This document shows, one piece after another, positions 1 to 64,000 of a stretch of 64,000 nucleotides of DNA. Location of the stretch: IMG/VR virus record IMGVR_UViG_3300023174_000065, one strand, 5' to 3'. The translations under genes were made by a program, and so were the position numbers. A model generated the notes under the pieces. That model searched no databases, was not told the origin of the DNA, and was given only the letters and a program-made list of their open reading frames with translations. Origin of the DNA: a virus. Positions within the stretch are counted from its first letter, which is position 1; each line of letters begins with the position of its first letter.

Positions 1-2
1 GA

Positions 3-3000
3 ATAGCAAATATATCCTTCACTGCAACAAACACTAGCAGTATTATTCTTAACACAGTTGGTAATTTGATTATCTCCTCTGGAGGAGATGATACCGATAT
101 AGTGATGCGAAATAATCTATCAGTTGAAGGTAATATTCATGCTGTTGGAAATATTACTGCCGGTGGAAACGTCCAAATTGGCAATGGCTCAGGTTCAGAT
201 GTTGTTGGAATTTTTGCAAATGTCATATCGGATATTGTTCCTCAAACAGACAATGAATATAATATAGGATCTGAACAGCAGTCATGGGCTACCGCATACG
301 TTAACTCACTCATAGCAAGTAAGCTAGTGAGTCCAGCTGGCCAAGAAATTAATATCGGAATGCCGCTAAAGCAAGATGTTAATATAACCGATATTACAAA
401 TCCTACTATAAATTTAAATGGTCCTGTTAGAATTTGGGGAGATAATCCACTAGGAACTGCTCCTATAACTAGTAATGTTCTCTATGTTACTATGGATGGA
501 AGCGATACGAATGATGGTCGCGCCCAAGATCCATCTCGTGCATGTAGAACAATTACTGGAGCACTCAGGAGTCCATTTTATCAACCTGGCACAAGTATTA
601 AAGTTGCTGCTGGTAGATATTATGAAAATAATCCACTTGAATTAAAACCATATACATCCGTTATTGGAAGCGATCTTAGAACAACAGTAATTGAACCAAT
701 AAACAAAACACAAGATTTGTTTCATGTTCAATCTGGGTGTTATCTAGCACAAATGTTGTTTGCAAATGGTCAAAGTGGATTGCTTCCAGGACCAGGATAT
801 AAGCCAGGAACAAATCGCGGAGCATATGCTACTGCATTTCCTCCTAACTATAGCTCACAAAAGATTGATCTTTATCATTCGCCATATATACAGAATTGTA
901 CTAACCAAAGTGGACCTTGGTTACAAGATGGCACAATGTTTCTGCCAAATCAGACCGTGCAAATTCCACAGGCTGTTGGAACAGCAACCTGGATAGTTAA
1001 TACAACTACACTGAGAGTCGTATTAAGTGAAGGTACCTTGTCTGTTGGTCAGAGTATTAATGCTGGACCGACTCCTCAAAGTCATATTAATGCTAGAACA
1101 CTTCTTCTTGCTAATAAGCCATTTATTCAAGAACAAGTTATTGCATATATAGGTGTTAATTATCCTACTTTTGTTTATAATAAAGCAACATATCGTAGAG
1201 ATATTGGAGTAATTGTTGAAAATATTGCTTATGATGCTGCATTTGGTGGAAATGAAAAATCTGTTGAAGGTGGATTGTTATATTGGGACGGTGTTACTAG
1301 TGTAATTGCAGATGGAATTACACAAACTGCCAGTGCGATTAATTATATCAATACGCTATCACAATATATTATTGCAAATAATACTGCGACAAATTTATTA
1401 GGACAAGCACAGCTAGCTCCTCAGGTAATCAATTACAATTTAACAGGTGGTTCTTCTGCTGGCTCGGTTATTACAAATCTAATAGGAATAATTTCAACAG
1501 TAGTTCAAAGTGGTCCATCTAGTGCTCCGCAAATTCAAGCTGGTAACGGTCCAGACTGGGGATCAGTGTCGGCAGAAGTATTATTACAATCAAATAGATC
1601 GTTTATACAAAACGAAGTTGTGAGTTATGTTAATTCTACATATCCAGATTTTGTGTACAGAGAAGATTTGTGCTATAGAGATACGGGATTAATAATTGAT
1701 GCTATTAGTCAGGACATTATTCTTAACGCGAACGCCAAGACAATTGAAGCCGGCAAAACATATTGGACTGGTAATATTAGTGCTGTTACTGGACAGATAA
1801 CAGAAACAGTTAATGCTCTCTCTCGCGCAAAAGATATAAGTCTGCAAATTGTCAATAATACAACAGTAACTACTACTGCATTTACATTTAATTCTACTAA
1901 ATGTGCTCGTGATACTGGCCTAATTGTTGATGCAATTGCACAAGATCTTTTATTTGGAGGCAACAGTCAATCAACATTTGCAGGAATTCAATATTGGAAT
2001 CATGGTGACTATGTTGGAGAAATTGGCAACGAGATAACCACTACCACCAATGCCATCAAATATATAAGTAGCCTGACACAGCGAATTATTTTGAATCAAC
2101 TAGTTACTCCTCTGCAAAATGTTGTTTCTCAAGTTACTGCGACTTCTACTGCAACGGCAGCTGAAGTCACTATCATACGAAACGAATTCAACATTATCAC
2201 TGATATTTTGACTAGTGGAACGGTTGGAGTGACTAATTTAATTGTTCCAAATAGATTGACACCTAGTACAACAGCATCCGTTATTACTGCATATGATTTG
2301 ATACAAAACAATGTTAATTTTCTAAAAGAAGAAGCAATTGCTTGGGTAGAACAAAATAAAAATTTCAGATATACTACTGCAACTTGTGCAAGAGATGTTG
2401 GATTGATTGTTGATAGTATTGTTCTTGATCTCAACTTCCCTACAACCGCTTTAAGTCAGTCAACATTTGCAGGATTGCAATACTGGAATCAAGGCGGATA
2501 TACTGGAGATATTGGAAGCGAAGTAACAGCTACAGTAAATGCAATATCTCATCTATCAGAAATTGCTAGTTATGTAATTGTGAATAATACCTCGAGTGGA
2601 GTGAGATACGCAGGAGTTCAACCAGTAACTAATCTTCCTGCGGCAGGAGCATCAGAACAATCGTTCCTGACCAAAGAATTTACTACAATCACAAACATAA
2701 TTCTAAATGGAACAACAGGCACAACAGATCAAATTATTTCAAACGGAATCGTTGCATCTTCTAGCTCTACTGTAAACAATGCATATAATATTCTTCAAGC
2801 AAATAAAGCATATTTACAAGCAGAAACTGTTGCATATGTTGAAGCAACTAAGTCACCTGGATTTGTTTATAATACATCCACTTGCTACAGAGATGTGGGA
2901 TATATGATCGACTCGGTAAGTTTTGATCTTCTTTATGGTGGAAATAGACAAGCAATTCAAAGCGGAGTATATTATTATAGTTTCAACGGTAGTACTGCTG

Positions 3001-6000
3001 TTCCAAATGAAATCGAACAGGTAATATCTGCCTATAAATTTATTCTTGGGTTAAGTAGCAGTATTATCAGAAATGATCCAGTTAATGCTCTGCAAACAAC
3101 AGTTGATCAAGTTTACACTACTACATCATCAAATATTACAGTGTTCGATGATATCGATGAAATAGTAACACGAATTACTGATATCATTGAGTATGGTCCT
3201 GGAGTTGTTGATGTAAAGCAGCCTATCAGTTTGACTAAAACTAACGAAATAATGAAGGAATATGCTGCTAAAAATCTTCTTGCAAATAAAGATTTTATTA
3301 AAGCAGAAACAATTGCTTATATTGACAAATATCTAGTATTTCAGTATGATCCTGAAACTTGCAGAAGAGACGTTGGATATATTCTAAATTCAGTTAGTTT
3401 TGACCTTCTTTATGGTGGAAACAGACAGGCAATTCAAAGTGGAGTTTACTATTGGGGATACAGTAATGTAAGTACTGCATTACCTAAAGAGCGTTCTGCC
3501 ACCACACTTGCATATCAATACATGAAAAGATTGATGTCAGATATCGTTGTTAATAATAGAATAAGTACAACTTACCAAACATCATCAACTCAGGTAACTG
3601 GACTTTCTCCTGCAACACAAATAGAAGTTGATGCCATTTCTGTGAATATTGACAAAATTGTCAATATCATTAACAGAGGTCCACAAACAGCTGGTGCCAA
3701 AACTCCAATTGGACTAGTTAGAAGCAACAATGTTTTTGTTCAAAATGCTGCTAATTTTCTGTCTGCTAACAGGGATTTTATTCAAAAAGAAGTTAACGCC
3801 TTTGTTAGTGAAATGCTGGTAAACAATGCTCAGGTATTTTTACCATTCTATTCTAAGGGATCACAAGCAACTCTATCAATAACTAGAAACTTTAATATTA
3901 TTTCAGACATAATTGAAAAGGGACCAGGAGTTGCTCCAATAATATCACAAGGAAATGGCATTTTTATTAAAACTGGCCTAAGTCCTGACGATATTAAAAT
4001 TGCACCAGTTATTACTAATATAACAACTATAACTACTGGAGTATATCAAGTAGACATCAGCCAAAGTACCATTGGCTTTGGTGATAGTACTGTTCTATAT
4101 TTTGGAGAAACTGCTGTATTTCCTCTACTTGACAACGATGTTCCTGATAGATGGCAACAGCGTAGAATTAATCCAATTGGGTCAATGGGTGGAAGTCTTG
4201 TTGACGGTAAAGTAATATCAGACAGAAGTCCGATTAAGTCATTTGTTTATGATGCGTATACTCAAGTGAATCAGGGCGGCCGAGGCGTTCACGTTATTAA
4301 CAATGGATACGCTCAGTTAGTTTCTGTGTTTACTATTTTCTGTAGTGATGCAGTGACCGTTGAGAATGGTGGTATCTGTTCAATAACTAACTCCAATAGT
4401 AACTTTGGTGATATATGTTTGGCAGCTAAGGGATATGGATTTAGAGAATTCTCTGGATATATCAAGAATCCGCCGGTTCTGCCTTATTTTCCTAATGGAT
4501 TTTATCCTCAAAGAGGAACAGTGCAGGTTTATATTGCTGACCCAAGACTGCGCCCACATATTGCGCTAGTTATGGAAGTTGAACCTCCTGCTGATTTTGT
4601 TAATAATCAAGGACTTCCTGGATTCTTATCAGGAAACACTAGTATAGCTACATTGACAACTGGAACTATTACAATCTCTGGAATTGATAATACCGGAATG
4701 GTAATTGGACAGAAAGTATTTGTAAGAGATCAGTTTGGCAGAACATACGATAGTAATGGTGAACCTTATATAGTACCAGGCACACTTGTTGCAGATGTTT
4801 CTTACCAAAGTGTTACTTTAAATTATCCATTAAATTCAGGGGGCGGCGATCCTAATAACTCAAACTATTTTAGTTTATACACTTGCGGCAATGCTTATTA
4901 TACAGTTCTATCAAGTACGGTTGCGGAAGATAAATTTAGCAGCAATCGTGTTCTTAAAGCATATAACTTACTACAGGCCAATAGAACATTCTTACAACAA
5001 GAAACAGTTGCATTCGTTGAGGCAACTAAGACGTTGGGATTCTCATATAATACATCAACATGTTATCGAGATGTTGGATATATTGTTGATTCAATAAGTT
5101 TTGATTTATTGTACGGAGGAAATAGGCAAGCTACACAAAGTGGTGTATATTACTACAATTTTGCAGGATCTACATCTATACCTGGAGAAACAACTGCAAC
5201 TGTCGCTGCATTTAATTATATTGGAACACTATCGAATAAAATTATTCAAGGAACAACGATTACACCATTGCAAACGGTTATTCCTCAATTTAAAAATGGA
5301 AATTATGGCACAATTAGTGAGGCAAACAGTGTTACAAATAATATTAGTATTATAAACGATATTATTATAAATGGACCAGCTGGTTATGCAAAAACTCCGA
5401 TAAGTTTAAATAGATCAACTAATCCTAATGTGCTAAATGCTGCTAGGATTTTAAGCGCAAATAGGTCATTCATTCAAGCGGAAGTAATAAAGTTTGTTTC
5501 AAATAATTATCCGCTGTTGTCGTATACCACTGCCACTTGTAGAAGAGATACAGGTTTAATTGTTGACTCATTGGTTCAAGACTTGTTATACTCAACATCA
5601 AGTCAGTCAACATTCTCAGGTATGCAATATTGGAATCAAACCGGTTATACTGGCGGTATTGCCAGTGAGATTACTACTACTACCGCTGCGATAAGCTATT
5701 TAAAGAGTATTGCTGAAAATGTTGTACAAGGTATTGTGTCTCCTGGATATTCGACTGGCACACAGGTAACGAATCTTCCTTATTCTACTGAAATTGAAGC
5801 AAAAACAATAGGTTCAGACTTTGATGTAATTCTAAACATTTTAAATAATGGAACAGCGGGTGTTTCTGACGCAATTATTCCAAATAGTATAGATCCAATT
5901 GGCGCAGGATATTCACTGTTGCCAAGTCCTCAAAATGTCGAAGAACTATATAGTTTACAGTATCTAAGTACAATCACCCAATATATTGTTGCAAATACAA

Positions 6001-7709
6001 CAGTTACTAATAAGTACGGCAAGGCTGCGCAAATTTTTGATAATAGTCTTGTGGGTGGAAGTAGCGCAACTACATTTATTACTGATAGACTTGCTCTTAT
6101 AGGAAGTATAATTGTAAATGGTCCTGATAGTGCTCCTGCTATTACAAGAACAGGAGTTCTTCCATCTGGAGCAGCTTCCGCCGCTAGCTTACTTAATAAA
6201 AATAGAGCATTTATCCAAGATGAAGTAGTATCATTTGTTAATATAACAAATTATGGATTTACCTATAGTGAAGACAAGTGCTCAAGAGACTCTGGCTTAA
6301 TTGTTGATGCGATTGCGCAAGATATACTATTCAGTACTAGTAGTCAATCGACATTTGCAGGATTACAATATTGGAATCAAGGTGGTTATTCAGGAACTCT
6401 TCCTTCTGAAATTAATACAACTACATCTGCAATTCGTTATATTAGTAGTTTGACTCAGCAAATTATACTATCAACCACTGGAACAAGATACCAAAGTGTA
6501 AGTTCACAGGTTACTAGTGGCAATATAGGAAGTAACTTAGAAGTATATAAGGTAAAAACGGAATTTAACACAATTGTTGACATTCTTGTAAATGGTACAG
6601 CTAGTGTATCGGACATAATTCAACCAAATAGCTTAACTTCAAGTACTAATGTAAATGTCATTAATGCCTATAATTTGCTACAGTCAAACAAAAATTATAT
6701 TAAAGACGAGTTTATTGCATATATTAATTCTACAACGGTTGGATTTTCATATAACGAGGCCAACTATCGTAGAGATATTGGATATATTGTTGATTCTGTG
6801 AGTTTTGATATACTATATGGAGGTAACCGCCAAGCTGTTCAAAGTGGTGTATACTATTACAGTTATAATACAAGTTCGTCTGCAATTTCAAATTATGAAA
6901 TAACTCCTACGATAGATGCATATAATTACATCAATTCTTTGACAACAAAGATTATATTAGGACAGGCGATTACTCCTAAACAAACCAAGGTTGCTCGTGT
7001 ATTTTCTACAACTGCAACATCTGTGGAATCAAATCTTGCTCAAACTAATCTGAATCTGATTAAAACTATAATACAAGATGGTCCTACTGGATATGCGAAC
7101 ACTCCTATTTCTTTAACAAGAAGTACCAGTACTAATAAAATCGCAGCAGCTACTATTTTACAAGATAATAGAAAGTTTATTCAAGCAGAAGTGATTGCAT
7201 ATATTAATAACAAGTATCTTCCATATAATCAAACAAAATGTAGAAGAGATGTTGGATTTATTGTAGATGCTATAATTTACGATCTAGATAAGGGTGGAAA
7301 TTATAATAGTGTTATTGCCGGAAAGAGTTATTTTGCTACAAGTGGTACGTATCATGTAGTGTCTCTTGAGGAAAATATTACAGATCCAGCATTGTTCCCG
7401 GATGATGCAATTGTAACTTTCTACCAAAGAAGTTATATGTCTGCAAGTGGTTATTTGTTTGAATATGTTGGCGCCGGAACAAATTACGGATCTCTACCAC
7501 AGGTAGGCAGAGCAGATCCTGTACAAAGTAAAGAAGTAGTTCAGTTAAATAATGGTAAAGTATTCTTTACTTCTACTGACCAAAACGGAGATTTTAGAAT
7601 TGGACCAGGATTAGTAATTAGTCAGGCAACCGGTGTATTGTCAGGTAGAACCTTTACAAAATCACTATTTGCTAATCTAACACCATTCATCTTAGCAATT
7701 GAAGGATAA
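3..7709 (+). CDS. Giant virion structural protein (5'-partial): pectin-lyase-like beta-helix scaffold interrupted by tandem helical repeats with a phycobiliprotein-like CxRD motif
   Basis: The frame is open from position 3, so the TTG at 66 is probably not the real start. N-terminal 'VLYVTMDGSDTNDGRAQDPSRACRTI' and C-terminal 'GKVFFTSTDQNGDFRIG' are typical of large T4-like/cyanophage virion proteins. There are 11 [C/Y]xRD[VTIS]G repeats. Confidence 0.75.
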   Translation: MANISFTATNTSSIILNTVGNLIISSGGDDTDIVMRNNLSVEGNIHAVGNITAGGNVQIGNGSGSDVVGIFANVISDIVPQTDNEYNIGSEQQSWATAYVNSLIASKLVSPAGQEINIGMPLKQDVNITDITNPTINLNGPVRIWGDNPLGTAPITSNVLYVTMDGSDTNDGRAQDPSRACRTITGALRSPFYQPGTSIKVAAGRYYENNPLELKPYTSVIGSDLRTTVIEPINKTQDLFHVQSGCYLAQMLFANGQSGLLPGPGYKPGTNRGAYATAFPPNYSSQKIDLYHSPYIQNCTNQSGPWLQDGTMFLPNQTVQIPQAVGTATWIVNTTTLRVVLSEGTLSVGQSINAGPTPQSHINARTLLLANKPFIQEQVIAYIGVNYPTFVYNKATYRRDIGVIVENIAYDAAFGGNEKSVEGGLLYWDGVTSVIADGITQTASAINYINTLSQYIIANNTATNLLGQAQLAPQVINYNLTGGSSAGSVITNLIGIISTVVQSGPSSAPQIQAGNGPDWGSVSAEVLLQSNRSFIQNEVVSYVNSTYPDFVYREDLCYRDTGLIIDAISQDIILNANAKTIEAGKTYWTGNISAVTGQITETVNALSRAKDISLQIVNNTTVTTTAFTFNSTKCARDTGLIVDAIAQDLLFGGNSQSTFAGIQYWNHGDYVGEIGNEITTTTNAIKYISSLTQRIILNQLVTPLQNVVSQVTATSTATAAEVTIIRNEFNIITDILTSGTVGVTNLIVPNRLTPSTTASVITAYDLIQNNVNFLKEEAIAWVEQNKNFRYTTATCARDVGLIVDSIVLDLNFPTTALSQSTFAGLQYWNQGGYTGDIGSEVTATVNAISHLSEIASYVIVNNTSSGVRYAGVQPVTNLPAAGASEQSFLTKEFTTITNIILNGTTGTTDQIISNGIVASSSSTVNNAYNILQANKAYLQAETVAYVEATKSPGFVYNTSTCYRDVGYMIDSVSFDLLYGGNRQAIQSGVYYYSFNGSTAVPNEIEQVISAYKFILGLSSSIIRNDPVNALQTTVDQVYTTTSSNITVFDDIDEIVTRITDIIEYGPGVVDVKQPISLTKTNEIMKEYAAKNLLANKDFIKAETIAYIDKYLVFQYDPETCRRDVGYILNSVSFDLLYGGNRQAIQSGVYYWGYSNVSTALPKERSATTLAYQYMKRLMSDIVVNNRISTTYQTSSTQVTGLSPATQIEVDAISVNIDKIVNIINRGPQTAGAKTPIGLVRSNNVFVQNAANFLSANRDFIQKEVNAFVSEMLVNNAQVFLPFYSKGSQATLSITRNFNIISDIIEKGPGVAPIISQGNGIFIKTGLSPDDIKIAPVITNITTITTGVYQVDISQSTIGFGDSTVLYFGETAVFPLLDNDVPDRWQQRRINPIGSMGGSLVDGKVISDRSPIKSFVYDAYTQVNQGGRGVHVINNGYAQLVSVFTIFCSDAVTVENGGICSITNSNSNFGDICLAAKGYGFREFSGYIKNPPVLPYFPNGFYPQRGTVQVYIADPRLRPHIALVMEVEPPADFVNNQGLPGFLSGNTSIATLTTGTITISGIDNTGMVIGQKVFVRDQFGRTYDSNGEPYIVPGTLVADVSYQSVTLNYPLNSGGGDPNNSNYFSLYTCGNAYYTVLSSTVAEDKFSSNRVLKAYNLLQANRTFLQQETVAFVEATKTLGFSYNTSTCYRDVGYIVDSISFDLLYGGNRQATQSGVYYYNFAGSTSIPGETTATVAAFNYIGTLSNKIIQGTTITPLQTVIPQFKNGNYGTISEANSVTNNISIINDIIINGPAGYAKTPISLNRSTNPNVLNAARILSANRSFIQAEVIKFVSNNYPLLSYTTATCRRDTGLIVDSLVQDLLYSTSSQSTFSGMQYWNQTGYTGGIASEITTTTAAISYLKSIAENVVQGIVSPGYSTGTQVTNLPYSTEIEAKTIGSDFDVILNILNNGTAGVSDAIIPNSIDPIGAGYSLLPSPQNVEELYSLQYLSTITQYIVANTTVTNKYGKAAQIFDNSLVGGSSATTFITDRLALIGSIIVNGPDSAPAITRTGVLPSGAASAASLLNKNRAFIQDEVVSFVNITNYGFTYSEDKCSRDSGLIVDAIAQDILFSTSSQSTFAGLQYWNQGGYSGTLPSEINTTTSAIRYISSLTQQIILSTTGTRYQSVSSQVTSGNIGSNLEVYKVKTEFNTIVDILVNGTASVSDIIQPNSLTSSTNVNVINAYNLLQSNKNYIKDEFIAYINSTTVGFSYNEANYRRDIGYIVDSVSFDILYGGNRQAVQSGVYYYSYNTSSSAISNYEITPTIDAYNYINSLTTKIILGQAITPKQTKVARVFSTTATSVESNLAQTNLNLIKTIIQDGPTGYANTPISLTRSTSTNKIAAATILQDNRKFIQAEVIAYINNKYLPYNQTKCRRDVGFIVDAIIYDLDKGGNYNSVIAGKSYFATSGTYHVVSLEENITDPALFPDDAIVTFYQRSYMSASGYLFEYVGAGTNYGSLPQVGRADPVQSKEVVQLNNGKVFFTSTDQNGDFRIGPGLVISQATGVLSGRTFTKSLFANLTPFILAIEG
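1085..7340 (+). repeat. Intragenic ~110-165 aa helical repeats, 11 copies in two clusters (approximately 1085-3900 and 4950-7340)
   Basis: Recurrent pattern 'AxxLLxxNxxFIxxExxA(Y/F)...Y...CxRDxGxIVDxxxxDLLYGGN...G(V/L)xY(Y/W)' in the translation. Confidence 0.85.
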
Positions 7710-7714
7710 AACAA

Positions 7715-8101
7715 ATGGCACTATTACCGTTAAACACGTTTAAAACCAAAACATCAATACTAACTACAAATTCATCTACGAGAGTATATACTGCTCCAGT
7801 AGGGGTTACGGCAATTGTGCTTATGGCAAATGCATCTAATATTGATGCTGATAATACACATTTGATTACCTTTTCTCATTATAGAAATTTGCCTGTTTTG
7901 CCAGATACACAAGGAAATGGAGGACAGAGCGGCAACGTAATAACTGAGCAAGTAAAAGATTTTCCAATACCAACTAATAATGCAGCCACATTGTTGTCCG
8001 GTAAGTTAATTGTTGAAAGTTTGGACAGTGTTATTGCATATGCAGATGCACCGGGAGTTATTAAATTAACTCTCAGTGTTCTAGAGACGGCTAACCAGTA
8101 A
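7715..8101 (+). CDS. Conserved small virion-associated protein
   Basis: 128 aa, tightly packed between structural genes; 'VYTAPVGVTAIVLMA...LTLSVLETAN' pattern seen in T4-like phage structural modules. Confidence 0.6.
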   Translation: MALLPLNTFKTKTSILTTNSSTRVYTAPVGVTAIVLMANASNIDADNTHLITFSHYRNLPVLPDTQGNGGQSGNVITEQVKDFPIPTNNAATLLSGKLIVESLDSVIAYADAPGVIKLTLSVLETANQ

Positions 8102-8102
8102 G

Positions 8103-11100
8103 ATGCCTACGCTATTAAACAACTCAAAAGGATTAGTGGGTACTTCTGGCACCGGTACCTTCTTTATTACCCTCGAAACGGCCCAGCCGCTATTGGGACG
8201 TACTCCTAGTACTGAGACTGGATTTACATTAGTAACAGGTCCCGCTGGTCTTTTGGTGTTTACTAGTACCATAGGACAAGTATATTTTGCTGACAGTACC
8301 ATAACTTCTGCTAGACAAAATGGTATATTGACCATTACTTCGGTTGGAACTGGTACGGTTAACATTACAGGAAACTCATATTTTGACGGCCAACGAGTAA
8401 CAAGTAATGTTGCAAACATCACTGAAGCCAACTTAACTAAGTTAAATGTACTAAGCACTGCTAGTTTCTATGGACCAGTGCAATATTATAATACTGTTAC
8501 ATATGTTACTAGTCAAAATACGCAGTACACTGATAGTATTGTTGAATTACATGTGGCGAATACTGCATCAGTTGATACTTTATGGACCACTGATGATGCT
8601 AAGAATATTGGATTTAGATTCCATTATTATAAAGGAGTCTATCCAGATGGTACTGGCACACAAGGCGCATTAATTTTAAATAGTGTTACTGAGGATCTTG
8701 AATGGTGGAGTGATGTAACCACCGGAACTAGTTTCACCGGAGTTACTTATGGAAAATTTAGAACTGGATCAATTCATTTAACTAGTTCAACAAATGCAGT
8801 TTCTACAACTACTGGTGCATTTACTGTTACAGGTGGTATTGGAATTGGCAAAGACATATATGCTGGTGGTAATGTAAAAATATTAGGAACTGCTACTAAT
8901 TATTTTGTAGGTCCTATTAGTATTGGCACACAGTCTAATAATGATCAGATTCACATTAAAAATTCTACTGCAGGAATTAGACTAGAAAGTACTACAACAA
9001 ATTATGCAAGATTTAGAACTGATTCCAGTGGCTCGGTATATCTTGATGCCAATCAGTCTGCAAGTGCGGTTCCAAGTATTATTGCGTTTACTAATAAAAA
9101 TGTAGAAGTCGCAAGATTTAATAGCCTAAATTATCTTGGAATTAATAACACTGATCCTCAATATAGATTAGATGTTAACGGACCTACTAGATTTACAAGC
9201 GCCACTCTTTTTACTTCTAATATTGATAGCAATTCCACTGGATCTGGCGCAGTAATTATAACAGGTGGATTAGGTGTAGGTAGTCAACTTACTGCTAACA
9301 CTGTTGCAACAACCTATCTTACTGGAGATAACAATTCCGATATTACAGTACGAGCAACAGGATCTCTGATTTTAACATCTCCTACTAAATTGGCAGTCAA
9401 TAGTACACTTGATAGTACTGGCACAGATAACGGTTCAGTTGTTATAAAAGGCGGAGTTGGTATTGCTAAAAAACTTTATGTTGGCAATTTAATTTATAGC
9501 CAGGGAAATGAAGTTTTAACTACCGCCACTAGTTTAAATTTTGGTGTTTCTCAGTTAACGGCAGGCACCGATACTGCGGTGTCAACCTCCACTGGTATAG
9601 TAACAGTATGGAATACTAGCACACTCCAAACAATAACTGGTAGAGGTAATTCAACTACTAATACGATTATTATTGCAAATACAGCATCATCTACTTCTAC
9701 CAATACTGGTGCGTTAACCGTTGCAGGTGGCGTGGGAGTTGGTGGTGCAATTAATGCAAAAACTATATACGAAGATTTGGCAAGAGTTGTTAGTACAGCA
9801 ACTATTAAGAATTATGCAGTTACTACTGCCACTGCTGGAACTGATACATCGGTTTCTCTTGATACATTGACCGGCAATCTAACAATTTGGAATATTAGTA
9901 CACTCCAAACAGTAACGGGTAGAGGCAATTCAACCACTAATACAATTAGTATTACAAATACTGCATCATCAACTTCTACTAATACTGGCGCATTAACAGT
10001 TGCCGGCGGCGTTGGTATTAGCGACAGTTTGTATGTAGGAAATTATATTGCTGTTAAAAATATTACTTCTTTTCCTACTAACTCTAATATTAATATTGAT
10101 CCTGACGGCACTGGAAGTGTAGTTTTTACTACCTCTACCCAAGTGTATGTAAACAGCAATGTTGCTAGTACAACAACTAATTCTGGTGCATTGATAGTCA
10201 CTGGCGGAGTAGGTGTTGGTGGAACTATTTCAAATCGTGGATTAATTGTTGTAAGCACTAATACAGTTGTTGGATCAGTCTGGATAGGTGGTACATATCC
10301 GGTTGGCGGCGGATCTTTTGTGTATGATGGCGGTAGTGATGGCGTTTTTCCATTTACAAATATTGCGACAACAGCAGGTGCTTATACTGCGTTTAGAACC
10401 AATGGTCAAGTTGATCTCCTATCAATCTATAATACCGGAACAGTAATTGTTAATTCTAACACATCGGCCACAAGCACTAATTCTGGAGCATTTCAGGTTG
10501 TTGGTGGTGCAGGAATTGGACGAGATCTGTATGTAGGCGGAAAAATCGTAAGTTCAGGCAGTAATGTTATAACTGAGGCAACAATAGCTAATTATGGCGT
10601 TTCTAAAATAAATGCTGGTACCGGTACTGCTGTTAGCACATCATCGGGTGTTGTTACAATTTGGAGCACTGCAAGTTTACAAACGGTAACTGATTATGGA
10701 AATTCAACTACAAATATTGTTATAATTAATACTACTACAAATTCAACGTCAACTAATTCTGGTGCATTACAAGTTATTGGTGGTGTTGGAATTGGCGGTA
10801 ATATGCATCTTGGTGGCAACATTGTTATGTACAATGCCGCATTGGTTCAAAAGTTATCAGGAATAGCAGTAGGAATAACATCTGCTACTATTGATACTTT
10901 CTCAATGAGTGCATATCGATCTGCAAAATATGTTGTTAGTGCAAGTAATAGTTTTGTTAATCAATATCAATCAAGTGAAATATTAGTAGTACATGATGGT
11001 ATTACTCCTTATCTGCAAAGTACATCCGTGTTCACTGGTTCAGAACCTATTGTAACATTTTATATAAATACATCAACTGGAAATGTAATTTTACAGGCAG

Positions 11101-11156
11101 TGGGAGTATATACAACAAATACTATCAAGGTTCATAAAATGTACATAGAAATTTAA
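8103..11156 (+). CDS. Tail fibre-like protein
   Basis: Thr/Ser/Gly-rich, with repeated 'STxTGALxVxGGVGxGG' motifs and a C-terminal 'IDTFSMSAYRSAKYVV...YQSSEILVVHDG' domain. Confidence 0.7.
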   Translation: MPTLLNNSKGLVGTSGTGTFFITLETAQPLLGRTPSTETGFTLVTGPAGLLVFTSTIGQVYFADSTITSARQNGILTITSVGTGTVNITGNSYFDGQRVTSNVANITEANLTKLNVLSTASFYGPVQYYNTVTYVTSQNTQYTDSIVELHVANTASVDTLWTTDDAKNIGFRFHYYKGVYPDGTGTQGALILNSVTEDLEWWSDVTTGTSFTGVTYGKFRTGSIHLTSSTNAVSTTTGAFTVTGGIGIGKDIYAGGNVKILGTATNYFVGPISIGTQSNNDQIHIKNSTAGIRLESTTTNYARFRTDSSGSVYLDANQSASAVPSIIAFTNKNVEVARFNSLNYLGINNTDPQYRLDVNGPTRFTSATLFTSNIDSNSTGSGAVIITGGLGVGSQLTANTVATTYLTGDNNSDITVRATGSLILTSPTKLAVNSTLDSTGTDNGSVVIKGGVGIAKKLYVGNLIYSQGNEVLTTATSLNFGVSQLTAGTDTAVSTSTGIVTVWNTSTLQTITGRGNSTTNTIIIANTASSTSTNTGALTVAGGVGVGGAINAKTIYEDLARVVSTATIKNYAVTTATAGTDTSVSLDTLTGNLTIWNISTLQTVTGRGNSTTNTISITNTASSTSTNTGALTVAGGVGISDSLYVGNYIAVKNITSFPTNSNINIDPDGTGSVVFTTSTQVYVNSNVASTTTNSGALIVTGGVGVGGTISNRGLIVVSTNTVVGSVWIGGTYPVGGGSFVYDGGSDGVFPFTNIATTAGAYTAFRTNGQVDLLSIYNTGTVIVNSNTSATSTNSGAFQVVGGAGIGRDLYVGGKIVSSGSNVITEATIANYGVSKINAGTGTAVSTSSGVVTIWSTASLQTVTDYGNSTTNIVIINTTTNSTSTNSGALQVIGGVGIGGNMHLGGNIVMYNAALVQKLSGIAVGITSATIDTFSMSAYRSAKYVVSASNSFVNQYQSSEILVVHDGITPYLQSTSVFTGSEPIVTFYINTSTGNVILQAVGVYTTNTIKVHKMYIEI

Positions 11157-11194
11157 AATTTCGTTAAGATTTGCTGTTAGGGAGATATGGAACT

Positions 11195-14100
11195 GTGGCA
11201 AACAATTATTTTTACGTTCACAATGGTCTGACGGCAGGTGCATTAAGCATCGATGCAGCAACTGGCAATCTAACCACATTAGGTATCATAACCTCTACAT
11301 CTACTCAAGTAGCAAATAATACGTTTTCTGGAGCACTTGTTGTTACCGGTGGCGCAGGAATTGGCGGCAAATTGTATGTTGGTGATGATATCTACAGCAA
11401 ATCCAGTCTCGTTCTTACTACTTCGAGTGCAAGATCTTTTGTAGTAACCTCTCTCAGGTCAGGAACTGGTACTGCCGTAAGTACATCAACCGGTGATGTA
11501 ATTGTTTGGAGCACTGCAAGTTTACAAACAGTAACTGGTTTTGGAAATTCAACTGATATCGCAATCAAAATCACTAATTCAACTTCAGCAACCAGTACTT
11601 CAACTGGCTCATTGGTAGTTGCAGGCGGTGTTGGTATCGGCGGCACATTGTGGGTTGGCGATGATGTATATAGTAAAGGCAATTTAGTTTTAACAACTGC
11701 TTCAATAAAAACATATGGCGTTTCTAAAATAACGCCGGGAACAGGCACTGCTGTTAGCTCATCGACCGGAGAAGTTACTATATGGAGTACCGCCACTTTA
11801 CAAGATGTTACTAGTCAGGGTTCATCTACGGATCGATCTATTTCTATTACTAATAGTACTACCAGTACAGACACTGGATCAGGTGCTCTAAAAGTAACGG
11901 GCGGAGTTGGAATTGGTGGCAATCTAAATGTTGGCGGACAGTTAAAAGTAAATAACGAAGCTACATTTTTAGGAAATGTTACATTCAGCGGAAATGCAAC
12001 ATATGTTTATTCTACTAACACTCTTTACACAGATAATATTCTAGAACTTCACACTCCATCTGATGGACAGTGGACACTTGATGACGGCAAATCTATTGGG
12101 TTAAAATTTCACTACTTTAATAATGCAACTAACACAAATGCCGCGCTTGTATTAAAAAATGACAGTAAATTCTTAGAATGGTTTTCTTATGGTGTTACTG
12201 GAGATAGTACATTTACGAGTGCAACCTACGGTACATTTAAGACAGGTTCTATAAGACTTGCTGACTCAACCTCTGCTACTAGCACAGTTTCTGGTGCATT
12301 ACAAGTTGTTGGTGGTGCAGGAATTGGCGGCAATCTTTATGTAGGCGGAGATATTTATTCTAGTGGTTCAAGAGTAGTAACTGAAACTAATCTAGGAACT
12401 TATGGTATTTCTGCGATTTATGCAGGAACAGGAACTGCTGTTAGTTCAAACACTGGATCAGTGACGATCTGGAGTACCGCAACTTTACAAGATGTTACTA
12501 GTCAGGGTTCATCTACCGATCGGTCTATTTCAATTAGTAGTTCCACAAATTCAACATCGACTAATACTGGAGCATTACGAGTCACGGGTGGTGTAGGTGT
12601 TGGTAGAAATCTATATGTTGGCGGACAGTTGGTAGTGACCAATTCCACTGTTTCCACTGTTTCTGATGGTTCACTACTGACAATAAATCATCCTGGAAAT
12701 AAAAATTGGGCAGTGTTGATAGGAGATGCTGTTAATACTGGATCAACAACTGGTATATATTTAAGATCAACTACGACCTCATATATAGCATGGGGCGCAC
12801 AAGGCTCATTGGTATTTACATCAAGTGGTGTTGGAATCGAGCGTATGCGCATAGATTCTTCTGGTAGTTTAGTAATTGCAACAACTACCGCTGCTATAAA
12901 TTCTCAGTCAGGAGCTCTTCAAGTTGCAGGAGGAGCAGGCATTGTTGGTGATCTTCATGTGGGTGGTAATATTTACGGAAAAATCAGCGGCACGGTAACC
13001 GCTACTACTCACATTGTAGGAGGTGCTGCTAATCGAATTGTTTATAATACAGGAACAGATACTACTAGCTTTATTATTGCACCACCATCATCAAATGTTT
13101 TTCTACAATATACGGGTAATAATGCGTTCACTTGGACATCGTTCTCGGCAGGAACTGATACTGCAATAAGTGTAACAGGCGCAGATGTAAAAATTTGGAA
13201 TAACAGTACACTACAGTCTATTACTAACAGAGGAAATTCAACTTCTAATGCAATTAGTATTACTAGTAGTACAGCATCAATATCAACTACTACCGGTGCG
13301 TTAACTGTTTTAGGTGGTGTTGGTATTCAGGGAGATCTCTATGTAGGTAAAACTATTTACGGAACAATCACTGGATCTATAACAACTGCTTCCAACATTG
13401 CATCAGGCAGTGCTAATAGAATATTATATCAAACTAGTACCGGCACTACTGGATTTATTGCAACTCCAACTAATTTTGGTACATTTTTACAATATTCTAC
13501 AACTAATACCTTTGTTTGGACAACTGTTACAGCAGGTGTTTCTAAAATAAATGCTGGCACCGGAACTGCTATTAATACATCAACTGGAGAAGTTACTATA
13601 TGGAGCACTGCAGGTTTACAAACAGTAACTACTATTGGAAATTCAACCGATAAAGCAATCAGAATCACTAATTCAACTTCGGCAACCAATACTTCAACTG
13701 GCTCATTGGTAGTCACAGGTGGTGTTGGTATTGGCGGCGATCTTTATGTAGGCGGTACATTTTACGGAAAAGTCAGTGTTGATGGAGTAGTTGAATATGC
13801 TAAGGCATTGGGTGGAGGATCATCAGGACAATTGCTATATCAATCAGCAACTTCCACTACTAGTTTTGTGTCCACTGCTGCATCTGGATGGTTACTACAG
13901 AGTAACGGTAGTAATGCTCCTTCTTATGTAAATCCAAATAGTTTAACGGTCAGTAAAGCTGGTGATATTACCGGTGGATTGAATAATCAAATTTTATACC
14001 AACAGTCAGCAGATCAAACATCATTTATAGATGCTCCCACTGATGCTAATACATTCCTGTTGTTTAGGGGTGGATCATTTGTATGGTCATCAACGATCAA

Positions 14101-15379
14101 TAATACTGCGCAAGCAACTTCAACCAATTCTGGAGCATTTCAAGTTGTAGGAGGTGTTGGAATTGGCGGAAACTTATATGTAGGCGGAAATATCGTTGCG
14201 ACTAATGCACAGATATCCGGCTCTATCGACTCTGCTACCACTGCAACTCATCTAGCAAACGGTTCTACAGGAAGCATTCCATATCAGACCAATGTTGGTA
14301 GAACTGGGTTTATTCCAATTGGAACAACTGGCACTGTATTGGTCAGTGATGGCACGACTGCTACTTGGAAAGCTTCGAGTGCAATTTCAGCCAGTACTGC
14401 GAGTACTGCTACTAATTTAGCGCGCGGTGTAAGGGGAAGTATTCCATATCAAACCAATACTGGCACTACTGACTTTATTCCAATTGGAACAACTGGCACT
14501 GTACTGGTCAGTGATGGTACAACTGCTACTTGGAAAGCACAAAGCACATTGTCGGTGGGTACAGCGACGACTGCTACTCATCTAGTAGGTGGTGCTCTGG
14601 GAAGTATTCCATATCAAACCAACACTGGTACTACTGGATTTATTCCAATTGGATCTCAGGGACAGATATTAGTAAGTGATGGTACTACTGCTACTTGGTC
14701 AACCGCTTCAATATCATTGTCCGTGAGTTCTGCTACTACTGCTACTAATTTAGCAGGCGGCGCAACAGGAAGTATTCCATATCAAACCAATACTGGTACT
14801 ACTAAATTTATTTCAATAGGAAGTACAAGCAGTTTATTAGTAAGTGATGGTACTACTGCTACTTGGAAAGCGCCAACCACGATATCAGTGAATACTGCTA
14901 CTTATGCAACCAATATTTCTAATAATAACTACAGCAGTGGATTCCAGATTGCATACAATAGTGATAGCGTTACTACAAAGTTTGCAAATTCTGCGACTAC
15001 TACTGGTACATTCTTAAAATACAGTGGCGATAGTGCATATCCATTTATATGGGACACTGTATCACAGGGCGGTGTTACCTCGGTTAATCCAGGCACCGGG
15101 ACTGCGGTTAGCTCCACTACTGGCAATGTGACTATCTGGAGTACAGCAACTCTTCAAAACGTCACCGACAGGGGAAGAACATCTACTAATGCAATTTCAA
15201 TTACATCCACTACGCAATCAACGGGCACAACTACTGGCGCGTTAACAGTTTCAGGTGGTGTTGGTATAGGTGGCAATATTTATACAGCCGGTGAAATACA
15301 TATTACATCTGCTACAGCATCGGTATTTTATATGAAGTATAATCCCGCTGCCGGTGCAGTAGACTTTATATTTGGTTAA
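11195..15379 (+). CDS. Tail fibre-like protein
   Basis: Same TGALxVxGGxGIGG repeats plus 'GSIPYQTNTGTT' repeats. The start is probably the in-frame GTG at 11195, after GGAG at 11181, rather than the TTG at 11171. Confidence 0.7.
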   Translation: MANNYFYVHNGLTAGALSIDAATGNLTTLGIITSTSTQVANNTFSGALVVTGGAGIGGKLYVGDDIYSKSSLVLTTSSARSFVVTSLRSGTGTAVSTSTGDVIVWSTASLQTVTGFGNSTDIAIKITNSTSATSTSTGSLVVAGGVGIGGTLWVGDDVYSKGNLVLTTASIKTYGVSKITPGTGTAVSSSTGEVTIWSTATLQDVTSQGSSTDRSISITNSTTSTDTGSGALKVTGGVGIGGNLNVGGQLKVNNEATFLGNVTFSGNATYVYSTNTLYTDNILELHTPSDGQWTLDDGKSIGLKFHYFNNATNTNAALVLKNDSKFLEWFSYGVTGDSTFTSATYGTFKTGSIRLADSTSATSTVSGALQVVGGAGIGGNLYVGGDIYSSGSRVVTETNLGTYGISAIYAGTGTAVSSNTGSVTIWSTATLQDVTSQGSSTDRSISISSSTNSTSTNTGALRVTGGVGVGRNLYVGGQLVVTNSTVSTVSDGSLLTINHPGNKNWAVLIGDAVNTGSTTGIYLRSTTTSYIAWGAQGSLVFTSSGVGIERMRIDSSGSLVIATTTAAINSQSGALQVAGGAGIVGDLHVGGNIYGKISGTVTATTHIVGGAANRIVYNTGTDTTSFIIAPPSSNVFLQYTGNNAFTWTSFSAGTDTAISVTGADVKIWNNSTLQSITNRGNSTSNAISITSSTASISTTTGALTVLGGVGIQGDLYVGKTIYGTITGSITTASNIASGSANRILYQTSTGTTGFIATPTNFGTFLQYSTTNTFVWTTVTAGVSKINAGTGTAINTSTGEVTIWSTAGLQTVTTIGNSTDKAIRITNSTSATNTSTGSLVVTGGVGIGGDLYVGGTFYGKVSVDGVVEYAKALGGGSSGQLLYQSATSTTSFVSTAASGWLLQSNGSNAPSYVNPNSLTVSKAGDITGGLNNQILYQQSADQTSFIDAPTDANTFLLFRGGSFVWSSTINNTAQATSTNSGAFQVVGGVGIGGNLYVGGNIVATNAQISGSIDSATTATHLANGSTGSIPYQTNVGRTGFIPIGTTGTVLVSDGTTATWKASSAISASTASTATNLARGVRGSIPYQTNTGTTDFIPIGTTGTVLVSDGTTATWKAQSTLSVGTATTATHLVGGALGSIPYQTNTGTTGFIPIGSQGQILVSDGTTATWSTASISLSVSSATTATNLAGGATGSIPYQTNTGTTKFISIGSTSSLLVSDGTTATWKAPTTISVNTATYATNISNNNYSSGFQIAYNSDSVTTKFANSATTTGTFLKYSGDSAYPFIWDTVSQGGVTSVNPGTGTAVSSTTGNVTIWSTATLQNVTDRGRTSTNAISITSTTQSTGTTTGALTVSGGVGIGGNIYTAGEIHITSATASVFYMKYNPAAGAVDFIFG
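14235..14900 (+). repeat. Four ~55-aa intragenic repeats (ATxLxxGxxGSIPYQTNxGxTxFIxIG...LVSDGTTATW)
   Basis: Visible in both protein and DNA (recurrent ggaag(t/c)attccatatca). Confidence 0.85.
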
Positions 15380-15394
15380 ATGGAATTTAAATAA

Positions 15395-18300
15395 ATGGCA
15401 ATAAAATATTGGACAGGTCGGGTTGATAGACAATGGACAAACCAAGCTAATTGGTCGTTGACCCCTGGAGGAAATACATCGGTGCAATCACCGGGCTCAA
15501 GTGACGATGTAATTTTTGATTTTTCTGCGTTATCTTCGGGATCTTATACGGTGTTAGGACCACCGTCGGCTTTAACAATTCGATCACTTAGTTTAGGAAA
15601 TCCATCAAATGGAACTGTTACATTAACCTTGCAAGCTGCATTAACTTGTTCTACAAATCTTACAACTATTTCAGGAATAATAGAATGCAGTGGCCAAAAC
15701 TTTACAGTTAGGACCTTTGCAAGTAACTCTCTTTATTTTATAGTAACTTCAACTGGAATAGTAAGAAATTTTGCAGCATTAATTACAAAATGTATTTCTC
15801 AAATTGATGGTCAAGTAACCTCTTCATTAGGATATTGGAATAATTCCTATAATGCTGACGTTAATGGACTAGTAGATGTTAGTAGATATATATCTATTGG
15901 CAGTACTTTAACTATTAATATTAGTGGAAGTGTTACATCTAGAGGATATCCTACAACTCTTACCGATGGAATTACATGCGATTATCTATATAATTATGGA
16001 ACACTTAGAGCTATTACTTATGGAATTAGTGTAAGTTATGCTTTAACTACTGGTTCAAGAAGTACAACTTCGATAGATGGATCTTCTAGATTTGGAACAG
16101 CGTCGTCACTATTATATACTAGTAGTCTAGAAGGTCCAGTTACTGTTGGCAATGATTTATATGTTCGAATAAATTTAAACGTTTATTCTACTCTACAAGT
16201 TAATGGGGTGATGACAACAATTTATGGAGCTCATATTTATTCTCCAGGCATAGTAACTGTATCGAAATATATGGATAATAACGCAGGTAATGTGACTATA
16301 GAAAGCGGAGCACGTATTACAACTAATGGTGCTAATTCTACCTACGGTCAAGGATTTATTTGTAATAATCTATATAATCATGGAATATTACAAGTTAATA
16401 ATGGCGCACTATTAATTGCCTATGAAATGAAAACTTTTCCAGAAAGTACAACATCAGCTGGCCCTAGCCCTACTGGATACTTGTCTAATATTGGTAATGC
16501 TAGTTTATCGTATACTAGCACACTCAATGGCCCGGTTACTGTTAGTGGTAATTTATATTTTAAATCAAATTTACAATCTAATAAACCGTTATCTATTACC
16601 AATGGAGGATATTTAAGAGTTTACGGAACTGCTGTATTTACTGATAATTTAGATGTAGATAGCTACCTTGATGCAGGATATGACACTACTTTTGGAATTT
16701 TAAATCAAATAGCTAGTCCTATTTATACTATTGGAAAAGCCCTATTATCTACCGGAGGGTTAATTACAAATTCTACCTCAGTTTTAACAATTTATAAAGG
16801 AACTCTTATTACTTATGGTGTCACAAATGCTATATATGGATTAGGTGTAGACTGCGGTTATTTTATTAATTATGGATCTGCTACTATTAATGGCGCAATT
16901 AAAGTTAATTATTATATGGATACTAAAGATGGAACTACAACTATTGTAGGACCTTCGACCAATTTATCGACTATAGGAGATAACTCTTATACTAGCACGC
17001 TAAAAGGTATAGTTACTATTAAAGGAAATACTAAAGTTGATTATTTAAATTCAACTGCAATTTTAACAATTAACGGGTATCTTGATGGCCAGTACGCAGT
17101 TGTGTTAGGAAATTCTACAATTATTGATGGTTACGCTAATAGTAATAGTGGATATGATTTTACAATAGATCAACAAATAATTTCGAATATAAATGTTCCA
17201 TTTAATGTTTACATTGGCGGGGACTTAAGAGTAGGGCGTAATTTATATGTTAGAAACTACACTTCTGTTGACGGAATTGTGAATTTCTTATATTCGTATA
17301 GTCGAGGACTATATTTACAAGGTGGTGATTTAACAATAGGCCTTCCAGTTTCTTTTACATCTTATCCTCCACAATTTAGATTTTTTTACTTAGCTCTTGG
17401 TAACAATACATTATATTGTCCTGCATTAACACTTACACCGTCTTCTATGGAATGGAATGAATCTGGAGCAATTTCTCTTACAGGAGAACCTGATACAGGT
17501 GTCACACTCACTGTTTTAGATTTTGATACAACATACCTTTCAGTCTTTGATACCACCAAATATCCGCCTACAGTTACTTTAGATGGCACTGGATCATTAG
17601 GAACTCGGAGAGTTATCAATTCAGGACCAGGAAGTAAATTACAAAATTTAAACATTAATGTAATTGATGATGCCAGTGACACCGTTGTTATAACTGGACC
17701 AGTTAATGATATGTTGTTTGACGATACGTACTTGGGTATTGGAAATTTAGCTGCTTGTACTGGAATTTATGGAAATTTTGCATCATCGGATAATATGACT
17801 TTTACTCCATCATCTAACCTATTATATTTTCTAGGAAAAGATGCAGTAGATTTAAATATGAATGGCGGTGTTTTAAATCAACCAGTTCAATTTTTAGGAA
17901 GAGATCCTAATGTTACTTGGTATTTGAGTTCTGATTTTGCAGTAAGTAGTGCTTATACTGCCACATTTTATCAAGGAACTTTAGATTTTACTTTTGGTAA
18001 TATATATTGCGGTCTATTTAATTCATCAACTGCAAGTTCTGTGACAAGATATTTTAATAACGGCGGAGGTGGCACCGGCGTTATTTCAGTTTCGTCGTCG
18101 TCGGGTGTTGTATTTGATACATCAATTAATACTAATTTAGAACTTACAAGTTTTGTTGATGTTGTATTAACATCTAATTCGAGGTCTGGAGCTATTCGAA
18201 CTATTCGGGTAGGTGCACCGTTAGAAGGAAACTGTTTTAATTTTGTTGTCAGTAACGGAACATCTGGGAGCATTGTGAATTTTACTTCTGGCAATAATGT

Positions 18301-19927
18301 AGGAGGTTTAGATTTTAGAGGAACATATTCATCTATTAATTCTGCATCGGTAGTAACTTTAACATGCTATAATGATATATATTTAGGTAATACTGCTAGG
18401 TTTTATAACAATCTTACTCCTTTGCAACTTACATTTTGTACTTGGAGACTATTTTCGTCTGGTAGTAGTCAAATGGTTGATACAGGAAGACAAAATATAA
18501 ATTGGCCATTAGAACTTGATGGTTTAAGTTACACTGAATTCAATTTAGGAACTTCGTCATTTACCTATACTGCAAGTGTTCCTCTAAGACTTGGGTATGG
18601 TATACTGAATATAAACTCTCAAACTGTTTCTGTTAATACTACTACTATTAATGGAATTAATAATACTCCTGCTCTTTTTGAGATACAAAATGGAACATTT
18701 ACATCTACAATAATAAATCATGTGTCTAGTAGCACATTAACTCTGTCAAATTCTGGTAATATTAGCACAAATTACTATAACTTTAGTACTGGAACATTAA
18801 ATTTAAATGCGCAGACTATTGTTACTGGTATTTTTTCTGCTACAAATAATCTCGTTGCACCAAATTTAATAAACTTTAGTACTGGAAAAATACAATTAAC
18901 AGGTACATCAGGAATTCTTTGGAATTCAGATGATAGTCTGTTGTCAACAAAAACTACCGGAAGGGTTGAATTAATTAATAAAAATGCAAATAATGTAATT
19001 ATAAATCAAGGAACTCCAATTGAAAATAATAGTATTTCTTTTGCTATTACAACTGGAACTGGAACGGTAACGTTTAATGGTAATTCTGTAAATAACTTTG
19101 ATATAGCTGGATTTGCTGGAAGACCGGTTATTTCAAGCAATATGCGCATTTATGGAGATATTGTATTTTCACCTTCGGCAAACTTAAGTGGTATTAATTG
19201 GAATTTAAGTGCCACTTCAGGAACAAAAAAAATTACAGGAAATAACTCTTCACTGACTAACACTATCATTAATATTGGCGGTACTACAGGTAATCCAACT
19301 TATAGTTTAACTGATAATTTAGGAAATTCATTGTTCGAAGGGCCAGGAATTTCACATCTACGCGGAACATTTAACTTAAATAAAAATGATATAACTATTT
19401 TGTCTTATAATAACGCCAGTAGCGGTGTATCTAACACATTAAATATGTCCAGCTCTACGGTTACATTATTCAACGGCACAAGTTCTCAAAGTTGTGTTTG
19501 GACAGCAGGTGTTCAGTCAACTATAATTGATAATTCTGATAGTAAAATATATTTTGCTGGAACTAATACCAATATATTCCAAGGCGCTGGAAAATCTTAT
19601 AACTTTTTAGGATTAAAAAATCAAGGAATTTCTGCGGGAATTTCAATAACAGGTAACAATACTTTTAATACCCTTCAACAGGATGTATATACTGCTACTA
19701 CCTGGACCTTTGCATCATCATCAACTACAATTGTAACTAATTTTAATATTTCTGGAAAAGATGCTGCAAATAGAGCAAATATTAGAAGCTCAACACCAGG
19801 CACTCAGTTTACATTAAGTAAAAGCTCAGGAATAGTATCAGTTCAATACACTAGTATTAGAGACAGTAATGCAACTGGTGGTGCAAGGTGGTTTGCATTA
19901 AAGAGACAAGGAAACATAGATGGCTAG
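15395..19927 (+). CDS. Large beta-rich virion/adhesin-like protein
   Basis: 1510 aa, Asn/Thr/Ser/Gly-rich; N-terminal 'YWTG...WTNQANWSLTPGG' and C-terminal 'SIRDSNATGGARWFA'. It ends just before the usual GNNTGWIF tail (see findings). Confidence 0.65.
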   Translation: MAIKYWTGRVDRQWTNQANWSLTPGGNTSVQSPGSSDDVIFDFSALSSGSYTVLGPPSALTIRSLSLGNPSNGTVTLTLQAALTCSTNLTTISGIIECSGQNFTVRTFASNSLYFIVTSTGIVRNFAALITKCISQIDGQVTSSLGYWNNSYNADVNGLVDVSRYISIGSTLTINISGSVTSRGYPTTLTDGITCDYLYNYGTLRAITYGISVSYALTTGSRSTTSIDGSSRFGTASSLLYTSSLEGPVTVGNDLYVRINLNVYSTLQVNGVMTTIYGAHIYSPGIVTVSKYMDNNAGNVTIESGARITTNGANSTYGQGFICNNLYNHGILQVNNGALLIAYEMKTFPESTTSAGPSPTGYLSNIGNASLSYTSTLNGPVTVSGNLYFKSNLQSNKPLSITNGGYLRVYGTAVFTDNLDVDSYLDAGYDTTFGILNQIASPIYTIGKALLSTGGLITNSTSVLTIYKGTLITYGVTNAIYGLGVDCGYFINYGSATINGAIKVNYYMDTKDGTTTIVGPSTNLSTIGDNSYTSTLKGIVTIKGNTKVDYLNSTAILTINGYLDGQYAVVLGNSTIIDGYANSNSGYDFTIDQQIISNINVPFNVYIGGDLRVGRNLYVRNYTSVDGIVNFLYSYSRGLYLQGGDLTIGLPVSFTSYPPQFRFFYLALGNNTLYCPALTLTPSSMEWNESGAISLTGEPDTGVTLTVLDFDTTYLSVFDTTKYPPTVTLDGTGSLGTRRVINSGPGSKLQNLNINVIDDASDTVVITGPVNDMLFDDTYLGIGNLAACTGIYGNFASSDNMTFTPSSNLLYFLGKDAVDLNMNGGVLNQPVQFLGRDPNVTWYLSSDFAVSSAYTATFYQGTLDFTFGNIYCGLFNSSTASSVTRYFNNGGGGTGVISVSSSSGVVFDTSINTNLELTSFVDVVLTSNSRSGAIRTIRVGAPLEGNCFNFVVSNGTSGSIVNFTSGNNVGGLDFRGTYSSINSASVVTLTCYNDIYLGNTARFYNNLTPLQLTFCTWRLFSSGSSQMVDTGRQNINWPLELDGLSYTEFNLGTSSFTYTASVPLRLGYGILNINSQTVSVNTTTINGINNTPALFEIQNGTFTSTIINHVSSSTLTLSNSGNISTNYYNFSTGTLNLNAQTIVTGIFSATNNLVAPNLINFSTGKIQLTGTSGILWNSDDSLLSTKTTGRVELINKNANNVIINQGTPIENNSISFAITTGTGTVTFNGNSVNNFDIAGFAGRPVISSNMRIYGDIVFSPSANLSGINWNLSATSGTKKITGNNSSLTNTIINIGGTTGNPTYSLTDNLGNSLFEGPGISHLRGTFNLNKNDITILSYNNASSGVSNTLNMSSSTVTLFNGTSSQSCVWTAGVQSTIIDNSDSKIYFAGTNTNIFQGAGKSYNFLGLKNQGISAGISITGNNTFNTLQQDVYTATTWTFASSSTTIVTNFNISGKDAANRANIRSSTPGTQFTLSKSSGIVSVQYTSIRDSNATGGARWFALKRQGNIDG

Positions 19928-20168
19928 TGCAGGTAATAATACAGGTTGGATATTTAATATAACAATTAGATTGACCAATACTGGTACATTATATACGGGG
20001 TCAACTGAACTTGATGAAGTGACGACGTCAACTATTAGAATGTCTGACTTTGTAATAAATGCTAACCGATTTGATGAAGTCACAACATTGCCAGTTGCAA
20101 TGCGTCATACTTCTACTGGAACATTTATTGTTTCAGGGGAATTTAATGAAATAATATTAAACAGTTAA
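19920..20168 (+). CDS. Small virion protein, or frameshifted C-terminus of the upstream giant protein
   Basis: Overlaps the upstream stop and begins with 'AGNNTGWIF', the motif expected to complete the upstream protein. Confidence 0.55.
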   Translation: MASAGNNTGWIFNITIRLTNTGTLYTGSTELDEVTTSTIRMSDFVINANRFDEVTTLPVAMRHTSTGTFIVSGEFNEIILNS

Positions 20169-20189
20169 ATATATGAAGAGAGAAATTAT

Positions 20190-22526
20190 ATGGCACAATT
20201 ACTAGGCGGAACACGCATATACGGAAATGCTACCGTTGACGGGCAACTATTTTTGACTACAAGTACACAATCATCATCAACTGTAACAGGTGCGTTGATT
20301 GTTACTGGCGGCATTGGCATCGGTGGCACGGTATATGCATCGACCATGTATGAAAATTCTGCTAGAATTGTCAGCACTTCTACTATTAAATTGTATGCAG
20401 CAACCTCTGTGCAAAATGGAACAGATACTGTTATAACTCTTTCAACAACTACAGGACAGTTGACAGTTTGGAATACTAGTACACTGCAATCTATCACATC
20501 TCGTGGTGCAACTACTGATAAAGCAATCACAATAACAAATACAACTCCGTCATCAAGCACCTCAACTGGTGCATTAGTTGTCACAGGTGGCATGGGGGTC
20601 GCAGAAGACATCTATGTGGGCGGACAAATTGCAGTTGCAACGATCACATCGATATCAGGTGATATTACAATTGATCCTGCTGGCACAAGTAATGTTGTTT
20701 TTGGCACAGGCGCACAAGTAAAAATTCAAGATACAACTGCTGCATCAAGCACTGCGACTGGTGCATTGGTTGTTTCTGGAGGACTTGGTGTAGCAGAAGA
20801 TGTTTATGTAGGCGGTCAAATTGCCGTATCAACAATCACATCAATTTCAGGTGATATTACAATTGATCCAGCGGGAACTAGTAACGTTGTATTTGGCACA
20901 GGTGCTCAAGTAAAAATTCTCGATACTACTCTTTCATCAAGTATTGCAACTGGCGCATTGGTAGTTTCTGGAGGTGTAGGAGTCGCCGAAGATGTCTATG
21001 TAGGTGGACAAATCGCAGTTGCAACAATCACGTCGATATCAGGTGATATTACAATTGATCCCAATGGCACAAGTAATGTTGTTTTTGGCACAGGCGCACA
21101 AGTAAAAATTCAAGATACAACTCCGTCGTCAAGTACTGCATCTGGTGCATTGGTTGTTTCTGGAGGACTTGGTGTAGCAGAAGATGTTTATGTAGGCGGT
21201 CAAATTGCCGTATCAACAATCACATCAATTTCAGGAAATATTACCATTGATCCTAATGGTGTTAGTGATGTTGTATTTGGCACAGGCGCTCAAGTAAAAA
21301 TCAATGATACTACTGGTGCAACCACCACTGCAACTGGTGCATTGGTAGTATCAGGCGGTGTTGGCGTTGGCGGAGATCTTTATATTGGCGGAGAAATAGT
21401 AGCTCAAAAGTTAACAATTCAATTAACGACTATTACTACTACTATGGTACAAACCGATGACATTATAAAGACTGTAAATACCACAGCGGCAACGAACACT
21501 ACAACTGGTGCATTGGTTGTTTCAGGTGGTGCAGGCATAGGTGGCAACGTCTATGTAGGCGGTCAGATTGCCGTTGCAACAATTACTTCAATAATTAGTA
21601 ATTCCGATATTACAATTGATCCCAATGGAACTGGTAATGTTGTATTTGGCACAGGCGCTCAAGTAAAAATCAATGATACTACTGGTGCAACCACCACTGC
21701 AACTGGTGCATTGGTAGTATCAGGCGGTGTTGGTGTTGCAGAGGACATCTATGTAGGCGGTCAGATTGCCGTTGCAACAATCACATCGATATCAGGTGAT
21801 ATTACAATTGATCCTAATGGTAATAGTAATGTTGTATTTGGCACAGGTGCACAAGTAAAAATCAATGATGTTACTGCTGCATCAAGTACAATAACAGGTG
21901 CATTGGTAGTATCAGGCGGTGTTGGTGTTGCAGAGGACATCTATGTAGGCGGTCAGATTGCCGTTGCAACAATTACTTCAATAATTAGTAATTCCGACAT
22001 TACAATTGATCCCAATGGAACTGGTAATGTTGTATTTGGCACAGGTGCACAAGTAAAAATCAATGATGTTACTGCTGCATCAAGTACAATAACAGGTGCA
22101 TTGGTAGTATCAGGCGGCGCGGGTGTAGGCGGCAATATCTATCTGGGTGGAGAGTTAAGGGCTAGTGGAAATATTACAGCTTATAATTCCTCAGATATTA
22201 GGTTTAAGGAAAATGTTACCACAATTACAAACGCAATCGCTGCGTTAACTCAAATCAATGGTGTGCGATTTGATTGGACCAAGGACTATATTACAAATAA
22301 CGGTGGTGAAGATGGATATTTTGTTCGAAAAAATGATGTTGGTGTAATTGCTCAAGAAATTAAAACTGTCTTACCAGAAATAGTTGGCACACGAGATGAT
22401 GGATTTTTAGCAGTAAGATATGAAAAAATAATACCTTTACTTATTGAAGCGATTAAAGAGCAACAAACACAGATTGATAATTTAAAATCTGTAATTAATC
22501 AGTTGGTTAGTAAGGACAACAAATAA
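20190..22526 (+). CDS. Tail fibre protein with C-terminal intramolecular chaperone (peptidase S74-like) domain
   Basis: Tandem 64-66 aa repeats; C-terminal 'SDIRFKENV...GVIAQE...VRYEKIIPLLIEAIKE' auto-cleaving chaperone signature followed by a coiled coil. Confidence 0.85.
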   Translation: MAQLLGGTRIYGNATVDGQLFLTTSTQSSSTVTGALIVTGGIGIGGTVYASTMYENSARIVSTSTIKLYAATSVQNGTDTVITLSTTTGQLTVWNTSTLQSITSRGATTDKAITITNTTPSSSTSTGALVVTGGMGVAEDIYVGGQIAVATITSISGDITIDPAGTSNVVFGTGAQVKIQDTTAASSTATGALVVSGGLGVAEDVYVGGQIAVSTITSISGDITIDPAGTSNVVFGTGAQVKILDTTLSSSIATGALVVSGGVGVAEDVYVGGQIAVATITSISGDITIDPNGTSNVVFGTGAQVKIQDTTPSSSTASGALVVSGGLGVAEDVYVGGQIAVSTITSISGNITIDPNGVSDVVFGTGAQVKINDTTGATTTATGALVVSGGVGVGGDLYIGGEIVAQKLTIQLTTITTTMVQTDDIIKTVNTTAATNTTTGALVVSGGAGIGGNVYVGGQIAVATITSIISNSDITIDPNGTGNVVFGTGAQVKINDTTGATTTATGALVVSGGVGVAEDIYVGGQIAVATITSISGDITIDPNGNSNVVFGTGAQVKINDVTAASSTITGALVVSGGVGVAEDIYVGGQIAVATITSIISNSDITIDPNGTGNVVFGTGAQVKINDVTAASSTITGALVVSGGAGVGGNIYLGGELRASGNITAYNSSDIRFKENVTTITNAIAALTQINGVRFDWTKDYITNNGGEDGYFVRKNDVGVIAQEIKTVLPEIVGTRDDGFLAVRYEKIIPLLIEAIKEQQTQIDNLKSVINQLVSKDNK
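20565..22150 (+). repeat. 192-198 nt in-frame tandem repeats (about 7 full units in two blocks)
   Basis: Unit 'TGALVVSGGxGVAEDxYVGGQIAVxTITSI(S)GDITIDPxGxxNVVFGTGAQVKIxDxT'; units start at about 20565, 20757, 20949 and 21141. Confidence 0.9.
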
Positions 22527-23473
22527 TGACTATGACCAGCACAGGTTATATTAGCCTAGGCGGTGGTTCACCGACATTTGTCGTTGGTTCAGGAGGAACT
22601 CAAAAACACACATCTATACAATATGAATTATATGCGGTAAACACGGTTACTTATTCGTTAGCAGGCACTCGACAAATATCTTTAAATGATTCGGATGCGC
22701 GTACACTAGCTAGCAGGCCTTCAGGTGCTATATCATTTAGCGATTTTTATAATAAGAGTTCGTTTGTTTCTACAACTACATATTTTCAAACTCCTGGAAT
22801 TTATACTTATATTGTGCCATTTAACTATAATTCATTAACAATAGAAGTATGGGGCGGCGGCGGCGCTGGTGGCGAGGCTGGAACTATAGGTAGTGGTGCT
22901 AACGGTAGTACAAGTATAGTAACTGGTACAGGTATTACTTCAATAGTAGCAAATGGCGGTCAAGGTGGCTCGGGTTTTATAACTAACCCAGCTTACAACA
23001 ATAACACTAGTCCAGGTGGTACAGGTGGCACTGCAAGCGGCGGCAGTGTGAATGTTAATGGAAACTCAGGTAGCAGCGGATTTATTTTTTATGTTCCATC
23101 CGGATTAGGCGGAACACCTGTTCCTAGTGGCGCATTTGGTGGTCAAGGTGGTACAGGAACAAATGGTCTTTCCTTACAGGGCGGTATAGAAGGAATTCCT
23201 GGCTTTGTCGCAAATAATTCAAATGTGTTTCCAGGCGGCAATGGTGGTATTCCTGGAGCCGGAGGAGCTGGAGCATACAGAAGCGGCGGCGGCCCTCAAG
23301 GCCAAGACACTTATAATGCTGCTGGCGGCGGGGGTGCCGGCGGATATGCTAGATCAGTTATTTCAACTTTAAATTATTTTGCTGTACTAAACATCACCGT
23401 GGGCCAAGGTGGTGTTAAAAACGCGGTTGGCGGTGATGGCGGTGATGGTACTATAGTAATTACAGTCACATAA
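22526..23473 (+). CDS. Glycine-rich tail-fibre tip/adhesin-like protein
   Basis: Coupled to the fibre gene by a TAATG overlap; 'GAISFSDFYNKS' N-domain, 'IEVWGGGGAGG' and multiple polyglycine motifs. Confidence 0.7.
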   Translation: MTMTSTGYISLGGGSPTFVVGSGGTQKHTSIQYELYAVNTVTYSLAGTRQISLNDSDARTLASRPSGAISFSDFYNKSSFVSTTTYFQTPGIYTYIVPFNYNSLTIEVWGGGGAGGEAGTIGSGANGSTSIVTGTGITSIVANGGQGGSGFITNPAYNNNTSPGGTGGTASGGSVNVNGNSGSSGFIFYVPSGLGGTPVPSGAFGGQGGTGTNGLSLQGGIEGIPGFVANNSNVFPGGNGGIPGAGGAGAYRSGGGPQGQDTYNAAGGGGAGGYARSVISTLNYFAVLNITVGQGGVKNAVGGDGGDGTIVITVT

Positions 23474-23488
23474 ATTATAATAAACCTA

Positions 23489-24283
23489 TCATGTTAGTTT
23501 TGTTTTTATATACTCAAATACAGAAATACACTTTTCATCAGAAATTGATGCGCGGGTATAGTACTGATACTTGTCATGAAGATGTTTAGGAAACGAAATA
23601 ATTTCAAGTTTTGCGTTAAATTTTCTAGCAATTATTTCTGCAACACTACTAAACAGCACAGGAACACCAGTGCCTAGATCATAGATTCCCGAAGGTCTGT
23701 TATCCTCTAACATCACGCGGCATACATCTCCTACCCAAATAAAGTCCCTGCACCCGTCACCTGATCTTTCAAATATTTTAATAACACCTGTTTCTTTGGC
23801 TTGTTTTGTAAATTGAAATAGAGGACTTGCTTGACTACCTTTGTGATCCTCGCCTTCGCCGTAGACATTAAAAAATCTATATCCCCTAATATTACTAAAT
23901 TTATCAATATTATCTCTGACCCATAAATCCACAAATGCTTTTGACATTGCATAATAGTTAAGTGGATTAATCAGTGGATTATGTGTGTTGCTATTTCCGT
24001 ATACGGAAGCAGATGATGCATACGATATTGGAACATTATAATCGATGCATTTTTGAAATAATTTAATAGAATAATCTATGTTATAACGATAAATTTTATC
24101 AATGTCCGTTTCCGTAGTGTCAGAAATTGCACCCATATGATAGACTCTAGACAATCTTGAAAAATCCATTTCATTGATTACATAATCTGCATTATGAATA
24201 TCACACTCAAATACCACTTCTAAGTCAAGATATTTTGCTAAATTTTTTCCAATAAATCCATTACTTCCAGTTACTAAAATCAT
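23489..24283 (-). CDS. rfaD: ADP-L-glycero-D-manno-heptose 6-epimerase (extended SDR family)
   Basis: 'MILVTGSNGFIG' Rossmann motif, 'HMGAISDTTE', 'YASSASVYG', catalytic YxxxK 'YAMSK', 'RFFNVYGEGEDHKGSQAS', 'RDFIWVGDV', 'YQYYTRA'. Confidence 0.88.
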   Translation of the reverse strand: MILVTGSNGFIGKNLAKYLDLEVVFECDIHNADYVINEMDFSRLSRVYHMGAISDTTETDIDKIYRYNIDYSIKLFQKCIDYNVPISYASSASVYGNSNTHNPLINPLNYYAMSKAFVDLWVRDNIDKFSNIRGYRFFNVYGEGEDHKGSQASPLFQFTKQAKETGVIKIFERSGDGCRDFIWVGDVCRVMLEDNRPSGIYDLGTGVPVLFSSVAEIIARKFNAKLEIISFPKHLHDKYQYYTRASISDEKCISVFEYIKTKLT

Positions 24284-24335
24284 AATACTCTTTCAAAATA
24301 ATACGTTGTTTGATACTTATCAATTAAATAGTTTA

Positions 24336-24893
24336 ATGAATACACTTAATAATTTAACAGGAAATTTATTAATATCTCATCCTGCAAATTGTGAAAATTA
24401 CTTTTCAAGGTCCGTTATATTATTGGTACAGCATACATCTCAGGGATCATGGGGCGTGGTTGTTAATAGAAGAGCTAAAACCGTGAGTATGCAATCTGTG
24501 ATGAATACAATAGGCATAGAATACTCGGGTCTTGAACCAGTGTATATAGGTGGTCCTATAGAAACATCTAGGGTTCATATAATTCACACACTGGACTGGA
24601 TAAGTTCAGGAACCTTGTCAATTACTGATGATATTGGCATTACTGGTGATATGTCAATATTGGCTGCAATTAGTAAAGGCATGGGACCTGCCAAATTTAA
24701 AACAGGAGTAGGATTAGTTTTATGGGGTCCAGGACAACTTGAACAGGAGCTACAGAACATGTCACTAAAAGCCGGTCAAAGCTGGTTAACTATTCCTGCC
24801 ACTGTTGATCTTTGTTTATCTGAATCAGGAGATAAACAATGGCAAAGAAGCATTGACACAGTAATAACTCAGCAAGTTTCTGAATTATTTTAA
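24336..24893 (+). CDS. YqgE/AlgH (DUF179) family protein
   Basis: 'LLISHP...FSRSVILLVQH..QGSWGVVVN', 'VYIGGP' and 'WGPGQLEQE...W' motifs. Start moved to the ATG at 24336, 5 nt after TAAATA. Confidence 0.85.
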   Translation: MNTLNNLTGNLLISHPANCENYFSRSVILLVQHTSQGSWGVVVNRRAKTVSMQSVMNTIGIEYSGLEPVYIGGPIETSRVHIIHTLDWISSGTLSITDDIGITGDMSILAAISKGMGPAKFKTGVGLVLWGPGQLEQELQNMSLKAGQSWLTIPATVDLCLSESGDKQWQRSIDTVITQQVSELF

Positions 24894-26329
24894 TCTTTTT
24901 CGGAATTCATGGATGCTAGCATTTCCCTGATCTTTGAACTACCTGCACTTGCTTTTATCTTACCTACATTTATTCCATCAGATGGATCTCGGACTTCTCC
25001 TGTTTCAGGATCATGATCAATTATAGTTGAAGTTTTTTTCAGGCCTTCATATATACTAGGTTTAGGAGTTGAATTGCCTTCTTCCTCGCCCAAGTCTCTA
25101 ATTCTCAATGTATCTAAATCAAATTCTAAATCAACTTTTTGACCAACGCCACTAGAACTACGAGTTTTCATAAACTGGATCTGATATCTACCTCGTTCCT
25201 TCATAGCTCTGCTTGTAAAAATGCCAATAACATTATCTGCTGTCTGAATCTTACTAAGTCCGCCAGAAATGTGACTGTGATCAAATTCTATTTCTTCAAC
25301 AGCCGCACGATTAAGCTGACTAGCTGTTACCACGATTGCTTGTGTTTCCATTGCTAGATTTCGTAACTCCTCACTGACATACTTGTCCTTGACGAATAGG
25401 TCCGAGGGACTAACCTTGACCGACATCGGCATCATCAAATCAAGATAATCTATCAACAGAATATCTGGCTTAAATCCTTTTTTAACTTGATACTCTTTTA
25501 AATATGCTCTTATGTCGTTTGTATTTTTCCCACTTGGCATATACTTGATTTGTATACTTCCGGACTGTTTTCCTAGCATTCGAACTTTAAGCTCAACATC
25601 ATCAAGATTTTTAAATACTTCTCGTGTTGCAATCCCAGTTAACATACTATCCATTCGCATGGCAACTAGTGCCTCGCTGAGTTCGAATGTTAGATATAGT
25701 ACATTAAGTCCTTGAAGTGCCCAATTACATCCTAAATTTGCAAGAAATAGTGACTTACCGCCGCCAGAAGCAGCACACCAAATGTTAAGTTCGCCTCGGT
25801 TGAATCCGCCATAAAGTTTCTTATCTACACTTGGCCAACCAGTGCTTATTTGACCATTTGAGTTTTTCAGTCCCTCTAGTCTAGCTCTAGGATCTTCAAA
25901 ATAATCAGTGCCCATATCTTTTTGTAGTGATATCTGCACAGCATCCTTGATCATTTTTTCTACAGGACCATAATCGCCTCTTTCGAGTAAATCCGCAGAT
26001 TTGATAATTGCACGTTCTAGACCTTTGTGACGAGAAAATTGTTCAAACTCATTCATTAGCCAAGTATAATTTTCTTCCGGTAATTGTACTGGATTCATAT
26101 CAACATTGCAACTTGCGTTAACGATGCTTGTCTCAGGCATAATCTTGTATTGGTCAACATATTCTTTGATGAATTCGGCAGTTTCTTGGAGTTTTCTATC
26201 AAAATTTTCTGGATCAAAAATACTGGCACAGCGTACAAAAGTTACTGCATCACTCATGAACATTTCTAGATATAATTTTTGAACATCGTAGCTATAGTTT
26301 AACACATTAGATTTCTGCATTTCGTTCAA
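24890..26329 (-). CDS. DnaB/T4 gp41-like replicative helicase
   Basis: Walker A 'AASGGGKS', Walker B 'LLIDYLDLM', 'TASQLNR'; adjacent to the primase. Confidence 0.9.
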   Translation of the reverse strand: MNEMQKSNVLNYSYDVQKLYLEMFMSDAVTFVRCASIFDPENFDRKLQETAEFIKEYVDQYKIMPETSIVNASCNVDMNPVQLPEENYTWLMNEFEQFSRHKGLERAIIKSADLLERGDYGPVEKMIKDAVQISLQKDMGTDYFEDPRARLEGLKNSNGQISTGWPSVDKKLYGGFNRGELNIWCAASGGGKSLFLANLGCNWALQGLNVLYLTFELSEALVAMRMDSMLTGIATREVFKNLDDVELKVRMLGKQSGSIQIKYMPSGKNTNDIRAYLKEYQVKKGFKPDILLIDYLDLMMPMSVKVSPSDLFVKDKYVSEELRNLAMETQAIVVTASQLNRAAVEEIEFDHSHISGGLSKIQTADNVIGIFTSRAMKERGRYQIQFMKTRSSSGVGQKVDLEFDLDTLRIRDLGEEEGNSTPKPSIYEGLKKTSTIIDHDPETGEVRDPSDGINVGKIKASAGSSKIREMLASMNSEKD

Positions 26330-27302
26330 TTCTCTTTTTAATCATTTTTAATTTTATTTCACCATGTTGGCGATATTTCAATATTGAATATAACGTATAT
26401 ATTCTTCCATAATTTAGTACAGCATCGGCCACATCTTTTATTCGTGAATGCCATTCAGGAGAACTCACTGACCATCCTTGTTCTATAGCAATATCTATTA
26501 GCTTTGTTCCAGCTAGGTCGCGATCAGGCACAACTATTACCTCTTTACGCAGGGAATTTATCCTGAAGATTTGCTCTGTGTTAAGGGCATTACTCATCAC
26601 AGCAACTCCATCAATGGATATCGCATCAATTGGTCCTTCAACAACTATAACATAGTTTCTTTCATATGTCTGTCGGTCTAAGTTAAACACATAACTAGGT
26701 TGTGAACTAGTTAGATATTTAGGTCTACCCTCAGAAATTTTTCTAGCAGTCCAGCCTACTATTTTGCCTGAATAAAAATAAGGAATAATTACTCTGTCTT
26801 GATATCCAGGCGATGGACTCCACATCCATGGATACCATTCTAATTTCATGCCTCTATCTAGTACATAAGCAACAGCAGATGCAAAGTTTTCATCATTGCA
26901 TCCTTCTTTTATATATTCGTCGAAATTTTTGCAATTTTCGGGTAAAACCACCGGATTTATACCAAGATTTAAGCTTTTTTCGATAGGTTTCATGTCTTCT
27001 TTTGCACGAATTGCTTCTAGTGCAAATTTCTGTACATCAGTACTGGGAATGCCCATCCATAGCATTAAATTCCGTGTGTTTTGTGATAGCAGATGTCCAG
27101 GAGTCCATCCGGCTTTGAAGTTGCAATTAAAACAATGAAAGACAAATCCATCACCTTCAAATTTGATTCCACCACGCCCTCGTGTATCCATGCTTTCACC
27201 TCGATGATGACAGCACGGTGAATCAAATGTAGTCCATCCACCCGACGCTTGTTTGCGTTTGGCAGGCAGGACAGTGTGAACTGATTCCTGGATTATGTTC
27301 AT
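26307..27302 (-). CDS. DNA primase (T4 gp61-like)
   Basis: N-terminal Zn-binding 'PCCHH...HCFNC'; TOPRIM 'VVEGPIDA' and 'VPDRD...G'; 'KDVADA'. Confidence 0.88.
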   Translation of the reverse strand: MNIIQESVHTVLPAKRKQASGGWTTFDSPCCHHRGESMDTRGRGGIKFEGDGFVFHCFNCNFKAGWTPGHLLSQNTRNLMLWMGIPSTDVQKFALEAIRAKEDMKPIEKSLNLGINPVVLPENCKNFDEYIKEGCNDENFASAVAYVLDRGMKLEWYPWMWSPSPGYQDRVIIPYFYSGKIVGWTARKISEGRPKYLTSSQPSYVFNLDRQTYERNYVIVVEGPIDAISIDGVAVMSNALNTEQIFRINSLRKEVIVVPDRDLAGTKLIDIAIEQGWSVSSPEWHSRIKDVADAVLNYGRIYTLYSILKYRQHGEIKLKMIKKRIERNAEI

Positions 27303-27308
27303 AATGTT

Positions 27309-27337
27309 ATTTTAACTGAAATATTGTATTTGGTCAA
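27309..27337 (-). promoter_or_regulatory. sigma70-type promoter for primase (leaderless)
   Basis: TTGACC-N17-TAAAAT on the - strand, ending 6 nt before the ATG at 27302. Confidence 0.65.
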
Positions 27338-28211
27338 CAAATCCATTGGGAAATTTGTTATTATTTGATCCAATAGGATTTCCAGTAGGATAATAATTTA
27401 CACCAAAAGCATCATTCTTTGGTTTGATTTTAAATCTTACCGCAGTGTATGCTCCTGTCCATGAAAGTTGAATTATTCCATGTGCCGCTGTGCTAGATAT
27501 ATAATTTGTCACGGTAAATGCCTGTGCATTTGCCTGGCCAGCGGGACTAGGATTACTATCAATCGTTGCCTCTACTGTAATTTCTCCTGCAAAACTTGCT
27601 AGTGTAACAGCGGCGGTCGATGTGGTAGAATTGTAGGTAGAACTGATTTTAGGTCTAAGCCACTCGCTTACAAAAATGTATCCCATGCTGTTAGGAGTTC
27701 TATCATATGCTTTGCCTGTTTCTAATTTGTCAATATCAACTGTTTGAATAGGATATCCTATTGCAAATCCATCTTCTACTATTTCAATGTCACCGGTAAT
27801 TTCATAATATGTATTTGCATACGCAGGAGTGAATGTTCCATCTCCATTATCTTTCTTTACCAAAAACTTGTAACTAGCAGCTTGTAAATTAATTGTGTCC
27901 AGTGGATTGAATGTAACAACCGCTAGTCCTTTGGTAGATGTAGTCACTCCGTTGTCTATGACTGATAGTTTTTTGCTGAAAACCAACTCTCTGCCAGTAG
28001 TGTCAATAAGGTCTACATAATAATTAGTAGTAGTAGAAAGAAACACAGGCTTTTGATCAGAATTTTTGAACTGTATCTGTACTGAATCTTTAAATCCTTT
28101 TTGAATTTTGATCTTTCTTTGATACATAACCTTATAAATTCCTCTGGTTTGATTGGTATCGAATATTACATCGATCTTATTTGGATATAAATAAACTGGC
28201 AACTTGTTCAT
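27312..28211 (-). CDS. Hypothetical protein, probably structural
   Basis: 299-aa ORF preceded by TATAAATA at 28219-28226. Confidence 0.6.
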   Translation of the reverse strand: MNKLPVYLYPNKIDVIFDTNQTRGIYKVMYQRKIKIQKGFKDSVQIQFKNSDQKPVFLSTTTNYYVDLIDTTGRELVFSKKLSVIDNGVTTSTKGLAVVTFNPLDTINLQAASYKFLVKKDNGDGTFTPAYANTYYEITGDIEIVEDGFAIGYPIQTVDIDKLETGKAYDRTPNSMGYIFVSEWLRPKISSTYNSTTSTAAVTLASFAGEITVEATIDSNPSPAGQANAQAFTVTNYISSTAAHGIIQLSWTGAYTAVRFKIKPKNDAFGVNYYPTGNPIGSNNNKFPNGFVDQIQYFS

Positions 28212-28231
28212 GACGTTGTATTTATAAAAAT

Positions 28232-28618
28232 ATGAAACATATAAAAACAGAAGAATTTCAAATTAAATTTCCATTTGTATCATGCATTCGGTGTGGTAAT
28301 GAAGAATACGTGGGTATAATAATCAATCATGACACACTTGTAACAAGTATGTACGATATCAGTGTGATTAAATCTGAATCTGATCGACAGAAATTATTAG
28401 ATTTAGGTGACACATGGTGGTGGGAATCTAATAGAAAAATACCCATTAGTATATTTTTAAAGTCCGATATGATAGTATTTCGTCCTATTATAAAAACATT
28501 CAATAGTAAAGATGTTACTATAATTTTTGGACCAGTTGTTAATCTTAGTGAAATATCCGAAAAACGAGTTAAGCGGAAGTCGATACAATTAATCAGGGCG
28601 CCGTCGAAGAGCCGCTGA
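28232..28618 (+). CDS. Conserved hypothetical jumbo-phage protein
   Basis: 128-aa ORF with 'WWWESNRKIPISIFL' motif; fills the gap between neighbours. Confidence 0.6.
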   Translation: MKHIKTEEFQIKFPFVSCIRCGNEEYVGIIINHDTLVTSMYDISVIKSESDRQKLLDLGDTWWWESNRKIPISIFLKSDMIVFRPIIKTFNSKDVTIIFGPVVNLSEISEKRVKRKSIQLIRAPSKSR

Positions 28619-29165
28619 GATACTCACATAATAAATTCATGTGTATTATCACCGCTATAGCATAACTGAATGCGTGACTTTTTTTCCAGTAATATTCTCC
28701 ATTAGTTGGTTTTATCCATACTTCATTTAATATAGTATTCCAATCTTGGCCTACTAAATGAATTTTTGCAGGTCGAATCATTGCAAGAACTGCTGCCAGC
28801 TGTTCTACTGAAGTAGGACAATTCTTTTTTAAAATGTCTGCATGGCCGCTTAGTTGAAATAATAAATCCACAAACTCAGACTGTTTTAAAAGATCCCACA
28901 GTGGCTCAGTGTTCATTAACTCAATTAAATGATTTTCGTCTCTTACATCTTTATAGAAATTGACATTCAATAAATCAATTTTAAAATATCCACGATCTCC
29001 TGCCTGTTTGTAGTCTATTGCAGAGTTGCCTGTTAACGGATTAATAGGAATTTCTTGACAATATATTCCTGTTTTATGCATTCTGCCATCTACTAAAGAA
29101 GCAGGAATATGTTTTATTATATTGAGGATATCATTCCGATCTGCAAAATCAATATCAACGTCCAT
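28593..29165 (-). CDS. dnaE: Miniature DNA polymerase III alpha (family C) catalytic-core protein
   Basis: True start is probably MDVDIDF (ATG 29165). Motifs 'DVDIDF', 'HKTGIY', 'GYFKIDLL', 'AMIRP' and 'KKSHAFSYA' match DnaE PDxDxDF, HAxG, GLxKxDFL, ALxRPG and FNKSHxxxYA. Confidence 0.8.
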   Translation of the reverse strand: MDVDIDFADRNDILNIIKHIPASLVDGRMHKTGIYCQEIPINPLTGNSAIDYKQAGDRGYFKIDLLNVNFYKDVRDENHLIELMNTEPLWDLLKQSEFVDLLFQLSGHADILKKNCPTSVEQLAAVLAMIRPAKIHLVGQDWNTILNEVWIKPTNGEYYWKKSHAFSYAIAVIIHMNLLCEYLSGSSTAP

Positions 29166-29559
29166 TATTTTCTCCGGACATTGCAAGTTTATACAACATT
29201 TGATATTGATCGTATGCTTTTTGAACAGCGGGATGTTTTTCTCGAAATGATTTCTCGTCATTCCGTCTCTGGATATAATGGTTAAACACATCCATACTTC
29301 CAGTATATTTCATGCTTTCTTCAACACGTTCGTAAAATTCCATCAGGCGTTCTAATGAGCTTTCTGGAATCTGAATGGTGTGCAGAGTTTCAGTTTCATA
29401 AGGAATGTCGTAGGAATAGGGATCTTTGCCATATTTGTCAAGACCTCGAACCCTCATTGGCGGGTATCGGTGATAGCGGCGATTACTATCTACAATATTC
29501 ATATCATATCGGTATAAAAACTCTTTTGCTTTTATTGTTTTATTTACAGAGTTGTCCAT
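29155..29559 (-). CDS. Hypothetical protein
   Basis: 134-aa ORF coupled to its neighbours; C-terminal 'REKHPAVQKAYDQYQMLYKL'. Confidence 0.6.
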   Translation of the reverse strand: MDNSVNKTIKAKEFLYRYDMNIVDSNRRYHRYPPMRVRGLDKYGKDPYSYDIPYETETLHTIQIPESSLERLMEFYERVEESMKYTGSMDVFNHYIQRRNDEKSFREKHPAVQKAYDQYQMLYKLAMSGENNGR

Positions 29560-30254
29560 TATTCTATTCCGGTTTCTTTACAAATTTCTTTTACTAGTGC
29601 TACATCTGCTGGATTGTCTTTGAATTTTTTAACCCAATACGGCATATCAAGTGCTGGAGCAATTAGGTCAAGTTGTTCATCGCTAAACTTTGCTAACATA
29701 TTTTTGCCGCTTTTACAGTTTAACAGCATCCAGCAACTAATTTTTCCATTAACAATATCGTGTACTGCTCGGTTTAAGTTAGCGTAATTAAAGTAATGTA
29801 CATAGGTTGACTTATTTGTATCAGCCCATTCGATCATAGTTGTAACGCTACGGTGGACTGCAGCCTCGACTGGTTCTACTTTTAACATCTCAAAAAGATA
29901 TTTTTCATATAACTCATCCCTGCACCAATGGTCTAGTTTAACACCGCTTTTGATAACATAATCAATAAACTTGTCAGGATAAAGGGGTTTAACATTATTA
30001 ACAAAACTTCCAAATTTAACAAAAGCATTATAGTAAGATGTCTTGCAAAATTCTTCATATGTTTTGTTCTTTTTTGCATTTTGTGTTAGTTGAAAAAATC
30101 TATTAAATGCCATAAATCCAGCCTGTACTCGTTTCTCATCTTTCTGCAAAGCACGGCGTTTGGACTCACAAAGATGACTAAAGAGCGTGGTCTCTCTCAT
30201 GAACTTTTTTCCACAATGGACACATAGATGTGGTTGATCGGCCAATAGAATCAC
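29559..30254 (-). CDS. Conserved hypothetical protein with N-terminal Zn-finger
   Basis: 'CVHCGKKF......HLC' C2HC finger; operonic overlap. Confidence 0.65.
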   Translation of the reverse strand: MILLADQPHLCVHCGKKFMRETTLFSHLCESKRRALQKDEKRVQAGFMAFNRFFQLTQNAKKNKTYEEFCKTSYYNAFVKFGSFVNNVKPLYPDKFIDYVIKSGVKLDHWCRDELYEKYLFEMLKVEPVEAAVHRSVTTMIEWADTNKSTYVHYFNYANLNRAVHDIVNGKISCWMLLNCKSGKNMLAKFSDEQLDLIAPALDMPYWVKKFKDNPADVALVKEICKETGIE

Positions 30255-30451
30255 TCGTATCTACTTCCTAGTTGCCCGGGTTCGTTACTTCCAGTACATT
30301 CTAATCTATGATCCGTTGATTTTGGACATCTTTTATTTCCACAGATAGGACATAGTATCATCATAGTTGAAGTGATAGGTAAAGAAACTTGATCATAATC
30401 AACTCTGACATCTTTTAGACAATTGTAGCATTGACCACACAAATCACTCAT
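30251..30451 (-). CDS. Small Cys-rich (Zn-binding) protein
   Basis: 'CGQCYNC...CPICGNKRCPKSTDHRLEC'; probable start MSDLC at 30451, overlapping the upstream stop. Confidence 0.6.
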   Translation of the reverse strand: MSDLCGQCYNCLKDVRVDYDQVSLPITSTMMILCPICGNKRCPKSTDHRLECTGSNEPGQLGSRYE

Positions 30452-30899
30452 ATTCTTTTCTTTGTTTTTTATCAAGACCCATGCTGTTGAACAACTCTTC
30501 TTTGTCGGCGGGAGTCATCATTGATGCCATCAATTTAATCTCGTCCATTTTCATTGCCGGATACATTTCGCATAATAATTTTTCAATTTTATTTGCTTTT
30601 TCTTTAGTGCCACTTTTCAAGTAAGGATGAAACAACTTGCTTCCAATACCACATCCTGCATATAATTTCCACAATAATGCTCTATGATCTTTGCTCAATA
30701 TCCAGTGATTTTTATTGACCAATTCATTGGTCATTTCAACAAACCACTCTTGTGTATCTCTAGATCCATTTACATTGCTTACAAAACGCAATAGAACATA
30801 TGGACTAAATTCTTTCTTTTCGCCATCATCAAGTTTATCATAAAAATCGTAATTTCTAAGATCAACTGCTGCAAGTTCTCGTTTAATATCTAGAGCCAT
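30444..30899 (-). CDS. Putative clamp-loader small subunit (T4 gp62-like)
   Basis: Start MALDIK (ATG 30899); 'FSPYVLLRFVS...EMTNELVN' resembles the gp62 core; replication-module context. Confidence 0.45.
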   Translation of the reverse strand: MALDIKRELAAVDLRNYDFYDKLDDGEKKEFSPYVLLRFVSNVNGSRDTQEWFVEMTNELVNKNHWILSKDHRALLWKLYAGCGIGSKLFHPYLKSGTKEKANKIEKLLCEMYPAMKMDEIKLMASMMTPADKEELFNSMGLDKKQRKEYE

Positions 30900-30900
30900 A

Positions 30901-31077
30901 TTATTCTTCTCCAAACAAATATTGAGCCATTCTCTTTTCAGTGGTTTCTCGATCCTTCATTCCACAATCAAAGCATATCTGTTCTCCGTTGGGTCCATAC
31001 GGTCTACACTCTTTGATTGCATAACAAAGTTCACATACTTGCGATGGTTCTGCCATTATAATTCCTCGACCACTCAT
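30901..31077 (-). CDS. Small Zn-ribbon protein (58 aa, missing from the ORF track)
   Basis: Manual translation MSGRGIIMAEPSQVCELCYAIKECRPYGPNGEQICFDCGMKDRETTEKRMAQYLFGEE*; two CxxC pairs; fits exactly between its neighbours. Confidence 0.75.
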   Translation of the reverse strand: MSGRGIIMAEPSQVCELCYAIKECRPYGPNGEQICFDCGMKDRETTEKRMAQYLFGEE

Positions 31078-31078
31078 A

Positions 31079-31582
31079 TTACCAGGCCTTACAGTATTGA
31101 ACTATTTCACTTTGACGACTTACTTCCTTGACGAAATACACGCACGTGGGATTATCACCGGAATGCAAGGGAGTACATAATAGTTGACCTGGCTTCATTT
31201 TTGGAAAGTACCATTTGACATCTTGATATACATTAATGATATCAATGTCATAAAACTCAGGCCTAGATGACGTTAGTGGATTAAATGCAAATGTTCTAAA
31301 TCCTCTATCGTTGAGGCTCGTCAATGGCAATACTTCCAAATCTGGTCCAGTGGGATCTCCTACTATTGTGCACCAATCTAACGGCATTGTAATTTCATGT
31401 TTTCCTATACGCAATACTACAGCAGGACCAGTAAAGGATTCAAGAAAAATCAACGGTAAAAAGAAATAATCAGGATTATTATTATCACTATTGTCCAATA
31501 CCGCATATCTAAGATCCTCATCAATAGTATCGGGTAGATCATTTAATAATAGTGTTCGATTATCCAAAGTGAGGATTTGCAT
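31079..31582 (-). CDS. Conserved hypothetical protein
   Basis: 167-aa ORF translationally coupled to uvsW. Confidence 0.65.
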   Translation of the reverse strand: MQILTLDNRTLLLNDLPDTIDEDLRYAVLDNSDNNNPDYFFLPLIFLESFTGPAVVLRIGKHEITMPLDWCTIVGDPTGPDLEVLPLTSLNDRGFRTFAFNPLTSSRPEFYDIDIINVYQDVKWYFPKMKPGQLLCTPLHSGDNPTCVYFVKEVSRQSEIVQYCKAW

Positions 31583-33066
31583 TAGATTTTAACCTTTTCA
31601 ATTGTAAATGGATATTGAGCGTCTTTGTAAAAAGTCTTACGCTCCGATAAATGACGTTTTGCATATTTTGTATTAGCAGTAAGATCCCATATATTAACAA
31701 AGTCTTTGTCTTCGGCTCGTCTCACTCCTCGACCAATACTTTGAATAACTCGAACAAAACTCTTTCCTGGTTCAATTAATACAAGGTTGAAAATTCTGGG
31801 AATATTAATTCCCACTGCTGCTACTCCATAAGTCGCCACTGTGATTCTGTTATCTGAGGTTGCAACTTCTGCATATTCTTTTTTTCGATCTTTAGTTTTA
31901 ACAGCACCAGATATAAATGCAACATCTGGATCTTCCTTTAGAACACTGAACAGTCCACTAAGTTCTTTTTGTAAAAATTTACCAGATTCAATTCTATCAA
32001 CCAATACAAGGGTGTTTCCAGCTGTAGAAATTTCCTTTATCTTATTTGCCATCCATGTCAATCTATTTGAGTCAGTGACTAGATATTTTAACTCTTCAGG
32101 ATAAGATCCAAACTCTTTCCATTCCTGTGTTTGTACGATGTTTACATGACATCCGCTGAGAACGCCTTTTTGCTGAAGCTCATATGCGGAAACTCTTCCT
32201 ATAACGTCGCCTAGACTACATCGTATGCTCTCAAAATCAAGAGGATCTTTTGGAACAGTTCCAGTAATACCCCATCTTATAGATGCGTTTCTTAAGTTTT
32301 GCGTAAGAAGATTTTTTAAGACATTTGCAGATGCTTGATGAACCTCATCAACTATCACTGTGTTAACGTTTTCTAAAAACTCAGCTAGTGTAACTAAATC
32401 TGCTTCGCCATTTTTAGTTTTTTTATCCAGGACATTGAGACTCTGCCAGGTGCATATTGTATGAGTTTTATTTAATTCTTTTCTATCCCCATAAAAAACA
32501 CCAACATCAAGTCCGACATTGATAAAGTCTTCCTCTGTTTGTTCTACTAGAGTTTTGTTAGGAACAATCACTATTGTTCTGCCATATTTTTCACAAATTT
32601 TACATAGTGTTGCTGTAAGAATAGTTTTTCCAAAACCTGTTGCCAATTCTGCAATCGCCTGTGGGTTATTCAAAAAATCATTCACGGCGCCTACCTGATC
32701 ATCGCGTAACCTAATTGGCTGTCCTGCAAACCTATGACCATCTGGCCAGGATTGATCGCCCCAAAATTCTTCGGTAATTTTTTTAAATTCCAAACATTCA
32801 GCGGTGCGTAAATCTTCTACCTCTATATAATATCCAGCTTGTTCTAAAAATGGTAATATTTTATCAAGTAGATTGACATACGTAGTGCCACCAAGGCCAA
32901 AGAATCCTACATATCCATCCCATCTGCCTAGTTTGAATGCGGGTTGGTACCTAGCACTTTGTTGAAAGTATCTAAATTTCTTTACTAATTCTTTTCTAGT
33001 ATCTAAGGCTAATCCGTCAATCTTAACATTGACTTCATCCTTGATTATAATTCGTGCGGTAGCCAT
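31582..33066 (-). CDS. uvsW: SF2 DNA helicase UvsW
   Basis: Q motif 'LRDDQ', Walker A 'ATGFGKT', 'DEVH', 'GITGT', 'QSIGRGVR'. Confidence 0.9.
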   Translation of the reverse strand: MATARIIIKDEVNVKIDGLALDTRKELVKKFRYFQQSARYQPAFKLGRWDGYVGFFGLGGTTYVNLLDKILPFLEQAGYYIEVEDLRTAECLEFKKITEEFWGDQSWPDGHRFAGQPIRLRDDQVGAVNDFLNNPQAIAELATGFGKTILTATLCKICEKYGRTIVIVPNKTLVEQTEEDFINVGLDVGVFYGDRKELNKTHTICTWQSLNVLDKKTKNGEADLVTLAEFLENVNTVIVDEVHQASANVLKNLLTQNLRNASIRWGITGTVPKDPLDFESIRCSLGDVIGRVSAYELQQKGVLSGCHVNIVQTQEWKEFGSYPEELKYLVTDSNRLTWMANKIKEISTAGNTLVLVDRIESGKFLQKELSGLFSVLKEDPDVAFISGAVKTKDRKKEYAEVATSDNRITVATYGVAAVGINIPRIFNLVLIEPGKSFVRVIQSIGRGVRRAEDKDFVNIWDLTANTKYAKRHLSERKTFYKDAQYPFTIEKVKI

Positions 33067-34238
33067 TTTGTTTTATTTGGTGCTTTCATGTTATAATACA
33101 CTAAGTTGCAGGCATTATCAACCATTGTTGCCATAGAAAAGTGCATATAATTATAATATCCTAAATTTATCACACTTCTAAAATTTATTCCAGATTTAAT
33201 TAATGGTTTAGTTATTTTTGTACTAACAAAAACAATTTTAGTGTGAGAATCAACTGGAGTGTTTAGTCCATTTTCTTTTATGTACTGATTAAAGTCTGCT
33301 TGGTTATTTGGAAGTCTAAACATTACGGACATTTCATTCGATAAAATGCCCTGACTTAATGCAAACTTTGACCATTCCTTGACCAGTTGGTATTCACTAC
33401 CGCCTGGCACAATTACCAAAAGTGGTCCTCCAAAATTCAGCAAATCTCCAAAAACATCATCTATTTTTGCTTCATCGCTATTAAACCATGGACGATCATG
33501 AATGGAAGATTCTATTATAACTTTAGTATAGGAGTTCAACTCGTTTTTAATTTTTAAACTAACTTCTTCGTCCCATACAGTGATTCCATAATTTTTTGCG
33601 TGAAATAGCGCTTCTGTTAAATTTATCGTATCAGGCTGAGGTATCGAGCGATGGCCATTAACTATTGTATATTTTCCATCTTTGATAGATAACATGGGAA
33701 CATAAGTCTCTACATTTTCCCTGATTACATTGATATCATTGTATAATGATAATAGTTTTTCTGAAATTTGAAAATCTCGGTCTTTCAATGAATCTATTAT
33801 CCATAGAACATTTTTTTCAGTTAATGAAAATTTCCATTTTTTAATACCTGCATCCCACAATCCCCGGTGGAGTTCATGTATTGTAGAATTTCTTGTTCGA
33901 AATAATGTAACGATGTCATCGCTATATGGAAATTCCACAGTTATTTTATTATCTTCGATATCAATCTTACGAATAGACGATATTTTTCTAAATGGATATT
34001 TCCACTTAGGCGATGTTAGTATACTATCTATGTCACTAATGATGGGACGAATATTATTCTTGTACTTGTCCAAAAGTCTAATAGCTAGCATTGCCTGTTT
34101 TTCGGTAAGTGCCTGACCAGAACTGACCTGGTCTGACAGACTAACCATAATACTATGTTCGTTGTGATTTAAAAAATGCGGCACAGGAATTGAAAATCCG
34201 TATCCTATATTTTCAATCACATCTTCAACATAGGTCAT
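33045..34238 (-). CDS. Hypothetical protein
   Basis: 397-aa ORF within the uvsX-uvsY-uvsW operon. Confidence 0.65.
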   Translation of the reverse strand: MTYVEDVIENIGYGFSIPVPHFLNHNEHSIMVSLSDQVSSGQALTEKQAMLAIRLLDKYKNNIRPIISDIDSILTSPKWKYPFRKISSIRKIDIEDNKITVEFPYSDDIVTLFRTRNSTIHELHRGLWDAGIKKWKFSLTEKNVLWIIDSLKDRDFQISEKLLSLYNDINVIRENVETYVPMLSIKDGKYTIVNGHRSIPQPDTINLTEALFHAKNYGITVWDEEVSLKIKNELNSYTKVIIESSIHDRPWFNSDEAKIDDVFGDLLNFGGPLLVIVPGGSEYQLVKEWSKFALSQGILSNEMSVMFRLPNNQADFNQYIKENGLNTPVDSHTKIVFVSTKITKPLIKSGINFRSVINLGYYNYMHFSMATMVDNACNLVYYNMKAPNKTKWLPHEL

Positions 34239-34690
34239 ATTTGAACATCTTCCATTCCAGCAGTGCGTAATTTAATAATATTACTCATCTGCCACTGTTT
34301 AATATCTAGTGCCTTGATAATTCCAAGCCACTGGTTTCGTAAAAGTGCAAACTCATTAACTATTTTTTCCAAATCAACGACATTTGCTTCTCCGTCAACA
34401 TATTTTTCACAATCTCTGCTACTGAGTGCTCGTTGATAGTTTTCCAGATATTTTTTAAATGCTTTACTACGCTCTCGTCGGAGCTCAATATTCAAATATT
34501 CTAACACTGCCTCAATTTCTTGAAGCTGATTGAATCTTTGCTCGACGATGCCCGGCAAGTTAGCAGAGGATCTTTCTAAGTTTCCAAAGACCTTTACTTC
34601 TTTCCGGGCATCGTCTATTTGTGCATAGAAGTACTCAATACAATCTGGTAAATGATTTATATCTTTACTGACTTTTGAGTACCAAGACAT
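34235..34690 (-). CDS. uvsY: Recombination mediator UvsY
   Basis: Helical protein with 'YVDGE...IKALDIKQWQMSNIIKLRTAG' C-terminus; lies between uvsX and uvsW. Confidence 0.8.
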   Translation of the reverse strand: MSWYSKVSKDINHLPDCIEYFYAQIDDARKEVKVFGNLERSSANLPGIVEQRFNQLQEIEAVLEYLNIELRRERSKAFKKYLENYQRALSSRDCEKYVDGEANVVDLEKIVNEFALLRNQWLGIIKALDIKQWQMSNIIKLRTAGMEDVQI

Positions 34691-34911
34691 TAGTAGTCTT
34701 CTTCATTTTCTTCGTCAGGTTGATCTTCATCAATATCTTCAATAGCTATGTCCAAATATTCGTCATTGCCTGAAATTGCATGAAGGTCCTTGAGTTCGAA
34801 TTGATCAGTTAACAAATACTCAATATATTGAGTTGCCGCCGATGCACGATTTTTTTCTGGAATGAAGTCTAAGAAAACATCCCATATTTCAACAATTTGA
34901 TTTTCTTCCAT
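34690..34911 (-). CDS. Small acidic hypothetical protein
   Basis: 73 aa, coupled to both neighbours. Confidence 0.6.
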   Translation of the reverse strand: MEENQIVEIWDVFLDFIPEKNRASAATQYIEYLLTDQFELKDLHAISGNDEYLDIAIEDIDEDQPDEENEEDY

Positions 34912-35966
34912 TATTCTGTCACTACTTCTTCTATAATATTAACTGGTGGAGTAATTATATCATCCCATTGATTCATAATCAATGTAAGTTTTTCTTCCGT
35001 CCAATTTTTACGGAATTCAGAAATTATTTCACCAGTTTCTTTGTCTGTATATGCTAGTTTATTACCAGACTTGGTAAGTACTCCCATTTTTTCAAACATA
35101 TCAACCAAACCGGAGGTTGGCTTCATGCCAGTTGAATATGGGATTTGTACCTGCACTGATTCAAACGGTTTTGCATAACGGGTCTTCATGATTTTACATG
35201 CGGATCGAATGCCAACAACATCACTGATCTTATTGCCGTTTTCATCTTCCTTTAGTTTAAGCTTCTTCATTGCAACAACAATAGATGATGCATAAATGAA
35301 GCCCTGGCCTCCGGATATCTTATCGTCTGGATCAAACATATCTTGCGAAGCGTATGTGTGATTGGTGCAAACCATTCCTACATTGTATGATCCAAACATA
35401 TTAACACAGTTGCGAACAAGAGAAGTAAGTGCTTTGGGTTTGCGACCCATGTCACCCTTCATTTCTCCTGCCTCAAACTGATTAACATCTGTTGGTGTTA
35501 ACAACATACCTAAAGAGTCTACTACAAACAATATCTTGGGACGAGTTTCCGGTTCCATTGTCTTGTATTCTTTCATAAACTCTGAGATAGTTTTTGCAAC
35601 ATCATCAATCATTGCCATGTTTAACTTGAGAAGTTTATCCTCAGATGTATCTACATCCAATGCCTGTAGCCAAGCTTCATCCAACGCATTTTCGCTATCA
35701 ATTAGAACAACATAAATGCCTTGTTGCTGTGCATGTTTTACAATGTTGCCAGCGCAGATATATGATTTACCCGCGCCAGATTCTCCTGCAAACACCGTAA
35801 CCTTGCCCATAGGAATTCCTTTAAAGAAATTTCCAGATATGAGGTAGTTTAGTGCGTAATTGCCTGTTGAAATCCAATCTGTAGGATCGTTAAACCCAAT
35901 ACCAAGTCCGTCAATGGACTTGGTAATGGATTTGCGGAACTTAGAGATGTCAAAAAGTTTCGACAT
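34911..35966 (-). CDS. uvsX: RecA-like recombinase UvsX
   Basis: Walker A 'AGESGAGKS', 'DSENA', 'VVDSLGML', 'TNHTY', 'SGGQG'. Confidence 0.92.
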   Translation of the reverse strand: MSKLFDISKFRKSITKSIDGLGIGFNDPTDWISTGNYALNYLISGNFFKGIPMGKVTVFAGESGAGKSYICAGNIVKHAQQQGIYVVLIDSENALDEAWLQALDVDTSEDKLLKLNMAMIDDVAKTISEFMKEYKTMEPETRPKILFVVDSLGMLLTPTDVNQFEAGEMKGDMGRKPKALTSLVRNCVNMFGSYNVGMVCTNHTYASQDMFDPDDKISGGQGFIYASSIVVAMKKLKLKEDENGNKISDVVGIRSACKIMKTRYAKPFESVQVQIPYSTGMKPTSGLVDMFEKMGVLTKSGNKLAYTDKETGEIISEFRKNWTEEKLTLIMNQWDDIITPPVNIIEEVVTE

Positions 35967-35981
35967 ATATGTTCCTCTCTA

Positions 35982-36959
35982 TTAGTTTGATGATTGTCGT
36001 GCGCGAATTGTTGCAAGAATGTCCTGTGCCCGCGAACTTGCCTCGCTGCCACTTGATACAGGTGCCTTGTCTACTTCAAAAGGCACTTCGTCATCATCGG
36101 AAACTACCGGCGAAGGAGTACGAGCAACCTGTGCTGATGCAGATGAACCTTCACCTGTTGCAACTCCGCTGCCGCCCATTCCGGCTGGCTTGAAGTACTG
36201 ACCCCAACGATCCATGTCAAATGCATCGCCATCAACTGACGCCTCAAACATTTCCTTCATGACTTTGAGTTCTACTTCACCTGGCTTCTTAGGAAGAAAG
36301 CTCTTGAGATCATATAGATCGTGTTGTGCAATCGCAGCTTTTTCTTCATCACTCAGGGCCCGCTCACGACGAGCCCATGTTGAGGTTGAATAGTCTGCAT
36401 ATCCACCTTTAGTTGTCTTGACGATCTTGAAGTCTAGACCACGAACATAATCAGTTGGTAGTTCTTCGATTTCGCTGTCCATCAATGCATTCTTAACAAT
36501 GTTAAAAATTTGACTACTGATGATAAAACGACGAATTGGATTTTCTGGCGTCTTGTCTTCCTTGAGTTCAGAGTTAACTACAAACCCTTGGAATAGATAT
36601 GAACGCTTCTTCCAGTATTTGCGTCCCAACTCTTCCAGACTCTTGTCCTTGAACCAAGGACGAACTTCTGCAAGAATAGGACAAGCTTCGCCCCACATTT
36701 CCATGCAGGGAACTTGTACAGTAACTGGCTTGGAGTTTGCTTCGCCCTTGACGCCTGCAAACGGCAACTTGATCATTGCGCGTTCAATCCAGAAAAATGT
36801 GTTATTGGAATCTTGATCAGGAAGGAAACGAATAGTAGTTGTACTACCTTCTGCTGCATTCCAATGTGGGAAAATTGCGTTGTCGCCGCCGCTAGAGTTA
36901 TTAGAATTTTGAGTATTTGCCGCTTGAAGTTTTGCGCGGATTTCTGCTAATGAGGCCAT
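35982..36959 (-). CDS. Single-stranded DNA-binding protein (T4 gp32-like)
   Basis: 'IRFLPD', 'CPI', 'YWKKRSY', 'GYADYSTS' motifs; upstream of uvsX. Confidence 0.85.
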   Translation of the reverse strand: MASLAEIRAKLQAANTQNSNNSSGGDNAIFPHWNAAEGSTTTIRFLPDQDSNNTFFWIERAMIKLPFAGVKGEANSKPVTVQVPCMEMWGEACPILAEVRPWFKDKSLEELGRKYWKKRSYLFQGFVVNSELKEDKTPENPIRRFIISSQIFNIVKNALMDSEIEELPTDYVRGLDFKIVKTTKGGYADYSTSTWARRERALSDEEKAAIAQHDLYDLKSFLPKKPGEVELKVMKEMFEASVDGDAFDMDRWGQYFKPAGMGGSGVATGEGSSASAQVARTPSPVVSDDDEVPFEVDKAPVSSGSEASSRAQDILATIRARQSSN

Positions 36960-37040
36960 GATTATTTTTCCTTTTTATGCCTAAATATGCCTGTATCTTT
37001 CTGTGCCACTACACAGTAAAGAACATTTTTGCATATACGA

Positions 37041-37069
37041 ATTATATGCGCTTTTATTTATCTTGTCAA
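37041..37069 (-). promoter_or_regulatory. Consensus sigma70 promoter with a nested late-promoter box, upstream of gp32
   Basis: TTGACA(37069-37064)-N17-TATAAT(37046-37041); TAAATA lies inside the spacer. Confidence 0.85.
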
Positions 37070-37087
37070 ATAAAAAGTGTTGTATTA

Positions 37088-37969
37088 TTATGATTTTTTG
37101 CTACGAGGAAACACTTCATCCAAATCAGTATAACGAGCGTTAACTGTTTTTTCACCTCGTAATTTTGCAGCCATTATTGAATGATGTCCGTCTGCAATAA
37201 AATCTTTGCCCTTATATCTAACAATATGAATATTGTCAGGATTTAGATTTGCAAGTTTTTCTGCGGTCATGTCATTATCGGTATGTCTAGTAATTGGCTG
37301 TGTTGGTATTAAAGTGGAAATATCAAAAGATCTAAATGATTGTAGTGATTCTAGTTTCTTTTTTGCTGCCGCCCTAATCTCAGGATCCCGACTGTTCATT
37401 CCCAAAGAGTTTACAAAGTCATAAAATCTATTTTCAAGTGCATATGCGGTGTTTGCGTTATATGGACGAAGAGGAATATGTTGTCCTTTTACGGCATCAT
37501 CCCAGAATTCTCCATATTTTGTTTTTTTGCCATATCGCCTGGCAACTCGTTGTTGTAATGCAAGTGGGTCAACTTTGCGTTCTTCATCGATTGCAGGATC
37601 ATTATTCATTGCTAGGAACAATGATCCGCCCTCTTCTTTCCATAGACTTACATGATCTTCAAAAGATCCATGTGGTATTTTTGGATGTCTAAAACCGTTA
37701 TTAAAAAACACCTTTAGTGATGCAAGTGAACTAATTTGTGCACCTAAATCATTGTATTTTTTCATAGCCTGTTTTACAAGCCAGTCACCTATTCCTTTAT
37801 TTCGGAGTTCTTCTGGAACTACAAAATCAATCACACTTTGCGATCTAGGAGAAAGAGTTGTTTTTTTCATTATATCAATATAGCCACCGTCAGGATGCTG
37901 AATAACTTCTCCGTTATCCCCCATCATTGACTGGCGCTCATTAATTAATGAAAACTCATGAAACCTCAT
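37088..37969 (-). CDS. GNAT-like plus ParB/Srx-like fusion protein, probable internal head protein
   Basis: Start MRFHEF (TAATG overlap at 37969); 'VPEELRNKGIG' acetyl-CoA motif A; C-terminal 'IADGHHSIMAA' ParB-like motif. Confidence 0.55.
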   Translation of the reverse strand: MRFHEFSLINERQSMMGDNGEVIQHPDGGYIDIMKKTTLSPRSQSVIDFVVPEELRNKGIGDWLVKQAMKKYNDLGAQISSLASLKVFFNNGFRHPKIPHGSFEDHVSLWKEEGGSLFLAMNNDPAIDEERKVDPLALQQRVARRYGKKTKYGEFWDDAVKGQHIPLRPYNANTAYALENRFYDFVNSLGMNSRDPEIRAAAKKKLESLQSFRSFDISTLIPTQPITRHTDNDMTAEKLANLNPDNIHIVRYKGKDFIADGHHSIMAAKLRGEKTVNARYTDLDEVFPRSKKS

Positions 37970-40251
37970 TAGTGTTTGATATTTTTCCACATGGCTACTG
38001 CTGCAATTTTTTTGCCTTTTTCTCCGCCTCCTGCTGCCTTTGCTACTTTATCAAAACTCTTGCCTTTCTTGCCAATATCGCCTCCGGACTTTGCTTTTTT
38101 AACAATATTAGACTTCTTTGCTTTGCTAAGTCCTTCACTTGGCTTCTTAGCTTCGACAACTGGAAGACCTGCCAATCTACGCATTTCTGCGACGTGATGA
38201 GATTCTTCATGCTGTTGATTGAGATGACTGATTAATTTTGCTGCCAATTCTGCTTCTTGATCACCGCCGTTGCCATTATCGTCACTGAACTGGCGCTTGA
38301 CGTGTGTTACAACGCCGTGCTCACCTTTTGTCCATGTTCCATTATCACGATCATAGAATCCCATGACAAGTTCGGCAACTTTATTAATTTTTGTTTTATT
38401 ATCTGAACCAGGTTCAATTAGCCTATGTTCGTCATCGTGTTCAATGCTATCATTTTCACCAACTGGCTCTTCTGGTGTAGGTGTTACTTGGGCTGGCTCA
38501 GTAGTTTCCCAATCAATTTTATCAGCATCATTTCCCATATATGTCTTGATAATTTCACGAGCATCCTCATCTGCGCCGTTAGGCATGTTTGCAATAGCTT
38601 CAATCGCATCGAGTAATGATTGGTCAGTTATTCCTATACCTTTTAGTGCTTGGACAGCTTCTCCATTGACTCCCAGTGGTAATGGATTTTTTACTAGTTC
38701 CTGTAGATCATCAAGTTGATCCTGAGAAAATCCTTCACCTACTATTGAACTTGCCCACGATTCAAATGACGCTATTTCTTGAGTTTGATTCTTGGACTTG
38801 TCTGCTGCAATGATTCTTTCAATTTCAGCATCCAACTGTCCTGGTTTTCTTCCAATTGAATATGGACTAACATTTGCAGATGATACTAATTTGAATTGGT
38901 CACTCTTGCCGGGAATTTCCTTTAGTACTATCCAATTAGCTTTATGAAACCCTTCATCGTCGTCATAGCCATCATCTGCCAGATGGTATCCATCTCCAAG
39001 GTCTGATACTATTTCCGTGTTATATCTAGTATATACATATCCATCTTGTGATTCATGTACATAATCTGACAATTCAATTTCATCTGCTTCCTTCATGATG
39101 GAATGAAGTAGGGGAAATAATTCTAACAATGACTCGTCAAATTTGTTTACTGTGAATGCATCTCGGTAAGTTTCTGTCGTGACTTCATCCAATTCGGTAC
39201 TGGTGCCTTCTTCGGTAGATGATTCCATCCAAGTTTCATAATATTTTTGTTTGCACATAGATTCCATGTGATTTCGTAAGCTCTTCAGCTTCTGGTTTGC
39301 ACGTTCTACGATAGAATTTGCACTATCGGTCAATGTTGAATTACGGACCTTTCGTCCAAAATTACTAAGTTGCATAATTTCTTCGCAAGTTTTCGTAATT
39401 TTTTTACCCGCGTCATCGTGTGGATGTCCACCGTTTGCAACATGACGTTGCATTGCGCGAGCACCAGGCAAGTAGATAAATGGAAATTTAAATCTTTCTC
39501 CATCTTTGTTTTGAATGAATAGATTTTTAATCTTGCGACTTCTTGCACCGGGCTTAGAAGGATCAATTGCCTCACTGTGTCTGATAATCAAGTCGGTATC
39601 TTCAATTGTTCTATGCGATGTTTTAGAACTTCCATACATAGATGATTCTGAAAAATTTGACTTACGATGAGCATCTACATCATCTAGTGACATATACATA
39701 TCAGTATCTCTGTCATAATATTTGCCTTCTTGTGGATCATAATAAACGACTTTTCCTGATTCCAGTCTAAATGGGCCTTCTAGACCTTCATGTGATAAAT
39801 CAGTATATCGTTCAGTATCTATATTAGGTAATACTTTATGTCCTTCTTTAACGCTTGTCATATTCTTTTCCTTGGATCCGGTTTGAGCAAGATATTGAAA
39901 ATCTGTTTTATCTAGATTACCCTTGGCAATATCCCTGGTGTCAAATCTCAATAATCTTCTTTTAGCAAAAAACCTCATTTCTCTAAGAAAATCATACCAG
40001 TTTTTTCTAGTAATATTATCTGATTTTTCAGTGATTCCTTGGCTATAGAATACTTTTAGATTGCCAATATCGTTAATAGATATACTGACTCTGCCTAAAT
40101 TTATTTCTTCAGCAACAAAATCAAAATCAAAAAATCTTGCATCCTGTGGCACAGATGTTACTGCGCTATTTTCGTCTCCCATTTGTAAATTGGAAAACCG
40201 ACTTCTAATTTTTTCAAATAGGTCGTATGCGATCATTTCAATAGGTGTCAT
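37969..40251 (-). CDS. Large conserved head-associated protein (function unknown)
   Basis: 760 aa, acidic with a Lys-rich C-terminal tail; TATAAATA 5 nt upstream; follows terminase. Confidence 0.55.
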   Translation of the reverse strand: MTPIEMIAYDLFEKIRSRFSNLQMGDENSAVTSVPQDARFFDFDFVAEEINLGRVSISINDIGNLKVFYSQGITEKSDNITRKNWYDFLREMRFFAKRRLLRFDTRDIAKGNLDKTDFQYLAQTGSKEKNMTSVKEGHKVLPNIDTERYTDLSHEGLEGPFRLESGKVVYYDPQEGKYYDRDTDMYMSLDDVDAHRKSNFSESSMYGSSKTSHRTIEDTDLIIRHSEAIDPSKPGARSRKIKNLFIQNKDGERFKFPFIYLPGARAMQRHVANGGHPHDDAGKKITKTCEEIMQLSNFGRKVRNSTLTDSANSIVERANQKLKSLRNHMESMCKQKYYETWMESSTEEGTSTELDEVTTETYRDAFTVNKFDESLLELFPLLHSIMKEADEIELSDYVHESQDGYVYTRYNTEIVSDLGDGYHLADDGYDDDEGFHKANWIVLKEIPGKSDQFKLVSSANVSPYSIGRKPGQLDAEIERIIAADKSKNQTQEIASFESWASSIVGEGFSQDQLDDLQELVKNPLPLGVNGEAVQALKGIGITDQSLLDAIEAIANMPNGADEDAREIIKTYMGNDADKIDWETTEPAQVTPTPEEPVGENDSIEHDDEHRLIEPGSDNKTKINKVAELVMGFYDRDNGTWTKGEHGVVTHVKRQFSDDNGNGGDQEAELAAKLISHLNQQHEESHHVAEMRRLAGLPVVEAKKPSEGLSKAKKSNIVKKAKSGGDIGKKGKSFDKVAKAAGGGEKGKKIAAVAMWKNIKH

Positions 40252-40269
40252 AGAGATATTTATACAAGA

Positions 40270-42566
<2,297 letters not shown>

Positions 42567-42593
42567 GTTGATATTTATACAAATGCAAACTCG

Positions 42594-43214
42594 TCATGTG
42601 ATTATTTGATTCGCATTGTATGTTCTTGAATATAAATCGACAAGTGAAATATCTTCTTCGACCAGTGTATTTTTATTGCGTATTCTTACAGTAGTGTCTC
42701 CATCTAAACAGTAGAGTAATGATAGTGACATACCTCGGCCAGTCGTTGGCGTAGTAGTTTGCGCTACAATTCTTGAACCGTTGTCGAACTCAATGCTTTG
42801 TTTGTTGTAACTAGTAACGCCTGCTCTAATACTATCTGGACATAGTTCATATGCATATCTAATCCTAGACATGATTTCCATAGCACCGGTGTGTTTATGC
42901 GCTGCTACTAGAATTGTACTATTGTCGATAAACATTGCATACCATAGAAGATATCCGGCAGCAGTGGTGGTCTTGCCTGTTTGTCTAGGCAACATATTTA
43001 CATTGAATCTATTATCGTGATAACTGTCTATTAATCTTTTTTGATATTCAAATGCCGTATAGGACATTTTGCCTTTTGTTGGATGTTGGATATGAAAGTA
43101 ATTATCAAGAAAATAATGAGGATCTTCAAGGCATTTTGCAAATTCTATTAAGTCTTGTTCGGTAAATACCTGTTTTTTGTGCGCTGTTTTAATTAATGAA
43201 TTGTCTGCTGCCAT
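42594..43214 (-). CDS. terL: Terminase large subunit, N-terminal part, fused to split-intein N-fragment
   Basis: 'YQKRLI', Walker A 'PRQTGKTT' and 'GRGMSLSLLY', then 'CLDGDTTV...' and a stop. Confidence 0.92.
   Translation of the reverse strand: MAADNSLIKTAHKKQVFTEQDLIEFAKCLEDPHYFLDNYFHIQHPTKGKMSYTAFEYQKRLIDSYHDNRFNVNMLPRQTGKTTTAAGYLLWYAMFIDNSTILVAAHKHTGAMEIMSRIRYAYELCPDSIRAGVTSYNKQSIEFDNGSRIVAQTTTPTTGRGMSLSLLYCLDGDTTVRIRNKNTLVEEDISLVDLYSRTYNANQIIT
42597..42710 (-). mobile_element. Split intein N-fragment (IntN, 38 aa)
   Basis: Block A CLDGDTTVRIRNKNTLVEEDISLVDLYSRTYNANQIIT*. Confidence 0.9.
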
Positions 43215-43230
43215 ATAAGTATCTGATAAA

Positions 43231-43258
43231 GAGAGTAGATCACATGCGATCTACTCTC
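43231..43258. terminator. Stem-loop upstream of terL-N (terminator or processing site)
   Basis: GAGAGTAGATC-acatgc-GATCTACTCTC, 11-bp perfect stem; on the - strand it is followed by TTTAT. Confidence 0.6.
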
Positions 43259-43270
43259 CTTTCCTTTTTA

Positions 43271-44122
43271 TTATTGTGCGTTTTTAAACGCCTCGTATTC
43301 TTTTAGCAGCTGAGACGAAAGATTGTTAATTGATTCATGTGCCATTTTGTAAGGATTATCGCCTAATCTCTGCGCAAATCCCTGCTGTTTTGGTTTAACT
43401 TGTTTATCACCATAGTCATGTGGTTCAATTTCTTGTTCAGGACTGTTGTCATACATTGCTTCGGATTTTTCTTCCTGTTCATCGTTGTGATCCCACTCAT
43501 CAAAATCAGTTGCTTCATCATCAGCCGTATTATAACTACCATCTGAGTTAAAACTTCCTGGCATTTGTGATTGATCACCATATGCTTCGGCTTGTTCATC
43601 ATCTGTTCCCCAGCCATCCGCTTCTGCATCTCTACGGGCACGTGCTCGTTCTTTATCTCTTGATGAAACAGTGGGATCAGTAGAATCATCGTCATACTTG
43701 GGATCATTATGATCGCTGTATGCCCATCCCTCATCGGCCATTTTATGGTGATCTTCGGAATTATCAATCATACTGATCATCTTGGCCATGTCATCATTGT
43801 CGGTGTGTGCAGCATGTGGAGATGAAACTTCAATCTCTTTGTGTGAAGGCATTGATGAGGTATTTGACAAACCAGATAACGCCATCAAACTTTTTAACAT
43901 ACTCGCAACTTCGTCACCGCTGTTTGCAGTCACGCTGATATTTGCAGCAGAGTGCGGAGCAGCGGATGGGGCAGGCATATCACCGCACTCTTCAACAGAA
44001 TTTGTATCTTCATATACATTTGATACGGTTGCTATTGGAGTATCAACCGTCATTCTGTTTTTTACATTTGGGTTGCCAGAGTCCAACTCGGCCAATCTTT
44101 TGAGTACGTTGATCATTTCCAT
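43271..44122 (-). CDS. Acidic hypothetical protein (possible prohead core/internal protein)
   Basis: 283 aa, D/E-rich; AGGA-like RBS upstream; head-module context. Confidence 0.55.
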   Translation of the reverse strand: MEMINVLKRLAELDSGNPNVKNRMTVDTPIATVSNVYEDTNSVEECGDMPAPSAAPHSAANISVTANSGDEVASMLKSLMALSGLSNTSSMPSHKEIEVSSPHAAHTDNDDMAKMISMIDNSEDHHKMADEGWAYSDHNDPKYDDDSTDPTVSSRDKERARARRDAEADGWGTDDEQAEAYGDQSQMPGSFNSDGSYNTADDEATDFDEWDHNDEQEEKSEAMYDNSPEQEIEPHDYGDKQVKPKQQGFAQRLGDNPYKMAHESINNLSSQLLKEYEAFKNAQ

Positions 44123-44124
44123 GA

Positions 44125-44706
44125 TTATTTTCCTTTTCTTGAGCCAACTGGGCTGACATTATTTTGTGGAATACCGTTAGAAGTTTCTGAAGAATCTGCG
44201 GTAGGACGAATTTCTCCTCGATCCTTTTGCTTTTCTTTAAGATCATCACTCAATGTTTTTACAAAATTCGCATTATATTTGTCGCCATAGTATTCGTCGA
44301 AGTTTGCATTTGGAGACTCTTTATAAGTAGAATCAGTCAAAAGTGGACCATCATATGTTTTGCCAGGTGATTGATATTCCTCGCTTGGCTCATTTGGATT
44401 CCTCACAACAATTCTTTGCTCATTGATTCGTAATCCATTTCCTAGGTAATTAATCAGTTCATGGGAAGTTACTGGATAATCCAGTGTAATATCCCAGATG
44501 TTAACTTCAGTGTTTGATAGTCTGGGAAAATCAAGGGGAAGTGCCTGAACTGGAGTTTTTGTTGATTTTGAAAATTCAACAATCTGATATTTTTCCAACA
44601 GACTCTTAAGCTTGGTCTCTTCCTCATTTGTGACATCGCCTGCAATCTTTACCTTAAACGAGTAGGTTTTTTTGCTTTCAAATAGATAATCTTTAAAACT
44701 TTTCAT
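44125..44706 (-). CDS. Conserved hypothetical virion protein
   Basis: Probable start MKSFKDYLFE (ATG 44706), with AGGA RBS and TAAATA upstream. Confidence 0.6.
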   Translation of the reverse strand: MKSFKDYLFESKKTYSFKVKIAGDVTNEEETKLKSLLEKYQIVEFSKSTKTPVQALPLDFPRLSNTEVNIWDITLDYPVTSHELINYLGNGLRINEQRIVVRNPNEPSEEYQSPGKTYDGPLLTDSTYKESPNANFDEYYGDKYNANFVKTLSDDLKEKQKDRGEIRPTADSSETSNGIPQNNVSPVGSRKGK

Positions 44707-44722
44707 AGTGGTTTCCTGTAAA

Positions 44723-45202
44723 TTATTTATCGATTCTCTTGAGTTTTTCCAGGAGACTGTTTCGATCCGTGACGATATAGCCTTTGCCTTCAACTGGATC
44801 ATCAGGCACATCGGTTGTTTTTTTGTCAATTGCTAACTTTTTAAGCTGTAATTCAACAATTTTTAATTTTTTATCAATCTTTGCACTCTTTGCATCTACT
44901 GCTGTTTTGAGCATATTGCCTGCTACCTCAAACATCCTGCTGCCATATTTTGCCTCTACGTTCATTCCTAGATCCATGAGATTATCAAATGCTTCTTCTG
45001 CTTTTTTGGCCAACTCGTCTAGTTCACCATCACTGGCATCTCCCAGGCCTTTTACTTTAGGCAACGCCGCACTGATTTTGTCAAGACTTTCAAGACTATC
45101 TTTAAGATTGACTACCTTGGCGGCCTTTACTTTTTTAGGAGAAAGCACGGGTTCAGAATCCTGAACCGGTAGATTTAATATTGATTCCAATTTTTTTGTC
45201 AT
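44723..45202 (-). CDS. Putative terminase small subunit (gp16-like)
   Basis: Helical protein with 'SRMFEVAGNMLKTAVD' resembling the gp16 'PRxxEVxxxLxK' motif; upstream of terL. Confidence 0.5.
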   Translation of the reverse strand: MTKKLESILNLPVQDSEPVLSPKKVKAAKVVNLKDSLESLDKISAALPKVKGLGDASDGELDELAKKAEEAFDNLMDLGMNVEAKYGSRMFEVAGNMLKTAVDAKSAKIDKKLKIVELQLKKLAIDKKTTDVPDDPVEGKGYIVTDRNSLLEKLKRIDK

Positions 45203-45209
45203 ATGCTAT

Positions 45210-45653
45210 TTACCGTTTTTTACCGCCCATGTGAAATAACTCCTCTTCTGTGATCACTCGAAACTTGAGTCCGGCTTTTTTACAGAATTGAGTGGCAACT
45301 TCCCACTTGGCCATGTTTTTAATATAATTTGCTTGTCGATACTTATCTTTTCCAACAGATTCTAATACAGCTTGATTCTTTGGCTTAACTTCCCACAATT
45401 CGGCATGCTTTTTTTGATTTTTATCGACATATACAACTAAAAAATCTGGAACATATACAGTTTGTTTTCCTGTTAATGGATCTCGATATGGAATTTTTAT
45501 GGACTCACTTGCCCATTGTTGTATTGCAGGATTCTCATCACACATTCTCATGACTGAAATTTCCCAAGAACTGCGATACCTAGGAGTTCCTAATCCAATG
45601 TATTTTTCAGGATTTTTTAATTTGTATGATCCTTGAGAAAACTTCATTGTCAT
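45210..45653 (-). CDS. Head completion nuclease (T4 gp4-like, TnsA-N fold)
   Basis: 'KNPEKYIG...YRSSWE...WASE...IPY...YVPDF...EVKP...KW...FRVITE'. Confidence 0.85.
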   Translation of the reverse strand: MTMKFSQGSYKLKNPEKYIGLGTPRYRSSWEISVMRMCDENPAIQQWASESIKIPYRDPLTGKQTVYVPDFLVVYVDKNQKKHAELWEVKPKNQAVLESVGKDKYRQANYIKNMAKWEVATQFCKKAGLKFRVITEEELFHMGGKKR

Positions 45654-46027
45654 GCTGCAATGTTCCTAGAAATTTCTTCCGATGGTACAAATGGAGATGC
45701 ATAGCCAATACTACTAGTTTTATACCTGTTATAATTTACAATCTCGGTGACTAGATTGCTTATTTGCAGTTCACCCAGTCCAGTCAGTGTTTCGATGATT
45801 GTAAGTGGATTAAGACCGTCCAGTTTTGCCTGTCTGATTATCACGCTAGTCATGCTTTCAGCGGCACTTTTTCCAAAACTTTTTGATTCAAAAAATGCAA
45901 TCATTGCATCATATGTAGATGCATCTACTTGAATTGGATTTTTATTATAATTGTCAAGAATGTTCACAGTTGATTGCGCACTATCCTTGGTTGATTTTGT
46001 CGATGGTAAATTATTATAGTAATTCAT
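45650..46027 (-). CDS. Hypothetical protein
   Basis: 125-aa ORF in the tail/head operon. Confidence 0.6.
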   Translation of the reverse strand: MNYYNNLPSTKSTKDSAQSTVNILDNYNKNPIQVDASTYDAMIAFFESKSFGKSAAESMTSVIIRQAKLDGLNPLTIIETLTGLGELQISNLVTEIVNYNRYKTSSIGYASPFVPSEEISRNIAA

Positions 46028-46041
46028 TTATATAATCCTAA

Positions 46042-47754
46042 TTAATTAGTGCCTGGACCATCTGGCAACGGAATATCACTGATTGGACCAGATGAAGTAC
46101 TCACTGCTCCAGAGCTATTATCCATAGTCTCAACGAAATCAATAAGGTCTCTCATTGCCTGTGATTCAGGGTCATAATAGTCAACAACTTGTTGCTGCTG
46201 TGATACACTAGTCTGTACTCTAGTTTCAGCTTCTGATCTTACTACTGTGTATTCCTGCGGAGATGTTACGCTCCTAATAACTTCATTAACTTTATGACCT
46301 ACCGGTGCTTCTCTTGCAACACGGTCATTTGCAGCAGCGTATGCTGAATCTACTTGTTGCTTTGCACTAATCAAATCTTCCTTTGGACTATTTGCCGTCA
46401 ATCCACCTGTGATACCACTAAGGTCTTCGACTTCTATTGGTGGAAGAGAATCAAAATATTGTCCTGGTGCAACTGTATTTCCTGCAGGAGTTTGGTCGGT
46501 TACTGGTAAAATCGAAGACACAGGAGGAGTTGTATTGAATGTTCCACCAAGGGAATTTAAGAAAGAGTCTGCCATTGATCCAGGATCTGTACTAGTGGGA
46601 GGAACATTACTTATGTTTGGAATATATGAGTTGAATGGATTTCGATCTTGGCCGATTGCAGCGCCTGTCAATACAGATACAGCGGTAGCTGCTAATTCTC
46701 CGGTTGTAACATAATTTCCAGATAAGTTTAGGTTCAAATTTAATCCTAAACCGTTTAGTGCTCCTTTAATTACACCATCACCTATGCTATTCAATGCAGA
46801 GTATCCATTAACTCTGTATTCTCCTCGTGCCTTGCCAATAACATCCTGTAATAAATTACTGCCAATATTTTGAATTATATTAGATCCATCGCCATTGAAC
46901 AATCCAGTTGCATCGCCAAATATTTCGGCAGCTCCGGCAACTATGTCATCTAGAATTCCATTACGGCCTGTGCCCAATGGACTCGGACTGTTATCATACT
47001 GAAATACTGCAAATCCTGTTGGCTGATCTTTCCTGACCCTACCACTACCATAGAATACCGCCTCGTATTCCAATGTCATTTTGCTTTCGGCCATTCTATT
47101 TCCTTGAGTCTGATCCATGCGATCATGGTCCCATGACTTTATTTTAGGATTAACTAATTGATAACTCGTGAAAAGCTGCCTACTAAGCTGATATAATGTA
47201 ATTGATCTAAAAAATGGCAGATTGGCTCCGTCTTTAAGACCGTAATCAGTGGGAGTAAATAGTTCATCCGATGACTTGTATTTTGTGTCGCCATATGCTC
47301 CAGTTTTGTTGTCTCGCGCTGTTCCAAATATGCTATTTGTTCCCAGCGATCCGCCTAGGTTAGGATCATTATAATAATATTTGTAATAATTAAGCCATAG
47401 ATTATGCACGGTATTTGCGCTGTCATCGTGCATCGTAAGACTTACAGGAGAATATGTGATGCTTTTTTGTATAATCGTTTTTCTATTATACTGATTAACA
47501 GTTTCCGTGTTTACTTGATATCTAGGTAAGTCAGCGCCTTTTATTAATGCTCCTACTTGCTCAATTCTGCGTCTGTTTGCCCATGCCTTGTCCTTGACAA
47601 CAGAAGTTTCTATGTCAAATACTGCATAATATATCCAGCCAGCTTTTGGAGTAAGAGCAAATGCTTGGTCTAGATAAAGACGACTGGCATGTGCAAAATC
47701 TTTAAGATTTACATTTCCAGGTTGTTGAGTTAAGTAGGAATTAACATTAGGCAT
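46042..47754 (-). CDS. Tail tube-like/baseplate-junction protein
   Basis: N-terminal tube-like domain ('DLP...NQYNRK...Y.PVSLTMHDD...MTLEYE'); directly downstream of the tube gene. Confidence 0.6.
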   Translation of the reverse strand: MPNVNSYLTQQPGNVNLKDFAHASRLYLDQAFALTPKAGWIYYAVFDIETSVVKDKAWANRRRIEQVGALIKGADLPRYQVNTETVNQYNRKTIIQKSITYSPVSLTMHDDSANTVHNLWLNYYKYYYNDPNLGGSLGTNSIFGTARDNKTGAYGDTKYKSSDELFTPTDYGLKDGANLPFFRSITLYQLSRQLFTSYQLVNPKIKSWDHDRMDQTQGNRMAESKMTLEYEAVFYGSGRVRKDQPTGFAVFQYDNSPSPLGTGRNGILDDIVAGAAEIFGDATGLFNGDGSNIIQNIGSNLLQDVIGKARGEYRVNGYSALNSIGDGVIKGALNGLGLNLNLNLSGNYVTTGELAATAVSVLTGAAIGQDRNPFNSYIPNISNVPPTSTDPGSMADSFLNSLGGTFNTTPPVSSILPVTDQTPAGNTVAPGQYFDSLPPIEVEDLSGITGGLTANSPKEDLISAKQQVDSAYAAANDRVAREAPVGHKVNEVIRSVTSPQEYTVVRSEAETRVQTSVSQQQQVVDYYDPESQAMRDLIDFVETMDNSSGAVSTSSGPISDIPLPDGPGTN

Positions 47755-47771
47755 GTGATTATTTATTCAAT

Positions 47772-47800
47772 AAAAAAGGCCCCTGTTTCCAAGGGCCCTT
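47772..47800 (-). terminator. Rho-independent terminator after the tail tube gene
   Basis: - strand AAGGGCCCTT-GGAAAC-AGGGGCCTTTTTT. Confidence 0.8.
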
Positions 47801-47819
47801 CTTAATAATGTGAATAATA

Positions 47820-48449
47820 TTAACCAGTTGCCATTGATCTAGTAACCGGGCGGCCTACATTTTCGCCAATACCTACTGGATTACCAGCCGAGTTTAACTG
47901 AATTGCATTGTCATATGAGATTGCAATGCTTATATCCATTGGATCATTCGATTTATAATCGCCGCCCTGATATGTTGCCTTTTTGACATAGCATCCATAA
48001 AGCTCGAAGCTTTCTAGAACGACTGGCTCATAAGCACCGTTGCCACCGTCTAGAATTTCAATTTGTGTAGTAAACTTGTAATCAATGCCAGATGCAGCAC
48101 TTGATTGTTCAAAAAAGTCAAACTGCTTCTGAACTTGCTCGCCAACAAGTTTACTAACTGCTCCCGATGCGTCATCACGGACAACTAGTGTAATGTCTGC
48201 CCATGTATGTTTACCAGCAAGCTTGATTCTGCTGTTATATGCATCAAGAACAATCTGCTCAAACTCAACGTCTGGTCGGGTGCAGGTCATTACTTGTTTG
48301 GTAATTTCAGTCGATGGTGATGTAATACCAAAGTTCTGGAGTGTCACTCTAAAGCGATACTTGAGCTTTGGCATTAACAAGCCCTGGTTAGGTGAGCTTT
48401 GGCCGGCCGGTAATGGGACCGTCAATTTGCTTAAACTCGCTACTGCCAT
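47820..48449 (-). CDS. Tail tube protein (gp19-like)
   Basis: 'LMPKLKYRFRV...KLAGKHTWADIT...LYGCY...ISYDNA'; GGAG RBS; downstream of the sheath gene. Confidence 0.85.
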   Translation of the reverse strand: MAVASLSKLTVPLPAGQSSPNQGLLMPKLKYRFRVTLQNFGITSPSTEITKQVMTCTRPDVEFEQIVLDAYNSRIKLAGKHTWADITLVVRDDASGAVSKLVGEQVQKQFDFFEQSSAASGIDYKFTTQIEILDGGNGAYEPVVLESFELYGCYVKKATYQGGDYKSNDPMDISIAISYDNAIQLNSAGNPVGIGENVGRPVTRSMATG

Positions 48450-48617
48450 TTTGTTATGCTCCTTATTCTTTGTATTTATGACTATGGCACTATTTTGTGC
48501 TGTGCATTAATAATATTTATACAAAATTAAAATTTGTGAACATGCCGATTTTCTGATAAAATTGATCAAACCTGCCCGGTATTAATAAATAGTTTTAACA
48601 GGATCTATGGGTATATC

Positions 48618-50231
48618 ATGTCAATCATTTGTCAAATATGTAAAAAAGAATTTAAAAGTATCATTAATAATACACACCTAAAAATTCACAATATAAGTGT
48701 CGATGAATATAAGCAAAAATTTGGCAGTAATTCAACTGTTTCAGATGAGTATCGCAAAGCCATTTCAGAACGGAACTCGGGAGAAAAAAATCCTAATTTT
48801 AATAACAACTGGTCAAATGAACAACGAGCAAATTTATCAGAAAAAAATCGAGGAAAGGTGCCTGTAAATAAAGGAAAAAAAGTTAATTACGGGAATAAAT
48901 TTCTAGAAAGCATCAGACATCGAGAAGAAAAATATAAATCCGGGGAATTAACGCGAGTAATTTCAGAAATGACTGAAGATCGAAAACGTAAAATTTCCAA
49001 GTCTGTGAAAAAATACGCAGAATCTAATTCCACTGAATTAAAAACCAGGGCCTATAAAGCCCTTGAAACTAAAAAACAGAATGGGATTGACTTGGCGTTC
49101 TGGCGAGGCAAAAAACATTCTCCGGAAACACTTGAAAAGTTAAAAGAAAATTCTATAAAATCCAATACTGAAAAAAAATTAAAATCATACGAGCGAATAA
49201 CAGCACATTTACTTAATTCAAATCTAGAATTATTGTCTAGTATCTCAGATTCGCAGTTTCATCTTAAATGCACTATGTGCTTAAATCAATTCGCGATTGG
49301 AAAACAATATTTTAATGATTCAAAGTTCAAATTAGACAGATGTCCAGTTTGTTTTCCCAGACAAGCAATTGCCAGAAGTGCGGCCGAGGAGGAGATATAC
49401 CAATTCATCAATATGTTGACGGGCGATGCAGTTCCTAATGCAAGAAATATTGTAAAGGGTGAGATTGATATATTTGTACCATCAAAAAATCTTGCAATTG
49501 AATTTAACGGAATTTATTGGCATAGTGAGCCTGTTTTAGAATCGTTGGGTAAATCTAAAACATCGGATAATGAAAAGAGAATTAGAGTCAAGAATGCAGG
49601 ACTTAGGTACATAGGAATTTTTGAAGATGAGTGGAAATATAAACAGGAAATTGTAAAAAGCAGACTTTCTGGGATACTAGGATTTTCAAATACAACTATC
49701 AACGGCAGACAGTGTGTAGTTAAAGAAATTTCATCGAAAGAATCATCGATGTTCTGCGATGCCAATCATATTCAGGGCAAAGGAAGAAGTAACATTAGGT
49801 ATGGATTATTCTATAAAGAAGAGTTGTTGTCTGTGATGACATTTTCAAAAAATAATATATCAAGAAAAATTAATAATTGGGAAATTAATCGATTTTGTAC
49901 AAAAATAAATCATAGAGTTCATGGAGCAGCTAGTAAATTATTCAAACAGTTCATAAAAGATCATGATCCATATTCAGTGATATCATATGCTGACTCTAGA
50001 TGGAGTGATGGTGATTTATACAAAATGCTAGGATTTAACTTTGAAAAAGATACCGTGCCAAATTACTGGTATGTTTATGGTGGATCATCTAAACGAGTTC
50101 ACAGATATAGCTTGCGTAAAAATAAAAATGATGATCAAACAAAAACGGAAAAAGAACTCAGAACTGTACAGGGATATTATAGAATATGGGATTGTGGAAG
50201 TAGTAAATGGATATGGAAAAGGGGAGAGTAA
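48618..50231 (+). CDS. Hef-like homing endonuclease (Zn finger, NUMOD3-like repeats, PD-(D/E)xK nuclease, GNAT-like C-domain)
   Basis: 'CQICKKEF...HLKIH', 'GKKHSPET', 'EIDIFVPSKNLAIEFNGIYWHS', 'WEINRFC...GAASKLF...ISYAD...IWDCG'; inserted antisense between sheath and tube. Confidence 0.8.
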   Translation: MSIICQICKKEFKSIINNTHLKIHNISVDEYKQKFGSNSTVSDEYRKAISERNSGEKNPNFNNNWSNEQRANLSEKNRGKVPVNKGKKVNYGNKFLESIRHREEKYKSGELTRVISEMTEDRKRKISKSVKKYAESNSTELKTRAYKALETKKQNGIDLAFWRGKKHSPETLEKLKENSIKSNTEKKLKSYERITAHLLNSNLELLSSISDSQFHLKCTMCLNQFAIGKQYFNDSKFKLDRCPVCFPRQAIARSAAEEEIYQFINMLTGDAVPNARNIVKGEIDIFVPSKNLAIEFNGIYWHSEPVLESLGKSKTSDNEKRIRVKNAGLRYIGIFEDEWKYKQEIVKSRLSGILGFSNTTINGRQCVVKEISSKESSMFCDANHIQGKGRSNIRYGLFYKEELLSVMTFSKNNISRKINNWEINRFCTKINHRVHGAASKLFKQFIKDHDPYSVISYADSRWSDGDLYKMLGFNFEKDTVPNYWYVYGGSSKRVHRYSLRKNKNDDQTKTEKELRTVQGYYRIWDCGSSKWIWKRGE

Positions 50232-50242
50232 AAACTCTCCCC
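50221..50242. terminator. Bidirectional terminator between convergent endonuclease and sheath genes
   Basis: GGGGAGAGT-AAAA-ACTCTCCCC perfect 9-bp stem, flanked by A/T runs. Confidence 0.75.
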
Positions 50243-50253
50243 TAATCTTTTTA

Positions 50254-53200
50254 TTAAGCTAAGGTGTATGTACCAGCTTTGATTGATCCAGTATTGACTA
50301 GACGTAGTGGAATGTAGATGAATTCAACTGCTTTTACAGGTTCAATTGCAATATCCATCCAAAGTTCACTGCGATCAATCCTGGCCGCTGTGTTATTCGA
50401 CTCATCGCATACTACGATAAAGTCATAGAGTGCGCGTTGTCCTACTAGTTCTAACAACAGACTCTGTGCAGCATTCTTGAGTTCGTTGCGAGTGATCTTG
50501 TCGTTTGGTTCAAACAAGAACGGACGTGAAAGTATGTCTAACTGACGACGAAGGTAGCAAACCAATCTTGCAACATTAACTCTATCCAGAGCACTTGCTG
50601 CATTAGCACGAGTATATTGGCCATATGCAACAATTCCTGCTCCAGTCAAAGTAGCAATTGGATTAATGTGTCCATTTTGTGCCATTGCATCCCTGACATT
50701 GGATGATAAGCCTGCTATTTTAAATTCACCAGATGCTCGATCAACATATCCCACGGAACTTACATTGTCAATTGTTCCTCTACGAATTCCAGCAGGAGCA
50801 AACCATTGATAACTCTGTTGGTCACTTAATGCATATGTACGTAGCATCATGTGACTTGGTGGAACAACTATGTAGTTTCCAGCCAAATCTGTTGTGTATC
50901 CACTTGGATAATAAACAGCTAGATTGTCATTGTAACTAACTAGTCCAGTTTCACCGTTATCTAATGCTCCATTAGAATTCATTGCCCACTGCGTTAGTGA
51001 AGTCGCATCTGGAGTCAACCGAAGAGGAGTATCACCGATAACAAATGCAGTCAGCCCTCTATCTGCATTGAGTGAAATCATATTTTGAATTACTTCTGGA
51101 TAACCAGGAGCTGCTATCAAGTTAAAATTCAATGAGTCAGTGTCTCTGATTGCAGTATTGATATCAAGAGTTGCCTTCATTGACTTTACAATGAATGCTC
51201 GCTGCGCATAACGCCCAAATGTGCCTGATCCATCTTCGTTGTTTGGACTTACTGAAACCCAACGATTTGGAGCATAACCAGCCATTGATTCTAATCCTTG
51301 GCGAATATTGGTAGCATTTAAGTTGATGTAATCACGGACATATTGTTTAATGTTATATCCTGAGCGACGAAGGTTCCATAATCTCATACCACGCGGATAT
51401 TCTACTGGATCTGGAGCATCTGGATCAACATAATTGCTGACTAGTAAATCTACGATAGTTGATGCTGCATTTGATGCACCGGCTGTTGCCCAACGTGCGT
51501 CTGCGAAAATCCAACCATCTGGCGATGTTTGGTCAGTTACGTCCTGAATATTCCATTTAGCACCATCGTATACATAGATTTCTTTGCCATACTGCTCAGT
51601 TCCATTCACGAGACTGACCCAGATATCACCAGTGACCAATGGAGTGCCATCACTTTGTGTAGTTGGCTGAGTTGCCGATACTATTGGACCTGTTGGATTT
51701 GTGTTAGGAAAATAATCTTTATATCCCTTCCAATTGGTACCATCATTAATCATGATGTCAACATCTAAAATATTGCCATCATACCAGAGCTGGCCATTAG
51801 TTGGTAATGATGAAATTGGAGCAGGACTTGCTGTAAATTCTAGCGGTTGCCAATTACTTGCCTTAAGACCATATGTATCAAACTCACCAGTTGTATATAA
51901 ATTAGTTGTACTTGTGGTAATTCCAGAAGATGCCAATACTCCACTTGGATCATTGAGAAGTATTTCTCCGCCACTGGTGTGTGAAATGGATATAGTTCCA
52001 TTATTATTGATTGATGCGCTGATATATGGAATATTTGAGCTATTGATGGCTGTAGCAAGAAGTGCAACTGAACCAGTTGTTGTTGTTACAATAGTACCGG
52101 TTGTTGTATATCCTGATGCACCTGGAATAGTCACTGCTGCTGTTATAGTTCCTGTAGTAGAAAATGTTGTGTTAGGACTAGTAATTACAGTTGACCCGGC
52201 CGAAGATCTAGTATATGCCTTAAATACAGCCTTTATATTTGTACCAGTGCCGTGATCATAATTGCTTTCTATATAGAGAGCTCCTGGAGTAATATTTTGA
52301 CCGCCTCCAATTTTATCTAGATTATATGTAGCAGAAGATCCATCAGCGTACACTGGTGCAGATACTGAGTTGAATAGTCCCGAGGTTGCAGACCATTTTT
52401 TGATAATCCAATTCTGACCTAGATTTGGATTGGTTGTCTTTGTATAAACACTGCCAGATGGCTTAGATGTAAAGTTAGGATACTGAGTGTGAGGACCAAC
52501 AAACACGGCTGGAATATCATAAGTTCCTGCTGTAAGTCCAATTGATGCCAAAGCACCTGTTGCACCCGTAAGTTCAATCACGCCATTTGTCACTCTAGAA
52601 TCACCGTATAATGCCAATGCGCCATTGACTATTTTTGCACCAATGTTAGTAGTTACATGCAAATTATTGATTAATGAAGCAATTTCACTTAATGACAATC
52701 CGGTGATATTAATACCGGCTTCGGGAAGGTTATTCATTCTAATTACGCCGGTCCCGTTAAGCGCAGGATTACTAGTCCCCTGAACAGTTGGCCAACTAGT
52801 AATCCATCTTGTACTAGTGAAGGTTGGTGTTGCTACGTTGGTAGAAAAACTTGCCTCATCTTGGGCATCGCCTACTACTACCCAGTTAGCATCACTATTC
52901 TTGTACCAAATATTGACTTCGTCCACTGTTCCGGTAGAAACAACTACTGCATATTGGCCGTTTAAGCCAAAACTAGTCTTTGGTGAACCATCATTGTTGG
53001 CATTTACTGTGTAATTGCTGTCATCGATTATCAATGGTATAATGTTTTTAAATGTACCAGTTGACTTGACCCACTCAAAAATTCCCCACTTGGTATTAAC
53101 AGTATCTAGCCAGTAGCTGCCATCTGCTGGATCGCCAACAGGTGCACTAGTAGATGATTTTAGTGCAGAAAGATCAACATTTGGACGTACAACATATGCA

Positions 53201-53517
53201 CCAGAACTTACTCCGAGGAAGCTGTATGCTGTTTGTAGTCCATATTCATTGAGTTCATATCCATGTAGTGGATTATTTGATGCATCAGTATAAAATAAAG
53301 GAGTGCCGAATGTGTCAGTCAAATCCCTTTGACTAGTTATAAAGTATACTTTGTCAGCATTAGCAGCAGTTGTACCGGCTGCAATATTTCCTGATGGATT
53401 GATTTTATCCTGTGCCGATGCAACTAAGATAAGAGGTACAGTTCCTGGCGCAGATGGAGTATAAAAACTCTCATTGACTACGCTAACTTGTACTCCTGGT
53501 GATTGTAAAGTGGCCAT
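50254..53517 (-). CDS. Contractile tail sheath protein (gp18-like)
   Basis: 'LQSPGVQV', 'QWFAPAGIRRG', 'LDRVNVARL', 'FEPND', 'IEPVKAVEFIYIP'. Confidence 0.92.
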   Translation of the reverse strand: MATLQSPGVQVSVVNESFYTPSAPGTVPLILVASAQDKINPSGNIAAGTTAANADKVYFITSQRDLTDTFGTPLFYTDASNNPLHGYELNEYGLQTAYSFLGVSSGAYVVRPNVDLSALKSSTSAPVGDPADGSYWLDTVNTKWGIFEWVKSTGTFKNIIPLIIDDSNYTVNANNDGSPKTSFGLNGQYAVVVSTGTVDEVNIWYKNSDANWVVVGDAQDEASFSTNVATPTFTSTRWITSWPTVQGTSNPALNGTGVIRMNNLPEAGINITGLSLSEIASLINNLHVTTNIGAKIVNGALALYGDSRVTNGVIELTGATGALASIGLTAGTYDIPAVFVGPHTQYPNFTSKPSGSVYTKTTNPNLGQNWIIKKWSATSGLFNSVSAPVYADGSSATYNLDKIGGGQNITPGALYIESNYDHGTGTNIKAVFKAYTRSSAGSTVITSPNTTFSTTGTITAAVTIPGASGYTTTGTIVTTTTGSVALLATAINSSNIPYISASINNNGTISISHTSGGEILLNDPSGVLASSGITTSTTNLYTTGEFDTYGLKASNWQPLEFTASPAPISSLPTNGQLWYDGNILDVDIMINDGTNWKGYKDYFPNTNPTGPIVSATQPTTQSDGTPLVTGDIWVSLVNGTEQYGKEIYVYDGAKWNIQDVTDQTSPDGWIFADARWATAGASNAASTIVDLLVSNYVDPDAPDPVEYPRGMRLWNLRRSGYNIKQYVRDYINLNATNIRQGLESMAGYAPNRWVSVSPNNEDGSGTFGRYAQRAFIVKSMKATLDINTAIRDTDSLNFNLIAAPGYPEVIQNMISLNADRGLTAFVIGDTPLRLTPDATSLTQWAMNSNGALDNGETGLVSYNDNLAVYYPSGYTTDLAGNYIVVPPSHMMLRTYALSDQQSYQWFAPAGIRRGTIDNVSSVGYVDRASGEFKIAGLSSNVRDAMAQNGHINPIATLTGAGIVAYGQYTRANAASALDRVNVARLVCYLRRQLDILSRPFLFEPNDKITRNELKNAAQSLLLELVGQRALYDFIVVCDESNNTAARIDRSELWMDIAIEPVKAVEFIYIPLRLVNTGSIKAGTYTLA

Positions 53518-53621
53518 TATTGTGTTCTCCCAAACATGGTTGTTGTTTAGTATATTTAGCGGAGACCCTAAAAATTCAACGGTTAAATACTAAGTAAAGC
53601 ACACGAAAAGAGCTTGATAAA

Positions 53622-53960
53622 ATGATTAGACCAATATGTAAACAGTGTAATGCAAGACCTTGTGCCATAAATTATTACAAGGAAGGCAAGCCGTTCTATA
53701 GAAGTAGATGTGATCCCTGTGTCAAGGGAAAAACTCCAGGAATACCACTATGGCGCAAGTCAGGATATAGATTAAAATCTAGATGTGACAGGTGCGGATT
53801 TTCATGTCAACATTCGGCAGTGTTTAGAATATATTACATTGATGGCAAGACTTCTAATTGTCTACATACTAACCTAAAAACAGTATGTGCAAATTGTCAA
53901 ATTCTTCTACACTCTGGTCATGTAAAGTGGGTCAGGGGCGACTTAACACCAGACTTCTGA
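53622..53960 (+). CDS. Zn-binding HNH-like protein (degenerate)
   Basis: CxxC pairs and 'YYIDGKTSNC...NLKTVCANCQ', an HNH-like pattern lacking the catalytic His. Confidence 0.55.
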   Translation: MIRPICKQCNARPCAINYYKEGKPFYRSRCDPCVKGKTPGIPLWRKSGYRLKSRCDRCGFSCQHSAVFRIYYIDGKTSNCLHTNLKTVCANCQILLHSGHVKWVRGDLTPDF

Positions 53961-54573
53961 TTTGTTTATGTAGGTCATCAAACGAGCCATTATTGTTTAG
54001 ATGCACGTCGTATTCAAACCCAACTGAACTGTATTCACTGGCATGAATTCTGAAATCGTTTTCTAGCATACGCTGAAGATATTCTTTACGATACAGATTA
54101 TTTGTGGTATTGAATGTCTCGGCATGTGAAATCCAATCTGGCTCAGTGCCTCTATGAGTTCTAACCGTAATGCCTCCGGCATTTTTAATTGCTTGAAGTT
54201 CATTGGGAAACCGGCAGTCAGTGAGAACAACATCTTCTCTAGAATTCCGAATTTTGTTTTCTACGGATGCTACCCAGATGTCATTATGAAATCCTCGACG
54301 AGCAACCTCAGTTCCCCATTGCTGTAATACCCAGCGCGGTGTTAGATGAGGAATTCCAAGTCTTTCTGCCCACCATGAATCAATTTGTTCACGCCATTCT
54401 CTACTAGCTTTCGTTGATCCTTCGAGTAATTCTCTATCCCAACCAAAAATATCAGAGAGTGCATCCTTTAAAGATGCAGCAAAGCTCATTCTCTTGAATC
54501 CATGAACAGTGCAGAGATAGTCTGCAACTGTATCTTTTCCACTTCCAATCAATCCGGTGATGCCTATAATCAT
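53932..54573 (-). CDS. Deoxynucleoside monophosphate kinase (T4 gp1-like)
   Basis: 'IIGITGLIGSGKDT', 'SFAASLK', 'PRWVLQQWGTE', 'DCRFPNE', 'HASE'. Confidence 0.9.
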   Translation of the reverse strand: MIIGITGLIGSGKDTVADYLCTVHGFKRMSFAASLKDALSDIFGWDRELLEGSTKASREWREQIDSWWAERLGIPHLTPRWVLQQWGTEVARRGFHNDIWVASVENKIRNSREDVVLTDCRFPNELQAIKNAGGITVRTHRGTEPDWISHAETFNTTNNLYRKEYLQRMLENDFRIHASEYSSVGFEYDVHLNNNGSFDDLHKQIRSLVLSRP

Positions 54574-54579
54574 AATTTA

Positions 54580-54608
54580 ATTATAACATAGAAATTATAG
54601 GTTGTCAA
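54580..54608 (-). promoter_or_regulatory. Consensus sigma70 promoter for dNMP kinase (leaderless)
   Basis: TTGACA(54608-54603)-N17-TATAAT(54585-54580), 6 nt before the ATG. Confidence 0.85.
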
Positions 54609-54610
54609 CC

Positions 54611-55369
54611 TTAGCCAAATACAAAGGTCATCGGCGTTTCGCCCGAGCCATAGTTTTGCATATCGAGTTCCAGACGTTCAATTTCGGCAGTACCTTCTTG
54701 TTTAAGTGCATCGCCGTTCAAAGATACTCCACCCTGCGGTCCAGCAATTTGAGAAAACATAGATCTTGCTTGTCCTAATATAATTTTTGCCTGTGCAGTT
54801 GCATAGTCCTTGATCCATAATCCAGCATATGGATCAGCAAGAATGGCAAAATCTGGTTTATAATTATATAGCCATAGCATAACTGTTTCTTCGCCACGTG
54901 GACGTTGCATGATAGTTAATTTTTTAGTGGCAGGATTCCATGTAAACTGAATATAACTACCGAACATTTTACCAACTTGTTTCTGATAACTTGCAAATGC
55001 ATAATATGTAGCAAGTCCGCCCATGTTAGACGAACTCAATAAGTATGTATTAGAGTATGCCAAGTTAAATGGCTCAAATAACGATCCGCCATCACCGCCG
55101 CCTGTCCTAGAACCAATGCTGCGACGAAACACATCTCGTACCTCAATAACTTCTTGACCGAGTGTGTACTCATTGACATCTTGCTCTAATGTTAGAAATC
55201 CAAAACTCTCTTCAACTGAGTTAGAAGATTTTTGACGATACTTTGCAAACGCACGTTCAATTGCGGTGCGATAATGTGATGGATCAAGTTCGATATCTAC
55301 GAGACCATCGCCAAGCATGTTCTTGATATAATCGGTTATTGTTTGTGTTACGTTTTCGGAAGTGCTCAT
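54611..55369 (-). CDS. Neck protein (gp13-like)
   Basis: 'LGDGLVDIELD', 'WIKDYATAQAK..LG', 'GPQGGVSLNG'. Confidence 0.8.
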   Translation of the reverse strand: MSTSENVTQTITDYIKNMLGDGLVDIELDPSHYRTAIERAFAKYRQKSSNSVEESFGFLTLEQDVNEYTLGQEVIEVRDVFRRSIGSRTGGGDGGSLFEPFNLAYSNTYLLSSSNMGGLATYYAFASYQKQVGKMFGSYIQFTWNPATKKLTIMQRPRGEETVMLWLYNYKPDFAILADPYAGLWIKDYATAQAKIILGQARSMFSQIAGPQGGVSLNGDALKQEGTAEIERLELDMQNYGSGETPMTFVFG

Positions 55370-55374
55370 GATAT

Positions 55375-55389
55375 TATTTATTATAAATA
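55375..55389. promoter_or_regulatory. Back-to-back T4-like late promoters
   Basis: TAAATA on - (55380-55375) and TATAAATA on + (55382-55389), each 5 nt from its ATG (55369 and 55395). Confidence 0.75.
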
Positions 55390-55394
55390 GGTAT

Positions 55395-56615
55395 ATGCCA
55401 AGGATCAGTATGTACCGTCCCGAAAAGGGAAATAACTTTAGATACCTAGATAGGATAATTGAGCAACAGTTTCAGATGGGTGGAACTGATGTTTTTGTTC
55501 ACAAGTATCTAGGACCAGCAAATCCTAATAGCGGAGATGCTACTCCAGGAGTGCCAAATCAAACTAACCCCATTGGAGAACTTGGCATTCAAGATATCAT
55601 TCTCATGGAAAATAGAGATCGTCAATACGCACAAGATGTGTATACGATGAGAACAATTTATACAATGCAAGATTTAGATTTCAATCTCAGTCAGTTTGGT
55701 ATATTTCTTAATAATGATAATGTATTCCTGCACTTTCATCTTAGAAATTGTGTTGAAACGCTTTCTAGAAAACTTATGTCAGGTGATGTATTAGAGTTGC
55801 CACATCTCAAAGATGAATATGCACTTGATCAGGCAGCAATTGCGCTCAAAAGATTTTATGTTGTACAAGATGTGGTACGAGCAGCATCGGGATTTTCACA
55901 GACTTGGTATCCTCATTTATTAAGAGTAAAATGTGTGCCGCTAGTGGATAGTCAGGAATACAGTGAAATTCTTAACATGGACACTGGTGCTGGCGACGGT
56001 TCCACTCTTCGTGATCTAATGTCTACATACAGTACTAATATTCAAATTAATAATGCCATACTTGCACAGGCCGAGTCAGATTCGTCACTGAGTGGTTATG
56101 ACACTCATCAATACTATGTTATGTCAAAAAGAGCAGATGGACTGAATAATATTCAAGATACCAGTGACATGGACGCAGACGCCAGTAATGAAAACTTGGC
56201 ACTTAATGCATCAATGATTTTAAAAACTCCTGATGAAGATATGTATGTAGGATATCTAACTGGCAATGGCATACCTCCTAATGGATCTGCCTATACATTC
56301 GGCAATGAGTTTCCTTTAGGAAAATTAGTTGAAGGACAATTTCATCTGCGCACAGATTATTTTCCCAATAGACTGTTCAGATTTAATGGCACTCATTGGG
56401 TAAAATTCAAAGACAGTGTTCGCATGACCATGACAAATAATTATGCACCTGGTGTTGCCAATCAAAATAGCTCGGTTGATACATATACTACCCTAAATAG
56501 ACAGACTCAAAAGACTGGATTTATAAACAACAACAATACTGCGACTATAGCAGGAGAAGTTGTGTCAGAGCGCCAGGCACTTAGTAAAGCATTGAAACCA
56601 CGAGCAGATAATTAA
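55395..56615 (+). CDS. Neck protein (gp14-like)
   Basis: Start MPRISMY; 'LSQFGIF', 'GDVLELPHL'; lies between gp13-like and gp15-like genes. Confidence 0.6.
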   Translation: MPRISMYRPEKGNNFRYLDRIIEQQFQMGGTDVFVHKYLGPANPNSGDATPGVPNQTNPIGELGIQDIILMENRDRQYAQDVYTMRTIYTMQDLDFNLSQFGIFLNNDNVFLHFHLRNCVETLSRKLMSGDVLELPHLKDEYALDQAAIALKRFYVVQDVVRAASGFSQTWYPHLLRVKCVPLVDSQEYSEILNMDTGAGDGSTLRDLMSTYSTNIQINNAILAQAESDSSLSGYDTHQYYVMSKRADGLNNIQDTSDMDADASNENLALNASMILKTPDEDMYVGYLTGNGIPPNGSAYTFGNEFPLGKLVEGQFHLRTDYFPNRLFRFNGTHWVKFKDSVRMTMTNNYAPGVANQNSSVDTYTTLNRQTQKTGFINNNNTATIAGEVVSERQALSKALKPRADN

Positions 56616-58042
56616 TGGAACATTTTTATGACGGTCAGTTAAAACGATATCTGACTCAATTCATGAGGTTGATGAGTAATTTTTCCTATAAAGATGGAAA
56701 AGGTAAACTGGTTCAGGTACCTGTTCGCTTTGGTGATATGAACAGGCAAGTTGCACAAATAGTTAATAAAAACAGTGAGAACATCATACAGAGTGCTCCA
56801 TTCATTGCCTGTTATATTAAAGAGTTGGAATTTGCTCGTGATCGCCTTCAAGATCCCACTTATGTTAGTAAAATCAATATTCGTGAGCGAGCATTTGATA
56901 GTGATGGTCAAGAATACTTGAATACACAAGGTGCAAATTATACCGTAGAGCGAATTATGCCTACTCCATTCAACTTAAAATTAGTGGCAGATATTTGGTG
57001 CACAAACGTTGATCAAAAATTACAACTCATTGAACAGCTTGCGGTTCTATTCAATCCGGCAATTGAAATACAAACAACAAATAACTATCTTGATTGGACC
57101 AGCTTGAGTTATGTTGAACTCACTGGTATTACATATTCTAGTAGACAAATTCCACAGGGCCTAGAGCAGGACATTGATATTGCAACAATGACTTTTCAGG
57201 CACCTATATGGATAACTCCTCCTGCCAAGGTTAAAAAGCTAGGTATTATTACTAAGATAATTACTAGCATTTTTGATGAGGCTCCTGCCACAGCTTTACG
57301 CACGAGTAATAATGGTGATGTGGTAGATTTCTTTGGTGATATTGCTCCACTAACAGTTGAATATACCACTTTAGGCAATCTAGGATTAATGGTAATGGAC
57401 AATACTGCCAAGTTGATTAGGCCATATAATGTGTTCACAGAAAAAAATTCTGAAACTTTTGCAGATATATACACTGACGGCGAAACGGTATCCTGGCACA
57501 CCATTTTAGATCAGTATCCTGGCAAATTCACTGCCAATCTCAGTCAGATCCGTTTACAAAAACCAGATGGAAATGAAATCGTAGGATTTATCTCACTGAG
57601 TTCATTTGATGATTTCTCAATGCAAGTTCGTTGGGACACAGACACCGTTCCCATGAACACATTATTTACAGATGTCAATTCTGTTAGCACACGAGGCACA
57701 GTTGATGCAATTATAGATCCACAGACTTTTAATCCTCGGCCCAGAGATGTCGATGGATCCCTTCAGTGGCCAACACTCGATACCAGGTATCTTTTGCTAG
57801 AAGATGTAGCCGAAGATGCAACTGCATGGAAGAATCAAAACAACAGTTATTTTAGCGGCAAAGCAAATGACATTGTACAATGGGACGGTACTCGGTGGAA
57901 TATTCTATTCAATCATACTACAAATACTGTGACATTTATAACAAACGCACGGACCGGAATTCAGTATAAATGGACAGGCAGTGAATGGCTCAAGAGCTAC
58001 GAAGGCATTTATAATCAAGGTAAATGGCGTCTAGTGTTATGA
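56615..58042 (+). CDS. Tail sheath stabiliser/terminator (gp15-like)
   Basis: 'HFYDGQLKRY...F', 'VPVRFG', 'PTPFNL', 'QKLQLIEQLAVLFNP'. Confidence 0.75.
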   Translation: MEHFYDGQLKRYLTQFMRLMSNFSYKDGKGKLVQVPVRFGDMNRQVAQIVNKNSENIIQSAPFIACYIKELEFARDRLQDPTYVSKINIRERAFDSDGQEYLNTQGANYTVERIMPTPFNLKLVADIWCTNVDQKLQLIEQLAVLFNPAIEIQTTNNYLDWTSLSYVELTGITYSSRQIPQGLEQDIDIATMTFQAPIWITPPAKVKKLGIITKIITSIFDEAPATALRTSNNGDVVDFFGDIAPLTVEYTTLGNLGLMVMDNTAKLIRPYNVFTEKNSETFADIYTDGETVSWHTILDQYPGKFTANLSQIRLQKPDGNEIVGFISLSSFDDFSMQVRWDTDTVPMNTLFTDVNSVSTRGTVDAIIDPQTFNPRPRDVDGSLQWPTLDTRYLLLEDVAEDATAWKNQNNSYFSGKANDIVQWDGTRWNILFNHTTNTVTFITNARTGIQYKWTGSEWLKSYEGIYNQGKWRLVL

Positions 58043-58467
58043 AAAATATAACATGTGCTGGCGGTATTTTCCTTGCGCGTGATACCAAAAGATTTCTTTT
58101 CCTGATGAGAACACATCAAAAATCTTTGGGAACATGGGGAATAGCAGGCGGTAAAGTTGAGCCAGAAGACAATACTCTGTATCAAGCATTACTCAGAGAA
58201 ATCAATGAAGAATTGGGATGTAGTCCTCCAATTGAAAAAACAATACCTATTGAATTATACGAGAGTGCTGACAATCAATTCTATTACAATACATATGTTT
58301 TAATAACTCCCACTGAGTTTATTCCTCGATTAAATGAAGAACACAGTGGATACTCATGGGTAGATATAGATTGCTGGCCTAAACCGCTGCATCAGGGAGT
58401 CAAGACTACTCTCATGAATCGAATAACTCGCGCAAAAATTGATACTATTATTCGATTGATATCCTAA
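58039..58467 (+). CDS. Nudix hydrolase
   Basis: Nudix box 'GGKVEPEDNTLYQALLREINEELG'. Confidence 0.88.
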   Translation: MKNITCAGGIFLARDTKRFLFLMRTHQKSLGTWGIAGGKVEPEDNTLYQALLREINEELGCSPPIEKTIPIELYESADNQFYYNTYVLITPTEFIPRLNEEHSGYSWVDIDCWPKPLHQGVKTTLMNRITRAKIDTIIRLIS

Positions 58468-59319
58468 TTACATTACAAATATTTTGCCTACAGAATTTCC
58501 CAATACTGAATCAAACATATACTTCATATCATTTGCCAATGTGGAAGTAGCCTCTCTTCTGGAGTCTTCGTCTCCGTCTTCGGGATTAATTTTTAAATAA
58601 TTGGTAGATTTTCCCCAGGCCTTTCTGCCATATCCTAGATGATCAGGCAAAGGACCTAGTTTTATTTCTCCGGTTCCTAGATACTGAGCAAATAACTCAT
58701 ACAAAAATTCATATGGCCGCCTAATCTGATTCGTGCGACTACTGCGTTGAGTTCCAATGGCATTGAACAAGGCATTATATTCCTGAGTCATTGACCAATT
58801 CACCGATGATTTACCATCGTTTCTTTCAGATTTGCCATAATAATCACTGAGCATATCATTTACAGATGAGAAGAAATGCTTTTCAGCCTCGCCCCATAGG
58901 CTCCATCGACCTCGACCAGCACTTTGAATAGCATGAGCAAATCTATGTGCCATGATCCACGGAGTCATCATTACTTTTGCATCACCACTATTGCCAACAA
59001 ATACCACCGTAATTGTGTCATCGCTGTCTTTTAATATTGTCTCTGCAACTTCCCCAAACATCACCTTCAATCGTTCAGCAGACACCGCACCATATTCACT
59101 ATATTTGCCTGTTCCAGGTATATTACTAAAAAACAACCTAAAGTCATAGGGAGTCCGCTCAAAAAACTTAGCGGCCTTTAATTGATTTTTTGGATGTGGA
59201 ACCAAACGCCTATCAACACCACGAAATGGCCCAGGTTTATCAAAATCACCAATAGGTGTAAATTGGTGTAGTGGCATTTCATCAAGAGTTTGATGTTCAA
59301 GGAGTTCCTGAATTCGCAT
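58468..59319 (-). CDS. Hypothetical protein, probable internal head protein
   Basis: N-terminal 'MRIQELLE'; 'WIMAHRFAH' motif. Confidence 0.55.
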   Translation of the reverse strand: MRIQELLEHQTLDEMPLHQFTPIGDFDKPGPFRGVDRRLVPHPKNQLKAAKFFERTPYDFRLFFSNIPGTGKYSEYGAVSAERLKVMFGEVAETILKDSDDTITVVFVGNSGDAKVMMTPWIMAHRFAHAIQSAGRGRWSLWGEAEKHFFSSVNDMLSDYYGKSERNDGKSSVNWSMTQEYNALFNAIGTQRSSRTNQIRRPYEFLYELFAQYLGTGEIKLGPLPDHLGYGRKAWGKSTNYLKINPEDGDEDSRREATSTLANDMKYMFDSVLGNSVGKIFVM

Positions 59320-59320
59320 A

Positions 59321-61150
59321 TTACAGTCCTAATTTTTGTTTTATGATAGGCTCTAGTTCATCGGGAACATACCGTAATGCACTGCCGTCATTAGTAACTG
59401 CCGCTAGACACATCTTCTCAGATCGAAGTTCATCGGGAACATACCGTAATGCACTGCCGTCATTAGTAACTGCCGCTAGACACATCCGTTCAGTTCTGAG
59501 TTTTTGTGGAACATGCCCCAATGCCCAGCCGTTCTGAGTAACTGCCGCTAGACACATCTTCTCAGATCGAAGTTCATCGGGAACATACCGTAATGCACTG
59601 CCGTCATTAGTAACTGCCGCTAGACACATCTTCTCAGATCGAAGTTCATTGGGAACATGCCTTAATACATAGCCGCTCTGAGTAACTGCCGCTAGACACA
59701 TCCGTTCAGTTCTGAGTTCTTGTGGAACATGCTCCAATGCCCAGCCGTAATTAGTAACTGCCGCTAGACACATCCGTTCAGTTCTGAGTTTTTGTGGAAC
59801 ATGCGCCAATGCACCGCCGTCATTAGTAACTGCCGCTAGACACATCCGTTCAGTTCTGAGTTTTTGTGGAACATGCCTCAATGCCCAGCCGTTCTGAGTA
59901 ACTGCCGCTAGACACATCCGTTCAGTTCTGAGTTCTTGTGGAACATACCGTAATGCATCGCTGTTCTGAGTAACTGCCAATTCACATAACTCAGAATAGC
60001 CTTTTGTATTAGGAGATATGCCACCAATTGTAGACTCATCCCCAACCTTAATGATTTTCTTGAGTAATTCAAAATTACGCGATATAGAAGCAGGAGCACC
60101 TAATAGCTTCTCTCCGGTCCCGGTCATTCCTGGTTTCATAAAATTAAGGAGTTTCTTCTCAAAATTCTCCATATCATGTGGTGCATATACTACTAAATCT
60201 GGATCCTCATCCACTGCTCGACTCCAGTCCTTTGTGGTATTCGTTCGGCCAAAAAGTAACTGCAATCCTGGTCTATGTTGTATGGCTATTTCTTGTAATC
60301 TAGGATTATTTTTAATTGACGCAGGCGCCTTTAAAATTTCAATGGGAGTGAATTTAATCTGTGTTTCTAACAATATAGGTTTCTTGTGGAGGAAATACTC
60401 TAGTTGTTGCTCCGACAAATCAAACATTGAAAAGTTCATATGAGGAGCATAACCGCCGCTACTGATTCCCTTGATCATGTTAAGTTCTAATAATTTAACA
60501 ATATATGGATGATATTTCTCAGCAGGCTTTTGATTATTCTTGGCCTTCATTTCTCCCAGTGAGCCATCGGGTTCAAGAATAAAAGTCAACAGTACTTGAT
60601 TATTGCCGTTCCTAAATGACAAAATTCGTTGATCTGGGTTGGTTTGACCAACCACATTTCCGCAGTGCTTTCCACTTCTGCCTTCATCACTGCAATAAGC
60701 TCTGTTAACAAACCACCACGCATATCCGCCACCAAACTCCAGTAACCGATAATCGCCTTCTTGAGGTTCTACACCTCGTTCTGTTTCGTTCTTCTTTTTC
60801 CAGTCATCCTCGAATTTAGCAAGTGCGTCAATGACATCACTGACTGTATTCTTGCCAAATCGATAGTTTTCAATGGGAGCATAATTGTAGCCATAGAAGT
60901 GAGACACGACAGTGCCCAACTGCTGTATTCCCTGCCAACGATAGACCCCTAATAGTTCTGGACCCAATTTATCTTCCAACTCAGCACGAAGTAATCGCAG
61001 ATACCACGTGACTCGATCTGGATTTTTTAATGCCTGTTTAGCCCACTGAACATGTCCCTTGACATACTCTGCCTGTTCAGGAAATTGTTTAATGATAGCA
61101 TCAACAAGAGGATCATATACTGCTTCTACTAGGAGTTCACGAATTTTCAT
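59321..61150 (-). CDS. PcfJ-like domain plus DUF4116-type repeat protein
   Basis: Start MKIRELLVE (ATG 61150, TAAATA 5 nt upstream); 'EGRSGKHCG...ILSFR...EMKAKNNQKP' PcfJ-like region; C-terminal 24-aa repeats. Confidence 0.65.
   Translation of the reverse strand: MKIRELLVEAVYDPLVDAIIKQFPEQAEYVKGHVQWAKQALKNPDRVTWYLRLLRAELEDKLGPELLGVYRWQGIQQLGTVVSHFYGYNYAPIENYRFGKNTVSDVIDALAKFEDDWKKKNETERGVEPQEGDYRLLEFGGGYAWWFVNRAYCSDEGRSGKHCGNVVGQTNPDQRILSFRNGNNQVLLTFILEPDGSLGEMKAKNNQKPAEKYHPYIVKLLELNMIKGISSGGYAPHMNFSMFDLSEQQLEYFLHKKPILLETQIKFTPIEILKAPASIKNNPRLQEIAIQHRPGLQLLFGRTNTTKDWSRAVDEDPDLVVYAPHDMENFEKKLLNFMKPGMTGTGEKLLGAPASISRNFELLKKIIKVGDESTIGGISPNTKGYSELCELAVTQNSDALRYVPQELRTERMCLAAVTQNGWALRHVPQKLRTERMCLAAVTNDGGALAHVPQKLRTERMCLAAVTNYGWALEHVPQELRTERMCLAAVTQSGYVLRHVPNELRSEKMCLAAVTNDGSALRYVPDELRSEKMCLAAVTQNGWALGHVPQKLRTERMCLAAVTNDGSALRYVPDELRSEKMCLAAVTNDGSALRYVPDELEPIIKQKLGL
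59355..59978 (-). repeat. 72-nt in-frame tandem repeat, 8 full units plus 1 partial
   Basis: Unit VTxxxxxLxxVPxxLRxExMCLAA; the core 'taactgccgctagacacatc' is invariant. Confidence 0.95.
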
Positions 61151-61364
61151 GGAAATATTTATCTCGCTACCAGAAACCTCCTGCGCGTCTCGCGCAGCGC
61201 GAGCTCCAGCCATATTTTTCAATCATTAAGTGAGTATATAATAGTTGTCAGAACCATGCTCCTATGATAAACTAAGTGAAGATCAATACACCTGGACAAA
61301 ATGAAGATAAAGTCGGTAATGAAATATCACTTCGAGTAATTGCCACAGTATAGGAGATAATAGT

Positions 61365-61586
61365 ATGGCTACTTGTTTTTATTGCTGTGAAGAGCACCAA
61401 CTAGGAGCAAGAGTATGTCCACACTGTAGATCAAGTTTTTACTCGTCTCCTCAATATTCATCCAATGATTATACTTCCAGTGAAGGAGCAGGAGTATTCT
61501 CCACTATTGCAGTTCTCCTCTTCTTTGGATGGCTATATTACCAGATTGGTAAATCTATAGTAGTGTATGTATTATCATGCATATAG
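61365..61586 (+). CDS. Small Zn-ribbon membrane protein
   Basis: AGGAG RBS; CxxC...CPHC plus a C-terminal hydrophobic helix. Confidence 0.65.
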   Translation: MATCFYCCEEHQLGARVCPHCRSSFYSSPQYSSNDYTSSEGAGVFSTIAVLLFFGWLYYQIGKSIVVYVLSCI

Positions 61587-61813
61587 AGTTTGAAACTGCG
61601 CACTCGACGCCCGCCCGCGCTAGTCCCTATCTCCTCTCGAATGTGAAATCAGCGATTGAATCGTGGTGTGACAGTAGAGAACTCTCGTACGATATAGTTG
61701 ACCGAGCTACCGGATTTTTAGCAGTGACAGTCTGTGTATACTTCTATGATCCTAGAGACTTGACCTTGTTTGTTCTGGGATTCCACAAATATCCGTTTTG
61801 TGTATGCCTATAA
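61577..61813 (+). CDS. Hypothetical protein
   Basis: 78 aa, overlaps its neighbours; resembles the next ORF ('W...' and 'F.....TLF.L'). Confidence 0.55.
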   Translation: MHIEFETAHSTPARASPYLLSNVKSAIESWCDSRELSYDIVDRATGFLAVTVCVYFYDPRDLTLFVLGFHKYPFCVCL

Positions 61814-62049
61814 AATTTAGATTATCTCTGCCCGATGACAATATTAACTCCTCTATGCGGCATCTACGAGCGGGGCTGTTTAGACTATATTTTAAAAGTT
61901 GGGCAACAAAGAATAACATCAGTGACTATAGATTGATAAACCATGAAGGCAATGTAAAAGTAATTTTTAAACATGCCAGTGAGTATACTATATTTGCACT
62001 AACATGGAACAACAGTAGATATACAGATTACTGCATAGTTAAATCATAG
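61804..62049 (+). CDS. Hypothetical protein
   Basis: Start MPIKF; C-terminal 'F...EYTIFALTW'. Confidence 0.55.
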   Translation: MPIKFRLSLPDDNINSSMRHLRAGLFRLYFKSWATKNNISDYRLINHEGNVKVIFKHASEYTIFALTWNNSRYTDYCIVKS

Positions 62050-62381
62050 TTAAATCATAGTTGGAATAGTGCGCGGGGCCACGGTTTTCGTATATCCACA
62101 GTAAAAAATTTGTGGCGGAAAATTTTTAAAACCGTTTTTAGATTGAGTCAGGCAGCTCCATGCAACCTTATATCCATAGTGAAAGTTAGTGGTGGAAATT
62201 CTAGTTGGCCAGTGAAAAAATTACTCTCCAAAAATTTGGAGGTGGAAATTCTAGTTGGTTGACCAACTGGTCACATGTTGGTTCAATAATTTGCAAGCAA
62301 TGAGTAGAATAATTTTTTACTTAAGCTTTACTAAGCACCCGGCCGTCTTTACTCCACTTTTACTATCCCGGTACTATCCCG
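62034..62381. repeat. Non-coding junction with short direct repeats
   Basis: CATAGTTAAAT tandem (62034-62062); GGTGGAAATTCTAGTTGG at 62191-62208 and 62241-62258; TATATCCA(C/T)AGT at 62091 and 62169; TACTATCCCG twice (62361-62381). Confidence 0.8.
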
Positions 62382-62422
62382 ATGCTTAAGAGCAAGTAAA
62401 TGATTACTTGCAAGCAAGTAAA

Positions 62423-62456
62423 TGTGCTGCGCGCTCTACTATAGAACACGCAGCAC
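62423..62456 (-). terminator. Stem-loop after the 62465-62986 gene
   Basis: TGTGCTGCG...CGCAGCACA inverted repeat immediately downstream of the stop. Confidence 0.5.
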
Positions 62457-62464
62457 ACAAGTTA

Positions 62465-62986
62465 TTATCTAGTAATCGTTTGCTTGTTTGCAGTAATCGA
62501 CACGACATTTTCAAGCTTGATTACACGCACATGAATATTGTGTGTGACATCATTTGTTTTGTTGTAGACTTCGCTCGAAGTATTGAGCAGCTTTTCACGC
62601 TCACTATTCGTAAGCAATTCAGCAACGTCATCGCGAGTAGCAGCAACGTCATCAATAGTGAAAGTAGAGCGAGCATTGTTGAAAATGCAATACAAGTATT
62701 CAGTTGCATTAGTCTTGTGTTCGACAAGAGAAAAGCAATCAGTATGCTTGAAATATGTATCGCTGACAACGAAATTATCAGTGTCTGCGCTGCGCTCGAC
62801 TTGACGACGATACACGTCGAAGTCACGAGTATTGTTGAACAATTGAACATTAGCAACAGTGTGCTTGCGAACATTGCGATGCTTGTTTGCTGCGCTAGTC
62901 TTTACTTCAGTATCAGTAACGACACTAGCAAAAGTAGTCCCGGTCGTCGAAGCGAGCAGGGCGCGAATATCAGAAGAAGCGATCAT
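62465..62986 (-). CDS. Hypothetical (early) protein, cassette 1
   Basis: 173 aa, directly downstream of a repeat promoter/leader; 1 Gly, no Pro, no Trp. Confidence 0.7.
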   Translation of the reverse strand: MIASSDIRALLASTTGTTFASVVTDTEVKTSAANKHRNVRKHTVANVQLFNNTRDFDVYRRQVERSADTDNFVVSDTYFKHTDCFSLVEHKTNATEYLYCIFNNARSTFTIDDVAATRDDVAELLTNSEREKLLNTSSEVYNKTNDVTHNIHVRVIKLENVVSITANKQTITR

Positions 62987-62994
62987 AAAAGTAG

Positions 62995-63241
62995 CTTTCG
63001 TTTGATCAGCAAGACACTATTGCGTTGCTGACAAGAGAATCTCTAGACGATCATCGAATGAGAGTCAAGAGAAAAAATGCACGATCATCGAAAAAATATT
63101 AGAGCGATTCTAGAGCGATTTGAGAGAGATTGCGAGCAAGAGCGAGTGAGACTAGCTAGAGCGCAATTGTCGCGCTCCATCGGCTTTCTAGAGCATTTGA
63201 GAGCAAGAGACGCGATTACTCGCGTCTCTTGCGTCGATCAT
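62995..63241 (-). repeat. Intergenic cassette repeat, copy 1 (hairpin, promoter, leader stem-loop)
   Basis: Near-identical to 63430-63663. Contains a 13-bp stem GCAAGAGACGCGA/TCGCGTCTCTTGC (63203-63232), TTGACT-N17-TAGAGA on the - strand, and a TCAGCAA/TTGCTGA stem. Confidence 0.9.
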
Positions 63242-63244
63242 CGC

Positions 63245-63421
63245 TCAGTCGTGATGCACAACCCGCTGAGCCAGGAATTCTGCGAACGACATTCGTTCGA
63301 TTTCAATATTTTGACAATTGTAACGCTCTTTGAAAGTGACGAGCAACTCAAGCAATTTCAGCTCATCTTTGCACACATGAAAAATCTCGAAGTCCATGTT
63401 CGAATCAGTGACGATATACAT
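63245..63421 (-). CDS. Hypothetical (early) protein, cassette 2 (58 aa, missing from the ORF track)
   Basis: Manual translation MYIVTDSNMDFEIFHVCKDELKLLELLVTFKERYNCQNIEIERMSFAEFLAQRVVHHD*; exactly fills the space between two repeats; no Gly, Pro or Trp. Confidence 0.7.
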   Translation of the reverse strand: MYIVTDSNMDFEIFHVCKDELKLLELLVTFKERYNCQNIEIERMSFAEFLAQRVVHHD

Positions 63422-63429
63422 ATCAGTGA

Positions 63430-63663
63430 CTTTCGTTTATCAGCAAGACACTATTGCGTTGCTGACAAGAGAATCTCTAGACGATCATCGAATGAGAGTC
63501 AAGAGAAAAAATGCGTTTTTCAGAAAAAAAATTAGAGCGATTTGAGAGAGATTGCGAGCAAGAGCGAGTGAGACTAGCTAGAGCGCTGTTGTCGCGCTGT
63601 ATCGGCTTCCTAGAGCATTTGAGAGCAAGAGACGCGATTGCTCGCGTCTCTTGCGTCGATCAT
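63430..63663 (-). repeat. Intergenic cassette repeat, copy 2
   Basis: Same elements as copy 1; 13-bp stem at 63625-63654. Confidence 0.9.
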
Positions 63664-63666
63664 TTG

Positions 63667-63954
63667 CTACAAGACATAGAAATATGTCTTGTCTTCGCCT
63701 TTTGGATTTTCTATCTCTTCAACACGATGCAAGATATTTTCTTGCATATTGTCGCAAACGTCATTGCAGAATGCTTCAACATCTTCATCAACGTAATAAT
63801 CATCATTCACGCACTTCATGAAACGACTAATCAATTTGCACGATTGAAATAGAGCATTCATTTCTGCATGAGTGAATTGATCAAAAACGCTATGAGTAGC
63901 TTGTTCTTCAGTATATTCTTCAGAAAAGACGTAGTTTTGCTTATAGCTTGTCAT
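63667..63954 (-). CDS. Hypothetical acidic (early) protein, cassette 3
   Basis: Probable start MTSYKQ (ATG 63954); 1 Gly, 1 Pro, no Trp. Confidence 0.7.
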   Translation of the reverse strand: MTSYKQNYVFSEEYTEEQATHSVFDQFTHAEMNALFQSCKLISRFMKCVNDDYYVDEDVEAFCNDVCDNMQENILHRVEEIENPKGEDKTYFYVL

Positions 63955-63976
63955 ATCTAGTCTCACTCGATTGTCT

Positions 63977-64000
63977 GCAAGACACTATTGCGTTGCTGAC
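63977..64000 (-). repeat. Intergenic cassette repeat, copy 3 (truncated by the window end)
   Basis: GCAAGACACTATTGCGTTGCTGAC is identical to copies 1 and 2. Confidence 0.85.

Follow-up and report, generated by a model that had tools for sequence, protein, structure and literature searches.

This locus raises the question of why the end of a viral DNA segment should almost completely avoid the dinucleotides GG and CC on both strands, and what kind of selection could have written it in this way. The window, that is, the whole stretch of 64,000 nt that was analysed (IMG/VR record IMGVR_UViG_3300023174_000065), originates from an uncultured lake jumbo myophage with a genome of at least 334 kb. 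The phage carries the core neck, sheath, terminase, DnaB and RecA genes common to the PA5oct/RaK2/Atu_ph07-like jumbo myophages, with identities to PA5oct of 34% (neck protein), 52% (DnaB) and 62% (RecA). The nearest long genomes, referred to as G001 and G017, are 88% identical to the window in RecA and 73-81% in DnaB.

An earlier note on this DNA had described a region free of GG and CC at 62381-62938 and about 16 such steps in the 1620 nt up to the window end, and both counts were reproduced. The segment 62380-62939 (560 nt) contains zero GG and zero CC against about 47 expected from the local composition, and 62381-64000, hereafter the desert, contains 7 GG and 9 CC, altogether 16 on both strands. 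The GC content of 38-40% given before has to be corrected to 42%; the depletion itself stands. In 2000 base shuffles of 62381-64000 we obtained 142.1 ± 9.8 GG/CC (minimum 107) against the 16 observed, indicating that the depletion goes beyond base composition. The rho values are 0.09 for GG and 0.14 for CC inside the desert, and 1.10 and 0.93, respectively, in the rest of the window, where the longest gap between GG/CC steps is 137 nt; the boundary is as sharp as had been claimed. Counting both strands, 229 consecutive G are not followed by another G (maximum 59 in 10 neighbour shuffles). GA/TC is not depleted in the desert of the window (rho 1.32). Avoidance of UV-sensitive dipyrimidines was dropped as a candidate because TT is undepleted, and a cause at the level of the amino acids was rejected on the ground that the purge extends to intergenic DNA and to synonymous sites.

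The inner edge of the desert coincides with a tandem 10-mer, TACTATCCCG, at 62361-62381, a putative terminal-repeat end, and the same inner edge is present in the related contig L274. At the other side, the ENA contig L397, which matches the window over 11.5 kb (52464-64000, 99.98% identity), shows that the desert runs on to about 64135, i.e. about 135 nt beyond the window end, giving a total of about 1.75 kb; the whole desert in L397 (8853-10606) contains 18 GG/CC sites against 152 expected. Two other contigs also align across the inner edge, L398 over 4.3 kb (59681-64000, 98.9% identity) and L274 over 61131-63531 (91% identity). The junction is crossed by three independent assemblies and is genuine, so that a chimeric join, named before as a possible refutation, is ruled out.

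The desert is located at the edge of a GC-rich array of small genes of the early type: a GG/CC-dense non-coding tract and the small-gene array lie upstream, an array of 50-58% GC with TTGACA sigma70-type promoters adjoins it in L274 and L397, and its GC content is about 10 points below that of the upstream array. Arrays of small genes of 18-22 kb are also present in G001 and G002. In PA5oct a 39-kb terminal repeat of early genes is read by host RNA polymerase (PMC7318152), and by analogy the array in this phage may be a PA5oct-like terminal repeat with the desert as its first-entering end. The proposal of an early or first-expressed region agrees with the type of the array; for the terminal position and the early timing, we infer them from this analogy.

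Within the desert are three minus-strand genes, coding for proteins of 173, 58 and 95 aa, each with a repeated promoter/leader unit upstream. orfA (62465-62986, minus strand; 173 aa) belongs to a widespread phage family without Pfam or PHROG entry; orfB (63245-63421, minus strand; 58 aa) contains no Gly, Pro or Trp and has no named family; and orfC (63667-63954, minus strand) encodes an acidic protein with 1 Gly and 1 Pro, of 95 aa from ATG 63954, the probable start according to the gene call in L397, or 99 aa from GTG 63966. The content of the three ORFs (2 Gly, 1 Pro and no Trp) agrees with the previous count. No significant match to Pfam, PHROGs or NCBIfam was detected for the three proteins, and among cultured phages there was neither a DNA match to the desert region nor a match to orfA. 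The predicted promoter/leader unit, composed of a TTGACT box, a hairpin and a leader ending in GAAAG, occurs before orfA (63002-63080, minus strand), where GA is retained and GG and CC are absent, before orfB (63436-63514, minus strand; 99% identical to the orfA copy) and before orfC (63967-64000, minus strand), this third copy being cut by the window end and continuing in L397. A spacer repeat with a perfect 13-bp hairpin (63203-63232) follows orfB (63111-63241), its second copy (63533-63663) lies after orfC, and a 16-bp GG/CC-free hairpin just past the orfA stop (62423-62457, minus strand) is putatively a terminator. A pattern search of viral contigs for the repeat gave no match and a consensus promoter scan gave no excess.

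The family of orfA amounts by profile to 136 clusters at 90% and 305 clusters at 50%. Its structure was predicted with a pLDDT of 95; Foldseek gave no match in PDB and four uncharacterised phage proteins in BFVD. The best structural match was the WYL domain of PafBC (Z 5.0, rmsd 2.6, 74 aligned residues), at background level, followed by YaeO/Rof (Z 4.9, rmsd 2.5, 68 aligned residues), and many Sm-like structures matched the model at Z 3.5-4.9. The model may thus resemble a small Sm/WYL-type barrel, at background level only.

The effect on the DNA can be separated from that on the protein using orfA. With the protein held fixed, orfA contains 5 GG/CC against 26.8 ± 4.5 in a synonymous-codon null, and of 8 Gly/Pro/Trp columns conserved in close orthologues, 7 are replaced in orfA, including Gly kept in 88-100% and Pro kept in 80-85% of the orthologues; the conserved positions Gly113 and Pro127 are among those lost. 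The orfA family is somewhat poor in Gly, Pro and Trp overall. As the synonymous null is rejected and conserved residues are replaced, selection acts on the DNA itself, on both strands and at a cost to the proteins, as had been suggested. In a quick and composition-biased tree, which supports nothing beyond at least two origins for each desert class, the orfA of the window is placed among normal orthologues, and L351 forms a second GG-free branch.

Deserts at the edge of an array, as in the window, were found in about 15 related phage types, in which the banned steps are always G-plus-purine, i.e. GG, GA or GA+GG. The GG-only type comprises the window, L274 and L351, the last with 2327 nt devoid of CC and almost devoid of GG and with normal GA/TC; the mainly-GA type is represented by G001/L015; and both steps are avoided in L002, L007, L011, L013, L017, L018 and L020-L023 (rho of GA 0.02-0.19), where proteins of 115-188 aa contain zero Asp, Glu, Gly, Pro and Trp. 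The desert of G001 includes 600 nt without coding-strand TC, that of G017 is free of GA/GG for 743 nt on the template strand only, and a template-strand-only desert is present also in L275. In partial deserts the template-strand GA/GG is cleared fully, and the coding-strand sites left are mostly at obligatory Asp, Glu or Gly codons; in L021, TC thus occurs 0 times against 130 expected and CC 3 times against 89, and in L022 the values are 0 against 55 and 0 against 42. The promoters are altered as well. In the GA+GG deserts the -35 box TTGACA, used outside, is replaced by TTGCAA (13 copies within the desert of L021; 6 within that of G003, where TTGACA is found only outside), and in the GG-only window the box remains TTGACT. 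Which gene the desert covers also varies: in L011 and L013 it is the gene after orfA, and orfA itself lies outside. Absence of the desert in close relatives had been named as a possible refutation, and in part this was found: L004, the most syntenic relative, has no desert around orfA, nor have L005, L006 and L353 around the orthologue. The desert is therefore a lineage-variable trait and not a universal one.

We consider it probable that the desert is a zone without sites for the phage's own deazaguanine modification, which would let host RNA polymerase read it or modification-dependent defences spare it. A DpdA3 transglycosylase system would modify guanines in the phage's own DNA after replication, the modified base being a 7-deazaguanine derivative, possibly made bulky by a neighbouring glycosyltransferase, and in this lineage the modified G would be the G before G. 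As the enzyme would need only a two-letter context, a segment could be kept unmodified only if its DNA were written without the motif. Such a segment would be formed by the three cassettes at the array edge; the host machinery, still untouched, would probably read them first, and their products would then make the modified remainder of the genome usable. For this particular genome, the presence of a dpd/que cluster, GG as its motif, the terminal position, the early timing and the roles of the gene products are all inferred from the relatives and the arrangement.

The prediction is supported by the modification systems of related and other phages. Mapping of DpdA motifs in other phages has given the banned G-plus-purine steps, namely GA and GGC for CAjan (PMC7544227) and GA for iggy (PMC10484667). 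In both G001 and G017, which have deserts, one gene encodes a 542-aa protein that shares 44% identity with QCG76197 of PA5oct, the DpdA3 of Cui et al.; the protein has the DSGGxQ motif of the TGT type (invariant D103-S-G-G-x-Q) and an Atlas assignment to a TGT-like cluster (0.94, Pfam share 17%). The Pfam TGT model did not match this protein; from its catalytic motif and similarity, it is predicted to be DpdA3. The same two genomes also carry genes for DpdL, FolE, QueD, QueE and a GT-B-like glycosyltransferase, and dpdA accompanied by folE/queD/queE was found in G001, G002, G016, G017, G023, PA5oct and Phosso; of the near-complete relatives, Atu_ph07 alone lacks the guanine pathway. The DNA of PA5oct is reported, from its restriction pattern, to be modified at G in GA and/or GG; in the available text the one misfit is ApaLI, and the cutting by the other five enzymes is only implied (PMC12191111). 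The PA5oct genome contains only 2 ApaLI sites. PA5oct itself contains patches that lack GA/GG on both strands, measuring 56, 56, 56 and 51 G in succession (shuffle maximum 20). Patches lie at positions 239311, 264998, 267341 and 277085 of its genome, and one patch is the pair of tandem promoters that precedes the tRNA cluster and uses TTGCAA. Atu_ph07, which lacks dpdA3 and is the sole negative-control genome, has no such patch (17 against 17 in the shuffle), and CAjan has a single GA/GG-free patch of 60 nt. The choice of -35 box, TTGCAA in the PA5oct patch and the GA+GG deserts and TTGACT in the GG-only window, points in the same direction. In addition, 7-deazaguanine with a bulky substituent at position 7 stops bacterial RNA polymerase in vitro (PMC4838386).

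Several observations count against this self-modification reading. The characterised DpdA3 enzymes, as far as described in the available text of Cui et al., replace all G without context, so that a context would require a variant DpdA3 or the glycosyltransferase, and DpdA3 is about 80% identical across G001 and G017, making a switch from GA to GG harder to accept. The DpdA3 family is present in G002, Phosso and Vibrio 2.275.O, which have no clear desert, and L004 lacks one too. In the phage itself dpdA/que genes are absent from the 64-kb window, synteny would put dpdA3 about 70 kb to the left of it, and no homologue on the 334,494- or 156,448-bp contigs of the phage was among the about 200 matches listed of 7,000-8,000. 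The contigs that carry dpdA3 without orfA (23) or orfA without dpdA3 (13) are all fragments, and no fragment with a strong both-strand desert extends to the dpd locus; of the genes beside the L351 desert, neither of the two examined is DpdA3, one having a DUF5591 domain. Moreover, the in vitro block by the bulky base acts at initiation and not at elongation, and plain 7-deazaguanine, the predicted product of DpdL, is transcribed well (PMC4838386). Finally, the promoters of the upstream array, which the host must also read, are GG/CC-rich.

As to the cost that is avoided, our tentative choice is that host RNA polymerase transcribes modified DNA poorly, since the promoter swap and the priority of the template strand make us lean to it. 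Attack by a modification-dependent nuclease or glycosylase is a more doubtful candidate, and the clearance of both strands fits this defence version too. END nucleases attack G-modified phages including PA5oct, which encodes anti-END1 (accessible text of PMC12191111), and Dag glycosylases also attack G-modified phages (10.1101/2025.10.29.685425); both supply a cost of modified G and a reason for an early inhibitor. The escape described there, in the text available, is by an inhibitor or by loss of dpdA, and here it would be by a motif-free zone. Among the causes listed by the earlier note, the need to keep genes read by the host clear of a modification that the phage places at GG gained the most support, because GA, GG or both are banned in the relatives, a DpdA3/deazaguanine cluster occurs in the clade and PA5oct is reported to be modified at GA/GG; a GG/CC-targeting defence survives as a sub-case thereof, since modification-dependent defences exist. 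A wider proposal, in which our confidence falls slightly short of even, is that jumbo phages whose G-modifying enzyme has a two-letter target specify an unmodified zone purely through their sequence. Such a zone would be a start-up cassette with promoters and proteins rewritten (a 15-residue alphabet in relatives) for reading by the host, its products unlocking or shielding the modified genome. The banned step would then reveal the modification motif of each phage (GG, GA or GA+GG) for free, among them that of an as yet undescribed enzyme acting at GG alone, and would lead to new proteins that counter defences or adapt the polymerase.

If the self-modification reading is true, genome sequence would be enough to tell the context of DNA modification in uncultured phages, and leaving chosen genes unmodifiable would be a second strategy of hypermodified phages beside inhibitors. 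The patches of PA5oct bring the pattern into a cultured phage, and PA5oct on P. aeruginosa PAO1 offers a testable model for how host RNA polymerase copes with hypermodified DNA and for the cost of modification. Restriction-site avoidance in phages T5 and BF23 concerns host sites of 4-6 bp, whereas the desert excludes a step of only two letters and its proteins are altered. The similarity to the two-step injection of T5/BF23, with pre-early genes in long terminal repeats (PMC10644984 and 10.64898/2026.04.02.716235), lies in the small genes, each with one promoter, that are arrayed at what is probably a long terminal repeat. The phage DpdA systems (CAjan, PMC7544227; iggy, PMC10484667; PA5oct, PMC12191111; DpdA3/DpdL, bioRxiv 10.1101/2023.04.13.536721) share the G-plus-purine steps, and their gene families are present in the nearest long relatives, outside the 64-kb window; the accessible parts of these papers describe modification as genome-wide and do not describe a motif-free region or a GG-only motif. 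No such desert was described in the literature searched, most subscription papers lying outside that search. Avoidance of motifs as such is known; in that literature no ban on a two-letter step was found that has sharp bounds, extends to rewritten proteins and promoters and agrees with the modification motif of the clade.

Avoidance of a CRISPR PAM, or of another host reader of unmodified DNA, was also proposed before, and is unlikely. The first-entering segment would drop CC/GG, the PAM of type I-F and of NGG Cas9, while making an inhibitor, and the GA+GG lineages would face YC-type PAMs. The both-strand loss of GG/CC in the window and L351 fits the I-F PAM, CC/GG is also the step depleted in I-F-targeted P. 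aeruginosa phages (PMC12174588), and a host-side cause would explain differences between close relatives (none in L004, GG in the window, GA in G001). The published depletion is, however, a statistical shift at the genome level, unlike the desert, which is near-total, sharply bounded and variable among GG, GA and GA+GG (PMC12174588). The depleted step of the GA and GA+GG relatives differs from a CC PAM, and the template-strand-only deserts of G017 and L275, the promoter swap, the mainly-GA type and the tRNA-promoter patches of PA5oct are left unexplained. The gene inside the desert varies too, orfA lying outside it in L011 and L013. orfA had no match to any solved anti-CRISPR structure and orfA-C had no family match to anti-CRISPR proteins, a weak test that an anti-CRISPR could pass unnoticed. 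PAM avoidance thus fits the GG-only case, and positive evidence for it was not found.

Quite improbable is a modification of cytosine in pyrimidine-C context (CC here, TC+CC in others) from which the desert is free. Composition cannot separate modification of G from that of C, since GG and GA read as CC and TC on the opposite strand. The carbamoyltransferase family is linked to cytosine modification, and a member is located near the deserts of L007, L012 and L013 and is present also in G017. No carbamoyltransferase match was found in G001, PA5oct or the window, all of which show the bias, and the near-complete relatives with the single exception mentioned have the guanine pathway.

We regard as very improbable an avoidance of Rho at the RNA level, with orfA as a possible Rof-like Rho inhibitor, even though YC dinucleotides are what the primary site of Rho binds (PMC5314796), TC/CC of the coding strand is the first to go in partial deserts and YaeO/Rof is the second-best structural match of orfA, at a Z within the background of that search. 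TC is abundant in the message of the window (68 avoidable sites, 46 expected; 75 against 69 in L351), GG, a step that Rho does not read, is missing from it, G001 keeps CC (28 against 43 expected), and the loss of Asp, Glu and Gly codons in relatives cannot stem from Rho. The window, as a GG-only and both-strand case, therefore separates DNA modification from Rho. An artefact or neutral origin (chimeric join, composition, repeats, amino-acid bias or local mutation pressure) is hardly credible, the chimeric join and base composition being refuted and a targeted mutational process very improbable: the desert has internal repeats, a GC content below that of the array and an orfA family low in Gly, Pro and Trp, but the spanning assemblies, the rejected base and synonymous-codon nulls, the replaced Gly113 and Pro127 and the occurrence in independent lineages all stand against it. 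Whatever the cause, natural proteins without Gly, Pro, Trp, Asp and Glu beside normal orthologues represent a case of DNA-level selection overriding protein conservation.

Upstream of each GG-only desert there lies a non-coding tract dense in GG and CC, with 24-29 sites per 100 nt as compared with 14 in the array, the adjoining GC-rich run of small early-type genes. Among the related metagenome loci, these tracts are located at L397:8560-8860 (just past the right end of the window), L274:3095-3335 and L351:8100-8426. If the deserts are kept free of the phage's own guanine-modification sites, such a tract would be expected to be heavily modified; possibly it is a boundary or injection-stop signal. 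A GT-B-like glycosyltransferase gene (L069:3132-4229, in the related genome G001) adjoins the 7-deazaguanine DNA-modification genes dpdL/dpdA3, as do its homologues in PA5oct, Phosso, G016, G017 and G023, and this neighborhood hints at a glycosylated deazaguanine, so far undescribed.

Five natural desert proteins of 115-188 aa lack Asp, Glu, Gly, Pro and Trp altogether (L020:9947-10513 and 9197-9544, L022:9992-10510, L011:1860-2246 and L013:11128-11502). Patches free of GA and GG on both strands were found at six places in the cultured phage PA5oct (MK797984.1), at 267341-267557, which holds a tandem TTGCAA/TATAAT promoter pair ahead of the tRNA cluster, and at 239311-239459, 264998-265138, 277085-277227, 27594-27698 and 21066-21169. 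Short GA/GG-free runs of 30, 26 and 34 G, where shuffled sequence gave at most 16-20, are located at gene starts in CAjan (NC_028776.1, 53678-53737) and apparently so in Phosso (PV764938.1, 22373-22426) and L353:10441-10507.

In the array promoters of L274:1-2250, TTGACA is separated by 16 nt from an extended -10 that lacks the final T; in some of them an inverted repeat surrounds the -10. This form is like that of alphaproteobacterial promoters and may hint at the host.

In the window, 59321-61222 encodes a 633-aa protein with DUF4116-type tandem repeats, most of which gene is missing from L274, its start being fused to the next gene. The large terminase is split by a 311-aa ORF (window 40270-43214) into two pieces, both matching one single gene in relatives. 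The second GG-only desert has, 4 kb away at L351:14826-15737, a gene for a 303-aa protein with DUF5591 (match above cut-off).
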